64,000 nucleotides of DNA. Origin: Nemertoderma westbladi. Lineage: Eukaryota > Animalia > Xenacoelomorpha. Below, piece after piece: positions 1 through 64,000 of this stretch. A program made the translations under genes and the position numbers. Location: the NCBI GenBank assembly GCA_032718475.1, contig JAUCBJ010007494.1, positions 1 through 64,000 of the forward strand. The letters are read 5' to 3'. The notes below the pieces were generated by a model. The model searched no databases. It was not told the DNA's origin and was given only the letters and a program-made list of their open reading frames with translations. Each line of letters starts with the position of its first letter. Positions within the stretch are counted from its first letter, which is position 1.

Positions 1-679
1 AAAACTAAATAAATGATTATTAGATTGTAAAACTTCGGTTTATATGGTTGCTTTAATACAGCAGAGTGACTTACAGTGAGGAATATAGTAGCTTCGTGTA
101 ACAGATGCAACGTGTACAGATAAATTTATTACATTAGCGTGAGTTAGAGAGTGAAATAGCAGTAACGTGTAACAGATGCAACGTAATCAATGCTAGCCCT
201 GTCATTCTAACTTATATTCAACTTAGTTGATCGATCAGTTACAACGATAAAAGAAATTGATTATTATTAATAGTCGAATTAATGTATTCTACGCTATAGT
301 AATTATGTTAAGGAACTAGAAGCTATTTATAAACATCTGCTACCGGTGATGAAGATGAAGAATTCAATGACTATGGTATAACTCAGATATTTATCGCCTT
401 TTTCTCTCGAGGTTGGATGGGGGAGTGAGTGGAGGAATGTGGGGAGTTATAATGGTCCCGAGTTCGAACCCTGTTGAATATTTTGTTATCTGAAAAATTG
501 CAAAATTAAATTTAGTTACTGGTGAAAAATAGTAGAAGTTACCTGTAGACACCTCTAGCGTCTGTAAGATAAAGGTTGGTGAATATGAAAAATACTGGTT
601 GCTGAAAAATTGCGATTTGAAAAATAGTAGAAGTTACCTGATGCTAAGTGTAGACACTCGAACACTTGTAAAATAAAGG

Positions 680-845
680 CTTATGATTGGACGGATGAGT
701 AGCGTTGGGTGACTAATAACGCCTCTAGCGGAATAAGCGGGAACTTGAGAAGTTGCCATGGTTACGGATTAAATGCTGACATCTGATTGGTTGAAATAAT
801 AACGACCACCGCAAAAGGTTGAAATAGTGGCTTCTGATTGGACAG
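680..845 (-). promoter_or_regulatory. Candidate internal promoter: RFX X-box plus three CCAAT boxes
   Basis: GTTGCCATGGTTAC at 752-765; TGATTGG (CCAATCA on minus) near 684, 784 and 835, just 3' of the gag-pol stop. Confidence 0.45.
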
Positions 846-911
846 AGTACCAGAAATGGACGGTAATGATGGGCTACGGGTGACCATTATCCAGTGTCAT
901 AGTATTGTATA

Positions 912-3900
912 CTACTCCGGACTGATAAAGTTCATCGGGTCAAATAGTCTACTTAATGTCGATAAGCAAATCCTCTTTGTCAAAACTTTGTCTGGGCTAC
1001 TGGGCTCAAATCTAACTCTTACCTGGAACTTATCTGAGTTCGGGTTCCAAGCGAGTCCCAGTACTCGCGCCATGGGGATTGGTTCTACCCCCAATTCTAT
1101 GTCTCCGCTCCCGCGATCTTTCACCGGGAACGATTCTAATAGGGCCTCCGAGTTCGTAGTGAACTTGGTTAGAGGAAATCCCCCTGTAGCCAAGCACTCT
1201 TGCAGGCCGTGAGCCACTTCTATGGCTTGTTCCGCTGTGTCCTTGGACACCAATCCATCGTCCATATAGAAGTTTCTCAAGATGGACTCGATTACTTCTA
1301 CTGGGTACTTACCAATTTGGGCTGTTGCCGTTTTCTTTAAAACGAACAGCGTGCCATTCGGACTATCGCGGGTGCCAAATATCCTTACGTACATTTGGTA
1401 TGTAACCACTGGGCCAGATAAGTCTTCATTCTCGTACCAGAGAAAGCGAAGGCTATCCTGGTCTGCCTTACAGGCTCTTACCTGGTGGAACATCGCCTCG
1501 ATGTCACAAGTAAATGCGAATCGCCGCTGTCTAAAACGCAACAGTATTCCAATCAAATAGTTGTTCAGGTTGGGACCATCCATCAACTCTGAATTCAGGG
1601 ACATACCTCTATAGACTGCTGCGCAGTCGTTGACTACTCGGACATTGTCTGGCTTGTCAGGGTGAGTCACATAGTGGTGTGGAAGGTAATAAGTCTGGTC
1701 TGTCACTAAGTCAGGGTCCTCTACCTTCCCAGCAAATCCCTTGGCGAAATAGTTGTTGATCTGGGCGCAATACTTCTCCCTAATGTCCGGATTCTTCAAC
1801 AACCGAGCCCTTACTCCGTTTAATCTTTTCAAGGCTAAGTTGTAGTTGTTCTCCAACTTAGGTGGTTGTCGACGCCACAACATTCCAACTTCAAAATGTC
1901 CAGTCGGTAGCAGACGTATGGTATCTTCCATCATCTCCAGCGACCGTTTCTCATCAGTAGACATGGCTAGGTCATATCCACCGGGTTCCATTGCGTCCCT
2001 ATCCAGCCATTCGACGGTTCTGGCTCCTGTCTCGAGGTCCTGGTGTATCAATTCCTTCTGTAATTCCTCCTCACTGTATTGGAAAATGTCTAGGTCTCGA
2101 TATTTAGCCACTTGACCCTCCACTATGTCTGTATAAGTCAAAACGTTAGTCAAATAGGTAGCGTGGGCCGCTGAACCAGACCCACGGGTCTGATAACAGT
2201 AGTCCTCGGGTTCACTATCTGTCCGGTCGTTATGAAGTGGTTCCGACAACCTAACATTATCGGGAATCAACTCCTCGTCCGACTCGCTAAAGTCACTATA
2301 GTGGTCAATACAGGTTCTCCTAAACTCGTCTAAGTCTGGTGGTTCTACTAACGGTGGTTGAGTTATAGGCTGTAATTCGTCGTATCTGTCTATTGGCTTG
2401 TCGCCACCTGTAAACTCATAAGACATGGGTACTCGTGTATACCAACCTAGTATGGTCCTATGGGCATGTGGTCCATTGACATGCGGCTCAGCTGGTCTCG
2501 TTTCCCATATCTGGTGTGCGATCAGCTGTTCTGCACCAATCAACATAGAAACATTCCTATAACCTACCTGGTGTCTCGGTATTCTGAGCTTGTCAAAATA
2601 CTCCTGTGCTATGGGACTCATCGGCGGCACCTTACCTAACTGCCTGCCGAATCCCTTCATAGCTAGACACTTAAATCCGTCCAATGACAAAGCTTTCCGT
2701 TCTTGTCGAGTGTGTTGGTCTCTCGGAAGTAGGGAATCTAGTTCTACCGAAATTCTGTGTCCCTTGAGGTCTCCTACCCCATGCATAGACTTCAACTCTA
2801 TTTGGATCTCCTCGGCGTTCTGGAAGCTAGAAACAGCTCTCGCCACTTCCTCGTCGATATACGATAATGTGGACGCAGTGTCCAACATCACATATATTTG
2901 CTTCGATCCCTTATCACCAGTGAGTTTCACCGGAATCACGCTAAATATTTCCGATGTGGCCGATGATAAATACGTCCGCGCGCTGGTCGATGAACTATCC
3001 GCGGTGAAACCTTGGCAGGTCACCTCTCTTGCGCTCAACTCGCCATCCTCGTCCGACGAACCTGGTTGATAACCATCGTCCTGGATGCCGGTGTACGTAT
3101 TCCTCCTTATCGATACGGGTTCTTTGCTCCCCTTCCTGTGAGGATTTCGCTGTAAGTAACGGTCCGTTGGGGTGTGGAAATCCGCATATAGCAACTTGTG
3201 GTGTAGTCTGCCGCATTCCATGCATCCGTCCTTGCTGTTCGGGCACTGCCGCCGTACATGTCCTGGCGCAAGACATGCCCAACAGGTGTCCAACGTCCGC
3301 ACTTGAACTCTTCTCTGTTCCGAATTTAATTCTTTGAACCGTCTGCAACTATCTAACTTATGGTCGTCAGATCTTACCTCCTTTAGTAAACAGTATTGGC
3401 AACCTACAAATCCATCCGGCAACTCCTGTTGCTTTAACCTAGGTCTATCTAACCGCTCACCTGACCATACTCGCGAGTCTGATCTAAAGGCTGGGGTACT
3501 CGAATTATATCTGTCTACTGAGTTAAATGTCACAGTGGTCCTGTCATCGTCAAAACTTACCATAGACTTACCGGTAACAGGCTTAGACTCCCTCATATTC
3601 TCTTCTGAGAAGTTTGATTTCATCTCTGCTACTGCGTCTGTGGCTATCATGTCATGAATATGCTGAAGTGTCAATACTTTACCTTGGCCCTCCAACTTAT
3701 TCTCTAATTTGCGCCATTTCTGTCGGTAACGCATGTTTAGACGTCTTATTACGCTTTTCAAAACTTCGGCGTGATCACCATGATGAGGTAGATTCACCGT
3801 CCTCAAGATGTCCAATGCGTTCGAAATAGCGTTCGCTAAGTTCAACAGCTCTAACGGAGTTGTAATCCTTCCGCCCTTACCCAAGTCTTCTACTATCAAC

Positions 3901-6653
3901 TGCGCCATCTTCGTTTTATTTCCGTAGATGTCGCTAAGCGTCTTCATCGCTAATTCGAATGCCCGTTCATTGCCGACGAAGTTATCAGCAATGGCTCTAG
4001 GTTCTCGATGGAGCATCTGAAGCAAATAGTTGAACTTCTCGTTGGGAGTAAAGGTGCTGTTGGTTAGCTGCTCGTCGACATAGGTTTTAAACGTCCTCCA
4101 GTGCTTGTGGTTGCCCATAAACTTCTGGGGTTGTTGCGTCGGCAGTCCTTGCCTAGCAGCAAACTTACCTATGTCTCTAAGGGTTGCGTCGTTCCGGGTT
4201 AACAAATGGTTTAGTTCCGCAGGGTTGTTAAGTCTGGTCCTTTCCCGGTGGTTCCAACTTACCTGCTCCGCGTCGGTCCTTCTTTCCTTATAGTTTCGGG
4301 ACTTCTGACGTCTCATTTCTTCCTCTTCATCGCTTGACTCAGTGTCAGTCCTTAGCGCTCGCGATGGTTTGCGCGCCGAGGCCCTGACCCAAGCCTCCTC
4401 AATAAATTTTTCCGCCGAATTTTCGAAATAGGGATTATGAATATTCGTGACAGGCGTCCTTACCTGAGGTCTATGTGGTATAGTCTCCTCTGATATGCGT
4501 ACTCGTTGACTAGGCTGGACTTTATCTAACTTAGGCCTGCTGGGATTTGAATTACTTCTTACCTGGGCTGCTTCCTTTAACCGTAGGTTGCTAAGCATGT
4601 CCGTTATAGGTTGGATGTGTGGCGATATAGCTTGCGCTAAACTAGCACTTAACTCATCCCTCGTAATAAATTCCTGGCTAGGGTTCTGTTGTATAGTCGG
4701 CTCTATCTGAGTAATCCACTGTCTCTCATATGATCCCTCTTCCGGTTTAACCCGGAAGTTCTCCGTCGAACTGGGTCGGCGCTCCGTCCACGTATTCCAA
4801 ACCCGCGGGTTCGGTTCGCCAAGTACTCGTCCCGTCGGAGTTTCTCTAAACTCTCCGTTGTCGCGTTCGGTGTATAGTGGTGCGGTGTTCCGATGACGTA
4901 GATCCTGGGCGATGGGTGAAGCACTAATACCAACTGGCGTGCGATATGTAGAGAACGGTTTAGCGATCCGTGTACTCGTAATAGCTGGACCGGGTATAGG
5001 AATTCTGGTCGTCGTCGACTCGCGTATAGTCGGAGTTCTCGCTTCCTGTTCGGCCTTCTGCAGTGCGAACAGTTCTCGCAACTCAGTCCCTACACTCGCC
5101 CCACATTCTTCGATCATTCGCATCCCCTTCTTGGCGATTTCATTCGCCTTCCTAGTCCGTTCTTCGCTCTCTAAACTTAATCTCGCACTTTCCAACTGCG
5201 CCAGTTTACGTTCTTCTTCTTCCCTCGCTCGTCTCGCTGCGCCCTCTTCTTCCACACGCGCCCTTTCTTCATACAACGCTTGTCGCTCTTTCTCGATCTC
5301 GAGTTCGCGTTCCTTGCGTTCGCGTTCAAGTTCGAGTTCGCGTTTCTTCTGTTCGCGTTCGAGCTGGAGTTCGCGTTCTTTGCGTTCGCGTTCGAGCTGG
5401 AGTTCGCGTTCTTTCTGCTCGCGTTCAAGTTCGAGTTCGCGTTCCTTGCGTTCGCGTTCAAGTTGAAGTTCACGTTCCTTCTGCTCGCGTTCCGCTCGCT
5501 CACGCTTACCTTTCTCTTCCAATTCGCGCAACTTCGCGTCTAACTTACGTGTTCGCTCCCGTTCCCGCTCGGCTTCCTTCCGTGCTTCCGATGCACGCAA
5601 AACTTCCGCCTGCTGTTCGTCCAGTCGGCGTCTTCTCTCCTCCGCCGAGTTGTGAGAAACAAGAGATCTAGCACATATAACTTTCCCTCGCGCGTGACTA
5701 ACCTGGGAATCGCCACTGTCTCTGGATGCGTCGTCGGGTGGAGTCAACGTCCTCTGTTGGATGTTCTCCGTCGTCGGTAGCACCTGGCCTGGTACCACCA
5801 CTCCATTCTGCATCAGCCAGCTAGTAACTTCCCTTTGATAACGGCGCTCTTCTTTATCTTGGATCTCTTTTCGCTCCACTAAGTCTCTCAACTCTGCGTC
5901 ACTCACCTGAGTCGCCTGTGCTTGTGATGCCCATAGCAGCCAGTTCTCCGTCCTAACTCGTCGGAATCGCTCCGATAACTCGCGGTGCTCCAACAAGGCT
6001 GCTAAAACCCTGTCGTAAATCCTCGTCGCCATGTCGCTCGACTGAGACTCTACTGCCTTCTTCGCTAGGACTGCAAGCTCCTCCGTCTGCTTGAATAACG
6101 CTGAGTTATATCCTCTTCTAATCTCTACTAACTCTACCCTCCCGATGTTCGCTGAGTCAGCTAACATCTTCCTTACCTTGTCCGCCGTCCGAGTTATATG
6201 TCCGGCATGCGCGCGAAGTTTCTTCTTTATCGCAATGTCTAGTTCTCTCTCGCTTACCTGACTCACACTCGGTGGACTTGAAGGATTATTTCGGGAACTA
6301 CGGGTACTCCTTACAGCCGTTGGGACCACGGCACTTACCATACCCACAGGTCTGGAAACCGGGCTCCGGGCTCTCGCTTCTGCTACACTACCCTCCCTAT
6401 CACTCACCTCTGTCCGGGCTGCCGTACAGTCCTTCCTATCAGTAGCGGTAAGGGATCCTAATACTATTACTTGAGGTTGTTGTTCTTCCTCACTAGTCAC
6501 TGTCTCGTCCTCCTGTTCACTTACGTCAGCGTCGCTCGCTGCGTCGTCATAGTCGGCATTGTCATCAACAGTAATGTTTACGCTATCGTCAGTCGGCGGT
6601 CCAGCCGCCGTCTCATAGCTGTCCTCTAGTGCCTCTTTGTCTGAGACACTCAT
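912..6653 (-). CDS. BEL/Pao gag-protease-reverse transcriptase polyprotein, truncated at the start of the RNase H region
   Basis: Gag capsid-like block (KFMGNHKHWRTF...EKFNYLLQML), three Cys/His knuckles (CQYC..HKLDSC, CWAC..GHVRRQC, CMECGRLHHKLL), aspartic protease LDTAST, Pao-type RT motifs (YYLPHH, RVVNDC, LNSELMDGPNL, DIEAMFHQV, YMDD). Ends at TKRICLSTLSRLFDPMNFISPE*. Confidence 0.93.
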   Translation of the reverse strand: MSVSDKEALEDSYETAAGPPTDDSVNITVDDNADYDDAASDADVSEQEDETVTSEEEQQPQVIVLGSLTATDRKDCTAARTEVSDREGSVAEARARSPVSRPVGMVSAVVPTAVRSTRSSRNNPSSPPSVSQVSERELDIAIKKKLRAHAGHITRTADKVRKMLADSANIGRVELVEIRRGYNSALFKQTEELAVLAKKAVESQSSDMATRIYDRVLAALLEHRELSERFRRVRTENWLLWASQAQATQVSDAELRDLVERKEIQDKEERRYQREVTSWLMQNGVVVPGQVLPTTENIQQRTLTPPDDASRDSGDSQVSHARGKVICARSLVSHNSAEERRRRLDEQQAEVLRASEARKEAERERERTRKLDAKLRELEEKGKRERAEREQKERELQLERERKERELELEREQKERELQLERERKERELQLEREQKKRELELERERKERELEIEKERQALYEERARVEEEGAARRAREEEERKLAQLESARLSLESEERTRKANEIAKKGMRMIEECGASVGTELRELFALQKAEQEARTPTIRESTTTRIPIPGPAITSTRIAKPFSTYRTPVGISASPIAQDLRHRNTAPLYTERDNGEFRETPTGRVLGEPNPRVWNTWTERRPSSTENFRVKPEEGSYERQWITQIEPTIQQNPSQEFITRDELSASLAQAISPHIQPITDMLSNLRLKEAAQVRSNSNPSRPKLDKVQPSQRVRISEETIPHRPQVRTPVTNIHNPYFENSAEKFIEEAWVRASARKPSRALRTDTESSDEEEEMRRQKSRNYKERRTDAEQVSWNHRERTRLNNPAELNHLLTRNDATLRDIGKFAARQGLPTQQPQKFMGNHKHWRTFKTYVDEQLTNSTFTPNEKFNYLLQMLHREPRAIADNFVGNERAFELAMKTLSDIYGNKTKMAQLIVEDLGKGGRITTPLELLNLANAISNALDILRTVNLPHHGDHAEVLKSVIRRLNMRYRQKWRKLENKLEGQGKVLTLQHIHDMIATDAVAEMKSNFSEENMRESKPVTGKSMVSFDDDRTTVTFNSVDRYNSSTPAFRSDSRVWSGERLDRPRLKQQELPDGFVGCQYCLLKEVRSDDHKLDSCRRFKELNSEQRRVQVRTLDTCWACLAPGHVRRQCPNSKDGCMECGRLHHKLLYADFHTPTDRYLQRNPHRKGSKEPVSIRRNTYTGIQDDGYQPGSSDEDGELSAREVTCQGFTADSSSTSARTYLSSATSEIFSVIPVKLTGDKGSKQIYVMLDTASTLSYIDEEVARAVSSFQNAEEIQIELKSMHGVGDLKGHRISVELDSLLPRDQHTRQERKALSLDGFKCLAMKGFGRQLGKVPPMSPIAQEYFDKLRIPRHQVGYRNVSMLIGAEQLIAHQIWETRPAEPHVNGPHAHRTILGWYTRVPMSYEFTGGDKPIDRYDELQPITQPPLVEPPDLDEFRRTCIDHYSDFSESDEELIPDNVRLSEPLHNDRTDSEPEDYCYQTRGSGSAAHATYLTNVLTYTDIVEGQVAKYRDLDIFQYSEEELQKELIHQDLETGARTVEWLDRDAMEPGGYDLAMSTDEKRSLEMMEDTIRLLPTGHFEVGMLWRRQPPKLENNYNLALKRLNGVRARLLKNPDIREKYCAQINNYFAKGFAGKVEDPDLVTDQTYYLPHHYVTHPDKPDNVRVVNDCAAVYRGMSLNSELMDGPNLNNYLIGILLRFRQRRFAFTCDIEAMFHQVRACKADQDSLRFLWYENEDLSGPVVTYQMYVRIFGTRDSPNGTLFVLKKTATAQIGKYPVEVIESILRNFYMDDGLVSKDTAEQAIEVAHGLQECLATGGFPLTKFTTNSEALLESFPVKDRGSGDIELGVEPIPMARVLGLAWNPNSDKFQVRVRFEPSSPDKVLTKRICLSTLSRLFDPMNFISPE
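5295..5492 (-). repeat. 33-bp coding tandem repeat (11-aa ERERKERELEL / EREQKERELQL) in gag
   Basis: GAGTTCGCGT recurs every 33 nt (5301, 5334...), about 6 copies. Confidence 0.9.
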
Positions 6654-7499
6654 AGTCTAAATAATGTTCGCCTTCCGGCAAAATATCTCGCAAAGGTTCG
6701 AGATATAATTATAATTTAACCGAAATACGGTCAAATTATTTGTCTAATATCAGTTGGTCCAAAATGTCAAAATAAATTCGCAATGCAATATTGTGAATTT
6801 AATGGGGTATATAGTTATAGCAAATACTAACACAATATTTAAACAAAAATATTATTATATAGCTACTATATAGCATTAAATACCGGTATAGCACAAAATA
6901 ACTTTGAATCTAATACAAAATATTCAAAATATACTTGCCGCCCGAATATTTCTAATTTTGTATATATATAGCTCTAATTAACGTAATTTTAATTTCAAAT
7001 ATTATATGTATCCACTAGCGCGTGGCTACATCTTCGGGTTGCGACTCTCTCTAACTCTCTCTCTAACTTGAGCGATTCAAAACCATGGCCGGCTAAACCT
7101 AAATATCCTAACTAATAAATTGAGTTCAGCTTCGCAGTTAAACAACCGATAATTTTTTACTGCTTCCACAAACACTATGGTGCCAACAGAACAACTAACC
7201 TTGTTTGCTGTGAGATTCCACGTCCGCGTCCAAAGATTCAGGCCCTTTGCTGATTGCAAACCGAACCCGCAGACCCACACGAACCCCAAACTCAGAAGTT
7301 CCGTCTTGCCATGTATCTCCAGATGGTATAAAATAACTAAGCGGTTACCTAACATACCGGTACAAAACTCTAGAATTTTACAAATAATTTTGACCGAAAC
7401 TGAATTCTCGCAAACCTAGCTAAAATTTTCAAAAAACTTACTAATTACAATTCGCCCTAAGGCCTAAGGAACTGCTGTATTCGCAATTAGCAAAAACGC

Positions 7500-7950
7500 A
7501 CTACCGTACATTCACTGTATGCAGTACAGTAAGTAAAACAGTACACCAACCTAACAGCCTAATGATACTGTATGTGTGGTACGGCAAAACAAATGTCCCT
7601 TCTACCGTACGCAGTAACAGCAATCAGCCTAATGTACTACTGTACTATTGTACGCAGCCAGTGAATACAGTAATCTAAACTAACAGCCTAAAAGAATATA
7701 CTTAATGTTCTACCGTACGCTAGCCTATAGCCTACAGCAGACGATCACGTGCTCTAACTTATTACTTAATACTGTGATACTACTAATCAGCCTAAGAATA
7801 CACTATTGACTGCTGCAAGCAACAGCCAATAATGCGCGTACTACTGATACGAAGTATCAGTAATCTAAACTGACAGCCTAAGAATACTCTATTTACTGTA
7901 CGCTACAGCCTACAGCAAACAAAGCGCGTATTACTGATAAACAACCGCGA
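7500..7950 (-). repeat. Imperfect tandem repeats in the 5' leader of element 1
   Basis: Recurring CAGCCTAA, CAGTAATCTAAACT and TACCGTACG motifs. Confidence 0.65.
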
Positions 7951-8237
7951 CCTCTATACTAACAGCAGAACTGTTGAACAGACCAATACCCGTTAATATC
8001 CTTCTGTCAACCTAATGAGCTCTTGCCTAACCAATAAGACACAAAGAATGCTCTACTGTTAAGTAAAGGGGATCAGGAGCGTGATATTACTAAATTGTAA
8101 AGGTGGCTAAATACAAAACCGCTACTTACCGTTGGATGGCGCTAATCTGCCGTCCGCTAATATATTTTACTAATTTTACACAACTCCTGCAAAATCGCTT
8201 GTTCCTTTCTCTACCGATCGCTCGATAGAGAGCTAAC

Positions 8238-10101
8238 TGTTCGAATCTATGAGCCACGCGGGAATAACCAAAACAATAAACCCGAGTCGGCTCCCTAAGC
8301 TTACTTAAGACGAGTGCGAGAGGCTTTGCACTCAGAGTATTCTTACGCCTAATTCTATCACTATTAAAGCACGCTATTGCCTACGTCTTTTCTAATCGCG
8401 AATACTGGGGGTTCTCTAACGTAATGTGTGAATGCGAGAATATTTAAATAATCAAAATGATACAGTAATCGTTTCTACGTGGATAGTACCGCTCTGGGTC
8501 TAAACTTGCCTGCGGCTGGCTTTAGGCCAGCAAATTACTAGCGTATCGTGCGTACCGAATAGTGCGATCTAGCTGATTGCCCGCTAATGCAAATAACCGC
8601 TCAGCGTGAATAGTTTACAGTACTCTAATTATTACCTTAGCTACTCTCCGCTATGCTGCGTACTAATTCTTAATTTTTACTAATCAGTTACAGTCACAAA
8701 TATTTAACAGCGTACTAATTACTAAGAGTTCCAGAATACGTAATTCTAATTTATCACGCAACAGGTTTCGCTAGTAATAGCCTAAATTGCCGTATTACTT
8801 TGACCTAATCAGTAACTAATTGTTGTAACTAAGAAATAGAAATCAATCAAAGAGAAAAGGGCGCCTACCTAAACATTCACAATCATAGGCACACTTCAAT
8901 AACACACCAATCAGCGTCAGCAATCACAGTTCGCAATTATGCAGTTAACTACTGTATAGCCCACAATTATGCGACTCACTATTCGTACTCCACACTCAAC
9001 GTTGTAATACGCGCAGGCCTCTCCCGGATACATCTAGGATTCCTAACTAACCCGATTCCTGCCCCCCTAATACTAAATAGAGACAAAACCTGGATCATCA
9101 GCCCCCTAGTTACTGTATCGGCGAATGGTCTGCGTGTTACAGTGCTTTGAATCCTCCGCTCTCCCTACTCGCTCAACCCCCCGATGTGCCCACCGCCCAC
9201 TGGCACCTTAGCCCTCCATTATGCTAATAGCTACCGTAGCGGCGCATGAAAATCTCAAAGTCTGACAGTCTCAGAAATCCCTTAGGATTATTGCGCAGAA
9301 AGGAATCACATAGAACCATTAATCAAAAGGTAGAAATCATAGTTCAGTTGTAATTAGCAGTAATCGAAGGAATTAATTGAGAAACACAATCAAAAGTAAT
9401 CGCACTAGCAAATCATTCCAAGAAATTAATCAAAATTAGCAAATTGCAGAAAATACGCTAAAATATCCGTCAAAATGAATAGAGACAGCTCAGCAAGTAC
9501 AAGGTGATAGCAGATCATGTGAGGTGTCATGTGAGGCTCTACCGGCACACCGCCAATTTATAGGTGATCCGGATGGGGTGATGCAATAGGGTGACTCAAT
9601 CGCTCTCCTATTGGCTCTCCAGTCCGTGCTAGCATTAGACCAACCTGGAAGCAGTTAGTCCAATAAGGAGGCCGGATTGTAGCCCTATCGCTTGCCCAAA
9701 CCTCGAATTATTACCATATATGGTAATGGTTCACGTCCCTGGCTGCTGAATGGCCAGGACAGCGTCCCTATATGCTAGCCCTATCGATGCTAATATCAGC
9801 AAGCACAAAATCCAGGGTCCGAATAAACTTGCTACCCTGGAACTATCTACATATATCCTAATACAAAATTACGTAGGTAGGGCTACATACTATACAAAAT
9901 GGATGGATTCAAATATATGGGTGTTTCGATTTCCCTATCTAAATATCATTGCGTTATTATGCCTTATCTAAAATATCATGCTGCACAATGGACTAATATT
10001 ACGTACAGTATAACGGACTAATATTGCATACTGCATAACGGAATAATATTGCATACTGCATAATGACTAATAATGTGGATACAGCGCCATATACCGTAAC
10101 A
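8238..10101 (-). repeat. Putative 5' LTR of element 1
   Basis: Minus strand begins TGTTACGG; a candidate end TTCGAACA at 8238 resembles the GCGAACA end of the other family. CCAAT boxes and a CArG box (CCATATATGG, ~9714-9723) lie near the start. The inner boundary is uncertain. Confidence 0.4.
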
Positions 10102-10292
10102 CTTTGCGTACTAAAGATAAATTACATAAATTTTTACTTCCAATGACGAACAAAATATATTTGATCGGACCAAGGTTTATTTTTTATATAAAGAAGAGGA
10201 TGACCATATTATTATACTTATCCTACAATCAAAGGAAGACATGGCCACCTTACCTTTAACCATTTTCGAAATTTGTTAAATCTTTCATTTAA

Positions 10293-11765
10293 CCCTATTA
10301 AACCCGCGGGGGGGGGGGGGGGGTCATTATGACCCCCCCCGTGGTTTTTTTATTATAATTCTGAAACAAACGCAGTTGGGAATCTGAAATTTTATGACTT
10401 TTCCTAAAAATCGTTTCTCTTCCTAGTAGCGAGAACCGTTTTCGAAAATATTGGGTACTTTTCGAGTTATAGCACCATTTTTTAACCCTACTTTTGGCAC
10501 TTTTTTTGAGATGTTTTTTGAAAATTACATTTCATTAAATGTGATTTGTAACATCTCTATTTTATTTACACCGGTTTTTTGGTGTTAGCAATTGGATGGA
10601 ATTCATGTATAAATTGATTTAGAAATTTCAAACTTGTTTTTTTCGGCGGGGGCCAAATTTTGGTGCCAGCACGAAATTTTGAATTATGTCAATTTTGTAA
10701 ATTGATTGTTTGAAACTTGTTTTTTGCGCAATTGGTGTTTTTTGGGGTTCTGGTTTCGTGGAATATATACAAGTTGCACCAAGCGTATCAAACTTGTATT
10801 TTTCGGTGCTGTGTGCAAATTAGCGTGCTAGCACGAAAATATTGAAAATCCATTCAATAGATAAAATTGTTTGTGACAATTTATTTCTTGCGTTTTAGAG
10901 GTTTATGGCTGTTTTGAATTCAATGGAATATATAATTATCAAACTAGACATCTCAAACTTGTATTTTTCGGAAGTGTGTGCAAAAAATGCTGCTACTGTA
11001 GCACCAAATTTTGAAAACCATCAAATATATCAATTGATTGTGCCATCTTGTTTCTTGCGTTATACGGGTTTGTGAGGGTTCTGAATTCAATGGAATCAGT
11101 AAAACTTTCATAAGAGTTTTCAAACTTGTATTTTTCGCCGGTGGATGAAAATTGTTGTGCCAGCACCAAATTTTGGAAAATAAGCAAATTGATCAGGAGA
11201 TAATATCATCTTGTTTCTTGTGTTATACGGGTTTATGAGGGTCCTGAATCCGATGGAATCAATAAAAACAGCACTGGACATCGCAAACTTGTACTTTTTG
11301 GTGATGGGTACGAAATTTAGTGCTGCCACCAAAATTTGCCAAACTACGCCGAAAAATACAAGTAGCAATGATCTGGCATATTGGAAATGTATTCGTTAGA
11401 ATCAGCGCCCTAGAAAACCTATAAATGTGAATTTATAGCATCGTATAAGTGAATTAAAAATTTTGTGTTCTAACTGAAAAGTGCAGGTTACTTGTTTTAT
11501 TCATTTTTTTCCTACGCAGAGAGGACTAAACAGCCATTTATAGTAATCATATTTAAAATATTTTCCAATGTATTTTGCGCCCCAGAAATCCTGTATTGAA
11601 AAACAATTAGCCGAAAAATATAACTTTCAAATTTTGTGAAAATTGTGCACTTTACTACTGTACTTGTAATTTAGGTGCTGCAATATAACCACCCCAGTAC
11701 ATTTTTTCAAAATTTTTTTTCAGTCGGATCCAGACTAGTGTTACCTACGTACAAACAAAACAAGT
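10293..11765. mobile_element. Non-autonomous piggyBac-like DNA element with ~165-bp internal repeats
   Basis: TTAA|CCCTATT start followed by a GGGG..TCATTATGA..CCCC palindrome. CAAACTTGTATTTTTCG-type motif recurs at ~10628, 10788, 10953, 11120, 11284. Right end not clearly identified. Confidence 0.5.
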
Positions 11766-12102
11766 TTCCAGGGGGGGGGGGGGGGAACCCCTGGTAGGGG
11801 TAAAGGGGACGGACTCCCACCCCGGATTTTTATTTAGATTTAATATAAAAATATTCATGCAAAAATAATAAAATGCATTTTCTTTTCTATTGATTATTAA
11901 TGATTTTCGATAACTAAATATACATTTTTTAAAAATTCTAAAATATTAAAATTATTAAATAATTATTTTTTTTATTACATTTTTTTTAAAAATTATTAAA
12001 TAATTATTTTTTTTTTACTCAAAAGTCTCCGTATATTATGATATAAACAAACAATAATTCAAATATAAAAAAGCACATAAACAAGTACAAAAATAACCCA
12101 CC

Positions 12103-12196
12103 ACTGAACCAATTTGTATTGTTGCTAGGTAACAGTTTGAATCAGCTGGTCAGCTGATTCAAACTGTTACCTAGCAACAATACAAATTGGTTCAGT
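12103..12196. repeat. Perfect inverted repeat, 46-bp arms with a 2-nt spacer
   Basis: ACTGAACCAATTTG...AATCAGCTG gt CAGCTGATT...CAAATTGGTTCAGT. Confidence 0.95.
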
Positions 12197-12258
12197 TCAC
12201 CGGTCTGCCACTACTGCCGGTACCCAACAAAACCCGCCAGACCTCTAACATCTAAGAT

Positions 12259-12580
12259 CTAAGCCGTCCGGGGCACGTCCATCAGTCCGTCCATCAGGGA
12301 CGACCGGAGTAAGGCGAAGTAGATGCGTCGCCGCACCCACGCTACCGACTCCGGGTAGGGAACCTGTCGTTTCTCCGACAACGCCAGCCGCTTAACAAAC
12401 TGCTTCGCAGCCGGCGCCAGGCCCCCGAACGCGGAAAATATGAGGAGGGTGAAGGTTGAGTGCTCAACCTCACGGATCTGCTCCTCACATCTCCGGATCT
12501 TCCTCGCCTCGTGATGGAGGTGGGCGGCGTCCAGCGACATCGCTGCGTTAGTGTCCGCCAGCGGGTTGAACACCGGCACC
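12259..12580 (-). pseudogene. 3' fragment of a CRE-like non-LTR retrotransposon (restriction-like endonuclease C-terminus)
   Basis: VFNPLA...HEARKIR...VEHSTFTLLIFSAFGGLA...FVKRLA...WVRRRIYFALLRS matches the RLE tail of metazoan CRE-type elements as I recall it; GC-rich island in AT-rich context. Confidence 0.7.
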
Positions 12581-12648
12581 TTTAATTTTTTTATTATTTT
12601 TTCACTGTTCAAGTAAATTAAATTGATGTAAAAATTAGCGACGCCCCT

Positions 12649-12850
12649 GTCTGTAACTGGTAGGCCGGTGCCAGCAGTTTGTTGGTAACTGGAAGCCAGG
12701 CGGCAGCAGTCTTTCTTTGACAGTTAATCATAAGAATGTAATTTAAAGTGATAACTAACACACAGTGGTATCTATACTAAGGTTAGTTACTAATAATTGT
12801 TCTATAAAGGTCTTAATACTTGCCGCCTTTGATTGCTTTTATGATACTTT
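12649..12850. repeat. Dispersed repeat: remnant 32-bp minisatellite units plus unique flank; second copy at ~49760-49950
   Basis: TAAGAATGTAATTTAAAGTGATAACTAACACAC...CTTGCCGCCTTTGATTGC is shared with 49819-49925. Confidence 0.8.
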
Positions 12851-13044
12851 ATTGATTGCATTAGCTCTCTGCTCTCAGCTCTTTTCCTTTCGGCTGTAAA
12901 TCCAACAGGCGTCTGCGACCTTTTACCTTATAAAGTGTGGGTTCGATGTTTCCTTAAACTCCGGTTTATACACTCAAAAGAATTTATTGTTCTCCAAAAT
13001 GCCAAAAACATTATCAGTACGACAACATAATCTATTTAAAAAAT

Positions 13045-13232
13045 AGAAGAATATATGAGAATATATAGAATATATGAGAATATAAAGAATATATGAGAAT
13101 ATATAAAGAATATATGAGAATATAAAGAATATATGAGAATATATAGAGAATATATGAGAATATATAAAGAATATATGAGAATATATAAAGAATATATGAG
13201 AATATATAAAGAATATATGAGAATATATAGAA
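13045..13232. repeat. AT-rich minisatellite (19-21 bp, GAATATATGAGAATATATAAA)
   Basis: Direct tandem repetition. Confidence 0.9.
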
Positions 13233-14350
13233 TACAGGAATTAACAATTATTTAAAATTATAATGTTAGACCGGTTGTTTCCTTGTCCTGTTGTTTCAAC
13301 GTACTACCTTTGTATTCTAGAATACACTATTTTATGAATTGTGTTAAAGTCAAGCAATGGAAAAAACGTGGCAAAAGCGTGGGGAAAACGTGGCAAAAAA
13401 AACGGCCAAAAATACGGCAACCAAAATGGTCCTTAACGAAATATGAAATGTCTGAGAACAACTGTTATTCCCAACCTAAACCAATTATTCAAACCATTAT
13501 TGGAATCCTGAAATAATTAGGGTGGTGGGCTTTTTACTTTTTTTCGATTCTATTGTTCTACAGGTGCACAAAAGTTGCTAAATAGTAAAAAAGTAAGGCA
13601 AAAAAAATTATTTAAGTTTCGTCTATATCTTCGCGGATCCCAAGAGGGTTGAAAATTGAGCCCATGCGATGCACCATAATGAGATATATAACAATATAAC
13701 ACATTGATGAAAGCTCAATGACTCAAAGAAAGAACTTCCTGCATGCATCAAATGTGATCAAATGGGTCCAAACTTAGTTAGATAGTTGGGACTAAGGGAA
13801 GTAGTGCCACGGGCACATGGCCAGAACCTACACTTTGGCACAAGTAACTCTTATTCTCAATTTTGGTGATGGACAACTTTTAGGCTATAAAAAGGCTGTA
13901 ATGTAGACTTGTGCCTGACTTCCCATTTTCTGCGATATCTCAAGAACTATTCGCTCTACGTTTGTTTTGAAGGTGTCTACCCCCACTGAGTCGGACATTG
14001 CGGTTCTAATGAGCATAATATTAATGCCGTAGGAGAACTCAAAGTTGGCCATGGCGAAAATTGAGAATAATCTAGTGGCACTAGTTCCATTGATCCAAAA
14101 ATTTAAATTTTGGTATCTAACTAGGTTTGGACCAATTTGAAGACATTTGATGCAGGGAGGAAGTTCTTTCTTTGAGTCATTGATCTTTCATCAATGTGTT
14201 ATATTTTATATATCTCATTATGGAACTTGAGTTATACAGTGTTTTTTTTATACTCCACAAAGCGTAGCGCATGCCTGAGTTTGTTGTAACTATCGATGAC
14301 ATATTATTGAGTATATTATATTAATATGAACATATTGCATATTGCTATTG

Positions 14351-17300
14351 AATTTATTTATTTATTTATTTTTTTTTTTAAACTGCGCCCCCACGCGGGG
14401 CAAATGGAGACCTTTATTTCGATTCATTCAAATATTTACATAAGATACTCAATAAAATAAAACAATTTATATTATACATTCATATAAAAATCTGTTAAAA
14501 AGTTATTGACTTATTATATTTACAATTCTTAAGGCCTTTATCTTTATTGTAGACTATTATTGTGCCGCTAGAGATGACAGTTCAGGTGAGCTCGAGCATT
14601 CTAGAACATGGTAAAGGTCCTCGGCGCTGTTACCGCAATATTTGCACGTGCAAGTTTGCATTCTTTCATGAAACGGGGTTGTTCTGGAGCAAATTATATG
14701 GTGGAAACCATGCGCGGTTGTTCTTGTTATTATGTGGCGATTCCTTTGATTAGTGGATCTCCAGACGTTAGACTTGAAGGCTGGCCCCAATATATACCCT
14801 TGACCTGAAAAGTTATTATCCCTTTCCGTTCGAAAATTGCGGTAGAGTTCTAATGCGGCTGGGTTGATAATATTGGGATACTGCTCACATATATCTTCGG
14901 TGAGGGTTTTGCAGTTGGTAAGGTTGTGAGCCAGGGTAGACGATGCGTTTGTCGGAAGTGATAATAGGCGTTTTAGAAAGGTAGATTTAATTTTGTCCAG
15001 TTCTTTAAGATTTGAGACTGTCAGATGTGGAGCTATTTCCGGGAAAGCGTAAGTTACGGCGGGGTATATTTTTATTTTGAAGATTTTTACACCAGTTTTG
15101 ATAGAGACGAGGTTCAGATTTCTCAAGCAGCCTATTAGAGTGTAGGACCGTTGTTTTTTATTCTCAATGTGTTGGGTAAAGCACAATGTAGGTTGTAGAG
15201 TGACCCCTAGGTAGGTGTACCGGTTAGTTATTTCTATTGGGAGGCCCCCGTATTTGAACACATCAGCCTTAGCCAGTCTTCCACCACGCCGAAATTTGAT
15301 AACTTTTGTTTTATCTAAATTTACATGCATTTTATTTAGTTTACACCACTCATATAGTTGATCTAGCCCAGCTTGGATAGCTTCTTTTTCTGTAGAATAG
15401 AGAACAAGATCATCTGCGAAAAATATAAATAGTAGTGCCGATCCTATACGTCGGAGTAAAGTCGAGAGATCCGCAATAAACATGATGAAACCAGTTGGTG
15501 AAAAACAGTCACCTTGTAGTATTCCACGTAATTGGACTATTGGTGAAGAGTATTTAATACCATCATAGATTTTAACAGAGTTATTAAAGATTGCCCGAAT
15601 AAGTTGAAATAACTTCCCTTTTATTCCAAATTGTGTGTACATCTTATTCAGCAATATATTTCTATCGACCAAGTCGAACGCCTTTCTGAAGTCAACAAAG
15701 ACGGCATATACCGGTTTGGAGTTAGTATTATGCACAGTGACATTTACAAACTCTATGAATTTCTTAAGTGCCTGCCTCGTCGACCGCCCGGTAATGAACC
15801 CATATTGCTCTGTGGGTAACATAGTCTTTATCTTGGATATAACACGTGCATTTATCATTGATGTAAATATCTTCAAAAGTACACATATCATGGCCACCCC
15901 CCTATAGTTTCCGGGGTCACTGTAGCTACCCTTGCCTTTATATAATATTTTTATAATGCTGGTCTTCCAAATCTGGGGAATGTAACTCACATTCAGACAT
16001 GTGTTGAACAATAACACTAGGATGGTGATCATGTAAGGTATCACTTGCTTGAAATGTTCATAGAACAGACCATCTGTGCCGCAAGCTTTCCCATTTGCTG
16101 TTCTGTTGATGGCGTTGTTCACCTCTGTTTCACCGAACGGCTGATTATACCAATCGTCCGATTCGTTTTCACCTGGTACCGGTGTGAAAAATGGTTGATT
16201 TGGTGGTGATTCTGGTGATGTTTCGTTTTGGCCGATAAGAGTTTCAAAATGCTGTTCTAGAATTTTCAGATCTATTGGAGCTACAGTTGCGACCCTTGCA
16301 TCTTTCCACAATGACCAAGGGGTTATCTCGGATTGGCGGAGTCTGTTTAGTAGAAGCTCTTCTTTATGTGCTAACATTTTAACTTTGATAAGACGCTTAT
16401 ATTCTTTCCGAAGAGACCAATAACTTGTAACATTATTGGAGTAGACACGCTGTTCATGCAGGATTGACATGAGTTCACGTTTCTTCGACTTGCACTCGTC
16501 ATCGTACCAGGGTTGATGATGAGAGCGGGATTTATGGTGCTTCTGTGAAGCTGCTGAGATTGTGTTGTTGATATTATCAACCGCTGTATCTATTTCACCT
16601 TCGAGCAGATAGGAAATGATATCATTTTTTCGGAGTTCTTCTTCTAGGATATTAGTGTTTAACTTTCGTGATAGTTGAGGAGCTGGTTTATCAATATACT
16701 CGTTGTTAAAGGCTATAACAATATGTAAATCAACCCGTTGGTGTTTACGAATTGGGTGTAATCTAATAGTTACAGACGACGCACGCACCTCAATGTCTGA
16801 GGGGACGCGTGTGTAATAGAGATCGATGGTGCTCGTTCCTTGTGGAGAATAGTAAGTACACTCTGAAGATTTGTTTTGCACCGTAAATCCCAGGATTTGC
16901 AGGTTGGTCCTGAGGTCAGTTCCGCGGGTTCCAGTTGCTCTGTCGTCGATTCGACAATTAAAATCACCTCCAAGTATAATCGGTACTTCAGGATTAGTGA
17001 AGGTAAGCGCCTCGCTGATAGAAAGCAGAATATCCTCTATACTTGTCTCAGGGTTAAAGTAAAAAGCTAGTATGTATGCAGCATTCGTTCTAAGAACTAA
17101 GTAATTGTCAGTTACGGCGATTTCTTTTGGAGAGAGTTCAGGTTTAGCAAGGATTACTAGTCCGCCCTGAGGTCGGCCCCTTCCTGAGTTCCGAGCAGGT
17201 TGCACGTAAGAGTAAAATCCAGGGAATGAAAACTCTTTTTTGCAATAAAATGTCTCAGTTAACAAAAGTAGGTCTGCCTCCCCAACTACTTCCCGATTAC

Positions 17301-17462
17301 TTAGTGTTTCATGAACATAATTCAACCCTTCTACATTCCAAAGCGCGAGTTTTAGTGATCGCATCGGTGTTTGTTCGGAGTCTGAGGTACATTGCACATC
17401 GGAAACTTCGGTAAGGGGGGATGAACCCGTAGCTTCTACATTCCATAAACCGTTTTTTTTTT
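14351..17462 (-). mobile_element. Young 5'-truncated non-LTR retrotransposon (APE-RT; RTEX/L2-group-like, clade uncertain)
   Basis: Flanked by a 61-bp direct duplication (14290-14350 and 17463-17523); A-run plus (TAAA)n 3' tail; GC stem-loop in the 3' UTR near 14387-14401. Confidence 0.9.
14557..17364 (-). CDS. LINE ORF2: AP endonuclease, reverse transcriptase and C-terminal Cys/His finger (about 935 aa)
   Basis: WNVEGL, LTET, GGDFN, STIDL (APE); NYRGV, DFRKAFD, QGDCFSP, FADD, YLGV (RT); CKYC..EDLYHVLEC. The track's ATG at 17475 lies in the target duplication, so the ATG at 17364 is preferred. Confidence 0.92.
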   Translation of the reverse strand: MRSLKLALWNVEGLNYVHETLSNREVVGEADLLLLTETFYCKKEFSFPGFYSYVQPARNSGRGRPQGGLVILAKPELSPKEIAVTDNYLVLRTNAAYILAFYFNPETSIEDILLSISEALTFTNPEVPIILGGDFNCRIDDRATGTRGTDLRTNLQILGFTVQNKSSECTYYSPQGTSTIDLYYTRVPSDIEVRASSVTIRLHPIRKHQRVDLHIVIAFNNEYIDKPAPQLSRKLNTNILEEELRKNDIISYLLEGEIDTAVDNINNTISAASQKHHKSRSHHQPWYDDECKSKKRELMSILHEQRVYSNNVTSYWSLRKEYKRLIKVKMLAHKEELLLNRLRQSEITPWSLWKDARVATVAPIDLKILEQHFETLIGQNETSPESPPNQPFFTPVPGENESDDWYNQPFGETEVNNAINRTANGKACGTDGLFYEHFKQVIPYMITILVLLFNTCLNVSYIPQIWKTSIIKILYKGKGSYSDPGNYRGVAMICVLLKIFTSMINARVISKIKTMLPTEQYGFITGRSTRQALKKFIEFVNVTVHNTNSKPVYAVFVDFRKAFDLVDRNILLNKMYTQFGIKGKLFQLIRAIFNNSVKIYDGIKYSSPIVQLRGILQGDCFSPTGFIMFIADLSTLLRRIGSALLFIFFADDLVLYSTEKEAIQAGLDQLYEWCKLNKMHVNLDKTKVIKFRRGGRLAKADVFKYGGLPIEITNRYTYLGVTLQPTLCFTQHIENKKQRSYTLIGCLRNLNLVSIKTGVKIFKIKIYPAVTYAFPEIAPHLTVSNLKELDKIKSTFLKRLLSLPTNASSTLAHNLTNCKTLTEDICEQYPNIINPAALELYRNFRTERDNNFSGQGYILGPAFKSNVWRSTNQRNRHIITRTTAHGFHHIICSRTTPFHERMQTCTCKYCGNSAEDLYHVLECSSSPELSSLAAQ

Positions 17463-18989
17463 CTATCGATGACATATTATTGAGTATATTATATTAATAT
17501 GAACATATTGCATATTGCTATTGCATTTATTTATATATACCGTTCAGTCATTTAGTAGTTCACATTCATAGAATGGGCCAGTATTGGTTGACAGAAGGAG
17601 ATACGCAATGCGTATCCCATTGCGCCTCATAATAGCCTCTCGTCAACAAGTCAACCCCACCGACTAGCGGCACTGGCTGTTTCAGCTGACGGGGCTCTGT
17701 CGAAAGACGCGTCCCTGATGCAGTAAGGGCCCTCTTTTGAGGAACAATATTATTATTGCCGCGTAACTGTTTTTACTCTAGATCTAGGCCAGACCTAGCC
17801 AGAAGTAGAATCGAGGCCAGCCCCCCCCCCCCCCCCCCCGCCCCAATGACGCAGAGGCAGACCAACAACACACCTCTACCGATGTCGGAGAGTAAAATAT
17901 TAATTATAATTAAAATTATAGAATACAGGATAAGTTTGATCCAAGCAATGCAACGAAACCTGTAAGTTAGAAAATGCATGGTCCCAATATTTGCAAAATA
18001 ATTACAAAGTCCTACATTTATTTTGCATGAGATACTAACAACCCGTCACTAACCACAACAAACGTACTGTATAGTACAGTAGTAGCCTATCGTATTCGCC
18101 CAAATACGGCAGTATAACTCTGGGTTCAGAGAACGTGTACATATTGACAGGCCGCAATCCCCTGATACAGTACCAAGCATGTATTTGATATAAATATTAG
18201 ATTTCTACTTCCATACAATTCTCATTGATTACGCATGTCAATGTTATAATTAAAACAGTCAATTTGATATATTCTTCCGATTCCATAGGCGGCTTACACA
18301 CCAACTCCCACCCTACAGCCCTATTTATCCCAATCCATCAATTTTTGTCACAGGTGGTCTGAGGATACTACATTATACAAAATGAGTTTTCCAACCTGAT
18401 AACTCTGTTTAATTTGACAATGTTTATAATAATAACTTCACCTCGATCCATATACCATATGCATCAAACAGTCTTGCAATGTAATAAATCTGCCCAATAA
18501 CTCATTGAACCGGAAGGACTCCCCTGGCTGACAACATATATCAAAGCTAAAGTAAACACTATCTCTCCTTCATAGACTTATGTCTTCAATATACTACCCA
18601 GAGACAGTCAGTCCCAGGTTATACAAAATTAGTTACCTCGGAGCCAGCAGCTGCTACAGAGTATTACATAACACAAATCCATTTACTATAACATTGCCTT
18701 TCTTTCCATTTCTTTGTCACATTTTCTCAGTTACCCCCCCCCCCCCCCCCCACACCCCTCCCCACCCCTATAAGCAGTCTCATCAAACCACCTGAACTAT
18801 TGCAGGAGTTAAAAGTATCACATTGTCCTAATCCAAATCAACTTGAGAGACAAAGAGCAGCGTTTATTTATTTATTTTTCAGATACATCGCCAACACTTT
18901 CTTATTTTAGTTCATATTAAGTATAACTTATAAACTCTTAACCCAGTGGCTCCCTACTGTAAGAAATGTACGTACGCCAAATGTCAATA

Positions 18990-19153
18990 TGTGCACCGCC
19001 TCGTCGGATTCCGAGTGGCCCACACCCGCCCAGGTGTGCCCACTGCGGATCTTCCGTAGTAAACCAATTTGGTCAGGTCAAATCCAAACATTCGCTGGAG
19101 ATCACCAAATGGGGCGCTATGTGAAGTACCGTGCAGACACGATGATGACGATG
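18990..19153 (+). mobile_element. Degenerate retroposon 3' end with a (GAT)n tail, possibly RTE-like
   Basis: GATGATGACGATG tail abuts a 14-bp duplication ATATCTCATTATGG (14210-14223 and 19154-19167). Confidence 0.45.
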
Positions 19154-20024
19154 ATATCTCATTATGGTGCATCGCGACGGCTCAAAATTTCAACCCTTTT
19201 GGGATCTGTGAAGATATAGAGGAAAAGAAATTTTTTTTGCTTTATTTTTTTACCATTTGGCAACTTTTGTGCACCGGTAGAACAATGAAATAAAAAAAAA
19301 GTAAAAAACGAACCACCCTAGAAATCATTTTTAAATTTTTTTGGCCAGACGAATGACGAGGCTCCTATCAGTTGTCCCCCAACTCATTTCAGATTTCTTG
19401 TAATGTGGTGGATATTTCAAAATTTTCTGCCACGCCCACTTTTTGTAGTAGCATGTAAAATTATATTTGAGATGACAACACTCAATAGTTTAACCACTTA
19501 AGACATTCCCCATAAGAGCTTCTCGTATCATCCCCATAAGAGCTTTCCCCTTTTTGAGATTTTGAATAGCCTAATGTACCTCCTCTTCTTCAAATGGTTC
19601 AAATAAAAAGGTTTTAAAGTTATTCCTAGATTAATTTATCGAGATATTAGTACTTACTGTAGCCAAGTTACAACAGTACCAACAAAATCATATTTACCAC
19701 TGTTTAATTCCCTGTAATGTTTCTCGAAAGTATATTGATATCAGTATTACCAGTGTCACATTCGTTGCCGCTACATTTCTGTTTCCAAATTTTTTACTGT
19801 CTCTCTGGCTGAGACTTGCTAGAATTTTTGACTGACTTAATTTCTAGTCATGTCTCGAATTCCGTAAGACTTTCTATATTTAATACGGGCCTCGTTTACA
19901 AGATGATATGATGCTGTTGTTATTGCAACGGCATTTATTTACTTTATTATTTAAATCCATAGGCAGGCCTACACCGCATTATATATTTCACTAAATTCCG
20001 AATTACCCCCCGTCACCTTTTATA

Positions 20025-20650
20025 TTAACCCTATTGACATATGGTCTGCGTGACTTTTCCTAAAATTTAATGGGCTATCCAACAGCCAAAACGCCATTTA
20101 CATGACTATGCTAGTTTTCGTGCTGTGGTCCCGTGTTCTGGCACCCATCATCAGTTTTTTTCGTGCAAAAATTTTCAAAAATTTTTTGGCTCACTAACTA
20201 ACATCAATTTATTTCCAGTATATAACGGTTTTTAGGAAGCTGATCACGAATCAAATATGACACTGAAATATATCGTATATTGAAGATTAGGGCATTTTAG
20301 TATTTGTGTCAATATGCGCACCAAAAATACAATTGAAGCACACATTTGATAATCAAAAATCATAACCAAATCAACCTGATTGTTAGATATTATGGGTTAA
20401 CTGGTACGCTGATAACGAATATGACACCCAAAAATATCGTATTATCCATCAAAATTCTATATTTGCAAAATTTAAGAGTTTATAATTTTGTGCTAGGCCT
20501 ACTTGTACTTTTTGTTCTGGGGCACAAGAATGGCACCAAAAATGGATCTGCATTACCGGAAATATTTATAACTATCGTCATCGTGATCAGCGACCTCAAA
20601 AACCCTTATACCATCAAAATTGTAATTTCTCGGAGTCGGATTGATTTAAA
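20025..20650. mobile_element. MITE-like fragment; related inverted fragment at ~56050-56120
   Basis: TTAACCCTATT start. TAGTTTTCGTGCTGTGGTCCC...TGGCACCCAT...TTTTTCGTGC is mirrored at ~56050-56120. Confidence 0.4.
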
Positions 20651-20652
20651 GT

Positions 20653-20957
20653 CGGATTGGGCTGAGGCTGGTGGAAGGGTGGAGCTGCAGCCACAGTGGG
20701 TGGTATAGGGAGGAGCAATTGGATTGGGCTGAGTCTGGTGGGAGGGTGGAGCTGGAGCCACAGCGGGTGGCATAGGGAGGAGCAGTTGGATTGGGCTGAG
20801 GCTTGTGGAAGGGTGGAGCTGGAGCGACAGCGGGAGGTATAGGGAGGAGCAGTTGGATTGGGCTGAGGCTGGTGGATAGGTGGAGCTGGAGCCACAGCGG
20901 GTGGTATAGGGAGGAGCAGTTGGATTGGGCTGAGGCTAGTGGAATGGTGGAGCAGCT
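20653..20957. repeat. Left remnant of the 67-bp G-rich satellite (about 4.5 units)
   Basis: Same unit as 38555-47095; fused directly to gag sequence of element A. Confidence 0.95.
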
Positions 20958-22403
20958 CATCAAGCCCAAATGTGTGTTGTGCGACGGGCCCCATTGTTTA
21001 AGTGTGTGTGAGGAGTTCCTAAAGAAATCCCTAAAAGATAGACGCAAAGTCATGTGGGATAAGCGGTTGTGTTATAATTGTCTCAGACGAGGACACCAAC
21101 GGCGAACCTGTTACTCCGACGCAAGGTGTGCAAAGTGCGGCGCGAAACATCATATTTTGTTGCACACCGAATTCGAAAGAAACAGCCCGAGTCAGGTAAG
21201 TGAATCTGAACTACATGTCCAATTCAGTGATGTGAACGACACTGACCAAAGTTCTGAGATGGAAGAATTCTATACGGATGAATTCTCCGACAAAAACGAA
21301 TCCTGTTACTTAATAAATACCGCAGTGTACCGAGCACTTACGTATGAGAAGGAAACCGACAGTGAGCTCCCCCTAACTACTCCTGACAGACAACCATCTT
21401 GGAAAGCACCAACTTCCAACGTAGGAATCCGAGAATTTCCCGTAGTGCAGTTGAGAGTCCACGGAGTAAATAACAGCTTATAGTGAACGCCCTCCTTGAC
21501 TCCGGCAGCACTGGAACATTCATCGACAAAGAACTAGCCGAAGACATCTTTGCTGGACAACCCAAGTTCCGAACTAAGTTAAACATGTCAGGAATTATGC
21601 ATGTTTGGAAATCTACAGTAATTGCAGATTACTATGTAGGTGCGTTGTCCACCCCCCAGGATGAACTAGGAGAACACAGTATAAGGTCAGTAAAAATGGT
21701 GGCGATAAAGAACTTCGCTACCAGCCAAGTGGAACCTTATAACTGGGACGAGGATGATTGCACCCAGCAGCTTAAGATACCAAGATTCAACACAGACTAC
21801 CCTGGAGTGCAAATACTCATCGGCCAAAATGCACATGAGGCGCTTGAGACATTGGAGAAACGGCCTGTTCAACCGCAACCACTACAAGTCTATGCGGGAA
21901 GAACTAGAGTAGGTTGGTACTTTACTGGCCCTTCCCGTAGAACTCTCATGGAAAGACTGCCCAAAGAACGGGTCTACCAAGTAAGTAAATGGGAAGTGGA
22001 GGGCAGTGAGGTGGACGACCCAACTGAGGGAAGACCATACTCCTCAGATAATGACGACATCAACTCCAATGTAGATCAATGGAGACATTGCCTTGGGATG
22101 ATTAATCCAGCCAACATCGCTTCCAGAGGAACAACTCCTCAAGAACTGATAGATACTCCAGGTTGGTTAAGTGGACCCGACTTCCTAAGTAAAGAAGAAG
22201 ATGAATGGCCTCCTCATCTTACCACGGCGGAGATTAGACAGGCCAAGGGAGCGGGGAAAGTAACACAACAACTCAATCGCCCAGCTGGTCGTTTATGTTT
22301 ACTGGAAAGAGACCGAAAACTGTCCGGAAACTATGGAAGGCAATATACTCTTCCTACGACCACTTCCCTAATCCGACAAATATCTAGGGACTCCATAACA
22401 TAA
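20958..22403 (+). pseudogene. Element A gag knuckles, protease and RNase H-end remnant (frameshift near 21480)
   Basis: CVLCDGPH, CYNCLRRGH, CAKCGAKHH, LLDSGST, QWRHCLGMINPANIASRG; split across ORFs 20803-21483 and 21483-22403. Confidence 0.88.
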
Positions 22404-24988
22404 CAACATACGGAGTGGGTGTGTGACTATATTATTTTGCATATTTTACTATTTTTATAATTATGTATGTATTATTATGTAATTTTATTATAATCGTTTT
22501 CTTTAATTTTATTTAGTCGAATATTATTTTAGTGATTATTTAGTGCAATGTATATATTCGTGTTTATTACTTAATTATGTATATTATATATTTAGTGCGA
22601 CGGCGAGAAATAATTATTTTCTCTTTCCTTACTGTCCGTATCATATTATAAATACGTGACTACAGTAAGATGAAATCTCCGTACTTATTAAAGTACAATA
22701 AAGCTCCTACTATATTCGAGTATTATTGGTAAGCAGAGTATTAGGAATGCAAAGTTCAGATCCTCGTGTCTCGGCTAAACCAAGCTCTGGGTAGACCTTG
22801 AAAACGACTTGCCTCTTCTCACTGACATTGCTTCGTGCGATATTGCTCTCATGCCGTATATTAAATAATACATATAGTAGCGTGATGTCCCTTTAACAGT
22901 AGCGTAAAACGCAAAATAAATGTGTTAAACCCTTTGACCATCTGCAATTCTAGTCTATTAAGATATCGTGGCACCCACCGATATACTTGAAAGACAAGCT
23001 TTAGAATCAGTGGTTAACGTCCCCAGACATGTCTGGAATAAACCGGTGCCCATCCTAAATAATAACAATTAATATTTATTAAAATCTGTAAAATTCAGAT
23101 CCATAAAAATTCTAGTCGATTAAGATATCGTAGCACTTACCGATACTCTTAAAAAGACAATTCATAGAATTAAGGATCTTAGTCCCCAGACATGTTCTGG
23201 AATAAAATTGTGTCTATTTAATATTAAATAATAAAATTACGGGAATAAATTTAAATTCATCTCTTTAATGAATTTGATAAATTGTTATTTTATACAATTT
23301 ATAATATTCCCAAAATTCCATTAATTAATAGATCATGGGAGCGGAGATTCACCCTATTAAGTGTATTAGTGTGCGAGAATCTCCAATATATAGTCAATAG
23401 CCGATAAAATTCATAAAATCATATATAAAGATGATATTGACCATTAAAGACTTACTATTAAATAGCATCCCAGATCTGTATGCATGGGAATTACCCTAAT
23501 TCTACCGCTAGCTTTCCATAATGTTACCATAGCAACAACCACGCTAGAATTAGAAGTGAGTTAACAGAACAATAAAAAGCTTGCTCATTGAATAGCATAC
23601 GGAATAAATAGCACACCGCTAGTATCCAAGGATACATAATAACAACGTGACATTCTGGAAAGCACTTGACTACCGGACAAATGACCTGAATGTGTGATAG
23701 AATGTGTACAATTTGTGATAGTTACGTGGAATTTGTGCGTTTGTAGGTGAATGTTACTACTAAGGTGTGTTTTCAGTAGCGAGTCGCAATTGTGAAAGTA
23801 ACCCTAACTCTGCAGTAAATCTAAGCCCTTGGGACGGACAGTGGAGTGACTCGTGCTGGTTGTCGTTGTCGTCGTGTAGCTACACGTTGGCAAAAAACAC
23901 AGCAACGACGATACATCGGTGCTGAGAATCTCGCACTGTCCGGGGGCAGAGAGGGGTAGGCAGCGACGCCTGCTAGCCTAAATATAAACTCATTATAATA
24001 TTAATAAACTCATATAGCAGATATGACTGAGTTGATAGAAGATGATCTTGGTATCAGGGAGCGATATACTCTATTTTTACAAGCGTTTGTTGATAGCTTG
24101 ATACGCAGCGACGCTGGTCCAACTACTATGGAGGACGATGGTCGTTATATCAAACCGCCAATGTTCCCAAGAGCAGCTCACGCGTGAGTTGGACTATAGA
24201 AAATTCACCGCTCGCTATACGCATTGTAATGGTACGTATATGGACTTCTTAACTACTGGTCATCCTATCGACCTACACGATACGGACGATATAGACACCG
24301 AAAGGGAAATGGTTTTATTTAAATATCATACCCAGTGGAAGCGGAACGATAAACTGAGACTCAAACACGAAAATTCTATTCGAAACCGACTCGAAAGTGA
24401 AGATGTTGAAGAGCCGGATAAACGCAGCGACTTCAACAAATATCTGGAATTCTTGAGAGAAACATATCTCAATATTACCAGTCAACAGAATCTAGAAACT
24501 CGATATCCTCAAGGTATACATCATGACCGCATGGTAGAACTCAAACGGCTCTATTCCACTATGATGTATCTTACCGCCGATCGACCGCTACCTGTTATAC
24601 CGGATAGCTTCGAACAGATGGAGGAATATTGTAAAACTGGAGAACGATCACCCGCGTTTCCCCTACAAGATGTGCGTCTTTGGTATTATTGCGATGAATG
24701 CCCTAGACCCAACCAACAAACGGAAAGACATAAACATCCGCGGAGACGTTGCACTAAACACGGTTTTACTCGCAATACTTGCAGGAGTTTCGAGCGAAAT
24801 TTGTTTGACGTATCACCTACGCTCATTCGACTCAGACGATCCTTAAATAAACCAATGATCAGAGTTCAGGAATACTCGATCAGACCTCCTCATTCCCTAA
24901 CAAGACCTCAGACTCTTGATCCTATTAGTATGACGGATCCGCCCGAGCTGTACTCACTGTTCAAAGATCTAGTGTTACCTGAACAATT

Positions 24989-26217
24989 TGTAAAAGCTTT
25001 TACTGAATTGTCCGGTTATTTTTCCTTATTTTTCCCGTAAAGTACTCTGTAGTTGGTTTACCAGGCATAAAAAGGCCGTGTCCTTGCTGTACTGGTGTTT
25101 TAGCGGACATAAGAGCTATTTCTTCTGTATTTGTACTTTAGAGGACATAATCCGTAATTCCGTGACGTAAAAGCACGATACTCTTGAAAACAGTGTCGCT
25201 ACCATGACGACGGCTAGCAGCTGATATTGCCACGTTGACGTTTCTTTGTTTCTCTGTTCTCTCGTTGTTCAGGTTGACCAATCAGAGCGTTTGTTATCTC
25301 TGTGTTGGAGGTATATACAGAAACTCAGTAGTTCAGTGTTATTGTTTTTGTCCAGAGCCTAAGAACCGGCTTTGGCACCTCCGTGTTTTAGTTTTTAGTC
25401 TTACACTAGTAGGTTTAATTATAAAGGGCATATATCCTTTAACGCACCTACCTGACTCATGGAATCACTGCATACTGATGACTGATGTCTGCATACTGCA
25501 GTACTGCATACACTGCATACTGTGTAACATTGTGCATACCTTTATATTGTTATACTGCTATTTACCGTCAGTTCTTCATAATATGGTTGATGAATAATTA
25601 TATTTGGAATAACGATAAACAACCCCGAAACCCAATGTTCTTGATATACCGAAGGTAAGAGAGAAGGGTTACAGATAAACGATTGTGACTTATGTTAAAG
25701 TGGTTTGAAGTGAATCTAATGTTATTTGATAGACCCTACATGAGCCAGTCTGTGTTCCTTATATATGTGACTAAAATCAGTGAAGATCGGCAGATTAGTG
25801 TGCAGTATTGTGCAGCATTGTGTATGAGTGAGTCTGTTAAAGAAGCATTCCTAAAGAATGCGCCATATATGTGAATTATAATTAAGCCATATCGTTGTGA
25901 GTGGTTTAAGTCATAACTCTGTTTATATAGATAAAGCGCCACGTCCTAAAGGAACTGTTAATATTCCCGAAGGTGAATAATATTGTCAGAGATTATATAA
26001 TACTGTCAGTCGAATAATACATTAGGCTTACATAGCAATAAAATTAAACCGTCGAACCCAATCTCCCGGGAATTTCCAGCGGGTGAATGGTCGCGCACGG
26101 ATTGGTTTCGACTAGTGTAGTGAATCAAATACTTGTCATAGACTAAAAACTGATTTAATATCTAGAAGACATCTTAATTTGGTGGGTTAAACTGCCAAAG
26201 GTCTGAAAGCGCGAACA
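24989..26217 (+). repeat. 5' LTR of element B
   Basis: TGTAAAAGCTTTT...GAAAGCGCGAACA; direct repeat of 35509-36737. Confidence 0.97.
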
Positions 26218-26479
26218 TTAAAGGATATAGCTTCTTTATTGCAGTAAGCAATAAAGTCGAAAGTACCGGTCGACCGGTAACCAGTAGGCCTGACTGCCTG
26301 ATCATCCGGACCGGTACCTACAGCAGTATTATTCGATTTTGATTGTTATATACCAGTAGGTCTTAATAATTAATCGGGGACGCCTGGTTTTTATTGAGAT
26401 TTTACTTATTTCTGTCAAGTTTTATTTATTTGTAAGCCAGTATTGAACAGAAGGCGTGTAAGCCTGATCAGATTGTACA

Positions 26480-27045
26480 GACAATTTGTAGGCTGAGCTG
26501 TTGTCTGATTGCTGTTAAGTCCGAACGAATTGCAGTGTGTGTAGAGCACTTGTCCGATTAAGTACGGTTAGGAAGTAGGGGCAGCAACGCTGTAAGGTAA
26601 TCCCCCAGATAAAGAATAAGTCGCACTACTGGGTTAGAGCGCATACTCCCTAATCATTTCGGAGTCTGCATGTCCTGTAGTTTATTTAGGCTTGAGAGTA
26701 GTCTGCCATCGTTTAGTCTGTACTTTGTTTGTGTAAGTCTGTACGGGTAGCGTATAATTTTATTTAGATAATTTGTAGGCTGGATAGTTGTCTGGCTGTT
26801 ATTAGGTCTGAACGGATTGCTGCGTGTGTAGATCATCTGTCCGATTAAGTACGATTAGGCAGTAGGGGCAGTGAACACTGTAAGGTAAACCCCCAACTAA
26901 AGAATAAGTCGCACTACTGGGTTAGAGCGCATACTCCCTAATCATTTCGGAGTCTGCATATACCGTAGTTTGTTTAGGCTTGATAGTAGTCTGTCAGTGT
27001 TCGGTCTGTATTTTGTTTGAGTAGTTTGTACGCGTAGCGTAATAT
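26480..27045 (+). repeat. ~288-bp tandem duplication in the leader of B (also in C at ~58420-58985)
   Basis: AAGAATAAGTCGCACTACTGGGTTAGAGCGCATACTCCCTAATCATTTCGGAGTCTGCAT at ~26612 and ~26900. Confidence 0.9.
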
Positions 27046-28361
27046 TTATTATTCAGAGTTTATGCGATTATTCGCAACATTCAAGTCCCCAAGTTTGTTC
27101 CTACAGTAATTGTGTTTGTTATACATACCGCTATAGTTAAATTAACCTCGGTACTACACGGGCTGCTCGGCGTAGGTAAAGACTGGTGATTTTGTGCATC
27201 GGTCACTCCAGCAGATGCCGTGGTTCTTTTAGCTGTTCAAGTATATTTAATTACTGATTAACTGTTGTGCAAGTACTCGTACCTAATTTAGGGTTTAGTG
27301 TACAGTGCTTTCCGAGAAGTAATTATTGTAGACATTATATTTGTGTTGTAAAGTGGTTGATAGGCACATTCGATTAGCTCTATTAACTTCTAGGTAGGAA
27401 CACTCCGTGATACATAACGTAGAACCTATAGCGATACGGCTATAGGTCGTCAGGCGGTGGCATTTTCCTATCTAGACAACGCAGTGTATTTACTACTACT
27501 TATTATTTCAAATACCGTAGTACCCTGTCCGCTGTAATAACCGGTTTTCTAACCCTTTGTTAGGCTGGTTTGTAGAATTCTTGTAAAATTACCCTAAAAA
27601 TTCGTATTTTGCGTTTTTGTAAAATTTTGTGTTTATTTAGAGATTGTAATCTCACCCGAATTGTACGTAATTTGTAGTATTAAGTAACTTAGGTAAATTA
27701 GAATTATTTGTTTTAGTGTCTCATAAGTAACACTTCACTGAAAGCGCACCGCTTTGTGTAGTGATTACCCCCAGAAATAATAACATTTATTTCAAACATT
27801 GACAAAACCCATTAAAACGGGTATATATATATTATAAATCAAATCTAACGATTTATAAATCGTAGGCCTACAATACAAACATTAGGTCTCAATATAAGTT
27901 GGACTACTGCTCAAATAACGGTAATAAAGTAAGTAAGTAACCAAGTAACCCTAAAGTTCAGAAATTCAGTTATTTTAAAATAATTGATATACCGGTATTT
28001 ACGATAGGCCTATTATCTTTATTCCTATAAATCTAGGCTGAAATTATACCGGTACGTGTAATTAATTCTATTTCAGAATTATATATCCTACAGACTGTAA
28101 GCTGTATACCGGTATTCCAGATAGGCCTATTATATATTTATATATATTTGTGCTAAAATTATACCGGTATTCGGTGATAAACCTAGTCTGTAATAATAGT
28201 TATATATACTATAAGCATACCGGTATTCTAATATATTATATATATCACGCTACACTGAGTAGCAGTACCGGTGATTAATTACTAGGCTAGCAGTTAATAC
28301 TGAGTTACTAGACTTGCTCAGACTGTAATACGGCAGTAGACATTCAACTGTACACATAAGC

Positions 28362-31300
28362 ATGTCTGACGCAAAGCAGAACCTGTCAGACAGTCTACTA
28401 GATACAACCGAGAGTGAAGTGACAGCAGAGAAACCGCATAAGAGGGATGCCATTGACATCTATCTGTCAGACTATCAGCGTTTTTTGGGAGATGAAGAGT
28501 TGAGGAGAAGGCTAGAGGGACTTAGCCCTAATAGCGAAGGAGCCAAACTCGTGTTAGATGCGATTGATGTGGATAGGTTAGCGGCGAACCAAGCTAAATT
28601 CGATGAACAACTCCGCATCGCTAGAGAACAAGAAGAACAAGTAAAGAAAAAACGTATAGAAGACAGAAAGATAGCAGCAGTGGCAGAGGCGGAAAGAAAA
28701 GCGACCTTGGCAGAAGCAGCGGCAGAGGCAAAAGCGGCAGCAGCAGAAGCAGAGGCAAAGGCAACAAAAGCAGCAGCAGAAGCAAAGGCAGAGGCAAAAG
28801 CGGCAGCGGCAGAGGTAAAAGCGGCAGCGGTGGCGGAAGCAGAACGGAGAGCATCTGAAGAGGCAACCCAACTAGAGTTGGAAAATCTTCAAGAGAGGCA
28901 AGACAACTTCAATAAACAGTTAACAGCTAGTAATATGCAGATGATGAGTCGATCTACTCCCAAAAGACAGGGATATACATCATCGGAGGAAGGCGATACC
29001 ACCGATACTGAAGGCAAAGGAAATAGATCTCGTCTAAGCAGACGTAAAAGAACATTCCACCGTCAGAAATTGCCTGATTTGCCTCCAGCTGTTAGAAGGC
29101 AACTAAATAACACCAACTTAGGTAGTACAGAGCCCACAGACCAAATAATTAAAATAGAAAGACTCCCTACTATAGTGGATGAGCCTGAAATAAGTAGGCC
29201 TGTTCTTGAAATCACCCCTACGGTAATAGATACATCTGTGCTCCCTGAAGCTACCTATAAATTCCCTCTACATAGCACTAAGCTACCTGTGCCCCGTAGG
29301 ACTGCCCGAGAGACAGTTCAGGTCCTGGACCCCGAGCGAAATATTCCGAATTTGTCGCCCGTTGTCCCTTGTCTGCCCGCTACGACGTTGGCGGATCCCG
29401 TTTCGGCGGTTGATTGGGTAGACGAGAGACGGCGGGGGATGGATATTCTCCTCGGAGAGATGAAGGAGAATCGGATACGCTCCTCCCAACAGGTCCGAGA
29501 GTTGGAAGGGACTGTCCAACATTTAAAGGGAACAGTGAGGGAAAGCAAGTTGGAGTTGCAAGAAGTGCAGCAAAATATCGCGCTAGAGCGCGATAAATTA
29601 GTAAGTTTACAAAAGGGTATACCACCACCCTCTGTAACAATGTGTCAACCTGTTAGGTCTGAAGTATTGCATGCGCAAGGTGTGGAGCCTACACGCATAT
29701 ATACTGCTAGCGAAGTAGAAACTCCTATAGTGAACCCTATTAAGGGTAATTATAGACCTGTTGATAATGATATTCCCTATAGAACTGATCATAATCCGAG
29801 AAATTTATATACCGATAACTCGATATTAAATAGCACGATGGCCCAAGAAAGTTTTACGCGTCAAATGGCTAGAACCGAAGCCCGGCAAGCGGTAAAGGTT
29901 GGAGAGATTGTCAAGTTCAATGGAGATGAGATGAAATGGTTACCTTTTAATGAATATTACAAAGATAACATACAGAACTCTGTACTATCTAATGGAGAGA
30001 AACTTAGATTCCTCATCGAATGTTTGGAAGGACCTCCCAAGTCAATGGCGTTAAAATTTATTGGACATCCAGATGGATTAAGACAAGTTTGGGATACACT
30101 AAACATCAGGTATGGTAATAGGAATGACATAGCTGGGTATTTGTATGCAAAATTAATGGCGCCCCGAAAGTTTCTTAGCAGCGGGATTATAGAGTTTTCC
30201 GATGAGATTCAGGAGATCTGTAGACAATTAGATTGGCTAGGTAAGTCTCATGAATACCAGAATTCTATGGTTGTAAGAGCCTTAGCATCTGCTTTGCCCA
30301 AGGGTGGAGTAGGTACACGCTGGGATAAGAAGGTGTTATATATGATGGAACAACAACGACGAGACCCTACCATGACTGATCTCATGTCATTCTTAGATAG
30401 AGAAGTGAAATTACAGCTCCTAAGGCAGTCCAGAGAGAAGACATTGGAAAACAAGGTAAGTGAGAAACCCGTTTCTAGGAGAAGGGTAACACCAGTATGT
30501 TATACCGACGACGGTGAAAGCCAAACCTCTCAAGGAGAGGACAGCGGGAAAGACACTGACAGACCTTATTATGTCAATAAAATGCCTAAAGAACAGGTAA
30601 GTAAATCCAAGTCTCGACCCAATGACAGAAGGGAACCGATACAAAAAACCCCTCCTACGTCTCCTAAAGGAATTCAGGTGAGAAAGCCCGAGGAAAGAAC
30701 AAGTGTGCACCACATAGCACAGGTTAAAGTAAGTAACATCAAGCCGAAATGTGTGCTGTGCGACGGGCCCCACCGTTTAAATGCGTGTGATAAATTCCTG
30801 AGGAAATCACTCGAGGATAGACGTGAAGTCATGTGGGATAAGCGGTTGTGTTATAATTGCCTCAGACGAGGACACCAACGGCGAACCTGTAACTCCGACG
30901 CAAGGTGTGCAAAGTGCGGCGCAAAACATCATATCTTGTTGCACACGGAATTCGAACGAAACAGCCCGAGTCAGGTAAGTGAGTCCGAACTACATGTCCA
31001 ATTCAGTGATGTGAACGACACTGATCAATCTGAGATGGAAGGATTCTATACGGACGAGTTCTCCGACCAAAACGAATCCTGTTACCTAATAAACACCACC
31101 GCAGTGTATCGAGCACTCGTGTATGAGAAAGACACAGACGGCGACCTTACCTTAACTACTTCCGATCAACAACCATCTTGGAAAGCGCCAACTTCCAATA
31201 TAGGGATCCGAGAGTTTCCTGTGGTGCAGGTAAGGGTGCACGGACCTAAACGGAGTTATGTAGTGAACGCCCTCCTGGACTCCGGCAGCACAGGAACATT

Positions 31301-32492
31301 CATCGATAAAGAGCTAGCCGAAGATATATTTGCTGGACAGCCCAAGTTCCAAACTAAGCTCAACATGTCTGGCATTATGCAAGTTTGGAAATCTACAATA
31401 ACAGCTGCTGATTATTATGTAGGCGCGTTGTCCACCCCACAAGACGAACTAGGAGAACACAGCATAAGGTCAGTGAAAATGGTGGCTATAAAGAACTTCG
31501 CTACTACTCAAGCAGACCTTTATAATTGGGATGAGGATGAGAGCATACAACATCTTAACATACCTCGATTCCAGACTGATTATCCTGGAGTGCAAATACT
31601 CATCGGCCAAAACGCGCATGAGGCGCTGGAGACATTAGAGAAACGACCTGCTCAACCGCAGCCACTACAGACCTATGCGGTAAGAACTAGAGTAGGTTGG
31701 TACCTTACTGGACCTTCCCGTAGAACGCTCAGGGAAAGACTGCTTCAAGATCGTGTCTGCCAGGTGAGTGAATGGGAAGACGATACTAGTGAGGGAGACG
31801 ACCCAACTGAGGGAACACCACACTCCTCAGATAATGACAATCTTAGCTCCAATGTAGATCAATGGAGATATTGCCCCAAGAAGTTTAATCCAACGGACAT
31901 CGCTTCCAGAGGAGCAACTCCTCAAGAACTGACAGATACTATAGACCGGTTAGGTGAACCCGACTTCCTGAGTAAGGAGAATGAATGGCCTCCCCATCTT
32001 ACTCCGACTGAGATTAGACCAGCCAAGGGAGCGGAGAAAGTCGAACCTGAAACCCGGACGGGTGGATCGGAGTTATTTGAACCCGGGATAGATCTGTCGG
32101 TATTACATGTTGCCAGGGACGACGCCGTGGATCTGGGCCTCCCCTCCGCGAGTGGATCCTTCATGAAGATCAGAGAGAGCGATTGGAGCTCTGGAACATC
32201 AGACGTCTCGCAGGGACTCTCACCTCTCCTGCAGAGAGCGACGGACCACTATAGCTCCTGGAATCGGCTTTGTGACGCCGTCATATACTTTGAGCGATGT
32301 TTCTATCGTCACTATTCCAGGACGAAGAGGAAACCTGGAATTGTATTCAGGATGCAGCGACTCAATCACCCAGTCGGTCGTTTGTGTTTATCGGAAGGGA
32401 ATGGAGGACTCTCCGGAAACTGTGGAAGACAAGATTCTCTTCCCACGACCACCTCCCTAATCCTTCAAACATCTAGGGACTCCATAACGTAA
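28362..32492 (+). CDS. BEL/Pao gag-protease polyprotein lacking RT and integrase (1376 aa)
   Basis: Ala/Glu/Lys repeat, capsid-like KFNGDEMKW..EKLRFLIECL, three Cys/His knuckles, LLDSGSTGTFI protease, then a jump to the RNase H end (QWRYCPKKFNPTDIASRG) and SSWNRL linker; no YxDD or DDE motifs. Confidence 0.92.
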   Translation: MSDAKQNLSDSLLDTTESEVTAEKPHKRDAIDIYLSDYQRFLGDEELRRRLEGLSPNSEGAKLVLDAIDVDRLAANQAKFDEQLRIAREQEEQVKKKRIEDRKIAAVAEAERKATLAEAAAEAKAAAAEAEAKATKAAAEAKAEAKAAAAEVKAAAVAEAERRASEEATQLELENLQERQDNFNKQLTASNMQMMSRSTPKRQGYTSSEEGDTTDTEGKGNRSRLSRRKRTFHRQKLPDLPPAVRRQLNNTNLGSTEPTDQIIKIERLPTIVDEPEISRPVLEITPTVIDTSVLPEATYKFPLHSTKLPVPRRTARETVQVLDPERNIPNLSPVVPCLPATTLADPVSAVDWVDERRRGMDILLGEMKENRIRSSQQVRELEGTVQHLKGTVRESKLELQEVQQNIALERDKLVSLQKGIPPPSVTMCQPVRSEVLHAQGVEPTRIYTASEVETPIVNPIKGNYRPVDNDIPYRTDHNPRNLYTDNSILNSTMAQESFTRQMARTEARQAVKVGEIVKFNGDEMKWLPFNEYYKDNIQNSVLSNGEKLRFLIECLEGPPKSMALKFIGHPDGLRQVWDTLNIRYGNRNDIAGYLYAKLMAPRKFLSSGIIEFSDEIQEICRQLDWLGKSHEYQNSMVVRALASALPKGGVGTRWDKKVLYMMEQQRRDPTMTDLMSFLDREVKLQLLRQSREKTLENKVSEKPVSRRRVTPVCYTDDGESQTSQGEDSGKDTDRPYYVNKMPKEQVSKSKSRPNDRREPIQKTPPTSPKGIQVRKPEERTSVHHIAQVKVSNIKPKCVLCDGPHRLNACDKFLRKSLEDRREVMWDKRLCYNCLRRGHQRRTCNSDARCAKCGAKHHILLHTEFERNSPSQVSESELHVQFSDVNDTDQSEMEGFYTDEFSDQNESCYLINTTAVYRALVYEKDTDGDLTLTTSDQQPSWKAPTSNIGIREFPVVQVRVHGPKRSYVVNALLDSGSTGTFIDKELAEDIFAGQPKFQTKLNMSGIMQVWKSTITAADYYVGALSTPQDELGEHSIRSVKMVAIKNFATTQADLYNWDEDESIQHLNIPRFQTDYPGVQILIGQNAHEALETLEKRPAQPQPLQTYAVRTRVGWYLTGPSRRTLRERLLQDRVCQVSEWEDDTSEGDDPTEGTPHSSDNDNLSSNVDQWRYCPKKFNPTDIASRGATPQELTDTIDRLGEPDFLSKENEWPPHLTPTEIRPAKGAEKVEPETRTGGSELFEPGIDLSVLHVARDDAVDLGLPSASGSFMKIRESDWSSGTSDVSQGLSPLLQRATDHYSSWNRLCDAVIYFERCFYRHYSRTKRKPGIVFRMQRLNHPVGRLCLSEGNGGLSGNCGRQDSLPTTTSLILQTSRDSIT

Positions 32493-34147
32493 CAACATAT
32501 GGAGTGGGTGTGTGACTCTATTATTTTATATTATTTTATTATTTTTATATTTCTGTATGTATTACTATGTAATTTTATTATAATCGTTTTCTTTAATTTT
32601 ATTCAGTAGAATGTTATTTTAGCGATTATTTAGTAGATTAGTGCAATATATATTCGCGTTTATTACTTAATTACGTATATATTATATTTAATGCGACGGC
32701 AAGAAATAATTCTTTTCCTCTTTCCTTACTGTCCGTATCATATTATAAATACGTGACTACAGTAAGATGAAATGTCCGTACTTATTAAAGTACAATAAAG
32801 CCACTACTATATTTAAGTATTATTGGTAGGCAGAGTATTAGGAATGCAAAGTTCAGATCCTCGTGTCTCGGCTAAACCAAGCTCTGGGTAGACCTTGGAA
32901 ACGACTTGCCTCTTCACACTGACATTGCTTCGTGCGATATTGCTCTCATACCGTATATTAAATAATACATATAGTAGCGTGATGTCTCTTTAACAGTAGC
33001 GTGTAACGCAAAATAAATCTGTTAAACCCTTTGACCATCTGTAATTCTAGTCGATTAAGATATCGCGGCACCCACCGATATCCTTGAAAGACAAATTCTA
33101 GAATCAGTGGTTAACGTCCCCAGACAAGTTCTGGAATAAATCGGTGCCCATCTCAAATATTAATTAGTTAATATTTACAAATCAAATAAGTCAAAATCTG
33201 TAAAATCCAGATCCTTCAACAATTCTAGTCAATTAAGATATCGTAGCATTTACCGATATTCTTAAAGAGACAATTTCTTAGAATTAAGGATCTTGTGCCC
33301 CTAGACATGTTCTAGAATCAAAATATGTCCATTTAATTATCAAATAATAAAATTTCAGGGAATAAATTTAAATTCATGCCTTTTAATGAATTTAATAAAT
33401 TGCCATTTTACGCAATTTATAAAGTTCCCAAAATTCCATTAATTAATAGATCAAGGGAGCGGAGATTTATCTTATCATGCGTATGAGAGTGTGAAAGTCT
33501 CCCAAACATAGTTAATAGCCGATAAAATTCTTAAAGTCATGTATAAACAGGACATTGACTATTAAAGAATTCCTATTAAATAACATCCCAGATCTGTATG
33601 CATTGGAATTACTCTAATTCTACCGCTAGCTTTGCATAATGTCACCATAGCAACAACCACGCTAGAATTAGAATTGAGTTAAAAGAACAATAGAAAGCTT
33701 GTCCCATTGAATAGCATAGGGAATAAATAGCGCACTACTAGTATCCAAGGATACATAATAATACAGTGACATTCTGGAAGGCATTGACTAACGGACAAAT
33801 GGCTCGAATGTGTGTAATTTGTGACAAGTTGTGTGTGTGGTATTTGTGAGTTTATAGGTGAATGTTACTGCTAAGGTGTGTTTACAGTAGCCAGTAGCAA
33901 TCGTAAAGTAACCTAACTCTCCAAGGAATACCTGAAGTACATCTAAGTCTTTGGGACGGACAGTCGAGTGACTTGTGCCGGTTGTCGTTGTCGTTGTGCG
34001 GCTACGTCGTTGGCGAAAGTACAGCGGCGACGACACATCGGCGCTGAGGATCTCGTACTGTCCGGGGGTTAATTGGAGTAGGCAGCGACGCTCGCTAGCC
34101 TGAATATAAACTCCTTATAATGTGGATAAACTCATATATAGCAGACA

Positions 34148-35508
34148 TGACGGAGTTGATGGAAGATGTTCTTGGTATCGGGGAGCGATATACTCTACTT
34201 TTGCAAGCGTTTGTTGATAGCTTAATACGCGGCGACGTTAGTCCAACTGCTGCGGAGGACGATGGTCGTTATATCGAACCGCCAATGTCCCAAGAGCAGC
34301 TCACGCGTGAGTTGGACTATAGAAAATTCGCTGCTCGATATACGCGGCGTAATGGTATGTATATGGGCTTCTTAACTACTGGTCATCCTATCGATTTACA
34401 CAATACGGACTATGTCGACTATATATCCTGCCCAGCGGAGTCGGAACCATAAACGGAAATTCGAATGCGAAAATTCTATTCGAAATCGACTCGAAAGAAA
34501 AGACACTTAAGAAACAAATGGACGCGGTAACTCCAAAGTATATTTGGAATTCTTGATAGAAGCATTGTAACAACAAATAAATGTCACCCGCGTTTACCCT
34601 ACCAGACGTGCGTCTTTGGTATTATTACGATAAAAGCCCTAGACCCAAATAATAAACGGAAAGACATAAACATCCATGTAAACCGAAACTTGTTGACGTA
34701 TCACCTATGCTCACTCGGCTCGAACGATCCTGGAGTAAACCTACGATCAGAGTCCCGGAATACTCGGTCAAACCTCCTCATTCCTTAGTTGGACCTCAGA
34801 CTTGCGATCCTGGTGGTGTCGCGGATCCTCGCGGACGGTATTCACTGTTCAAGATCTAGTGCTACCCTAACAATTAATCGGTAACACTCCGACAGTGATT
34901 TCTAGCTAGCCGCCCATCTTACCTAGCTGGATTATGACGCAGACACCTAATATCATTATCCAATCGTATGGTCGTCCCGTTTAACGCGATACAACCCTTC
35001 ATCAAGGTGAAGGAGAGCATTGTACGAAACGAGTTAAACGCTATTCTATAAAGATCAAAAAGGAAACCTGCGTTTGTTCAGATAAACGTAAGTTATAACA
35101 GTAAGTCCAATCGATAAACGAATTGGCCTTATCTCAATTCGATTGGGAAATCCAGAATCTCTAAGAAGTTATCGAACTTGGACGATCCTATTCTCTGCGA
35201 GAGTTTTTGGATGAACGTATCCAGCTACGAGCGGAGGAAAATCAGCTCGAGGAGAAGCATATCGAAACGGCAGATACCCCGACCACAATCCTACACCTTC
35301 TGATGCAATCATATTGCACCCTTCACCCAGGAGTTATGGCCCTCCTAGTAAAGTGGCTCCCCCCAAAGAGAAAAAGACTCTTGCTAGCCTCAAAAAACTG
35401 CGTAAACGCCGTCTGCGTAAGAAAGACTAACTGTTTAGAGTATCTTTATGTTTTAGAAACTGTGATTTTTATATTTTATAGACTGAAAATCCCATTTTCT
35501 GGGAGCGG
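34148..35508 (+). pseudogene. Element B ORF2, degenerate (deletions and stops)
   Basis: MTELMEDVLGIGERYTL...QEQLTRELDYRKF and ...LHPGVMALLVKWL...ASKNCVNAV are homologous to ORF2 of A. Confidence 0.7.
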
Positions 35509-36737
35509 TGTAAAAGCTTTTACTGAATTGTCCGGTTATTTTTCCTTATTTTTCCCGTAAAGTACTCTGTAGTTGGTTTACCAGGCATAAAAAGGCCGTG
35601 TCCTTGCTGTACTGGTGTTTTAGCGGACATAAGAGCTATTTCTTCTGTATTTGTACTTTAGAGGACATAATCCGTAATTCCGTGACGTAAAAGCACGATA
35701 CTCTTGAAAACAGTGTCGCTACCATGACGACGGCTAGCAGCTGATATTGCCACGTCGACGTTTCTTTGTTTCTCTGTTCTCTCGTTGTTCAGGTTGACCA
35801 ATCAGAGCGTTTGTTATCTCTGTGTTGGAGGTATATACAGAAACTCAGTAGTTCAGTGTTATTGTTTTTGTCCAGAGCCTAAGAACCGGCTTTGGCACCT
35901 CCGTGTTTTAGTTTTTAGTCTTACACTAGTAGGTTTAATTATAAAGGGCATATATCCTTTAACGCACCTACCTGACTCATGGAATCACTGCATACTGATG
36001 ACTGATGTCTGCATACTGCAGTACTGCATACACTGCATACTGTGTAACATTGTGCATACCTTTATATTGTTATACTGCTATTTACCGTCAGTTCTTCATA
36101 ATATGGTTGATGAATAATTATATTTGGAATAACGATAAACAACCCCGAAACCCAATGTTCTTGATATACCGAAGGTAAGAGAGAAGGGTTACAGATAAAC
36201 GATTGTGACTTATGTTAAAGTGGTTTGAAGTGAATCTAATGTTATTTGATAGACCCTACATGAGCCAGTCTGTGTTCCTTATATATGTGACTAAAATCAG
36301 TGAAGATCGGCAGATTAGTGTGCAGTATTGTGCAGCATTGTGTATGAGTGAGTCTGTTAAAGAAGCATTCCTAAAGAATGCGCCATATATGTGAATTATA
36401 ATTAAGCCATATCGTTGTGAGTGGTTTAAGTCATAACTCTGTTTATATAGATAAAGCGCCACGTCCTAAAGGAACTGTTAATATTCCCGAAGGTGAATAA
36501 TATTGTCAGAGATTATATAATACTGTCAGTCGAATAATACATTAGGCTTACATAGCAATAAAATTAAACCGTCGAACCCAATCTCCCGGGAATTTCCAGC
36601 GGGTGAATGGTCGCGCACGGATTGGTTTCGACTAGTGTAGTGAATCAAATACTTGTCATAGACTAAAAACTGATTTAATATCTAGAAGACATCTTAATTT
36701 GGTGGGTTAAACTGCCAAAGGTCTGAAAGCGCGAACA
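35509..36737 (+). repeat. 3' LTR of element B
   Basis: Matches the 5' LTR; I spotted one substitution (CACGTTGACG vs CACGTCGACG). Confidence 0.97.
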
Positions 36738-37366
36738 CAATTAGTCGGTGGCACCCCGGTTGTGGGCTTCCTAGATATTAGCCCATCCTACCTAGCCGGA
36801 TTGGGACGCGGACATTTAATATCGCCGTTTAACTCTTACCATCGTCCCGGTTTAACACCGATACAACCTGTCACCAAAGTGGAGGAGAGCGTTGTACCAA
36901 ACGCGTTAGACGCTATTCTACAAAAGATCAGAAAAGGAACCTATGCTTGTTCAGATAAACGTAAATTGCACTAGCAAGTCCAAGCGGTAAACAAAGTAAC
37001 TTTATCTCAGTTCGATCGGGAAATCCAGAATCTCTAAGAAGTTATCGAACTTGGACGACCCTATTCTCCGCAAGAATTTTTGGACGGACACATCCAACGA
37101 CAAGCGGAGGAAAATCAGCTTGAGGAGAAGCATATCAAAATGGACGAGACACCGACCGTAACCCTAAACCTTCTGATGCAATTGTATTGCACCCTTCACC
37201 CAGGAGTTATAGCCCTCCTAGTAAAGTGGCTCGCCCCAAAGAGAAAAGGACTCTTGCTAGCCTCAAAAAACTGCGTAAACGCCGTCCGCGCAAGAAAGAC
37301 TAACTGTTTACAGTATTTTTATATTATAGAAACTGTATAGAATTAAATCCCATTGTCTGGGAGCGG

Positions 37367-38554
37367 TGTAAAAGCTTTTGCGGGATGTAACTGGCCCTTT
37401 TTCTCCGCAATCCAGTTTTCCCTCAATGCGCTCAAATACTCTAAAACTGCCTGGCTTGAGTGACGCAGTCTGCTGGCTGATTGGCTGATTTGCTGTGCGT
37501 GTATGGCCTCTTTGTTCTGTTCGATCAACCAATCAGAACAATGATCGACCAATCAGAGCGATTTCGCCTTGTGTTGGCTGTGGGCTGCAAAGGCTAGGGT
37601 GGTTTGGCATTTAGACATTCGTGGAACCTGTGGAATATGGAGCTCCGCCAATGAGAGCTATTTCTCTTTGTGTTGAAAGATACCTACAACAGCCCACAGG
37701 GATCAGTGTGTTGGTTTTCCAGATGCCTGAACATCGGCTATGGAATAATTATGTGTTTCAGACTTTAGCCAAACATTAGAACGGCTTTGATTACCGGAAC
37801 GTATAACTGTTATCAAACCAATGCATGACTCGCATACCTGGCATATCAGACTCAGTATATGCCTTTCACCACATTATTTTACTGCTATTTACTGTCGGTT
37901 GTTAATTGTATCTGTTGATGGAATATTGTTATATTTGGATAATATCGATAAATAATCATAAAACCCCATCTTCTTGATATACTGAAGGTAAGAGACCGGT
38001 TACATATAGCAATTGCGACTTATATGATATTGGTTTTGGAGTGAATCTAATGCTATTTCATAGGCACTACATGGGTCAATTGCTGTTCTCTTTATATGTG
38101 ACTAAAATTAGTGAAGGTCGGCATATCAGTGTGCAGTATTATGCGGTACCGGTAGTGTGCATGATTGTGACAGATAACTAAGCATCTCCTAAAGAATGCG
38201 CCTTATACGTAAATCAATAGCCATCCCGTTGTGTTTAGTGTAAGTCATAGGTCTATTTATATATTTAGAGCGCCACGTCCAAAAGGAACTGTTAATATCT
38301 CCCGAAAGTGAATAATATTTGTCAGAGATTATATATTAACGATCAATCGAATAATACAGTAGGCCTACACCACAATAAGGTCAGAGCCCCCGAATCCAGT
38401 CTCCCGGGTATATCCAACGGGTGAATGGTCGCGCATAGGCTGGCTTCGGCTAATGTAGTGTATCAAATACTCGTCATAGGCTAAAGTCGATTTATAATCT
38501 AGAAGACACCTAAATTAGGCGGGTTAAACTGCCTAAGGTCTAAAAGCGCGAACA
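37367..38554 (+). repeat. 3' LTR of element A (diverged subfamily)
   Basis: GGGAGCGG|TGTAAAAGCTTTT...AAAGCGCGAACA; 3' two-thirds alignable to the B LTR. Confidence 0.92.
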
Positions 38555-41500
38555 CTGGTGGAAGGGTGGAGCTGGATCCACAGCGGGTGGTATAGGGAGG
38601 AGCAGTTGGATAGGGCTGAGGCTGGTGGAAGGGTGGAGCTGAGCCACAGCGGGTGTTATAGGGAGGAGCAGTTGGAATGGGCGGCGGCTGGTGGAAGGGT
38701 GGAGCTGTAGCTACAGCTGGTGGTAGGGAGGATGAGTTGGATTGGGCTGAGGCTGGTGGAAGGGTGGAGCTGGAGCCACAGCGGGTGGTATAGAGAGGAG
38801 CAGTTGGATTGGGCTGAGGCTGGTGGAAGTGTGGAGCTGGAGCCACAGCGGGTGGTATAGGGAGGAGCAGTTGGATTGGGCTGAAGCTGGTGGAAAGGTG
38901 GAGCTGGAGCCACAGCGGGTGGTATAGGGGGGAGCAGTTGGATTGGGCTGAGGCTGGTGGAAGGGTGGAGCTGGAGCCACAGCGGGTGGTATAGAGAGGA
39001 GCAGTTGGATTGGGCTGAGGCTGGTGGAAGTGTGGAGCTGGAGCCACAGCGGGTGGTATAGGGAGGAGCAGTTGGATTGGGCTGAGGCTGGTGGAAGGGT
39101 GGAGCTGGAGCCACAGCGGGTGGTATAGAGAGGAGCAGTTGGATTGGGCTGAGGCTGGTGGAAGTGTGGAGCTGGAGCCACAGCGGGTGGTATAGGGAGG
39201 AGCAGTTGGATTGGGCTGAAGCTGGTGGAAAGGTGGAGCTGGAGCCACAGCGGGTGGTATAGGGGGGAGCAGTTGGATTGGGCTGAGGCTGATGGAAGGG
39301 TGGAGATGGAGCCACAGCGGGTGGTATAGGGAGGAGCAGTTTGATAGGGCTGAGGCTGGTGGGAGGGTGGAGCTGGAGCCACTGCGTGTGGCATAGGGAG
39401 GGGCAGTTGGATTGGGCTGAGGATGATGGAAAAGTGGAGCTGGAGCCACTGCGTGTGGCATAGGGAGGAGCAGTTGGATTGGGCTGAGGCTGGTAGAATG
39501 GTGGAGCTGGAGCTACAGCGGGTGTTATAGGGAGGAGCAGTTGGATTGGGCTGAGGCTGGTGGAAGGGTGGAGCTGGAGCCACAGCGGGTGGTATAGGGA
39601 GGAGCAGTTGGATTGGGCTGAGGCTGGTGGAAGGGTGGAGCTGGAGCCACAGCGGGTGGTATAGAGAGGAGCAGTTGGATTGGGCTGAGGCTGGTGGAAG
39701 TGTGGAGCTGGAGCCACAGCGGGTGGTATAGGGAGGAGCAGTTGGATTGTGCTGAGGCTGGTGGAAGGGTGGAGCTGGAGCCACAGCGGGTGGTATAGGG
39801 GGGAGCAGTTGGATTGGGCTGAGGCTGATGGAAGGGTGGAGCTGGAGCCACAGCGGGTGGTATAGGGAGGAGCAGTTGCATTGGGCTGAGGCTGGTGGGA
39901 GGGTGGAGCTGCAGCCACAGCGGGTGGTATAGGGAGGGGCAGTTGGATTGGGCTGAGGATGATGGAAAAGTGGAGCTGGAGCCACTGCGTGTGGCATAGG
40001 GAGGAGCAGTTGGATTGGGCTGTGGCTGGTGGAAGGGTGGAGCTGGAGCCACAGCGGGTGGTATAGAGAGGAGCAGTTGGATTGGGCTGAGGCTGGTGGA
40101 AGTGTGGAGCTGGAGCCACAGCGGGTGGTATAGGGAGGAGCAGTTGGATTGGGCTGAGGCTGGTGGAAAGGTGGAGCTGGCGCCACAGCGGGTGGTATAA
40201 GGAGGAGCAGTTGGATTGGGCTGAGGCTGGTGGAAGGGTGGAGCTGGATCCACAACGGGTGGTATTGGGAGGAACAGTTGGATAGGGCTGAGGCTGGTGG
40301 AAGGGTGGAGCTGGATCCACAGCGGGTGGTATAGGGGGGAGCAGTTGGATAGGGCTGAGGCTGGTGGAAGGGTGGAGCTGAGCCATAGCGGGTGTTATAG
40401 GGAGGAGCAGTTGGAATGGGCGGCGGCTGGTGGAAGGGTGGAGCTGTAGCTACAGCTGGTGGTAGGGAGGATCAGTTGGATTGGGCTGAGGCTGGTGGAA
40501 GGGTGGAGCTGAGCATCAGCGGGTGTTATAGGGAGGAGCAATTGGATAGGGCTGAGGCTGGTGGAAGGGTGGAGCTGCAGCCACAGTGGGTGGTATAGGG
40601 AGGAGCAGTTGGATTGGGCTGAGTCTGGTGGGAGGGTGGAGCTGGAGCCACAGCGGGTGGCATAGGGAGGAGCAGTTGGATTGGGCTGAGGCTTGTGGAA
40701 GGGTGGAGCTGGAGCCACAGCGGGTGGTATAGGGAGGAGCAGTTGGATTGGGCTGAGGCTGGTGGAAGGGTGGAGCTGGAGCTGGAGCCACAGCGGGTGG
40801 TATAGGGAGGAGCAGTTGGATTGGGCTGAGGCTGGTGGAAGGGTGGAGCTGGAGCCACAGCGGGTGGTATAGAGAGGAGAAGTTGGATTGGGCTGAGGCT
40901 GGTGGAAGTGTGAAGCTGGAGCCACAGCGGGTGGTATAGGGAGGAGCAGTTGGATTGGGCTGAGGCTGGTGGAAAGGTGGAGCTGGAGCCACAGCGGGTG
41001 GTATAGGGGGGAGCAGTTGGATTGGGCTGAGGCTGGTGGAAGGGTGGAGCTGAGCAACAGCGGGTGTTATAGGGAGGAGCAATTGGATAGGGCTGAGGCT
41101 GGTGGAAGGGTGGAGCTGCAGCCACAGTGGGTGGTATAGGGAGGAGCAGTTGGATTGGGCTGAGTCTGGTGGGAGGGTGGAGCTGGAGCCACAGCGGGTG
41201 GCATAGGGAGGAGCAGTTGGATTGGGCTGAGGCTTGTGGAAGGGTGGAGCTGGAGCCACAGCGGGTGGTATAGGGAGGAGCAGTTGGATTGGGCTGAGGC
41301 TGGTGGAAGGGTGGAGCTGGAGCTGGAGCCACAGCGGGTGGTATAGGGAGGAGCAGTTGGATTGGGCTGAGGCTGGTGGAAGGGTGGAGCTGGAGCCACA
41401 GCGGGTGGTATAGAGAGGAGCAGTTGGATTGGGCTGAGGCTGGTGGAAGTGTGAAGCTGGAGCCACAGCGGGTGGTATAGGGAGGAGCAGTTGGATTGGG

Positions 41501-44500
41501 CTGAGGCTGGTGGAAAGGTGGAGCTGGAGCCACAGCGGGTGGTATAGGGGGGAGCAGTTGGATTGGGCTGAGGCTGATGGAAGGGTGGAGCTGGAGCCAC
41601 AGCGGGTGGTATAGGGAGGAGCAGTTGGATTGGGCTGAGGCTGGTGGAAGTGTGGAGCTGGAGCCACAGCGGGTGGTATAGGGAGGAGCAGTTGGATTGG
41701 GCTGAGGCTGGTGGAAGGGTGGAGCTGGAGCCACAGCGGGTGGTATAGAGAGGAGCAGTTGGATTGGGCTGAGGCTGGTGGAAGTGTGGAGCTGGAGCCA
41801 CAGCGGGTGGTATAGGGAGGAGCAGTTGGATTGGGCTGAGGCTGGTGGAAGGGTGGAGCTGGAGCCACAGCGGGTGGTATAGGGGGGATCAGTTGGATTG
41901 GGCTGAAGCTGATGGAAGGGTGGAGCTGGAGCCACAGCGGGTGGTATAGGGAGGAGCAGTTGGATTGGGCTGAGGCTGGTGGGAGGGTGGAGCTGCAGCC
42001 ACAGCGGGTGGTATAGGGAGGGGCAGTTGGATTGGGCTGAAGCTGGTGGAAGGGTGGAGCTGGATCCACAACGGGTGGTATTGGGAGGAACAGTTGGATA
42101 GGGCTGAGGCTGGTGGAAGGGTGGAGCTGGATCCACAGCGGGTGGTATAGGGAGGAGCAGTTGGATAGGGCTGAGGCTGGTGGAAGGGTGGAGCTGAGCC
42201 ACAGCGGGTGTTATAGGGAGGAGCAGTTGGAATGGGCTGCGGCTGGTGGAAGGGTGGAGCTGTAGCTACAGCTGGTGGTAGGGAGGATCAGTTGGATTGG
42301 GCTGAGGCTGGTGGAAGGGTGGAGCTGAGCAACAGCGGGTGTTATAGGGAGGAGCAATTGGATAGGGCTGAGGCTGGTGGAAGGGTGGAGCTGCAGCCAC
42401 AGTGGGTGGTATAGGGAGGAGCAGTTGGATTGGGCTGAGTCTGGTGGGAGGGTGGAGCTGGAGCCACAGCGGGTGGCATAGGGAGTAGCAGTTGGATTGG
42501 GCTGAGGCTTGTGGAAGGGTGGAGCTGGAGCCACAGCGGGTGGTATAGGGAGGAGCAGTTGGATTGGGCTGAGGCTGGTGGAAGGGTGGAGCTGGAGCCA
42601 CAGCGGGTGGTATAGAGAGGAACAGTTGGATTGGGCTGAGGCTGGTGGAAGTGTGGAGCTGGAGCCACAGCGGGTGGTATAGGGAGGAGCAGTTGGATTG
42701 GGCTGAGGCTGGTGGAAGAGTGGAGCTGGAGCCACAGCGGGTGGTATAGGGAGGAGCAGTTGGATTGGGCTGAGGCTAGTGGAAGGGTGGAGCTGGAGCT
42801 GGAGCCACAGCGGGTGGTATAGGGAGGAGCAGTTGGATTGGGCTGAGGCTGGTGGAAGGGTGGAGCTGGAGCCACAGCGGGTGGTATAGAGAGGAGCAGT
42901 TGGATTGGGCTGAGGCTGGTGGAAGTGTGGAGCTGGAGCCACAGCGGGTGGTATAGGGAGGAGCAGTTGGATTGGGCTGAGGCTGGTGGAAGGGTGGAGC
43001 TGGAGCCACAGCGGGTGGCATAGGGGGGAGCAGTTGGATTGGGCTGAGGCTGATGGAAGGGTGGAGCTGGAGCCACAGCGGGTGGTATAGGGAGGAGCAG
43101 TTGGATTGGGCTGAGGCTGGTGGGAGGGTGGAGCTGCAGCCACAGCGGGTGGTATAGGGAGGGGCAGTTGGATTGGGCTGAGGATGATGGAAAAGTTGAG
43201 CTGGAGCCACTGCGTCTGGCATAGGGAGGAGCAGTTGGATTGGGCTGAGGCTGGTAGAATGGTGGAGCTGGAGCCACAGCGGGTGTTATAGGGAGGAGCA
43301 GTTGGATTTGGCTGAGGCTGGTGGAAGGGTGGAGCTGGAGCCACAGCGGGTGGTATAGGGAGGAGCAGTTGGATTGGGCTGAGGCTGGTGGAAGGGTGGA
43401 GCTGGAGCCACAGCGGGTGGTATAGAGAGGAGCAGTTGGATTGGGCTGAGGCTGGTGGAAGTGTGGAGCTGGAGCCACAGCGGGTGGTATAGGGGGGAGG
43501 AGTTGGATTGGGCTGAGGCTGATGGAAGGGTGGAGCTGGAGCCACAGCGGGTGGTATAGGGAGGAGCAGTTGGATTGGGCTGAGGCTGGTGGGAGGGTGG
43601 AGCTGCAGCCACAGCGGGTGGTATAGGGAGGGGCAGTTGGATTGGGCTGAGGATGATGGAAAAGTGGAGCTGGAGCCTCTGCGTGTGGCATAGGGAGGAG
43701 CAGTTGGATTGGGCTGAGGCTGGTAGAATGGTGGAGCTGGAGCCACAGCGGGTGTTATAGGGAGGGGCAGTTGGATTGGGCTGAGGCTGGTGGAAGGGTG
43801 GAGCTGGTGCCACAGCGGGTGGCATAGGGAGGAGCAGTTGGATTGGGCTGAGGCTTGTGGAAGGTTGGAGCTTGAGCCACAGCGGGTGTTATAGGGAGGA
43901 GCAGTTGGATTGGGCTGAGCCTGGTGGTAGGGTGGAGCTGGAGCCACAGCGGGTGGCATAGGGAGGAGCAGTTGGATTGGGCTGAAGCTTGTGGAAGGGT
44001 GGAGCTGGAGCCACAGCGGGTGGTATAGGGAGGAGCAGTTGGATTGGGCTGATGCTGGTGGAAGGGTGGAGCTGGAGCCACAGCGGGTGGTATAGAGAGG
44101 AGCAGTTGGATTGGGCTAAGGCTGGTGGAAGTGTGGAGCTGGAGCCACAGCGGGTGGTATAGGGAGGGGCAGTTGGATTGGGCTGAGGCTGGTGGAAGGG
44201 TAGAGCTGGAGCCACAGCGGGTGGTATAGGGGGGAGCAGTTGGATTGGGCTGAGGCTGGTGGAAGGGTGGAGCTGGAGCCACAGCGGGTGGTATAGGGAG
44301 GAGCAGTTGGATTGGGCTGAGACTGGTGGGAGGGTGGAGCTGCAGCCACAGCGGGTGGTATAGGGAGGGGCAGTTGGATTGGGCTGAGGCTGGTGGTAGG
44401 GTGGAGCTGGAACTACAGTGGGTGGTATAGGGAGGAGCAGTTGGATTGGGCTGAGGCTGGTGGAAGGGTGGAGCTGGAGCCACAGCAGATGGTATAGGGA

Positions 44501-47095
44501 GGAGCAGTTGGATTGGGCTGAGGCTGGTGGAAGGGTGGAGCTGGAGCCACAGCGGGTGGTATATGGAGGAGCAGTTGGAAAGGGCTGAGTCTGGTGGAAG
44601 GGTGGAGCTGGAGCCACAGTGGGTGGTATAGAGAGGATTAGTTGGATTGGGCTGAGGCTGGTGGAAGGGTGGAGCTGAGCCACAGCGGGTGTTATAGGGA
44701 GGAACAGTTGGATTGGGCTGAGGCTGATGGAAAAGTGGAGCTGGAGCCACTGCGTGTGGCATAGGGAGGAGCAGTTGGATTGGGCTGAGGCTGGTGGAAG
44801 GGTGGAGCTGGATCCACAGCGGGTGGTATAGGGAGGAGCAGTTGGATAAAGCTGAGGTTGGTGGAAGGGTGGAGCTGGAGCTACAGCGGGTGGTATAGGG
44901 AGGATCAGTTGGATTGGGCAGAGGCTGGTGGAAAGGTGGAGCTGGCGCCACAGCGGGTGGTATAAGGAGGAGCAGTTGGATTGGGCTGAGGCTGGTGGAA
45001 GGGTGGAGCTGGATCCACAACGGGTGGTATTGGGAGGAACAGTTGGATAGGGCTGAGGCTGGTGGAAGGGTGGACCTGGATCCACAGCGGGTGGTATAGG
45101 GAGGAGCAGTTGGATAGGGCTGAGGCTGGTGGAAGGGTGGAGCTGAGCCACAGCGGGTGTTATAGGGAAGAGCAGTTGGATTGAGCTGCGGCTGGTGGAA
45201 GGGTGGAGCTGTAGCAACAGCGGGTGTTATAGGGAGGAGCAATTGGATAGGGCTGAGGCTGGTGGAAGGGTGGAGCTGGAGCTACATCGGGTGGTATAGG
45301 GAGGATCAGTTGGATTGGGCTGAGGATGGTGGAAGGGTGGAGCTGGATCCACAGCGGGTGGTATAGGGAGGAGCAGTTGGATAGGGCTGAGGCTGGTGGA
45401 AGGGTGGAGCTGGAGCTACAGCGGGTGGTATAGGGAGGAGCAGTTGGATTGGGCTGAGGCTGGTGGAAGGGTGGAGCTGGAGCCCCAGCGGGTGGTATAG
45501 GGAGGAGCAGTTGGATTGGGCTGTGGCTGGTGGAAGGGTGGAGCTGGAGCCACAGAAGGTGTTATAGGTAGGAGCAGTTGGATTGAGCTAAAGCTGGTGG
45601 AGCTGGAGCCACAGCGGGTGTTATAGGGATGGGGCAGTTGGATTGGGCTGAGGCTGGTGGAAGGGTGGAGCTTGAGCCACAGCGGGTGGTATAGGGAGGA
45701 GCAGTTGGATTGGGCTGAGGCTCGTGGGAGGGTGGAGCTGGAGCCACAGCGGGTGGTATAGAGAGGAGCAGTTGGATTGTGCAGAGGCTGGTGGAAGGGT
45801 GGAGCTGGAGCCACAGCGGGCGGTATAGGGAGGAGCAGTTGGATTGGACTGAAGCTGGTGGAGCTGGAGCCACAGCGGGTGTTATTGGGCGGAGCAGTTG
45901 GATTGGGCTGAGGCTGGTGGAAGGGTGGAGCTGGAGCTACAGCGGGTGGTATAGGGAGGATCAGTTGGATTGGGCTGTGGCTGGTGGAATGGTGGAGCTG
46001 GATCCACAGCGGGTGGTATAGGGAGGAGCAGTTGGATAGGGCTGAGGCTGGTGGAAGGGTGGAGCTGGAGCTACAGCGGGTGGTATAGGAAGAATCAGTT
46101 GGATTGGGCTGAGGCTGGTGGAAGGGTAGAGCTGAGCCACAGCGGGTGTTATAGGGAGGAGCAGTTGGATAGGGCTGAGGCTGATGGAAGGGTGGAGCTG
46201 GAGCCACATCGGGTGTTATAGGGAGGAGCAGTTGGATTGGGCTGAGGCTGGTGGAAGGGTGGAGCTGGATCCACAGTGGGTGGTATAGGGAGGAGCAGTT
46301 GGATAGGGCTGAGTCTGGTGGAAGGGTGGAGCTGGAGCCACAGCGGGTGGTATAGAGAGGATCAGTTGGATTGGGCTGAGGCTGATGGAAGGGTGGAGCT
46401 GAGCCACAGCGGGTGTTATAGGGAGGAGCAGTTGGATTGGGCTGAGGCTGATGGAAAAGTGGAGCTGGAGCCACTGCGTGTGGCATAGGGAGGAGCAGTT
46501 GGATTGGGCTGAGTCTGGTGGAAGGGTGGAGCTGGAGCCACAGCGGGTGGTATAGGGAGGGGCAGTTGGATTGGGCTGGGGCTGGTGGAAGGGTGGAGCT
46601 GGAGTTACAGCGGGTGGTATAGGGAGGAGCAGTTGCATTGGGCTGAGGCTGGTGGAAGTGTGGAGCTGGAGCCACAGCGGGTGTTATAGGGAGGAGCAGT
46701 TGGATTGGGCTGAGGCTGGTGGAAGGGTGGAGCCACAGCGGGTGTTATTGGGAGGAGCAGTTGGATTGGGCTGAGGTTGGTGGAAGGGTGGAGCTGGAGC
46801 CACAGCGGGTGGTATAGGGAGGAGCAGTGGGATGGGGCTGAGGCTGGTGGAAGGGTGGAGCTGGAGCCACAGCGGGTGGTATAGGGAGGAGCTGTTGGAT
46901 TGGGCTGAGGCTGTTGGAAGGGTGGAGCTGGAGCCACAGCGGGTGGTATAGAGAGGAGCAGTTGGATTGTGCAGAGGCTGGTGGAAGGGTGGAGCTGGAG
47001 CCACAGCGGGCGGTATAGGGAGGAGCAGTTGGATTGGGCTGAGGTTGGTGGAAGGGTGGAGCTGAGCCACAGCGGGTGGTATAGAGAGGAGCGGT
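38555..47095. repeat. 67-bp G-rich tandem satellite, ~8.5 kb (roughly 125-130 units)
   Basis: Unit CTGGTGGAAGGGTGGAGCTGGAGCCACAGCGGGTGGTATAGGGAGGAGCAGTTGGATTGGGCTGAGG, with 62-bp and 73-bp variants. Confidence 0.98.
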
Positions 47096-48689
47096 TGCCC
47101 TGGTGACATTACGATCCAATCTGGGTACCAAGTGATGGGTGCCTCTCAAAAGGTAGGTGCTAAAATGCACAACGAGCAACAATGAGCAATAATGAGCACC
47201 AACGGGCAAAAACGAGCAAACACTTGGGAACTATGATAAATACACATCATGACTATTGGATAATCAGTAAGTACAATACGTAAGTAGCTGTGTAACAGTA
47301 ACTATAATAAAGTAACTTAACAGTACTCCACTATACTGTAGATTGAAGATATACATTCATTACACAGTATAATGTATACCAGTAATATACCGAATATACA
47401 CCATATCCTATGTAGAATATAGTGTCGTTATTGAACGCAACCCCCCCCCCCCCCACCCCCCTCCCCCCAGCCCAAATTTTTACACAATGCCATTTTTTTT
47501 GCAGAATGGCACCTTTTTTGACGAAAGGCAACGACATCGATATATAACACATATATTATTTATTATTGCTCGTTAAATAATTAAATAATTAATAGAAAAA
47601 AATAATCTCCATTAGCGTTCATCCATAATGTAGTTTAACTTTAAAGAGGTGTGTTTTCATTAACCCACCAAAGACCGTTTGATTCAGGTTACACCAAGGA
47701 CCGTTTGGGTCAAATTGACCCACAGTACAGTATATTATTGATAAATATATCATTCAAAATGACCAAAAGTGAGGCATTATCAGTGTGAAAACTCATTTGC
47801 GACTTACGGCCCAGTTACTTATGCTATTTACATCCGATTTGGTTTCAATAACGAGCGTAGCGAGTGACACAACGAAACGAGAGTTTCTCATTTTGATCAG
47901 ATATGTACTGTATGTAGTGCACCAGGTCCAGACCCATTACCGGCTACTGCATTATGAAAATCGCCCACGCCAGGTAAAATTTGAAAGAGAACCGCGCCAA
48001 TCTGTACTGTTACGATACTGATGGTATCTGGTACAATCTGTACTCGTTACTGTACAGTACTATTGTATGTACATAGAAATTTTGACAACTCCACCTGAAC
48101 AAGCCTGTGTATAAGATGAGTTTCATAATATCATTCACGTAAGTACTCAGACTATTTACTTCAAACTGGGATTGATTAATGAGCGAAGCGAGTGACACAA
48201 AAACCGAGGACCTAAAGCTATGGGACCTAAACGCTTTGTGACCTGATGACCTACTGCTACTGACCTAACTCAGTAACTGCCTAAAGTATACAGATGTGTG
48301 GACCTAACGCTACCAGGCTGCCAGGCTACATTGTCCACAAAAGAGATTCTCAAAAATGTTTCCATTTCAAGCACAACTTTTATATATTAGCCCAATTTAT
48401 TAATTTATACTGTAGGCCTATAGGCTAATGACAGACACAATGACCACTGGTTGCCAATAGGCGGTAGGCCTAGATAGCTAGATGATATATTTATGGCTAT
48501 TATAGCCAGACAGCCAGATACGAGTCAGCCAGTCCCGGTAGCTTTAGGTCCTGGTGGCCTGGTACTGTAGCTTTTAGGTCCGTGGCCTACACTTTACACA
48601 GGTTACATAGACGAGTTGAAAGGAACCAAAACTTAAACGAGAGTTAGGAATAATTTAATTGAGAATTAGGACCGATTTGGACCTAACGC

Positions 48690-48995
48690 TACATTACCAC
48701 TCCGAGTGGAAGAGAATTCCAAATATTGGGCGCAGCTACAGCGAAATATCGATTACAGTAGCTCTCTAGGTTAAATCGTGGGATGATGGGGAGACTCTGG
48801 TCATTGGAGCGCAGTGGGCGTGGTTGATAGTGTGGATGCAAGAGATCAGTAAGATAGGCCGGACCCATATTACTGTATTAAGCCACACTTACTGTATATG
48901 TCAAAAGTGCAAATTTATTATCAATACGGCGCAGAATAGGCAGCCAATGAAGATCACGCAACACTGGTGTAATGTGCTCTGTTTTACCGAAACGT
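48690..48995 (-). pseudogene. L2/CR1-group LINE ORF2 C-terminal fragment
   Basis: HITPVLRDLHWLPILRRIDNKFALLTY, then after a frameshift GPAYLTDLL...RPLRS...FAVAAPNIWNSLP. Confidence 0.8.
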
Positions 48996-49084
48996 AACTT
49001 TATTTCCGAATTACGACTCTTGCCGAACGTGATAGTTGCCGAAACGCGATGTAACCACTGCGCTGCGACGTACAGTACCTGTAT

Positions 49085-49815
49085 GTAAGTGGTCGCCAGG
49101 CGCCCGCAGTCTGTCTGTAACTGGTATCCAGACGCCCGCATTCTGTCTGTAACTGGTAGCCAGGCGCCAGCAGTCTGTCTGTATCACTGTATCTGAGAGG
49201 CAGGCGCTAGCAGTCTGCCTGTATCTGGTATTCAGATACCCGCAGTCTGTCTGTAACTGGTAGCCATAGCCAGGCGCCAGCAGTCTTCCTGTAACTGGTA
49301 GCCAGACGCTAGCAGAGTCTGCCTGTAACTGGTATCCTGACGGCCGCAAAGGCTGTCTGTAACTGGTAGCCAGGCGCTAGCAGTCTGACTGTAACTGGTA
49401 TCCAGACGCACGCAGTCTGTCTGTAACTGGTAGCCAGGCGCCAGCAGTTTGTCTGTATCTGGTAGACAGACGCTAGCAGAGTCTGCCTGTAACTGGTATC
49501 CTGACGGCCGCAGTCTGTCTGTAACTGGTAGCCAGGCGCCAGCAGTCTGCCTGTAACTGGTAGCCAGGCGCCAGCAGTCTGCCTTTAACTGGTATCCAGA
49601 CGCCCGCAGTCTGCTGAAACTGGTAGCCAGGCGCCAGCAGTCTGTCTGTATCTGGTAGCCAGGCGCCAGCAGTTTGTCTGTATTTGGTAGCCAGGCGACA
49701 ACAGTCTGCCTGTAACTGGTAGCCAGGCGCCAGCAGTCTGCCTTTAACTGGTATCCAGACGCCCGCAGTCTATGTCTGTAACTGCAACTGGTAGCCAGGC
49801 GGCAGCAGTCTTTCT
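49085..49815. repeat. ~32-bp minisatellite (CAGTCTGTCTGTAACTGGTAGCCAGGCGCCAG), about 22 units
   Basis: Direct tandem repetition. Confidence 0.93.
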
Positions 49816-51267
49816 GTATAAGAATGTAATTTAAAGTGATAACTAACACACAATGGTATCTATACTAAGGTAGTTACTAATAATTGTTCTATAAAGGTCT
49901 TAATACTTGCCGCCTTTGATTGCCTTTATGAGACTTTATTCATTGCATAAGTAATTGCCTTTGTCAAAAGTGTATAAATAGGAGGAGTTTTAGGCATTAA
50001 AACCATTCTCTATCAGAAAATTATCATAACTTTAGTTACAAAGTTATTTACAAATACTGTAAAAATGTTACCCGTAAGTCTTAAACTATTTCCTCTGCTG
50101 TCAGCTCTTTTCCTACTCCAGGTAAGTTTATTTAATGCATAAAGTATTCATTTAGCGTTGTTATCTGAATTATTCATTTAATGATTTGCTCACGTGAAAA
50201 AATAAACCCTTTATTAAGGATGTTAGATTTATTCATCAAAACAAAACAAAATGTTTTCTCACAGAATTATTCCACAAACAGAAATTGTATTTAAATGGTT
50301 AGCATCCTAGAGAGAGTGACAACGCATACATGACTGTAGCCAACAGCTGTTTGACTGTCTCACAAACTGTCTGTTAGTTATTCAGTTCACATTTATTTTG
50401 GTTTTTGTCCCAGTATTGCAGACTGGTTTGCTATTATTATGGCCTCCCCCAGTCTGATGTGTCCGGATATCCATATTGGTTGTCCAGTTGTCCTTTTTAG
50501 TTGTCTAGTTGTCCGTATAGGTTATCCCCGTCACCACCATTTGGTCTCCCGATGTCGCGTTGGATATCCGTCTGTCCACGTCTGTTTCCCTGGCCACGTC
50601 TTATTCCCATGTCCACATTTGTTGTCCCGTTGTCCCCACACCAATTGTACCCCAACTCATATCAGTTTTCTTGTAATATTGTAATATGTGGTGGATTTTT
50701 CAACATTTTCTATCGCAATAATTTTTATTATCCGTTTAAATCACTCATGATGTCCTTTTTTTTTTACTTTTTATGTCCTCCAGAAATTTACCTTTAGGTT
50801 CCATGCTACCGGTTTCTCTACTGCTGTTCTCCCAGGCTGCTATCAGTACCGGTATTAGTATATAGAGCACTATTTTGCTGTATTATTGCTGTATTGTTTG
50901 TACAGATGTAGGTATTAAGCAGGTATTTTAGTACCGGTACCGGCACCGGTACTGCTGTAGGCCTACTGTGTACCCTTGTTACCATTAGAATACGGTATTG
51001 GTAGGCCTACCGGCTGACCGGTTGTGCTAATAAATTTTAAATAATTGATAGGCCAAACTAGATTGTGGAAAATGTGGATATACCTTTCAGTTTCACATAC
51101 ATAATTTATCAGTTTTATAATGGATCATGACTACTGTCTGTGTAGTGTTACTGATAGCGGCACCACTACTTCCAACAGCACAGATCAGTTCATAAACTCA
51201 TACGTACTCGAAAAAACTACTTATACATGTTATACCCCGTTACCGTTTCCATTTGATACCGTTACCG

Positions 51268-51777
51268 TTGGTTTGAAAATCCCGCCTCTGTAACATGCTC
51301 CTTTCCCTCAATTAGTTAAGTGATCGTTTATTTTTTTGGTTAGAAAATCCCGCCTCTGTAACCTGCTCCTTTCCCTCAATTAGTTAAGAGGTCGTTTATT
51401 GTTTTGGTTAGGAAATCCCGCCTCTGTAACCTTCTCCTTTCTCTCAATTGGTAATGTTATCGTTTATTGTTTTGGTTAGAAAATCCCGCCTCTGTAACCT
51501 GCTCCTTTCCCTCAAGTAGTTAAGTGATCGTTTATTGTTTTGGTTAGAAAATCCCGCCTCTGTAACCTGCTCCTTTCCCTCAATTAGTTAAGAGATTGTT
51601 TATTGTTTTGATTAGAAAATCCCGCCTCTGTAACCTGCTCCTTTCCCTAATTTGGTAAAGTGACCGTTTATTGTTTTGGTTAGAAAGGCTAACCTCTAGT
51701 AACCTGCTCCTTTCCTTCATTTGGTAAAGTGACTGTTTATTGTTTTGGTTAGAAAATCCGGCCTTAACCTGCTCCAA
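51268..51777. repeat. 68-bp tandem repeat (about 7.5 units) immediately upstream of the fibrinogen-domain gene
   Basis: CCCGCC at 51281, 51349, 51417, 51485, 51553, 51621. Confidence 0.93.
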
Positions 51778-51812
51778 CCAACCTTAACCAGAAAAAGTGA
51801 ATTTTGAAAAAA

Positions 51813-53899
51813 ATGCGACTTATGGTCTTTTTACATTGCACGGCAGAGCTATTTATAATTTATTTATTATTACAGGCAAATGATGGACAATGTGGAGCCA
51901 TTAATGTAAGTTTATTTGTTATTTTAAATTATTATTTTAAATGTAGTTTCATGCGATTTCATAGATATTGTAAGTGGTGACAAGTTGAGATAAATTCATA
52001 AAAGTTATAAAATAATTGAGTTGAGATAATGTCTGGGAGACCTCTGGTGACCAAAAAAGAAAGGGTAACAACAGTTACGAGCTTTCACCCGACAGGGCTT
52101 CTCAAGCCATTCATCAAGCCCTGTCGGGTGAAAGCTCGTAACTGTTGTTACCCTTTCTTTTTTGGTCACCTGAGTGTCTCCCAGACATTATCTCAACTCA
52201 ATTATGATTACTACGGTGACGAGAGCGCGACAATTTCTTAAAAGTTATAAAAATATTTCCTAACAGGTTACAGAGCCGGAAGAACAGAATACAGAGTTGA
52301 AAGAAATATTAAAGTTGAATGACCAAGTAAAAGATATACTTACAAACCTAATTAACCAAGTCGATGAGCTAAATAACGATGTTAGTTTCTTAACCAGTAA
52401 TTATTTGTAACATAATTATTTGTTAAATTTAACTTCATACGATTTCATAGATATTGTAAGCGAGTTGAATTAATAAAAAATTATAAAAATATTTCCTAAC
52501 AGGTTACAGAGTTGGAACAACAGAATACAGAGTTGGAGGGAAATATTACACGGTTGAATGACCAAGTAAACGATTTAAATACAAACCTAACTAACCAAGT
52601 CGATGTAAATAATGAGCTAAAGAACGATGTTAGTTTCTTAACCAGTAATTATTTGTAACATAATTATTTGCCGTGTTGAAGTCCTTCTGTTTTATTATTA
52701 TGTTTTTATTTATTTGTGTGGAATTAATTTCGCACTACCAAATCGCCAGGCCGACATATTTCCTAACTTTATATCGCTGTGCGACATTATTTCTCAGTAT
52801 GTCCCTACGCCATATATTTACTATGTATTTCAGTATATCCAGTATGTCACCGCGTCATTATTAGGTTGTTCTAGAAAGTTTAAGTGCAAAACTACAAATA
52901 ATTCCCCACAAATAAATAAAATTAGATTCGCCGTTGTTCATAATTACCACATTAAATCTTTTACGGCCCTCGTTTTATTATTTCACTAAACAAAATCACT
53001 CGTGCCGTAACGCTATAATGTGCTATTTTATGAGCAACGACGTAATATAGTTAGTATTTAATTGCTCTAAATGTTGGGTCGAAATGCCGGCGTTTAATGA
53101 TTTCCCTAGAGAACTCCAATCCAACCACTGATCAGATGTGTGCAGAGGATTTACAGAATTTAATAAACAATTTCGATTAATAATATTTCCTAACAGGTTA
53201 CAGAGTTGAACGAGTTAGTTTACAGGTTACATGATACAGAGATAGTGATTTCATCCATTACACTGTATCAGCTAATGGCTCCTCTGCTATTAAAGCATAA
53301 TGATGGAGTAAAGATTCAACAAAGAGTTGATGGATCTGTTGACTTCTATCGAAACTGGGATGAATATGTTGAAGGATTTGGTGATCCGAATACCAACTTT
53401 TGGTTGGGGTTGGAGGCGATCCACAATGTGAGTAAAGGCGGGGTGAAGTTGAGAGTCGATTTGTGGTTTACTGGATGGGGGATATTACCGTAAGAATTAT
53501 TATATTAGAATATTACCGGAAGAAAGGAGGGCTTATCCCAATGATAAAATCACTGGTGAGGGAAAGAATTACAACAACGAACACAAATACGCGGAATACA
53601 ACAACTTCTCTGTCGGATCAGCTGCAACTAATTATCGCCTACAGGTATCCGGTAACCATGGTACTGCTGGTGACTCATTGGAGCGGAACAACGGTCTCCC
53701 ATTCTCTACCAAGGACCGCGATAATGACGGGAGGGACTCCAACTGCGCCGTAGATGAAACTGGGTCGTGGTGGTACAACTACTGCGGGTTGAGTAACTTG
53801 AACGGAGAATACGGTGCGGGGGCTTATAAAGGACCTTATTGGTATCGTTTTACTGGAGTGAATCCGGCTTCTCGAGTTGAAATGAAGATTTGGATTTAG
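51813..53899 (+). CDS. Secreted fibrinogen-related domain (FReD) protein: signal peptide, coiled coil and fibrinogen-C; exons 51813-51905, 52267-52380, 52503-52628, 53197-53489, 53509-53899
   Basis: QQRVDGSVDFYRNWDEYVEGFG, FWLGLEAIH, YAEYNNFSV, AGDSL, FSTKDRDND, NCA, WWYNYCGLSNLNG; phase-0 GT-AG introns. The frame break at 53490-53508 needs a 19-nt excision, otherwise the gene is a pseudogene. Confidence 0.82.
52013..52238. mobile_element. Intronic inverted-repeat insertion, probable Penelope-like remnant
   Basis: ~87-bp inverted arms with a ~15-nt spacer, a ~34-nt tail, and a 14-bp flanking duplication TAAAAGTTATAAAA (51999-52012 and 52239-52252). Confidence 0.6.
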
Positions 53900-54548
53900 T
53901 AAATCTGTAAGTTTTATATAAAATTACTAAATAATTCCAACAGAGTTGCGTTGGAAACTAACTTTTACATTTAATTATAAAATAAATATAAATAAAATAT
54001 AATAATATATTTGGCTGAAAAGTTAATAATAATAATTAATAATAATGAGTTCCGGTATAAATATCGTTTTTTACTATAAAATTATTTACTTTAACGTTTT
54101 TATTATTTATTTTGCAGTTAGAATTCCCAATAAGTTTTAGAAGAGACTGAATCTTGGCTGTTCTGCTGTATGTTACCAGTTTATATGTGTGATGGTTATG
54201 GGTTATTGGTTAATGTTTGGTTAATATTTACAATATATTAATAAATTATAGTTGCAATAACTTAACTTTATTTACTTAACTTGCTGTTAGACCAGGAGGG
54301 GCCGGTTGCATATAAATCAACCTTAGCTAAGGTGCACCTTAACTCATAAGTGTTGCCTTAAATACTTCAACATCCGTATCAGTTGTTGTCTGCCTAATAT
54401 TACCTAATATATTTTATAGAAACATTTTGAGAACGTCGGAGGAGGTCCGAGAGCAAAATTTGGACTTTTCAAAATCAGCTGATATAATTAAACAAATTAA
54501 TTGTTAATTAAAATTCTTTATTACCTAATAATATACAAATAAATCCTA

Positions 54549-55144
54549 TTATATTTTTACGCCTCTGTTTGAATATCGCCAGTTATTGGGTTTCTGGAAC
54601 GGTTCCTGTGCCAAAGCGAGGGAGCGAAGAGGAGTCCTAAATGAACCGGAATCAGGGGCTGTCATACCAACCCGGATATATTCCGAGCGATCAGTCGCCC
54701 TGACTACGGGGGTCGGGGAGACACGGGGGAAGCGGGAGTGGGGTCGAATGATTCCGAGGTGGCGGCCCGGAATACAGGAGGGATATCAAGCGATATCCCC
54801 GCGGTAGTATCCGGGGTTACAGACGAGTCTCTGTTGAAACTCCTCCGGTAAACCGACGTGTAGGGCCGGGTACCTCGCCCAGCTGTGTCACTCACCCACT
54901 CGATGTGGTTCGCAGACAGATGCTGCCGCTTATCTCCGTAGGATTTAAAGTTCCCGCCGAAATAAACCCCGTAGTCGCGCGCCTGATGTCGGTTGTCGTG
55001 GAAAGAAAAAGGGTTTCCAGTTTTATATTTTTGCTTCGATTTTTTTAGGAAATCCGGCGGTATTCTGTAGGTAGAAGCGTCGCGTCTTTGCGAAAGTTCT
55101 AGAACATTATTGTTGCCAGTGTGTCGGTAGATATCTGTCATCAT
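54549..55144 (-). CDS. TEX36: TEX36-like (HDNR-domain) protein, intronless, with an apparent 1-nt frameshift near 54745
   Basis: NPFSFHDNRH...GVYF...DKRQHLSANHIEW matches the HDNR family as I recall it; RFPR and TPLRSLALAQEPFQKPNNWRYS continue in the -1 frame to a stop at 54549. Confidence 0.75.
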
Positions 55145-55224
55145 TTCATCATGTCATCATGCAGTCATGTTCTCTCGGATTGCCAATGGTGGCGCCTCGT
55201 TTCTATTGTAATACCACGTGTGGT

Positions 55225-55244
55225 CTATTGGTAACCATGGCGAC
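55225..55244 (-). promoter_or_regulatory. RFX X-box with adjacent CCAAT upstream of the TEX36-like gene
   Basis: GTAACCATGGCGAC at 55231-55244, ~90 bp upstream of the ATG, a typical position for ciliary gene promoters. Confidence 0.65.
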
Positions 55245-56898
55245 CAAGGTTGGCTAGCTTTCGGCATACTCAGAGAAAATAGTTCGTCGAATTAATAATG
55301 AAGAAACATTTTATTTCATTCTACGTCTAACACTAGCAAATTTATATAAAGTAACTCAATATTCCCACTCGAGGTAGAGCCGTACTTTATAAATAAAAAT
55401 ATACAACATAAAAATACCGGTTAAAACAATAATTTTGATAAAATTTGAAAATAATAAATAAATAAACAAATCGACAAACATGCTAATATTAATGCAACCA
55501 ACCCGAGAATAAGTCGGCCGTTAATTAGATTGGCATTAACGGTGTATTGATTACCCCTCCGTGTTGCCAAGCAATAATTCTCTCAAGGTAATAGATGTTG
55601 CCATTCGCTACTCCATTGCGGTACATTATTTCATTGGAGTTGCATTTAATGTAGGATAAACAACCATATTATACATTTTTGTTTTGAGACGTTGGCGCTA
55701 ATTTACACCGGGGGAGGGGGGGGGGGGGTTATAAAGCACACGCTACCCAATAGCGACACGTATTTTAGTGACACGTATTTTAGTGACACAAATTTTAGTG
55801 ACACGTATTGAAATTTATATTACTCTACGTCCTACGATACGTGAATTATATCAAATTTTGTCAACTACACGGAAAAACCAATAAGGACATAAAATCAGGT
55901 TAATTTAGTAAAACTTTTTATTATCATATTTGCACTACTTGTTTTTTTCGTGTCCCAGGGGGCACATTCAAAATGACCAGAAATTTCAGCATCCAAAAAA
56001 ACGCTACATACTACAAATAAATTTATTCTAGCGTGTCATAAATTATGACAATTTTAGCACGAAAAATCATTTTTTATGGGTGCCAGTAAGGGACCCCAGC
56101 ATGAAAACTAACTCAGCCATAAATTATTGATATATTTGAAACAGAGACAGTTTCACCTCCATTCTCCTTGGCTGAGCCAGAATTGGCTGAGAATGGGCAA
56201 CCGGGCTGGTGGAGGCCACAATAATTATAAAATTATTAGCCAAAATAATATAATTATAAACCGCAACTATTAAAAACTGTGAAATTAATATGTTTTGTTA
56301 TTAAATTATATTATTATGTAACAGGTTAAAGAATATATGTGCCCGTCCCAGAGCCCTTACATTACGTGTCCCAAAATAATACAGATTACATAACAACTGT
56401 GCCATTTAAGCACTTCGGCTACTTTTAAAATCTGTATTACTGATATACTAAGTGTAATTTACTTTAATTAATTATTTTCCCTTACCTATAATTACACTTT
56501 TATTTCATTTTAGATAATTCTACCTTCCTGGCTGAATTAAATAAAATAATAATAATTATTATTTATTATTGCTAAATCCACAAATAAAAACGGTTTCTAT
56601 GGAGAACAGATTAACCTTGGAAGCGCAAGGTTACAACGTTCAAACAACGGAAGTAGAAATGGAAGGACGGACAATACTAAGGTGTATGCCAAAGCTAACA
56701 GATGTAGTGGCTCGACCCAAAAGTCATAACATTCATAGGTAAATGTATCAACAAAGATTTCAGCATTAGATTAAAACGAAGCATTAAATATTATTGTCAT
56801 AATATATTTCGCGAATATAAATTAATTTCCTTAACTTAGAGACAAAATTATTTAATTACTTAAAATATTTAATATTTTGTGACAAACAAGAGTTTCTG

Positions 56899-58122
56899 TG
56901 TAAAAGCTTTTGTGGGATAACTGATTCGTTTGCCTTGTTGGCCAGTTCCCCCCCAGTCGCTAAGAATACTCTCAAAGTGATCTATAGTTAAAATAGTGTA
57001 AGCTACCAGCTTATTGGCTGATTTGTGGGATGCAGGTATCTGGGCTCTGTTAATCGTCCAACTAGCCTAAGAGGGTTGCGTCATAGCCTGTTTTTGTATC
57101 TTCCAATAGAAATTTGAGTTATCCTGGATTTTAACCAATCCTGAGCTACTGAACTGAAAATTCCTATCTCACTGCTCATCCTCTGTGTTGAACGGGAGCT
57201 TTGGGGAATAAGTGTAGTTGGTATTCTCGTAGTCACGAGTTTTTTAAAGCCACGAAAGAACGGCTTATAGTGTTTTGTGCTTTTCTGCTTTTTAGTTTAA
57301 CACTAGCAGGTTTAATTATAAGGACATATATCCTTTAACTGGCAAAACAAACTGCATATCATATCAAACTGCGGACTGCATACCTAACGCACGGCATACT
57401 ACTGACTGCTGAAACATTGCAAACTCATAACAATCAGTGTTCAGTTGTTGTTTTATACTGCTATTTACTGTCGGTTATTCATTATATTTGTGGATGAATT
57501 ATTATATTTGGAATAACGAGAAACAACCCCGAAACCCAATATTCTTGATATACCGAAGGTAAGAGAGAAAGGTTACAGATAAACGATTGTGACTTATGTT
57601 AAAGTGGTTTGAAGTGAATTTAATGTTATTTGATAGACCCTACATGAGTCAGCCTGTGTTCCTTTTATATGTGACTAAAATCAGTGAAGATCGGCAGATT
57701 AGTGTGCAGTATTGTGCAGCATTGTGTATGCGTGAGTCTGTTAAAGAAGCATTTCCTAAAGAATGCGCCATATATGTTAATTATAACTAAACCATATCGT
57801 TGTGAGTAGTTTAAGTCATAACTCTGTTTATATAGATAGAGCGCCACGTCCTAAAGGAACTGTTAATATTCCCGAAGGTAAATAATATTGTCAGAGATTA
57901 TATAATACTGTCAGTCGAATAATACATTAGGCTTACATAGCAATAAAATTAAACCGTCGAACCCAATCTCCCGGGAATATCCAGCGGGTGAATGGTCGCG
58001 CACGGATTGGTTTCGACTAGTGTAGTGAATCAAATATTTGTCGTAGGCAGAAAAGCGATTTAATATCTAGAAGACATCATAATTTGGTGGGTTAAACTGC
58101 CAAAGGTCTGAAAGCGCGAACA
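56899..58122 (+). repeat. 5' LTR of element C (1224 bp)
   Basis: TGTAAAAGCTTTT...GAAAGCGCGAACA followed by TTAAAGGATATAG as in B. Confidence 0.93.
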
Positions 58123-60320
58123 TTAAAGGATATAGCTTCTTTATTGCAGTAAGCAATAAAGTTGAAAGTACCGGTCAACCGGTAAACCTGAACGGTACAT
58201 TGTAGGTCTGTAGGCCTAACTGTCATAACCGGTACCGGTACTGCTGTATAAGTACATTTAGTATTATTCGATTTTGATTGTTGTATACCTGTAGGTCTTA
58301 GTACTTAATCAGGGAACGGCCGCCCTGGTTTTTTATTGAGATTTTACTTATTTCTGTCAAGTTTTATTTGTTTGTAGGCCAGTATTGAACAGAAGACGTG
58401 TAAGCCTGATCAGATTGTGCAGACAATTTGTAGGCTGAGCTGTTGTCTGATTGCTGTTAGGTCTGAACGGATTGCAGTGTGTGTAGAGCAACTGTCCGGT
58501 TAAGTACGGTTAGGAAGTAGGGGCAGCGAATGCGGTAAGGTAAACCCCCAGCTAAAGAATAAGTCGTACTACTGGGTTAGAACGCATACTACCTAATCAT
58601 TCCGGAGTCTGCATGTCCTGTAGTTTATTTAGGCTTGAGAGTAGTCTACCATCGTTTAGTCTGTACTTTGTTTGTGTAAGTCTGTACGGGTAGCGTATAA
58701 TTTTATTTAGATAATTTGTAGGCTGGATAATTGTCTGGCTGTTATCGGGTCTGAACGGATTGTAGTGTGTGTAGAGCACCTGTCCGATTGAGTACGGTTA
58801 GGAAGTAGGGGCAGCGAACGCTGTAAGGTAAACCCCCAGCTAAAGAATAAGTCGTACTACTGGGTTAGAACGCATACTGCCTAATCATTTCGGAGTCTGC
58901 ATATACCGTAGTTTGTTTAGGCTTGATAGTAGTCTGTCGGTATTTGGTCTGCATTTTGTTTGAGTAGTTTGTACGCGTAGCGTAATATTTATTATTCAGA
59001 GTTTATGCGATTATTCGCAACCTTCACATTCCCCAACTTTGTTCCTACAGTAATTGTGTTTGTTATACATACCGCTATAGTTAAATTAACCCCGGTACTA
59101 CACGGGCTGCTCGGCGTAGGTAAAGACTGGTGATTTTGTGCATCGGTCACTCCAGCAGATGCCGTGGTTCTTTTAGCTGTTCAAGTATATTTAACTACTG
59201 ATTATCTGTTATACAAGTACTCGTACCTAATTTAGGGTTTAGTGTACAGTAGGCCTACTTTCCGAAGTAATTAGTGTAGGCATTATATTTGTGTTGTAAA
59301 GTGGTTGATAGGCACCTTCGATTAGCTCTATTAACTTCTAGGTAGGAACACTCCGTGATACATAACGTAGAACCTATAGCGATACGGCCATAGGTCGTCA
59401 GGCGGTGGTATTTTCCTATCTGGACAACGCAGTGTATTTACTACTACTTATTATTTTCAAATACTGTAGTACCCTGTCTGTTGTAATAACCAGATTTCTA
59501 ACCCTTTGTTAGGCTGGTTTGTAGACTTCTTGTAAAATTACCCTAAAAATTCGTATTTTGTGTTTTTTGTAAATTTTTGCATTTATTTAGAGATTGTAAT
59601 CTCACCCGAATTGTACGTAATTTGTAGTATTAAGTAACTTAGGTAAATTAGTATTATTTGTTTTAGTGTCCTGTACGTAACACTTCACTGAAAGCGTACC
59701 GCTTTGTGTAGTGATTACCCCAGAAATAATAACATTTGTTTCAAAGATTGACAAAACCCATTAAAACGGGTATATATATATTATAAATCAAATCTAACGA
59801 TTTATAAATAGTAGGCCTACCATATAACAATTAGGTCTCAATATCAGTTGGATTACTGCTCAAATAACGGTAATAAAGTAAGTAAAGTAACAAAGTAACC
59901 CTAAAGTAACAGAAATTCAATTATTTGAAATAATTGATATACCGGTATTTACGATAGGCCTATTATCTTTATTTCTATAAATCTAGGCTGAAATTATACC
60001 GGTACTTGTAATTAATTCTATTTCAGAATTATATATCCTACAAACTGTAAGCTGTATACCGGTATTCCGATAGGCCTATTATATATTTATATATATTTGT
60101 GCTAAAATTATACCGGTATTCTGTGATAAACCTAGTCTGTAATAATACTTATATAGTTATATATACTATAAGTATACCGGTATTCTAATATATTATATAT
60201 ATATAACGCTACACTGAGTAGCAGTACCGGTAATTAATTACTAGGCTAGCAGTTAATACTGAGTTACTAGACTTACTCAGACTGTAATACAGCAGTAGAC
60301 ATTCAACGGTATACATAGTC

Positions 60321-63300
60321 ATGTCTGATACTAAGCAGAACCTGTCAGACAGTATATTAGATGTAACTATCTGCGACTCAGATAGAGACGTACAACAGTC
60401 TGGTCGTAAATTCAGTTCACCTCCCACTGTGAGGAAGGTCATCCCTCCAGTAGTAATAACAGAACCTAGGCTAGTCCAACATCGTAGGTCTATCATAGGC
60501 ACCCGAGCTCAGGTCAAGCGGGACCAACAAGCAGCGGAACAGCAACAACCCGCTAGTCAAGAACTTATTCCTCAGCGGCCCAGCAGCTCCAGTAGTGAGG
60601 ATACTGTAGAGCTGACACCCGAGCGCGGAGCAGAGATGACGGATGCGGTTTATACGGATCCCCTTCTCATCCTTCCTGCAGCCGTACTCACCAGGTTATT
60701 GATCGCGGTGGAAGAACACCAGATCGATTGGGCGAGAAGTCAACGACCAACTAGAGATAGTTATGCGGGATACACGAGTGAAGAACTGAAGTCTATTGTC
60801 GAGTCGCAATGGAACTTCCCCGGACCCGGACTCCCGTTTGATTTATCAGAAGCTGCCTGGGAAGACATACACCGGATGGGAGTAGCCAAGGAAACCATCG
60901 ATCCAGCTGTATGGAAGAGGTCCGCAGCCGGATACGCACAAGGATTCTTCAGCTCTATGGAGCGAGTAGAAAAACAACTGTTTCAACAACCTCAAGGACC
61001 TCAAGAGCAGGGATCGCTGCTTTATCAAGTTAGAGAAAGAGTTCTGCGGATTAGGCTAATCTTATCCGCCTTTGAGGAGGCTTCTAAAAGAAGGCAAGAC
61101 ACGTCGTTGCAAGTTGCCGTAAAGACTTGGTTTCAACGGGTGAGTCGCCAGGTTCAAGGAGCAGCTCAGTGGAAAGCTCAGTTGGAGGAGCGCTCAACCC
61201 ATGGAGAATCAACAGACGCTACTTTTTCCCAAGTGGAAAGTGAAGCGACGGCAGAGAAACCGCATAAGAGGGATGCCATTGACATCTATCTGTCAGACTA
61301 TCAGCGTTTCGTAGGTGATGAAGAGTTGCGGAGAAGACTAGATGGGCTTAGCCCTAATAGTGAAGGAGCCCAGCGTGTGTTGGATGCAATTGATGTGGAT
61401 AGGTTAGCGGCGAACCAAGCTAAATTCGATGAACAACTCCGCATCGCTAGAGACCAAGAAGAACAAGTAAAGAAAAAACGTATAGAAGATAGAAAGGCAG
61501 CGGCAGTGGCAGCAGCAGTGGCAGAGGCAGAAGCGGAAAGAAAGGCAGCAGCAGCAGTGGCAGAGGCAGAAGCGGAAAAAAAGGCAGCAGTGGCAGTGGC
61601 AGAGGCCGAAGCGGAAAGGAAAGCGGCAGCAGCAGTGGCAGCGGCAGAAGCCGAAAGAAAAACAGCAGAGGCAGTGGCAGAAGCAGAACGGATGGCATAT
61701 GAAGAGGCAACCCAACTAGAGTTGGAAAATCTTCAAGAGAGGCAAGACAACTTCAATAAACAGTTAACAGCTAGTAATATGCAGATGATGAGTCGATCTA
61801 CTCCCAAAAGACAGGGGTATACATCATCTGAGGAAGGCGATACCACCGACACTGAAGGCGGAGGAAATCGACCTCGCCTAAGCAGACGTAAAAGAACATT
61901 CCACCGTCAGAAATTACCTGATTTGCCTCCAGCTGTTAGAAGGCAACTAAATAACAACAACTTAGGTAGTACAGAGCCCACAGACCAAATAATTACGATA
62001 GAAAGACTCCCTACTATAGTAGATGAGCCTGAAATAATTAGGCCTGTTCTTGAAATCACCCCTTCGGTGATAGACACACCTGTGCTCCCTGAAGCTACTT
62101 ATAAATTCCCTCTACATAGCACTAAGCTACCTGTGCCCAGTAGAACTGCCCAGGAGACAGTTCAGGTCCTGGACCCCGAGCGAAATATTCCAACTTTGTC
62201 GCCCGTTGTCCCTCGTCTGCCCGCTACGACGTTGGCGGATCCCGTTTCGGCGGTTGATTGGGTAGACGAGAGACGGCGGGGGATGGATATTCTCCTCGGA
62301 GAGATGAAGGAGAATCGGAGACTCTCCTCCCAACAGGTCCGAGAGTTGGAAGGGACGGTCCAACATTTAAAGGGAACAGTGAGGGAAAGTAGGTTAGAGC
62401 TGCAAGAAGTGCAGCAAAGTATCGCGCTTGAACGCGATAAATTAGTAAACACCCAAAAGGGTATACCACCACCCTCTGTAACAATGTGTCAACCTGTTAG
62501 GTCTGAAGTATCGCATGCGCAAGGTGTGGAGCCTACACGCATTTATACTGCTAGCGAAGTAGAAACTCCTATAGTGAACCCTATTAAGGGTAATTATAGA
62601 CCTGTTGATAATGATATTCCATATAGAACTGACCATAATCCTAGAAATTTATATACCGATAACTCGATATTAAATAGCACGATGGCCCAAGAAAGTTTTA
62701 CGCGTCAAATGGCTAGAACCGAAGCCCGGCAAGCGGTAAAGGTTGGAGAGATCGTCAAGTTCAATGGAGATGAGATGAAATGGTTACCTTTTAATGAATA
62801 TTACAAAGATAGCATACAGAACTCTGTACTATCTAATGGAGAAAAACTTAGATACCTCATAGAGTGCTTGGAAGGATCTCCCAAGTTAATGGCGTTAAAG
62901 TTTATTGGACATCCAGACGGATTAAGACAGGTTTGGGATACAATAAACATCAGGTATGGTAATAGGAATAATATCGCTGGGTACTTGTATGCAAAGTTAG
63001 TAGCGCCCCGAAAGTTTATTAGTAGCGAAATTATCGAGTTTTCCGATGAGATCCAGGAGATCTGCAGACAATTAGATTGGCTAGGTAAGTCTCATGAGTA
63101 TCAGAACACTATGGTTATTAGAGCAGTGGCTTCTACTTTACCTAAAGGTGGAGTAGGTACACGCTGGGATAAGAAAGTGTTATATATGATGGAACAACAA
63201 CGGCGAGACCCTACCATGGCTGATCTCATGTCATTCCTAGATGGAGAAGTGAAATTACAGCTCCTGAAACTGTCTAGGGAGAAAACACCGGAAAACAAGG

Positions 63301-64000
63301 TAAGTGAAAAACCCGTCTCTAGGAGAAAAATAACACCAGTATGTTATACCGATGACGGCGAAAGCCAGACTTCTCAAGGAGAAGATAGCGGGAAGGACAC
63401 GGATAGATCTTATTACGTGAATAAAATGCCTAAAGATCAGGTAAGTAAATTCAAGTCTCGAACAAATGACAGGAGAGAACAAGTAAGAAAAACTCCTCCC
63501 ATGTCTCCCAAGAGAATTCAGGTGAGAAAGCCCGAAGAAAAGGCAAGTGTACACAATGTGACTCAGAATAAGGTAAGTAACATTAAACCAAAATGTGCGC
63601 TGTGTGACGGGACCCACTATTTGAATAGGTGTGATGAATTTCTAAAGAAATCATTAACGGAGAGACGCGAAGTTATGTGGGATAAGCGGTTATGTTATAA
63701 TTGCCTCAGACAAGGACACCAACGGCGTACCTGTTTCTCGGACATAAGATGTGCAAAGTGTGGTGCGAAACATCATATCTTGTTGCACGCTGAATTCGAT
63801 CGAAATAGTCCGAATCAGGTAAGTGATTCCGAGCTACATGTCCAATTCAGTGATGTGAACGACACTGATCAATCTGAGATGGAAGGATTCTACACAGACG
63901 AGTTCTCCGACGAAAACGAATCCTGTTACATGATAAATACCGCAGTGTATCGAGCGCTCACCTATGAAAAGGATACAGACAACGACTTCAACCTAACTAC
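60321..64000 (+). CDS. Element C gag polyprotein, open to the window end (over 1226 aa; absent from the ORF track because no stop is reached)
   Basis: ATGTCTGATACTAAGCAGAAC (MSDTKQNLSDS); frame checked at 61251 (AEKPHKRD) and 63951 (RALTYEKD). Confidence 0.88.
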   Translation, partial: MSDTKQNLSDSILDVTICDSDRDVQQSGRKFSSPPTVRKVIPPVVITEPRLVQHRRSIIGTRAQVKRDQQAAEQQQPASQELIPQRPSSSSSEDTVELTPERGAEMTDAVYTDPLLILPAAVLTRLLIAVEEHQIDWARSQRPTRDSYAGYTSEELKSIVESQWNFPGPGLPFDLSEAAWEDIHRMGVAKETIDPAVWKRSAAGYAQGFFSSMERVEKQLFQQPQGPQEQGSLLYQVRERVLRIRLILSAFEEASKRRQDTSLQVAVKTWFQRVSRQVQGAAQWKAQLEERSTHGESTDATFSQVESEATAEKPHKRDAIDIYLSDYQRFVGDEELRRRLDGLSPNSEGAQRVLDAIDVDRLAANQAKFDEQLRIARDQEEQVKKKRIEDRKAAAVAAAVAEAEAERKAAAAVAEAEAEKKAAVAVAEAEAERKAAAAVAAAEAERKTAEAVAEAERMAYEEATQLELENLQERQDNFNKQLTASNMQMMSRSTPKRQGYTSSEEGDTTDTEGGGNRPRLSRRKRTFHRQKLPDLPPAVRRQLNNNNLGSTEPTDQIITIERLPTIVDEPEIIRPVLEITPSVIDTPVLPEATYKFPLHSTKLPVPSRTAQETVQVLDPERNIPTLSPVVPRLPATTLADPVSAVDWVDERRRGMDILLGEMKENRRLSSQQVRELEGTVQHLKGTVRESRLELQEVQQSIALERDKLVNTQKGIPPPSVTMCQPVRSEVSHAQGVEPTRIYTASEVETPIVNPIKGNYRPVDNDIPYRTDHNPRNLYTDNSILNSTMAQESFTRQMARTEARQAVKVGEIVKFNGDEMKWLPFNEYYKDSIQNSVLSNGEKLRYLIECLEGSPKLMALKFIGHPDGLRQVWDTINIRYGNRNNIAGYLYAKLVAPRKFISSEIIEFSDEIQEICRQLDWLGKSHEYQNTMVIRAVASTLPKGGVGTRWDKKVLYMMEQQRRDPTMADLMSFLDGEVKLQLLKLSREKTPENKVSEKPVSRRKITPVCYTDDGESQTSQGEDSGKDTDRSYYVNKMPKDQVSKFKSRTNDRREQVRKTPPMSPKRIQVRKPEEKASVHNVTQNKVSNIKPKCALCDGTHYLNRCDEFLKKSLTERREVMWDKRLCYNCLRQGHQRRTCFSDIRCAKCGAKHHILLHAEFDRNSPNQVSDSELHVQFSDVNDTDQSEMEGFYTDEFSDENESCYMINTAVYRALTYEKDTDNDFNLT

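Follow-up and report, generated by a model that had tools for sequence, protein, structure and literature searches.

Self-priming has been described for the LTR retrotransposons Tf1 and Tf2 of Schizosaccharomyces pombe, for Tj1 and for the Tf1/sushi group, and has been predicted for Tcn1 and for the copia TAR elements (accessible portions of PMC6317226, PMC4600332, PMC10085805 and PMC5341516). In Tf1/Tf2, Tj1, the Tf1/sushi group and Tcn1, the site that follows the terminal CA of the LTR is complementary to a short segment of the LTR itself (accessible portions of PMC4600332, PMC10085805 and PMC5341516), and Tf1 requires a pretzel structure (accessible portion of PMC10085805). Outside Tf1/sushi, self-priming has been predicted from sequence in the plant Ty1/copia TAR lineage, comprising Houba and Osr-1 (accessible portion of PMC6317226). 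BEL/Pao elements are described differently. The ICTV profile of the Belpaoviridae lists a primer site of 18 nt, matching tRNA-Arg or tRNA-Gly, and presents replication as tRNA-primed and poorly understood (PMC8742986), and Achilles carries a tRNA-Tyr site (accessible portion of PMC4580426).

The initial annotation of the locus studied here held that self-priming was not known to be described for BEL/Pao elements, and no description was found by title or abstract start in the openly accessible literature; an earlier remark may exist in subscription journals, supplements, Repbase or GyDB. None appears in the accessible portions of PMC3601003, PMC6934838, PMC13524379, PMC5445492 and PMC3391268, and the terms PBS and tRNA are absent from the main text of the BEL/Pao surveys PMC3118150, PMC554778 and PMC6238403. 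It is plausible that the elements reported below use a mechanism of a known type in a superfamily for which we found no description of it.

Element B is a recently inserted BEL/Pao derivative

The window, a stretch of 64,000 nucleotides of Nemertoderma westbladi DNA, contains the element B (24989-36737, plus strand), which was delimited by self-comparison of the window and by its junctions, together with two relatives, A and C, and a more distant one, D. The 5' LTR of B (24989..26217, plus strand; TG...CA, 1229 bp) and its 3' LTR (35509..36737, plus strand) differ by a single mismatch in 1229 bp, and their limits are set by the LTR pair and by a 5-bp target-site duplication, CAATT, in the flanks of the element (24984-24988, with its partner at 36738-36742). 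Since the ends of B are intact, the LTRs near-identical and the duplication present, the element was recently made by reverse transcriptase (RT) and integrase. Reverse transcription of LTR elements needs priming beside the 5' LTR; thus, some primer must act next to position 26217.

The ORF of B (28329..32492, plus strand) encodes a DUF1759 capsid-type domain, three zinc knuckles, a protease (LLDSGS) and an RNase H tail, which, together with the 1.2-kb TG...CA LTRs, resembles the organization of the Belpaoviridae. PF03564 was found in B, C and D; moreover, 33 of the 35 homologues of the B gag-protease carry PF03564, and the remaining two carry PF05380. The identity between the B gag-protease and BEL/Pao polyproteins was 21-26% in alignments covering at least 44% of the query. 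B therefore shows the DUF1759-type gag, zinc knuckles, Pao-type protease, TG...CA LTRs and target-site duplication of BEL/Pao elements; its proteins are of the BEL/Pao type, and the gypsy-type pol with a chromodomain integrase that characterizes Tf1/sushi elements is not among them. The complete set of RT, RNase H and integrase expected of a BEL/Pao element was not found in B. RT and integrase are absent from both A and B, each of which encodes a gag-protease with an RNase H tail, and the region 32500-35500 of B was matched by none of 154 homologous polyproteins, whose RT part matches only D (in the three of the 154 matches listed). As B lacks RT and integrase, we infer that it is a non-autonomous BEL/Pao derivative that would need both enzymes in trans. 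An autonomous partner for B was not found; D is the only RT-encoding relative in the window. The B family is abundant in public sequencing runs, part of B being present in 7 of the 12 runs listed, which come from four studies.

In A and B (20958-24988 and 28329-35508, respectively) the protease leads directly to the RNase H tail, which is separated from the 3' LTR by some 3 kb of other sequence. This stretch holds a 295-residue frame in A (24102-24986), within an ORF that has no Pfam match, and a short frame that closes with a basic run immediately ahead of the polypurine tract (PPT). The initial annotation had placed a PPT abutting the TG of the LTR. A candidate tract at 35501..35508 (plus strand) does adjoin the 3' LTR of B, as claimed; as a PPT it is a modest one, namely an 8-nt G-rich run interrupted by one C.

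The site following the LTR is complementary to the LTR itself

Directly after the terminal CA of the 5' LTR, the primer-binding position of B (26218..26229, plus strand) reads TTAAAGGATATA, and that of C (58123..58134, plus strand) is identical. The reverse complement of this 12-mer, the candidate self-primer TATATCCTTTAA, lies inside the B 5' LTR at 25431..25442 (plus strand), with further copies at 35951-35962 in the 3' LTR of B and at 57327-57338 in the LTR of C. Both observations, the 12-mer adjoining the terminal CA without a spacer and its exact reverse complement inside the element's own LTR, had been made in the initial annotation and were recovered for B and C at exactly the same coordinates. 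Its report that no TGG-type tRNA primer-binding site follows these LTRs also holds: the first TGG after the LTR occurs only at offset 167 in B and 203 in C, so that the 3' end of a mature tRNA is excluded as the primer. Thus, unlike the elements of the Belpaoviridae profile (PMC8742986) and Achilles (accessible portion of PMC4580426), B and C lack a tRNA site, the site of about 18 nt for a host tRNA 3' end being found in neither, and B additionally lacks RT and integrase.

The complementarity is perfect over 12 of 12 positions at offset 0, as in elements of the Tf1 type, where the site adjoining the LTR pairs perfectly with an LTR segment. Among 5000 dinucleotide-shuffled versions of the LTR, none gave a 12-nt complement at offset 0 and one did so at offsets 0-5. 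Within B, it was reached at 2 of 9261 start positions, one of which is the primer-binding site itself, and among the positions preceded by CA it is the only such 12-mer in either element (1/157 in B and 1/143 in C). These results confirm that the complementarity between the LTR and the post-LTR site is a real, above-chance feature. Since B shares its 12-mer with C at each of the two places, the two elements count as one observation and not as covariation.

We consider that B and C probably prime themselves, with the LTR 12-mer replacing a tRNA and with RT supplied in trans; this is the best reading of the sequence. In the mechanism that we propose, transcription would start at about 25430-25432, and the first 11-13 nt of the RNA would fold back to pair with 26218-26229, spanning an R-U5 region of approximately 790 nt. 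An autonomous relative would provide an RT in trans, whose RNase H would then cut after 25442, and the 3' end of the primer would be extended from the terminal CA to begin minus-strand DNA synthesis. Each round would copy the primer-binding site anew from the primer, and changes in the LTR site would thereby pass into it.

The comparison with known systems shows both likeness and difference. Unlike the Tf1 groups, which are Ty3/gypsy chromoviruses, B and C have BEL/Pao proteins, and their primer and site lie about 790 nt apart; furthermore, unlike in Tf1, a pretzel is not common to B and C, B is devoid of RT and the start site of B is a predicted one. The plant Ty1/copia TAR lineage belongs to another superfamily and another kingdom, and the evidence for its self-priming is of the same level as that for B and C (accessible portion of PMC6317226). 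Fungal GalEa copia elements and bivalve TRIMs combine, as here, the lack of a tRNA site with a hairpin just inside the 5' LTR (accessible portions of PMC5445492 and PMC6934838); in GalEa an LTR complement was not found, whereas B and C have an exact one (accessible portion of PMC5445492). The self-priming reading of the initial annotation is supported in part, namely by the BEL/Pao-type proteins, the missing mature-tRNA site, a complement far above chance where priming has to occur, and variation of the LTR site with a hint of corresponding change in the post-LTR site. That the 12-mer would form the 5' end of the RNA and be cleaved is a prediction, and a Tf1-like three-duplex structure is not common to B and C.

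A broader proposal, which we put forward tentatively and with slightly less than even confidence, is that part of BEL/Pao dropped tRNA priming in favor of a primer taken from its own RNA, with a non-pretzel structure and a leader of about 790 nt, in this case with RT and integrase provided in trans and with the primer and site of each subfamily drifting together, independently of any host tRNA. If true, self-priming, which has been proven only in fission-yeast gypsy elements, would reach a third superfamily, here in an animal host, and would be present in all three LTR-retrotransposon superfamilies. It could also explain BEL/Pao elements in which annotation finds no primer site, and such elements might be freed from control exerted through host tRNAs or tRNA fragments.

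One metagenome match and three prokaryote-genome matches to the LTR-end pattern were attributed to chance, as they share only the 20-nt pattern with B. The pattern gave no viral matches, and when 32 aligned BEL/Pao polyproteins were used to scan viral contigs, none of 100 pattern matches was confirmed.

Variation of the LTR and post-LTR sites

The 3' LTR of A (37367..38554, plus strand) carries a variant site, TATAACTGTTAT, at 37802-37813, which aligns with the B 12-mer as the initial annotation had proposed. Three alleles of the LTR site were distinguished: that of B and C, that of A, with four changes, and a third, found in single contigs of the runs X4 and X5, which has the A letters at positions 8 and 12. 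No variants were seen in either B 12-mer among the 40 of 93 variants listed for contigs on B, nor in the A site among the 40 of 150 listed for contigs on the A LTR. The run X7 contributed no contigs.

Contigs placed on the A LTR provided one variant of the post-LTR site among the 24 of 345 loose ends listed. It is represented by two disagreeing X5 contigs (agreement 0.85), to which their own LTR sites are not linked. Its sequence resembles the B leader, from which it departs at three of the 12 positions (1, 6 and 9). The letters at positions 1 and 6 are those that pair with positions 12 and 7 of the A LTR site; position 9 pairs with no LTR allele seen, and positions 5 and 8 keep the B letter. 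The next 18 letters listed after this 12-mer are nearly unchanged. Compared with the predicted A-type post-LTR site, ATAACAGTTATA, the X5 variant has the A-type letter at two of four diagnostic positions, plus one unexplained change. The probability that at least two of three random changes would fit A is approximately 0.03, calculated by hand with transition bias ignored. We take the two X5 contigs as a hint of covariation.

Element D (912..6664, minus strand) is a distant BEL/Pao relative with a gag-protease-RT ORF (912-6656), whose RT is 41-42% identical to those of elements from coral, sea urchin and tunicate. The ORF is preceded by a similar LTR-end motif and by a non-TGG 12-mer (6664-6653) directly before gag. 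No self-complement of this 12-mer was found upstream, at most six contiguous nucleotides being complementary, and when alternative LTR ends were considered, none of 172 CA sites reached a 12-nt complement. The D ORF ends at 912, still within RT, and the window holds no 3' LTR of D. Given that the LTR limits of D are putative and the copy is truncated, D weakens self-priming and does not refute it.

D and the X5 variant bear in opposite ways on an alternative that we judge unlikely, in which a host small RNA (an anticodon-loop tRNA half, a pre-tRNA trailer or another) would prime at 26218 and the LTR complement would be coincidental or secondary. Half-tRNA priming has been described for several copia lineages, including FunCo1 (accessible portions of PMC6317226 and PMC5445492), and the non-TGG junction of D, with no self-complement, is what a host-RNA-primed lineage might show. 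Nevertheless, under this alternative the 12-nt match at offset 0 would have to be fortuitous (0/5000), and the post-LTR 12-mer varies in X5, where a fixed host primer should resist change. By eye, moreover, the B site agrees with the half-tRNA-Lys site of FunCo1 at only 6 of 11 letters, the terminal A included (accessible portion of PMC5445492).

D may have a 3.4-kb LTR (6664-10101, minus strand), with the gag ATG about 10 nt past the LTR end. A primer formed across a splice junction was also considered for D and rejected, since the best candidate, of 10 nt (offset 1, GC donor), is at chance level, 69 of 658 pseudo-sites giving at least 10 nt; no such primer was found for B or C. A splice-donor-like AGGTAAG (25653..25659, plus strand) is kept in A, B and C.

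A conserved island contains the LTR 12-mer

LTRs with different upstream U3 sequences share an island of about 50 nt (25392..25443, plus strand) that ends 1 nt past the 12-mer. In the alignment of B with C, 23 of 25 columns match over 25419-25443 and 20 of 23 in the preceding block (25396-25443 overall), compared with no more than 13 of 25 in all blocks of 25012-25395 and 10-12 per block in 25444-25508. Conservation thus stops with the 12-mer and both flanks of the island have diverged, bearing out the earlier remark that the 12-mer is kept in C despite the divergence of the neighboring U3. Contigs with other U3 types (loose ends in runs X4, X5 and X6) join at 25392, 39 nt upstream of the 12-mer. 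Judged from sequence, the island edge and the U3 joins are as expected near a U3/R border.

In X4 and X6, the summed contig depth is lower past about 25600, by a factor ranging from several-fold to over tenfold (25370-25620 compared with 25620-26290), and in X6 one exact contig (25414-25579) has a depth of 1379, with near-exact U5 contigs at 13-36. This drop could mark the R/U5 border if the runs are RNA, or could reflect a high-copy truncated derivative.

Sequence motifs point both ways on the start site. A pyrimidine-purine step at 25429-25432 and the island edge fit a start at the 12-mer. The TATAAA hexamer of B (25420..25425, plus strand), if it is a TATA box, would presumably, at the usual spacing, place the start near 25450, past the 12-mer. 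The latter position would suit a self-priming of a non-Tf1 kind, in which the primer would be the U3 copy close to the RNA's 3' end, released by an internal cut and acting in cis or on a dimer partner. We regard this as the least likely of the alternatives: the hexamer reads TATAAG in C and is absent at the equivalent place in A, a cut in U3 would probably deprive that molecule of the R copy on which strand transfer depends, and no precedent was found in the literature searched.

Predicted RNA structure around the primer-binding position

Of 32 foldings, 8 had the duplex between the LTR 12-mer and the post-LTR site in their minimum-energy structure and 24 did not. The duplex was kept in all eight foldings that began at -10 or +1 and ended no more than 102 nt past the site, and it was lost in every folding with at least 180 nt of leader or with the 5' end at least 20 nt upstream. 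We treat these predictions as neutral with respect to self-priming. A clean folding switch set by the start site was considered and dropped, the effect being gone with longer leaders. The three-duplex pretzel of the Tf1 type was not recovered, a predicted extension amounting to 3 bp in B and none in C.

The U5 end is predicted to form stems (26091..26214, plus strand), with 26091-26102 pairing with 26201-26214 and a hairpin at 26178-26199; the counterparts are located at 57996-58119 in C and 38429-38551 in A. All differences between A and B in these stems preserve pairing, and for 19 pairs, hand-picked from the 52 of the prediction, pairing holds in all 57 cells across A, B and C, which include two double and four single changes; the covariation, based on three sequences, is not significant (57/500 shuffles). 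Between the predicted stems and the primer site, just the final three letters of the LTR are unpaired. A 9-bp hairpin, the same in C, is predicted just past the primer-binding position (26234..26256, plus strand).

This predicted structuring of the U5 end and leader would suit another explanation, which we find doubtful and a little less likely than priming by a host small RNA. Here, the duplex would be structural, serving packaging, dimerization, a translation switch or, through the copy at 35951, circularization of the 5' and 3' ends, and something else would act as the primer. The pairing continues upstream into and through the TATAAA region, to about 21 bp, exceeding what a primer needs, and a predicted local hairpin (25417-25436) could compete for the 12-mer. 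A purely structural duplex would, however, occupy the sole place for primer binding, and this explanation names no primer.

Surroundings of the elements

Element A is a 5'-truncated relative that retains its 3' half with the 3' LTR, and it is interrupted by the nested B. It sits in a 67-bp satellite (20650-20953 and 38555-47097), with 128 copies on the right side. Element C is located about 18 kb beyond A. Its 5' LTR (56899..58122, plus strand), the start of which is deduced from the shared terminus, contains the 12-mer described above, and its gag ORF (60288..64000, plus strand) runs off the window, so that C leaves the window before the place where RT and integrase would lie.

The U3 regions of A, B and C (37367-37780, 24989-25391 and 56899-57288, respectively) are barely alignable behind the common TGTAAAAGCTTTT start, and further U3 types occur in public runs, a picture of modular U3 exchange on a common R-U5. 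The leaders of B and C contain a 288-bp tandem duplication (26478-27057 and 58420-59000). Rfam and ARAGORN gave no matches within the 64-kb window. Finally, the window also contains the ORF of a non-LTR retrotransposon (14557-17493, minus strand; 978 residues, with endonuclease and RT) and two near-perfect palindromes, of 94 bp (12103-12196) and about 194 bp (52012-52205).

What the first reader, a model, noticed from the sequence alone, without database searches (positions are those of the whole stretch)
26051..26217. Covarying RNA secondary structure in U5 of the A/B/C LTRs
Seen: B pairs GTCGAA-c-CCAATC (26051) with GATTGG-t-TTCGAC (to 26112); A has CCGAA-t-CCAGTCT (38390) with AGGCTGG-c-TTCGG (to 38449), i.e. 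compensatory T-A to C-G and A-T to G-C changes. A second hairpin TTTGGTG/TGCCAAA in B (26178-26199) is TTAGGCG/TGCCTAA in A (38515-38536). The enclosed CGGGTGAATGGTCGCGCA is invariant, and TGGTCGCGC could pair with the terminal GCGCGAACA with one mismatch. Inference: a selected multi-stem RNA element for priming, packaging or dimerisation.
Basis: partly seen in the sequence, partly recalled or inferred. Interest (0 to 1): 0.72.

Follow-up and report, generated by a model that had tools for sequence, protein, structure and literature searches.

The report
Folded RNA end of self-priming retrotransposon
The last 170 bases of a jumping gene's terminal repeat keep their base-pairing despite many letter changes between copies, and they sit right beside a site that matches the element's own sequence instead of a host tRNA, so this folded RNA likely helps the element prime its own copying.

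Summary
The region is the 3' end of the LTR of a young, RT-less BEL/Pao retrotransposon (B), shared with relatives A and C. Structure is conserved beyond chance: z -3.0 and -2.5 on the sense strand only; the A/B consensus energy is matched by 0 of 300 and 2 of 300 nulls; three upstream LTR windows show nothing. But only two independent sequences exist (A versus B/C). A mutually exclusive fold is 7.6-9.9 kcal/mol more stable and has 2 compensatory changes of its own. The 12 bases right after the LTR are the exact reverse complement of LTR positions 25431-25442, the Tf1 self-priming geometry (1 other such match in 9,265 control positions). Best reading: a U5-IR-like structure that serves self-primed reverse transcription, possibly switching between two folds. 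No RNA data, no Rfam match, no outside homologue. This scan has already noted self-priming BEL/Pao elements on other DNA (8 unchecked notes); my paper searches found none in print.

The parts
24989..26217 (+). 5' LTR of element B (1229 bp, TG...CA)
   Evidence: 99.9% identical to 35509-36737; 5-bp target duplication CAATT on both flanks
25431..25442 (+). Predicted self-primer: exact reverse complement of the 12 bases that follow the LTR
   Evidence: same in C (57327-57338 with 58123-58134); control 2 of 9266 start positions, one being this site; pairing probability 0.98-0.99 if the RNA starts at 25425-25431, 0.73 from 25415, 0.00 from 25380
25838..25846 (+). 9-nt complement of 26230-26238, a candidate third ('pretzel') duplex
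   Evidence: control 65 of 9266 reach 9 or more; not formed in co-folding (probability 0.0); site differs in A
26051..26112 (+).
   Evidence: 13 pairs, 2 compensatory, 2 one-sided, 1 broken; best helix of the 660-column A/B alignment
26058..26090 (+). Invariant core hairpin (9 pairs with two 1x1 mismatches); its lower half competes with fold I
   Evidence: MFE of A, B and C; probability 0.92-0.98 in all long contexts; no variation, so no covariation
26091..26214 (+). Fold II closing helices: 26091-26096 with 26209-26214 (invariant, ends 3 nt before the primer site) and 26098-26103 with 26200-26205
   Evidence: MFE and RNAalifold consensus; 26098/26205 C-G to U-A compensatory plus 3 one-sided changes, none broken
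26104..26151 (+). Fold II inner arm: 26104-26108 with 26147-26151 (weak) and middle hairpin 26113-26140 (shared by both folds)
   Evidence: 1 compensatory pair next to an indel, 1 pair broken in C; common variants at 26150 and 26151 break pairs
26178..26199 (+). Second hairpin, shared by both folds
   Evidence: 8 pairs, 1 compensatory, 1 one-sided; probability 0.87-0.95; variants at 26183 and 26184 keep the pairs
26218..26229 (+). Primer-binding position; no TGG, complementary to 25431-25442
   Evidence: sequence; duplex -11.6 kcal/mol
26234..26256 (+). 9-bp hairpin just after the primer site
   Evidence: probability 0.95-0.99
28329..32492 (+). Gag-protease ORF of B (1387 aa stop to stop); RT and RNase H core missing
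   Evidence: DUF1759 E 1.2e-12; zinc knuckles and LLDSGS protease motif; tblastn of P0018 jumps from residue 959 to 1511
35509..36737 (+). 3' LTR of B (structure copy at 36571-36737), preceded by a purine-rich tract
37367..38554 (+). 3' LTR of older relative A (structure copy 38389-38554), the only independent sequence
   Evidence: 79% identical to B over the last 680 nt
56899..58122 (+). 5' LTR of relative C (structure copy 57956-58122)

Best explanation
The last 170 bases of the LTR of an RT-less BEL/Pao retrotransposon keep a strand-specific base-paired fold across copies, and this fold likely works as the U5-IR-like part of a Tf1-style self-priming structure: the predicted front 12 bases of the element's RNA would pair with the site right after the LTR and would be cut free to prime reverse transcription. 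SHOWN: element anatomy, absence of a tRNA-type PBS, the exact 12-nt complement in register with the LTR end, and structure-preserving divergence between A and B. PREDICTED by folding: fold II (core hairpin, then a multi-stem domain closed by 26091-26096/26209-26214, which ends 3 nt before the primer site) is the main state. INFERRED: transcription starts at about 25430; RT and RNase H come in trans from an autonomous BEL/Pao partner; RNase H cuts after 25442; the closing helix positions the primer end.
For: Sense-strand z -2.99 (B) and -2.45 (A) against -0.41 for B antisense. In sliding windows the terminal window is the lowest in both LTRs, -2.3 and -3.2. A/B consensus energy is -44.3 against null means of -27.3 and -30.9 (0 of 300 and 2 of 300), while three upstream windows have 232-269 of 300 nulls as good. 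Paired columns diverge as fast as unpaired ones (16 of 96 against 12 of 67) yet the A/B changes break no fold II pair and one fold I pair. The 12-nt complement starts at the first base after the LTR, with 1 other such match in 9,265 control positions, and meets the published criterion of at least 10 bp starting 0-5 bp downstream (PMC6317226, passages). B integrated recently with this site (LTRs 99.9% identical, TSD), so some primer used it. Tf1 needs two extra duplexes made by PBS-adjacent sequence with LTR sequence downstream of the primer (10.1101/2022.12.06.519325, passages); the terminal helix fits one of them.
Against: Two independent sequences only; shuffle controls give 17 of 500 and 23 of 500, which the tool says are not probabilities. 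In the 860-nt leader, the fold II closing helices fall to probability 0.02-0.06 (0.29 from one start) and recover to 0.5-0.85 only in shorter contexts. The third pretzel duplex does not form in co-folding. No RNA start is known; a TATA-like word lies only 6-11 nt before the predicted primer in B, which would put the start downstream of it, though C and A do not keep that word. The primer site differs in A and A's PBS is deleted, so primer/PBS covariation could not be tested. The primer site also sits in an imperfect local palindrome. Terminal invariance can reflect integrase recognition at the DNA level (established knowledge). Weak B windows upstream reach z -1.9 on both strands.
Confidence: 0.52

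Rival explanations
1. Two-state RNA switch: segment 26098-26112 alternates between an upstream partner (fold I, the reader's stem, with the terminal helix as a pseudoknot) and downstream partners (fold II), separating a template/priming state from a translation or packaging state, as retroviral leaders are thought to do.
For: Each fold has 2 compensatory pairs that the other does not explain; post-hoc neutral probabilities are 0.004 for fold I and 0.0006 for fold II. Fold I survives a search-corrected null (0 of 150). Loose ends of contigs point to a further variant changed at both 26053 and 26110 to an A-U pair (unphased, 5' side in X1, X3 and X4, 3' side in X1 only).
Against: Enforcing fold I costs 7.6, 9.9 and 8.9 kcal/mol in B, A and C without a pseudoknot term, and fold I is not the MFE of any of the truncations tried. 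Its probability is 0.05 or less in every long context. The segment is G/U-rich and pairs promiscuously: further partners appear. A 26110 G>A variant (4% of depth in X1) would break a fold I pair unless its partner changes.
Confidence: 0.35
2. The structure is a real but priming-independent signal for Gag binding, packaging, dimerisation or 3'-end processing, kept because a non-autonomous element needs it to be carried by a helper's particle.
For: The family has lost RT and keeps Gag and cis signals; A and B share the deletion. Structured U5/leader regions serve packaging in retroviruses (search listing).
Against: No test here points to packaging. No conserved poly(A) hexamer: AATAAA at 26037 in B and C is absent in A. 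The closing helix abuts the primer site, which fits priming better.
Confidence: 0.25
3. The 12-nt complement marks the RNA's 3' end or is primed otherwise (poly(A)-site priming or an unusual tRNA fragment), and U5 is then the whole 775 nt after it.
For: A TATAAA word, a minor poly(A) hexamer by recall, lies 17 nt before the end of the site in B; an earlier scan note proposes such a case on other DNA (e1-7468529, unchecked).
Against: The word is not kept in C or A. The family-specific variable block ends just upstream of the site, as expected for U3 ending at a transcription start. No host tRNA set could be searched.
Confidence: 0.1
4. Chance: G/U-rich sequence with transition-biased divergence between two copies mimics covariation, and the invariant ends are DNA-level integrase signals.
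For: Only two independent sequences; transitions are 19 of 28 differences; 10 of 150 nulls give an 8-bp helix with 2 compensatory changes.
Against: Nulls that keep the transition and transversion counts fail (0 of 300 and 2 of 300); the signal is strand-specific and local.
Confidence: 0.1

Closest known systems
Tf1/Tf2/Tj1 and the Tf1/sushi group (Ty3/gypsy chromoviruses): self-primed reverse transcription with a three-duplex 'pretzel' RNA
   Same: No tRNA PBS; 11-12 nt LTR-internal complement to the site after the 5' LTR; a duplex between PBS-adjacent U5 sequence and LTR sequence downstream of the primer (passages of PMC7175516, PMC4600332 and 10.1101/2022.12.06.519325).
   Different: This is a BEL/Pao element, non-autonomous. 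The primer and its site are 775 nt apart. The U5 domain is a 170-nt multi-stem fold with a second possible conformation. The third duplex is doubtful here.
Retroviral U5-IR / U5-leader stems and alternative 5'-leader conformers
   Same: Structured LTR 3' end beside the primer site; a Tf1 paper's title states that self-priming needs a U5-IR-like structure (title seen in reference lists only; PMC109269 not held).
   Different: Retroviruses prime with tRNA; no sequence or Rfam similarity. Leader switching is recalled, with only a search listing seen.
Canonical BEL/Pao (Belpaoviridae) elements such as Achilles
   Same: DUF1759 Gag, zinc knuckles, protease, TG...CA LTRs, 5-bp target duplication.
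   Different: Achilles has a tRNA-Tyr PBS (PMC4580426, passages); B has none and lacks RT/RNase H.
Plant TAR/Houba/Osr-1 (Ty1/copia) and Tcn1 predicted self-primers
   Same: Same sequence criterion met (PMC6317226, passages).
   Different: Different superfamily and kingdom.

Membership tests
BEL/Pao LTR retrotransposon | DUF1759-type Gag with CCHC knuckles and aspartic protease | tested here: met
   PF03564 E 1.2e-12; invariant C/H columns and protease D against 7 relatives; 5 of the 7 best hits carry both PF05380 and PF03564
BEL/Pao LTR retrotransposon | Paired TG...CA LTRs, target duplication, purine tract | tested here: met
BEL/Pao LTR retrotransposon (autonomous) | RT, RNase H and integrase in pol | tested here: not met
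   No RT/RNase H core or integrase hit in A or B: a deletion derivative
BEL/Pao LTR retrotransposon (canonical) | tRNA-complementary PBS beginning TGG within a few bases of the LTR | tested here: not met
   No TGG in the first 40 bases after either 5' LTR; half-tRNA priming could not be tested without the host tRNA set
Tf1-type self-priming elements | At least 10 bp complement in the 5' LTR to sequence starting 0-5 bp after it | tested here: met
   12 bp, offset 0, in B and C (criterion)
Tf1-type self-priming elements | The primer is the 5' end of the RNA | not testable with these tools
   No RNA reads were available
Tf1-type self-priming elements | RNase H cleavage releases the primer | not testable with these tools
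   Biochemical
Tf1-type self-priming elements | Two flanking duplexes (pretzel) | tested here: inconclusive
   Upstream duplex is in the local MFE but weak in the long leader; the downstream 9-bp duplex is possible but loses to a local hairpin
Tf1/sushi group (membership) | Ty3/gypsy chromovirus protein lineage | tested here: not met
   Proteins are BEL/Pao
Any Rfam RNA family (that Rfam holds the small ribozymes is recalled) | Match to a covariance model | tested here: not met
   0 at gathering threshold over 64 kb; 3 weak hits with E 1.2 or worse in 25300-26400, none in the feature

The most novel reading that the evidence does not exclude
A BEL/Pao lineage has independently evolved tRNA-free self-priming, and its 170-nt U5 domain is a selected two-state RNA switch in which one segment carries compensatory changes for both of its mutually exclusive partners, gating primer cleavage or extension so that one transcript class is translated and another is copied.
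Probability: 0.25. Interest if true: 0.72.

Novelty: new variant of a known kind. Interest (0 to 1): 0.47.

Why it matters
Structured U5 RNA beside a primer site is expected in LTR elements, but I found no description of it for BEL/Pao, nor of self-priming in that superfamily, in the searches listed under Tried and rejected. If true, self-priming with its supporting U5 structure arose or persisted in a third LTR superfamily, which bears on whether tRNA priming is ancestral or late (a question raised in PMC3601003, passages). A non-autonomous family that kept only Gag, protease and these cis signals marks out the minimal RNA needs for being copied in trans. It also explains why tRNA-PBS-based LTR annotation would miss such elements.

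Tried and rejected
No whole genome is held, so no genome-wide LTR alignment was possible. Pattern scans gave 32 metagenome loci and 1 viral locus; none of the 33 has blastn similarity to the LTR at E 0.01 and they are chance matches. Protein-based locus searches found no relative in viral contigs (neighbour D's RT region as query) or prokaryote genomes; an alignment query was too divergent to use. No RNA holder was listed; X5 is only guessed to be RNA, and all 4 runs laid are contigs, so start, end, strand and splicing were not observable; no joint at the candidate splice sites was among those listed. A covariance model from the 3 sequences found only its own 4 copies; the next hit was 11.6 bits, so neighbour element D has no detectable counterpart. 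D showed no complement of 11 nt or more after any of 10 candidate AACA ends (best 10); its LTR end is unknown and spliced primers were not tested. Rfam: nothing. No tRNA genes in the window. Ribozyme and group I/II motif resemblances considered by eye from recall were dropped. Searches used mis-registered middle helices and are superseded. The idea that fold I is the MFE of a nascent, shorter RNA was tested and failed. Paper searches for self-priming in BEL/Pao: (0 papers; 17 with 3 of 4 terms, 16 listed; 6 papers), and (107 with 2 of 4 terms, 15 listed, none showing 'belpaovirus'); no title or passage read describes it. Passages were read in 3 of the 6 papers. PMC3118150 has no mention of primer, tRNA or PBS in its main text; its supplements and subscription papers (Frame 2001, Butler 2001, the Levin papers, GyDB/Repbase notes, all recalled or seen as references only) were not seen and may bear on novelty. 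PMC9094657 and PMC3286476 passages gave nothing on BEL/Pao priming.

Full report
Setting. The window is animal DNA rich in repeats; relatives of the neighbouring element's RT come from corals, sea urchin, tunicate, molluscs and fish at 30-44% identity, so the host group is not fixed. Self-comparison shows element B with LTRs 24989-26217 and 35509-36737 (99.9% identical) and a CAATT target duplication, inserted into an older relative A (20954-38554, 5' part lost next to a 67-bp satellite; about 84% identical internally). A third relative C starts at 56899 and runs off the window. B's single long ORF has DUF1759, zinc knuckles and a protease motif but jumps over RT and RNase H; A shows the same jump. 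These are non-autonomous BEL/Pao elements. The first 400 nt of the LTR differ among A, B and C; the last 680 nt are shared, 79% between A and B. Contigs of 4 public runs show many variant copies.

Observation. The long stem has 13 pairs: 8 invariant, 2 compensatory, 2 one-sided, 1 broken in A. The second hairpin has 8 pairs: 1 compensatory, 1 one-sided. The four copies amount to two independent sequences.

Is it more than chance? Yes, on three tests. (a) Folding z-scores are -2.99 for B and -2.45 for A on the sense strand and -0.41 for B antisense; among 9 windows of B and 8 of A the terminal one is lowest in each. (b) The A/B consensus energy at 26050-26217 is -44.3; moving the same 19 transitions and 9 transversions at random gives means of -27.3 and -30.9, with 0 of 300 and 2 of 300 as low; in three upstream windows 232-269 of 300 nulls do as well. 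This test does not choose helices in advance. Strand asymmetry and the use of G-U pairs point to RNA rather than DNA.

Which fold? Fold II has an invariant core hairpin (26058-26090) followed by a domain closed by 26091-26096/26209-26214 and 26098-26103/26200-26205. It has 42 pairs, 99.2% of cells paired and 3 compensatory pairs; fold I with the terminal helix as a pseudoknot has 39 pairs, 99.1% and 3. One compensatory pair is shared; each fold has two of its own. Enforcing fold I costs 7.6-9.9 kcal/mol without any pseudoknot credit. Fold II places most of the invariant core in pairs, which explains its invariance better. Against fold II: one of its two private compensatory pairs lies beside an indel in a 5-bp helix that is broken in C and by common variants (26150 C>G, 31% of depth in X1 and 77% in X3; 26151 T>A, 20% in X1). 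In the long leader only the core hairpin and the 26178-26199 hairpin stay probable; the closing helices drop to 0.02-0.06 in most contexts and fold I to 0.05 or less. Of 21 variant rows none lies in 26075-26098 or 26185-26240; the common ones at 26099 (45% in X1) and 26183 (62%) keep their pairs, and 26139 (6%) breaks one. That list is unphased and not exhaustive (26071, listed, is missing from it). Loose ends hint at a further double change at 26053/26110 that would favour fold I, but the two sides are on different contigs.

What is it for? The primer position decides most. After the LTR there is no TGG; instead 26218-26229 is the exact reverse complement of 25431-25442, with the 3' end of the upstream piece facing the first base after the LTR. 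C has the same. Of 9,266 internal start positions only 2 reach 12 nt, this one included. [quoted passage not shown] The duplex is predicted at 0.98-0.99 when the RNA starts at 25425-25431 and vanishes from 25380, so the model needs a start near 25430; the variable block ending just upstream fits U3 ending there, but no RNA shows it. Tf1 also needs two duplexes flanking the PBS (10.1101/2022.12.06.519325, passages). A 9-nt match 26230-26238/25838-25846 fits the downstream one (65 of 9,266 by chance) but loses to a local hairpin in co-folding. I noted the self-priming reading before consulting earlier scan notes; the later look-up showed 8 unchecked notes of self-priming BEL/Pao elements on other DNA, one mentioning a possible RNA switch. 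They are leads, not support. A look-up for a covarying U5 structure returned none, and none for this sequence or genome.

Comparison and verdict. It works like the U5-IR part of the Tf1 priming structure; it is not a member of the Tf1/sushi group, and matches no Rfam family. It is a defective BEL/Pao element that fails the canonical tRNA-PBS feature (contrast Achilles, PMC4580426, passages). My odds: conserved RNA structure real 0.85; self-priming 0.75; structure serves priming 0.5; both folds functional 0.35. Structured U5 RNA is an expected kind of thing; its link to tRNA-free priming in BEL/Pao and the possible two-state behaviour make it a new variant of a known kind. Interest 0.47, limited by two independent sequences and no RNA evidence.

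Noticed in passing
window 25652-25660, 25990, 26231-26244: A strong splice-donor-like site (25655) is kept in A, B and C; acceptor-like AGs lie at 25990 and, by eye, at 26244 in the loop of the post-PBS hairpin. Splicing to 26244 would remove the U5 structure and the primer site from an mRNA. No RNA evidence.
   Followed up: partly
window 24989-25391, 37367-37790, 56899-57288: The first 400 nt of the LTR are nearly unrelated among A, B and C apart from the first 13 bases, although B and C are 91% identical downstream: modular exchange of U3.
   Followed up: partly
window 912-6656 (minus) and 6657-10100: Distant BEL/Pao element D (23% identity to B's Gag-protease) with an RT motif, stopping at 912; its LTR ends and primer site were not found.
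   Followed up: partly
window 20650-20953 and 38555-47097: G-rich 67-bp satellite (128 copies in the long array) flanks element A on both sides; A's 5' part is missing at the left junction.
   Followed up: no
window 26478-27057 and 58420-59000: Two tandem 288-bp units in the 2.1-kb leader before gag, in both B and C.
   Followed up: no
window 21474-22403 and 24102-25040, 32493-35508: The 3-kb region between the ORF end and the 3' LTR is 82-85% conserved between A and B; ORFs of about 310 aa in A have no Pfam match.
   Followed up: no
window 14557-17493 (minus): LINE-type ORF with endonuclease and RT domains.
   Followed up: no
window 12103-12196 and 52042-52174: Two near-perfect long palindromes (46-bp and 59-bp arms).
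   Followed up: no
window 9120-9134 (plus): A 15-nt stretch loosely resembling the invariant core lies in the region upstream of D, in opposite orientation; the covariance model gave no hit there, so likely chance.
   Followed up: partly

What the first reader, a model, noticed from the sequence alone, without database searches (positions are those of the whole stretch)
24989..36737. Recently mobile gag-protease-only LTR family that lacks RT and integrase
Seen: A and B share the same jump from just after the protease to the RNase H end (..SSDND..SNVDQWR..) and the same C-terminus (SRDSIT*), although their LTRs and coding sequences are clearly diverged. B has near-identical LTRs, a perfect TSD and an open 1376-aa ORF. 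Inference: a long-lived non-autonomous lineage that keeps its own capsid and protease and borrows RT/IN in trans, analogous to plant TR-GAG elements but BEL/Pao-derived.
Basis: partly seen in the sequence, partly recalled or inferred. Interest (0 to 1): 0.7.

Follow-up and report, generated by a model that had tools for sequence, protein, structure and literature searches.

The report
Self-priming BEL/Pao retrotransposon lacking its polymerase
This is a recently inserted animal jumping gene that keeps its capsid and protease genes but has lost reverse transcriptase and integrase, likely borrowing them from a relative, and whose start-of-copying site pairs with a matching stretch of its own terminal repeat, so it likely primes itself instead of using the host tRNA that its family is described as using.

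Summary
Observation confirmed. Element B (24989-36737) has 1229-nt LTRs differing at one base, a CAATT target duplication and an open 1376-aa gag-protease ORF. A and B jump from the protease end to the RNase H end; no RT or integrase core remains. Contigs of four runs cross the junction, so it is family-wide. dN/dS is 0.11-0.14 in capsid, zinc knuckles and protease. C runs off the window, so its deletion status is unknown; no helper was identified. TR-GAG is the wrong analogue; wheat gag-protease Fatima subfamilies are closer.

New: the 12 nt after the 5' LTR are not tRNA-like but are the exact complement of a site about 430-440 nt into the LTR (B, C). A's aligned site differs at 4 of 12 positions, and the reads hold a second post-LTR type that is its exact complement: 4 of 4 changes compensated. 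Two neighbouring LTR helices also covary. The pairing is well supported; its use as a Tf1-like self-primer is inferred (transcript start and cleavage untested). The ICTV profile gives BEL/Pao a tRNA primer, and my searches found no self-priming BEL/Pao.

The parts
24989..26217 (+). B 5' LTR, 1229 nt, TG..CA
   Evidence: one mismatch to the 3' LTR
24984..24988 (+). 5-bp target site duplication CAATT (second copy 36738-36742)
25431..25442 (+). LTR site complementary to the post-LTR 12-mer (helix 1, putative self-primer); copy in 3' LTR at 35951
26218..26229 (+). post-LTR 12-mer in the place of a primer binding site; does not start with TGG
25391..25401 (+). helix 2 left arm, pairs with 26140-26150
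   Evidence: kept in A, B, C; 3 double changes in 10 bp between A and B
25412..25420 (+). helix 3 left arm, pairs with 26042-26050 beside AATAAA at 26037
25653..25659 (+). splice-donor-like AGGTAAG kept in A, B, C LTRs (function inferred)
26230..28361 (+). 2.1-kb non-coding leader with a 288-bp tandem duplication
   Evidence: 5.4% different from C
28362..32492 (+). open 1376-aa gag-protease ORF with RNase H and integrase end remnants
29916..30302 (+). BEL gag domain DUF1759 (PF03564)
   Evidence: E 1.2e-12
30750..30950 (+). three zinc knuckles
   Evidence: sequence; dN/dS 0.14
31194..31718 (+). aspartic protease, LLDSGS motif intact
   Evidence: dN/dS 0.12
31838..31845 (+). deletion junction 1 (RT and most of RNase H missing)
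31845..32012 (+). RNase H end remnant
   Evidence: E 8e-8; dN/dS 0.64, not distinct from neutral
32358..32396 (+). last residues of integrase C-terminus (RPxxKLCLLE-like) after deletion 2
   Evidence: motif in last 80 aa of 27 of 52 relatives
34149..35430 (+). broken second ORF region of B (internal deletions, stops)
35501..35508 (+). polypurine tract GGGAGCGG, same in A
35509..36737 (+). B 3' LTR
20953..24988 (+). element A, left part: 5'-truncated gag end, protease, same junction, 3' region with a second ORF from 24023 (frameshift near 24134), interrupted by B
36738..38554 (+). element A, right part; 3' LTR 37367-38554
37802..37813 (+). A's version of the helix 1 site, 4 of 12 bases different from B
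   Evidence: complement seen in post-LTR loose ends
56899..64000 (+). element C: 5' LTR 56899-58122, same post-LTR 12-mer and site (57327), gag frame open to the window edge with about 290 extra N-terminal residues

Best explanation
A, B and likely C are copies of a multi-copy BEL/Pao-derived LTR family whose deleted form keeps gag and protease, lacks RT, RNase H and integrase, likely gets those enzymes from a co-packaged autonomous relative, and likely primes minus-strand synthesis with a piece of its own RNA. Shown: the anatomy, the shared junction, purifying selection on gag-PR, a very recent insertion (B), and a 12-bp complementarity between an LTR site and the bases directly after the 5' LTR that is kept through 4 of 4 compensatory changes. 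Inferred: the family makes and matures its own particles; helper Pol is supplied in mixed particles; the LTR site lies at or near the 5' end of the genomic RNA, anneals to the post-LTR 12-mer, is cut 3' of the duplex (by helper RNase H if as in Tf1) and is extended across U5 and R. Because helices 2 and 3 start 40 and 19 nt upstream of the site, the primer may be a longer 5' fragment than Tf1's 11-mer.
For: LTRs 1228 of 1229 identical, perfect TSD. No RT/IN core in six frames. dN/dS B/A 0.21 (95% 0.15-0.28, 474 codons), protease 0.12; B/C 0.18 (0.14-0.24, 904 codons), capsid 0.11, against 0.50-0.92 for a non-coding control read in six frames. Junction crossed in 4 of 4 runs laid: A's letter at 31842 in 46, 13, 3 and 2 contigs, best 31-70 letters from a contig end. 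Nine X1 contigs leave the element at 31838, at the junction, as an undeleted relative would. Helix 1: offset 0 from the LTR end, 14 of 20000 shuffles reach it in B and in C, pair probability 0.88-1.0 in B and 0.65-1.0 in C in folds of the 810-829-nt region; site at LTR position 443, 429, 436 in B, C, A although the upstream 370 nt are at or just above shuffled identity; a loose-end row of 9 X3 contigs starts after CA with the exact complement of 37802-37813; 26222 A>C in 44 X1 and 27 X3 contigs; one X5 contig joins an A-type LTR end to that type. Chance that 4 changes on each side fall on partner positions and stay complementary: about 2.5e-5. Helices 2 and 3 also change in step.
Against: No transcript start, cleavage or primer was observed; only contigs were available. 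The helper was not identified. The phase of A-type LTR with A-type post-LTR sequence rests on one X5 contig that matches 10 of 12, from a run under another organism label; the X1 row (11 contigs) has one extra letter, a 1-contig X1 row matches 11 of 12, a 3-contig X3 row 7 of 12; 19 of 56 loose-end rows were shown. Helices of 11-14 bp with G-U pairs are common in such DNA (8 rows in D, B's top row is helix 2), so the case rests on position and covariation. Helix 1 crosses helices 2 and 3, and no conserved TATA box sits 25-30 nt upstream. B/C divergence rises from 3-10% to 10-16% along gag, so recombination may have imported selected gag-PR. C's deletion status is unknown. No host tRNA set could be scanned.
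Confidence: 0.66

Rival explanations
1. Non-autonomous family as above, but helix 1 is structural (packaging, dimerisation, strand transfer or poly(A) control together with helices 2 and 3) and priming uses another RNA.
For: Helices 2 and 3 covary too and start upstream of the site; helix 3 abuts AATAAA; helix 1 crosses them; ICTV describes tRNA priming for the family.
Against: Helix 1 ends exactly at the LTR boundary where minus-strand synthesis starts; no TGG follows the LTR; two different post-LTR types each match their own LTR, which one host primer would not explain.
Confidence: 0.17
2. The deleted form is a passenger: its gag-PR looks conserved because it is repeatedly replaced by recombination with an autonomous relative, and is not needed for its own mobility.
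For: Mosaic B/C divergence; dS B/A is 0.63 in protease against 0.27-0.42 beyond the junction; A has a frameshift.
Against: B's 1376 codons and C's 1237 codons are stop-free; A and B differ on both sides of one shared junction and keep the frame open through two deletions to the same stop; junction-bearing contigs are abundant and diverse.
Confidence: 0.14
3. The deletion or the nesting is local decay or an assembly artefact.
For: The window is repeat-rich and the best run may be its source.
Against: Perfect TSD; same junction in A and B at 16% DNA difference; contigs of 4 runs in 4 studies cross it.
Confidence: 0.03

Closest known systems
BEL/Pao LTR retrotransposons (Belpaoviridae; PMC8742986, whole text read)
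   Same: DUF1759 gag, three zinc knuckles, protease, RNase H and integrase end motifs in PR-RH-IN order, one ORF, PPT, TG..CA LTRs, 5-bp TSD.
   Different: No RT or integrase core; no 18-nt tRNA-Arg/Gly PBS; 11.7 kb against 4.2-10 kb; nearest proteins only 25-38% identical.
Wheat Fatima subfamilies RLC_famc1.4 and 1.5 (PMC6097303, passages read)
   Same: Abundant gag-plus-protease subfamilies proposed to take RT and INT from a sister subfamily.
   Different: Plant element of another superfamily; there the RT-bearing sister is identified, here it is not.
Tf1/Sushi, Tj1, Tcn1 and plant TAR/Houba self-priming elements (PMC7175516, PMC4600332, PMC6317226, passages read)
   Same: PBS position occupied by a short sequence complementary to an upstream LTR site instead of a tRNA.
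   Different: Those are gypsy or copia lineages; Tf1 uses the first 11 bases of its RNA and its own RNase H. Here 12 bp, about 780 nt apart, flanked by two more covarying helices, and any cleavage must come in trans.
TR-GAG (PMC4350172, abstract and outline read)
   Same: Non-autonomous, LTRs, keeps gag, apparently mobile.
   Different: TR-GAG is <4 kb, gag only, plant copia/gypsy-related; this is 11.7 kb with a selected protease and a second ORF.

Membership tests
BEL/Pao (Belpaoviridae) | BEL-type gag and protease, Pol domains in PR-RT-RH-IN order | tested here: met
   PF03564 E 1.2e-12; 8 of 8 hits carry PF05380 and PF03564; remnants lie in PR, RH end, IN end order. Met as descent.
BEL/Pao (Belpaoviridae) | encodes RT, RNase H and integrase | tested here: not met
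   so a derivative, not an autonomous member
BEL/Pao (Belpaoviridae) | 18-nt PBS complementary to the 3' end of tRNA-Arg or tRNA-Gly | tested here: not met
   post-LTR sequence starts TTAAAGG, no TGG for the CCA end; host tRNA genes not scanned (no genome held)
BEL/Pao (Belpaoviridae) | LTRs, polypurine tract, short TSD | tested here: met
   size 11.7 kb exceeds the quoted range
BEL/Pao (Belpaoviridae) | clade placement by RT phylogeny | not testable with these tools
   no RT in the element
TR-GAG | shorter than 4 kb | tested here: not met
   11749 nt
TR-GAG | single ORF coding for gag only | tested here: not met
   protease present and under selection; second ORF
Tf1-type self-priming elements | sequence after the 5' LTR complementary to an LTR site rather than to tRNA | tested here: met
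Tf1-type self-priming elements | the site is the first bases of the transcript | not testable with these tools
   no raw RNA reads; position at the edge of the variable part of the LTR fits, helices 2 and 3 upstream complicate it
Tf1-type self-priming elements | RNase H cleavage releases the primer | not testable with these tools
   biochemical; the element has no RNase H of its own
Tf1-type self-priming elements | Ty3/gypsy chromovirus ancestry (Tf1/Sushi group) | tested here: not met
   BEL/Pao domains: works like Tf1, is not a member
Fatima-like gag-protease subfamilies | gag and protease ORF open, RT and IN absent, amplified | tested here: met
Fatima-like gag-protease subfamilies | RT-bearing sister subfamily in the same genome | tested here: inconclusive
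   9 contigs leave at the junction; none followed further; D is too distant

The most novel reading that the evidence does not exclude
A BEL/Pao lineage has independently abandoned tRNA priming for a self-primer held in a three-helix, pseudoknot-like fold spanning the whole R-U5 region, and its dominant form is a division-of-labour partner: it supplies capsid and protease while a rare relative supplies Pol, including the nuclease that must cut the primer in trans. Subfamilies have diverged their primer/PBS pairs so that A-type and B-type no longer cross-pair.
Probability: 0.5. Interest if true: 0.82.

Novelty: new variant of a known kind. Interest (0 to 1): 0.72.

Why it matters
Self-priming is reported for some gypsy and copia lineages; the ICTV profile describes BEL/Pao as tRNA-primed and its replication as poorly understood. 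A natural set of compensatory changes in a third superfamily would show the mechanism arose again and gives a sequence rule to screen other BEL/Pao elements that lack a tRNA site. It also extends gag-protease 'half-autonomous' families, known to me from plants, to animal BEL/Pao, where RT-based surveys would miss them, and offers a system for asking why such elements keep a protease and how Pol is shared.

Tried and rejected
No whole genome held, so no copy count or helper search. No RNA holder listed. Summed contig depth is no copy number and was not used as one; lower depth over 32049-32403 is only a hint. Shorter-protein search for PR-junction fragments: 0 of 6870 candidates. Viral-contig pattern scan gave 1 locus (L001), not examined further. 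Metagenome scan gave 1 locus, L002, an unrelated integrase-envelope element. Earlier findings: none in 3 look-ups. Rfam: 2 sub-threshold hits; ARAGORN: 0 tRNA in the window, so no element-encoded tRNA-like primer detected. Second ORF: 0 Pfam families, 0 of 178 candidates, no Atlas hit, model pLDDT 36, dN/dS not better in its own frame in two of three segments: coding function unproven. D as helper rejected: 23% gag-PR identity, different LTR start, no clear boundary helix because its LTR end is undefined. Five other proteins with short PR-to-RH spacing (60-290 aa): the two looked up are single-member NCBI gene models, so no evidence of similar families. The cross-pairing lines for helix 2 were one base out of register and are not used. 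Literature: searches found no self-priming or gag-protease-only BEL/Pao (the two hits read mention self-priming only for Tf1-like and TAR elements); PMC3118150 and PMC554778 have no PBS passage by word search. I recall a self-encoded tRNA-like primer proposed for the nematode BEL element Cer7; one search did not find it, so it is recalled only. The original Tf1 papers were not held; Repbase, GyDB and subscription journals were not searchable, and no supplements were read.
Full report
1. Observation. Self-comparison of the window shows a 1229-nt direct repeat at 24989-26217 and 35509-36737 with one mismatch, TG..CA ends and CAATT on both flanks. Between them lie a 2.1-kb leader, a 1376-aa ORF (28362-32492) and a 3.0-kb 3' region ending in a GGGAGCGG tract. 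This element B, 11749 nt, sits inside a relative A, whose left part (about 20953-24988) and right part (36738-38554) rejoin across the TSD; A's 5' half is lost and a 67-bp satellite flanks it. A third relative C starts at 56899 and runs off the window before the protease. BEL/Pao elements are described as metazoan only (PMC3601003, passage); the host was not identified.

2. Protein anatomy. The ORF carries DUF1759 (E 1.2e-12), three zinc knuckles and a protease with an intact DSG motif. All 8 hits among 7982 candidates are BEL/Pao polyproteins; the best 150 of 12421 hits in the representative library are 25-38% identical. The protease end is followed after 43 residues by the motif that closes BEL RNase H; 56 of 66 such pairs among 160 stored proteins are 483-576 apart. 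A profile of 52 RT-bearing relatives finds no RT or integrase core in A or B in 1885 six-frame pieces, but finds D's RT at E 7e-112. Both tails end in a copy of the last integrase motif, seen in 27 of 52 relatives, so there are two deletions; A lacks B's 32042-32359.

3. Family-wide and selected. Six of 11 listed runs, in 4 studies, hold the stretch; the best may be the window's source. On 30700-32800, 17545, 4104, 188 and 151 contigs were laid from four runs, all 30 bins covered. A's letter at 31842, inside the junction, occurs in 46, 13, 3 and 2 contigs, and an X4 piece spans 31642-31874 with 39 differences. Two single X4 contigs show the A-type shorter tail. Nine X1 contigs leave the element at 31838, as an undeleted relative would; 24 of 477 loose-end rows were shown. 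dN/dS (Nei-Gojobori, gapped codons skipped) is 0.21 for B/A and 0.18 for B/C, 0.11-0.14 in capsid, B/A knuckles and protease, but 0.38-0.64 in the spacer and remnants; a non-coding control gives 0.50-0.92, so only the gag-PR values show selection. B/C difference climbs from 3-10% to 10-16% along gag, a sign of recombination and a caveat on where selection acted.

4. The primer site. The ICTV profile gives an 18-nt PBS for tRNA-Arg or -Gly. B and C instead continue TTAAAGGATATA straight after the LTR, and its exact complement lies at LTR position 443 (B) and 429 (C); 14 of 20000 shuffles reach this in each. Folding the 810-829-nt stretch pairs the two with probability 0.65-1.0 per base. A's 3' LTR has, at the aligned position 436, a site differing at 4 of 12 bases, which pairs badly with B's post-LTR sequence. 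Laying contigs on 26165-26300 revealed a second post-LTR type: a row of 9 X3 contigs begins after CA with the exact complement of A's site; 26222 A>C stands in 44 X1 and 27 X3 contigs; one X5 contig joins an A-type LTR end to this type (10 of 12). Other rows are imperfect (one extra letter in 11 X1 contigs; 11 of 12; 7 of 12), and 19 of 56 rows were shown. Four matched complementary changes have a chance of about 2.5e-5. Of 79, 87 and 69 helices in the B, C and A LTRs, four distinct pairings are shared; two flank the site: helix 2 (25391/26150; 3 double changes in 10 bp between A and B, a shifted 12-bp register in C) and helix 3 (25412/26050, beside AATAAA; one double change and one pair added on both sides in A). 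Their offsets from the site are kept (about -40 to -48 and -18 to -19) while the upstream 370 nt are near shuffled identity. Helix 1 crosses both.

5. Mechanism. Shown: sections 1-4. From established knowledge: LTR elements need RT, RNase H and integrase, so B's fresh insertion needed them in trans; Tf1 anneals the first 11 bases of its RNA to the PBS and RNase H cuts to free the primer (PMC7175516, passage). Inferred: the family builds and matures particles with its own Gag and protease, co-packages helper Pol, and primes from its own LTR site after a cut made in trans. The start of the transcript is unknown; if helices 2 and 3 form at the 5' end the primer is longer than 12 nt, otherwise they join the two ends of the RNA. 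Confidence: non-autonomous mobile family 0.9; selected pairing 0.95; priming role about 0.7; whole 0.66. Rivals: structural helix with another primer (0.17), passenger with imported gag-PR (0.14), artefact (0.03).

6. Comparison. By descent a BEL/Pao derivative, failing the RT/IN and tRNA-PBS features. Not a TR-GAG. In architecture like wheat Fatima 1.4/1.5. In priming it works like Tf1, Tj1, Tcn1 and TAR elements without belonging to them. Searches found no self-priming or gag-protease-only BEL/Pao; repeat databases and subscription papers were not searchable, and a recalled self-encoded primer of nematode Cer7 was not confirmed.

7. Verdict. New variant of a known kind; interest 0.72. Open: helper identity, copy number, transcript start, primer identity, and the second ORF, for which four searches and a fold gave nothing.

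Noticed in passing
window 24023-24988 and 36738-36974 (A); 34149-35430 (B): Second ORF of roughly 400 codons in the 3' region, one frameshift in A before B inserted into it, broken by deletions in B; no homologue; an AG precedes its ATG, so it may be reached by splicing from the LTR donor (inferred).
   Followed up: yes
window 60321-61236: C's gag has about 290 in-frame N-terminal residues that B lacks; only a sub-threshold Pfam hit.
   Followed up: partly
window 912-10092 (-): Element D: a distant BEL/Pao with open gag-PR-RT (1914 codons), cut off after RT; shares a TATACCGGTATTTA motif with B's leader at a similar distance from the gag start.
   Followed up: partly
window 20650-20953 and 38555-47097: 67-bp G-rich satellite (4.5 and 128 copies) flanks A on both sides: A inserted in or beside the array and lost its 5' half.
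   Followed up: partly
window 14557-17493 (-): Open 978-codon LINE-type ORF (endonuclease plus RT), flanked by an 87-nt direct repeat at 14279 and 17452.
   Followed up: no
window 33015-33321 and 22945-23230: A 125-130-nt duplicated motif in the 3' non-coding region of both A and B.
   Followed up: no
window 13518-14223, 19154-19320, 49079-49818, 51268-51775: Inverted-repeat element fragments and 32-bp and 68-bp tandem arrays.
   Followed up: no
L002 1578-5124: Unrelated integrase plus envelope-like ORF pair in a metagenome contig; chance hit.
   Followed up: no
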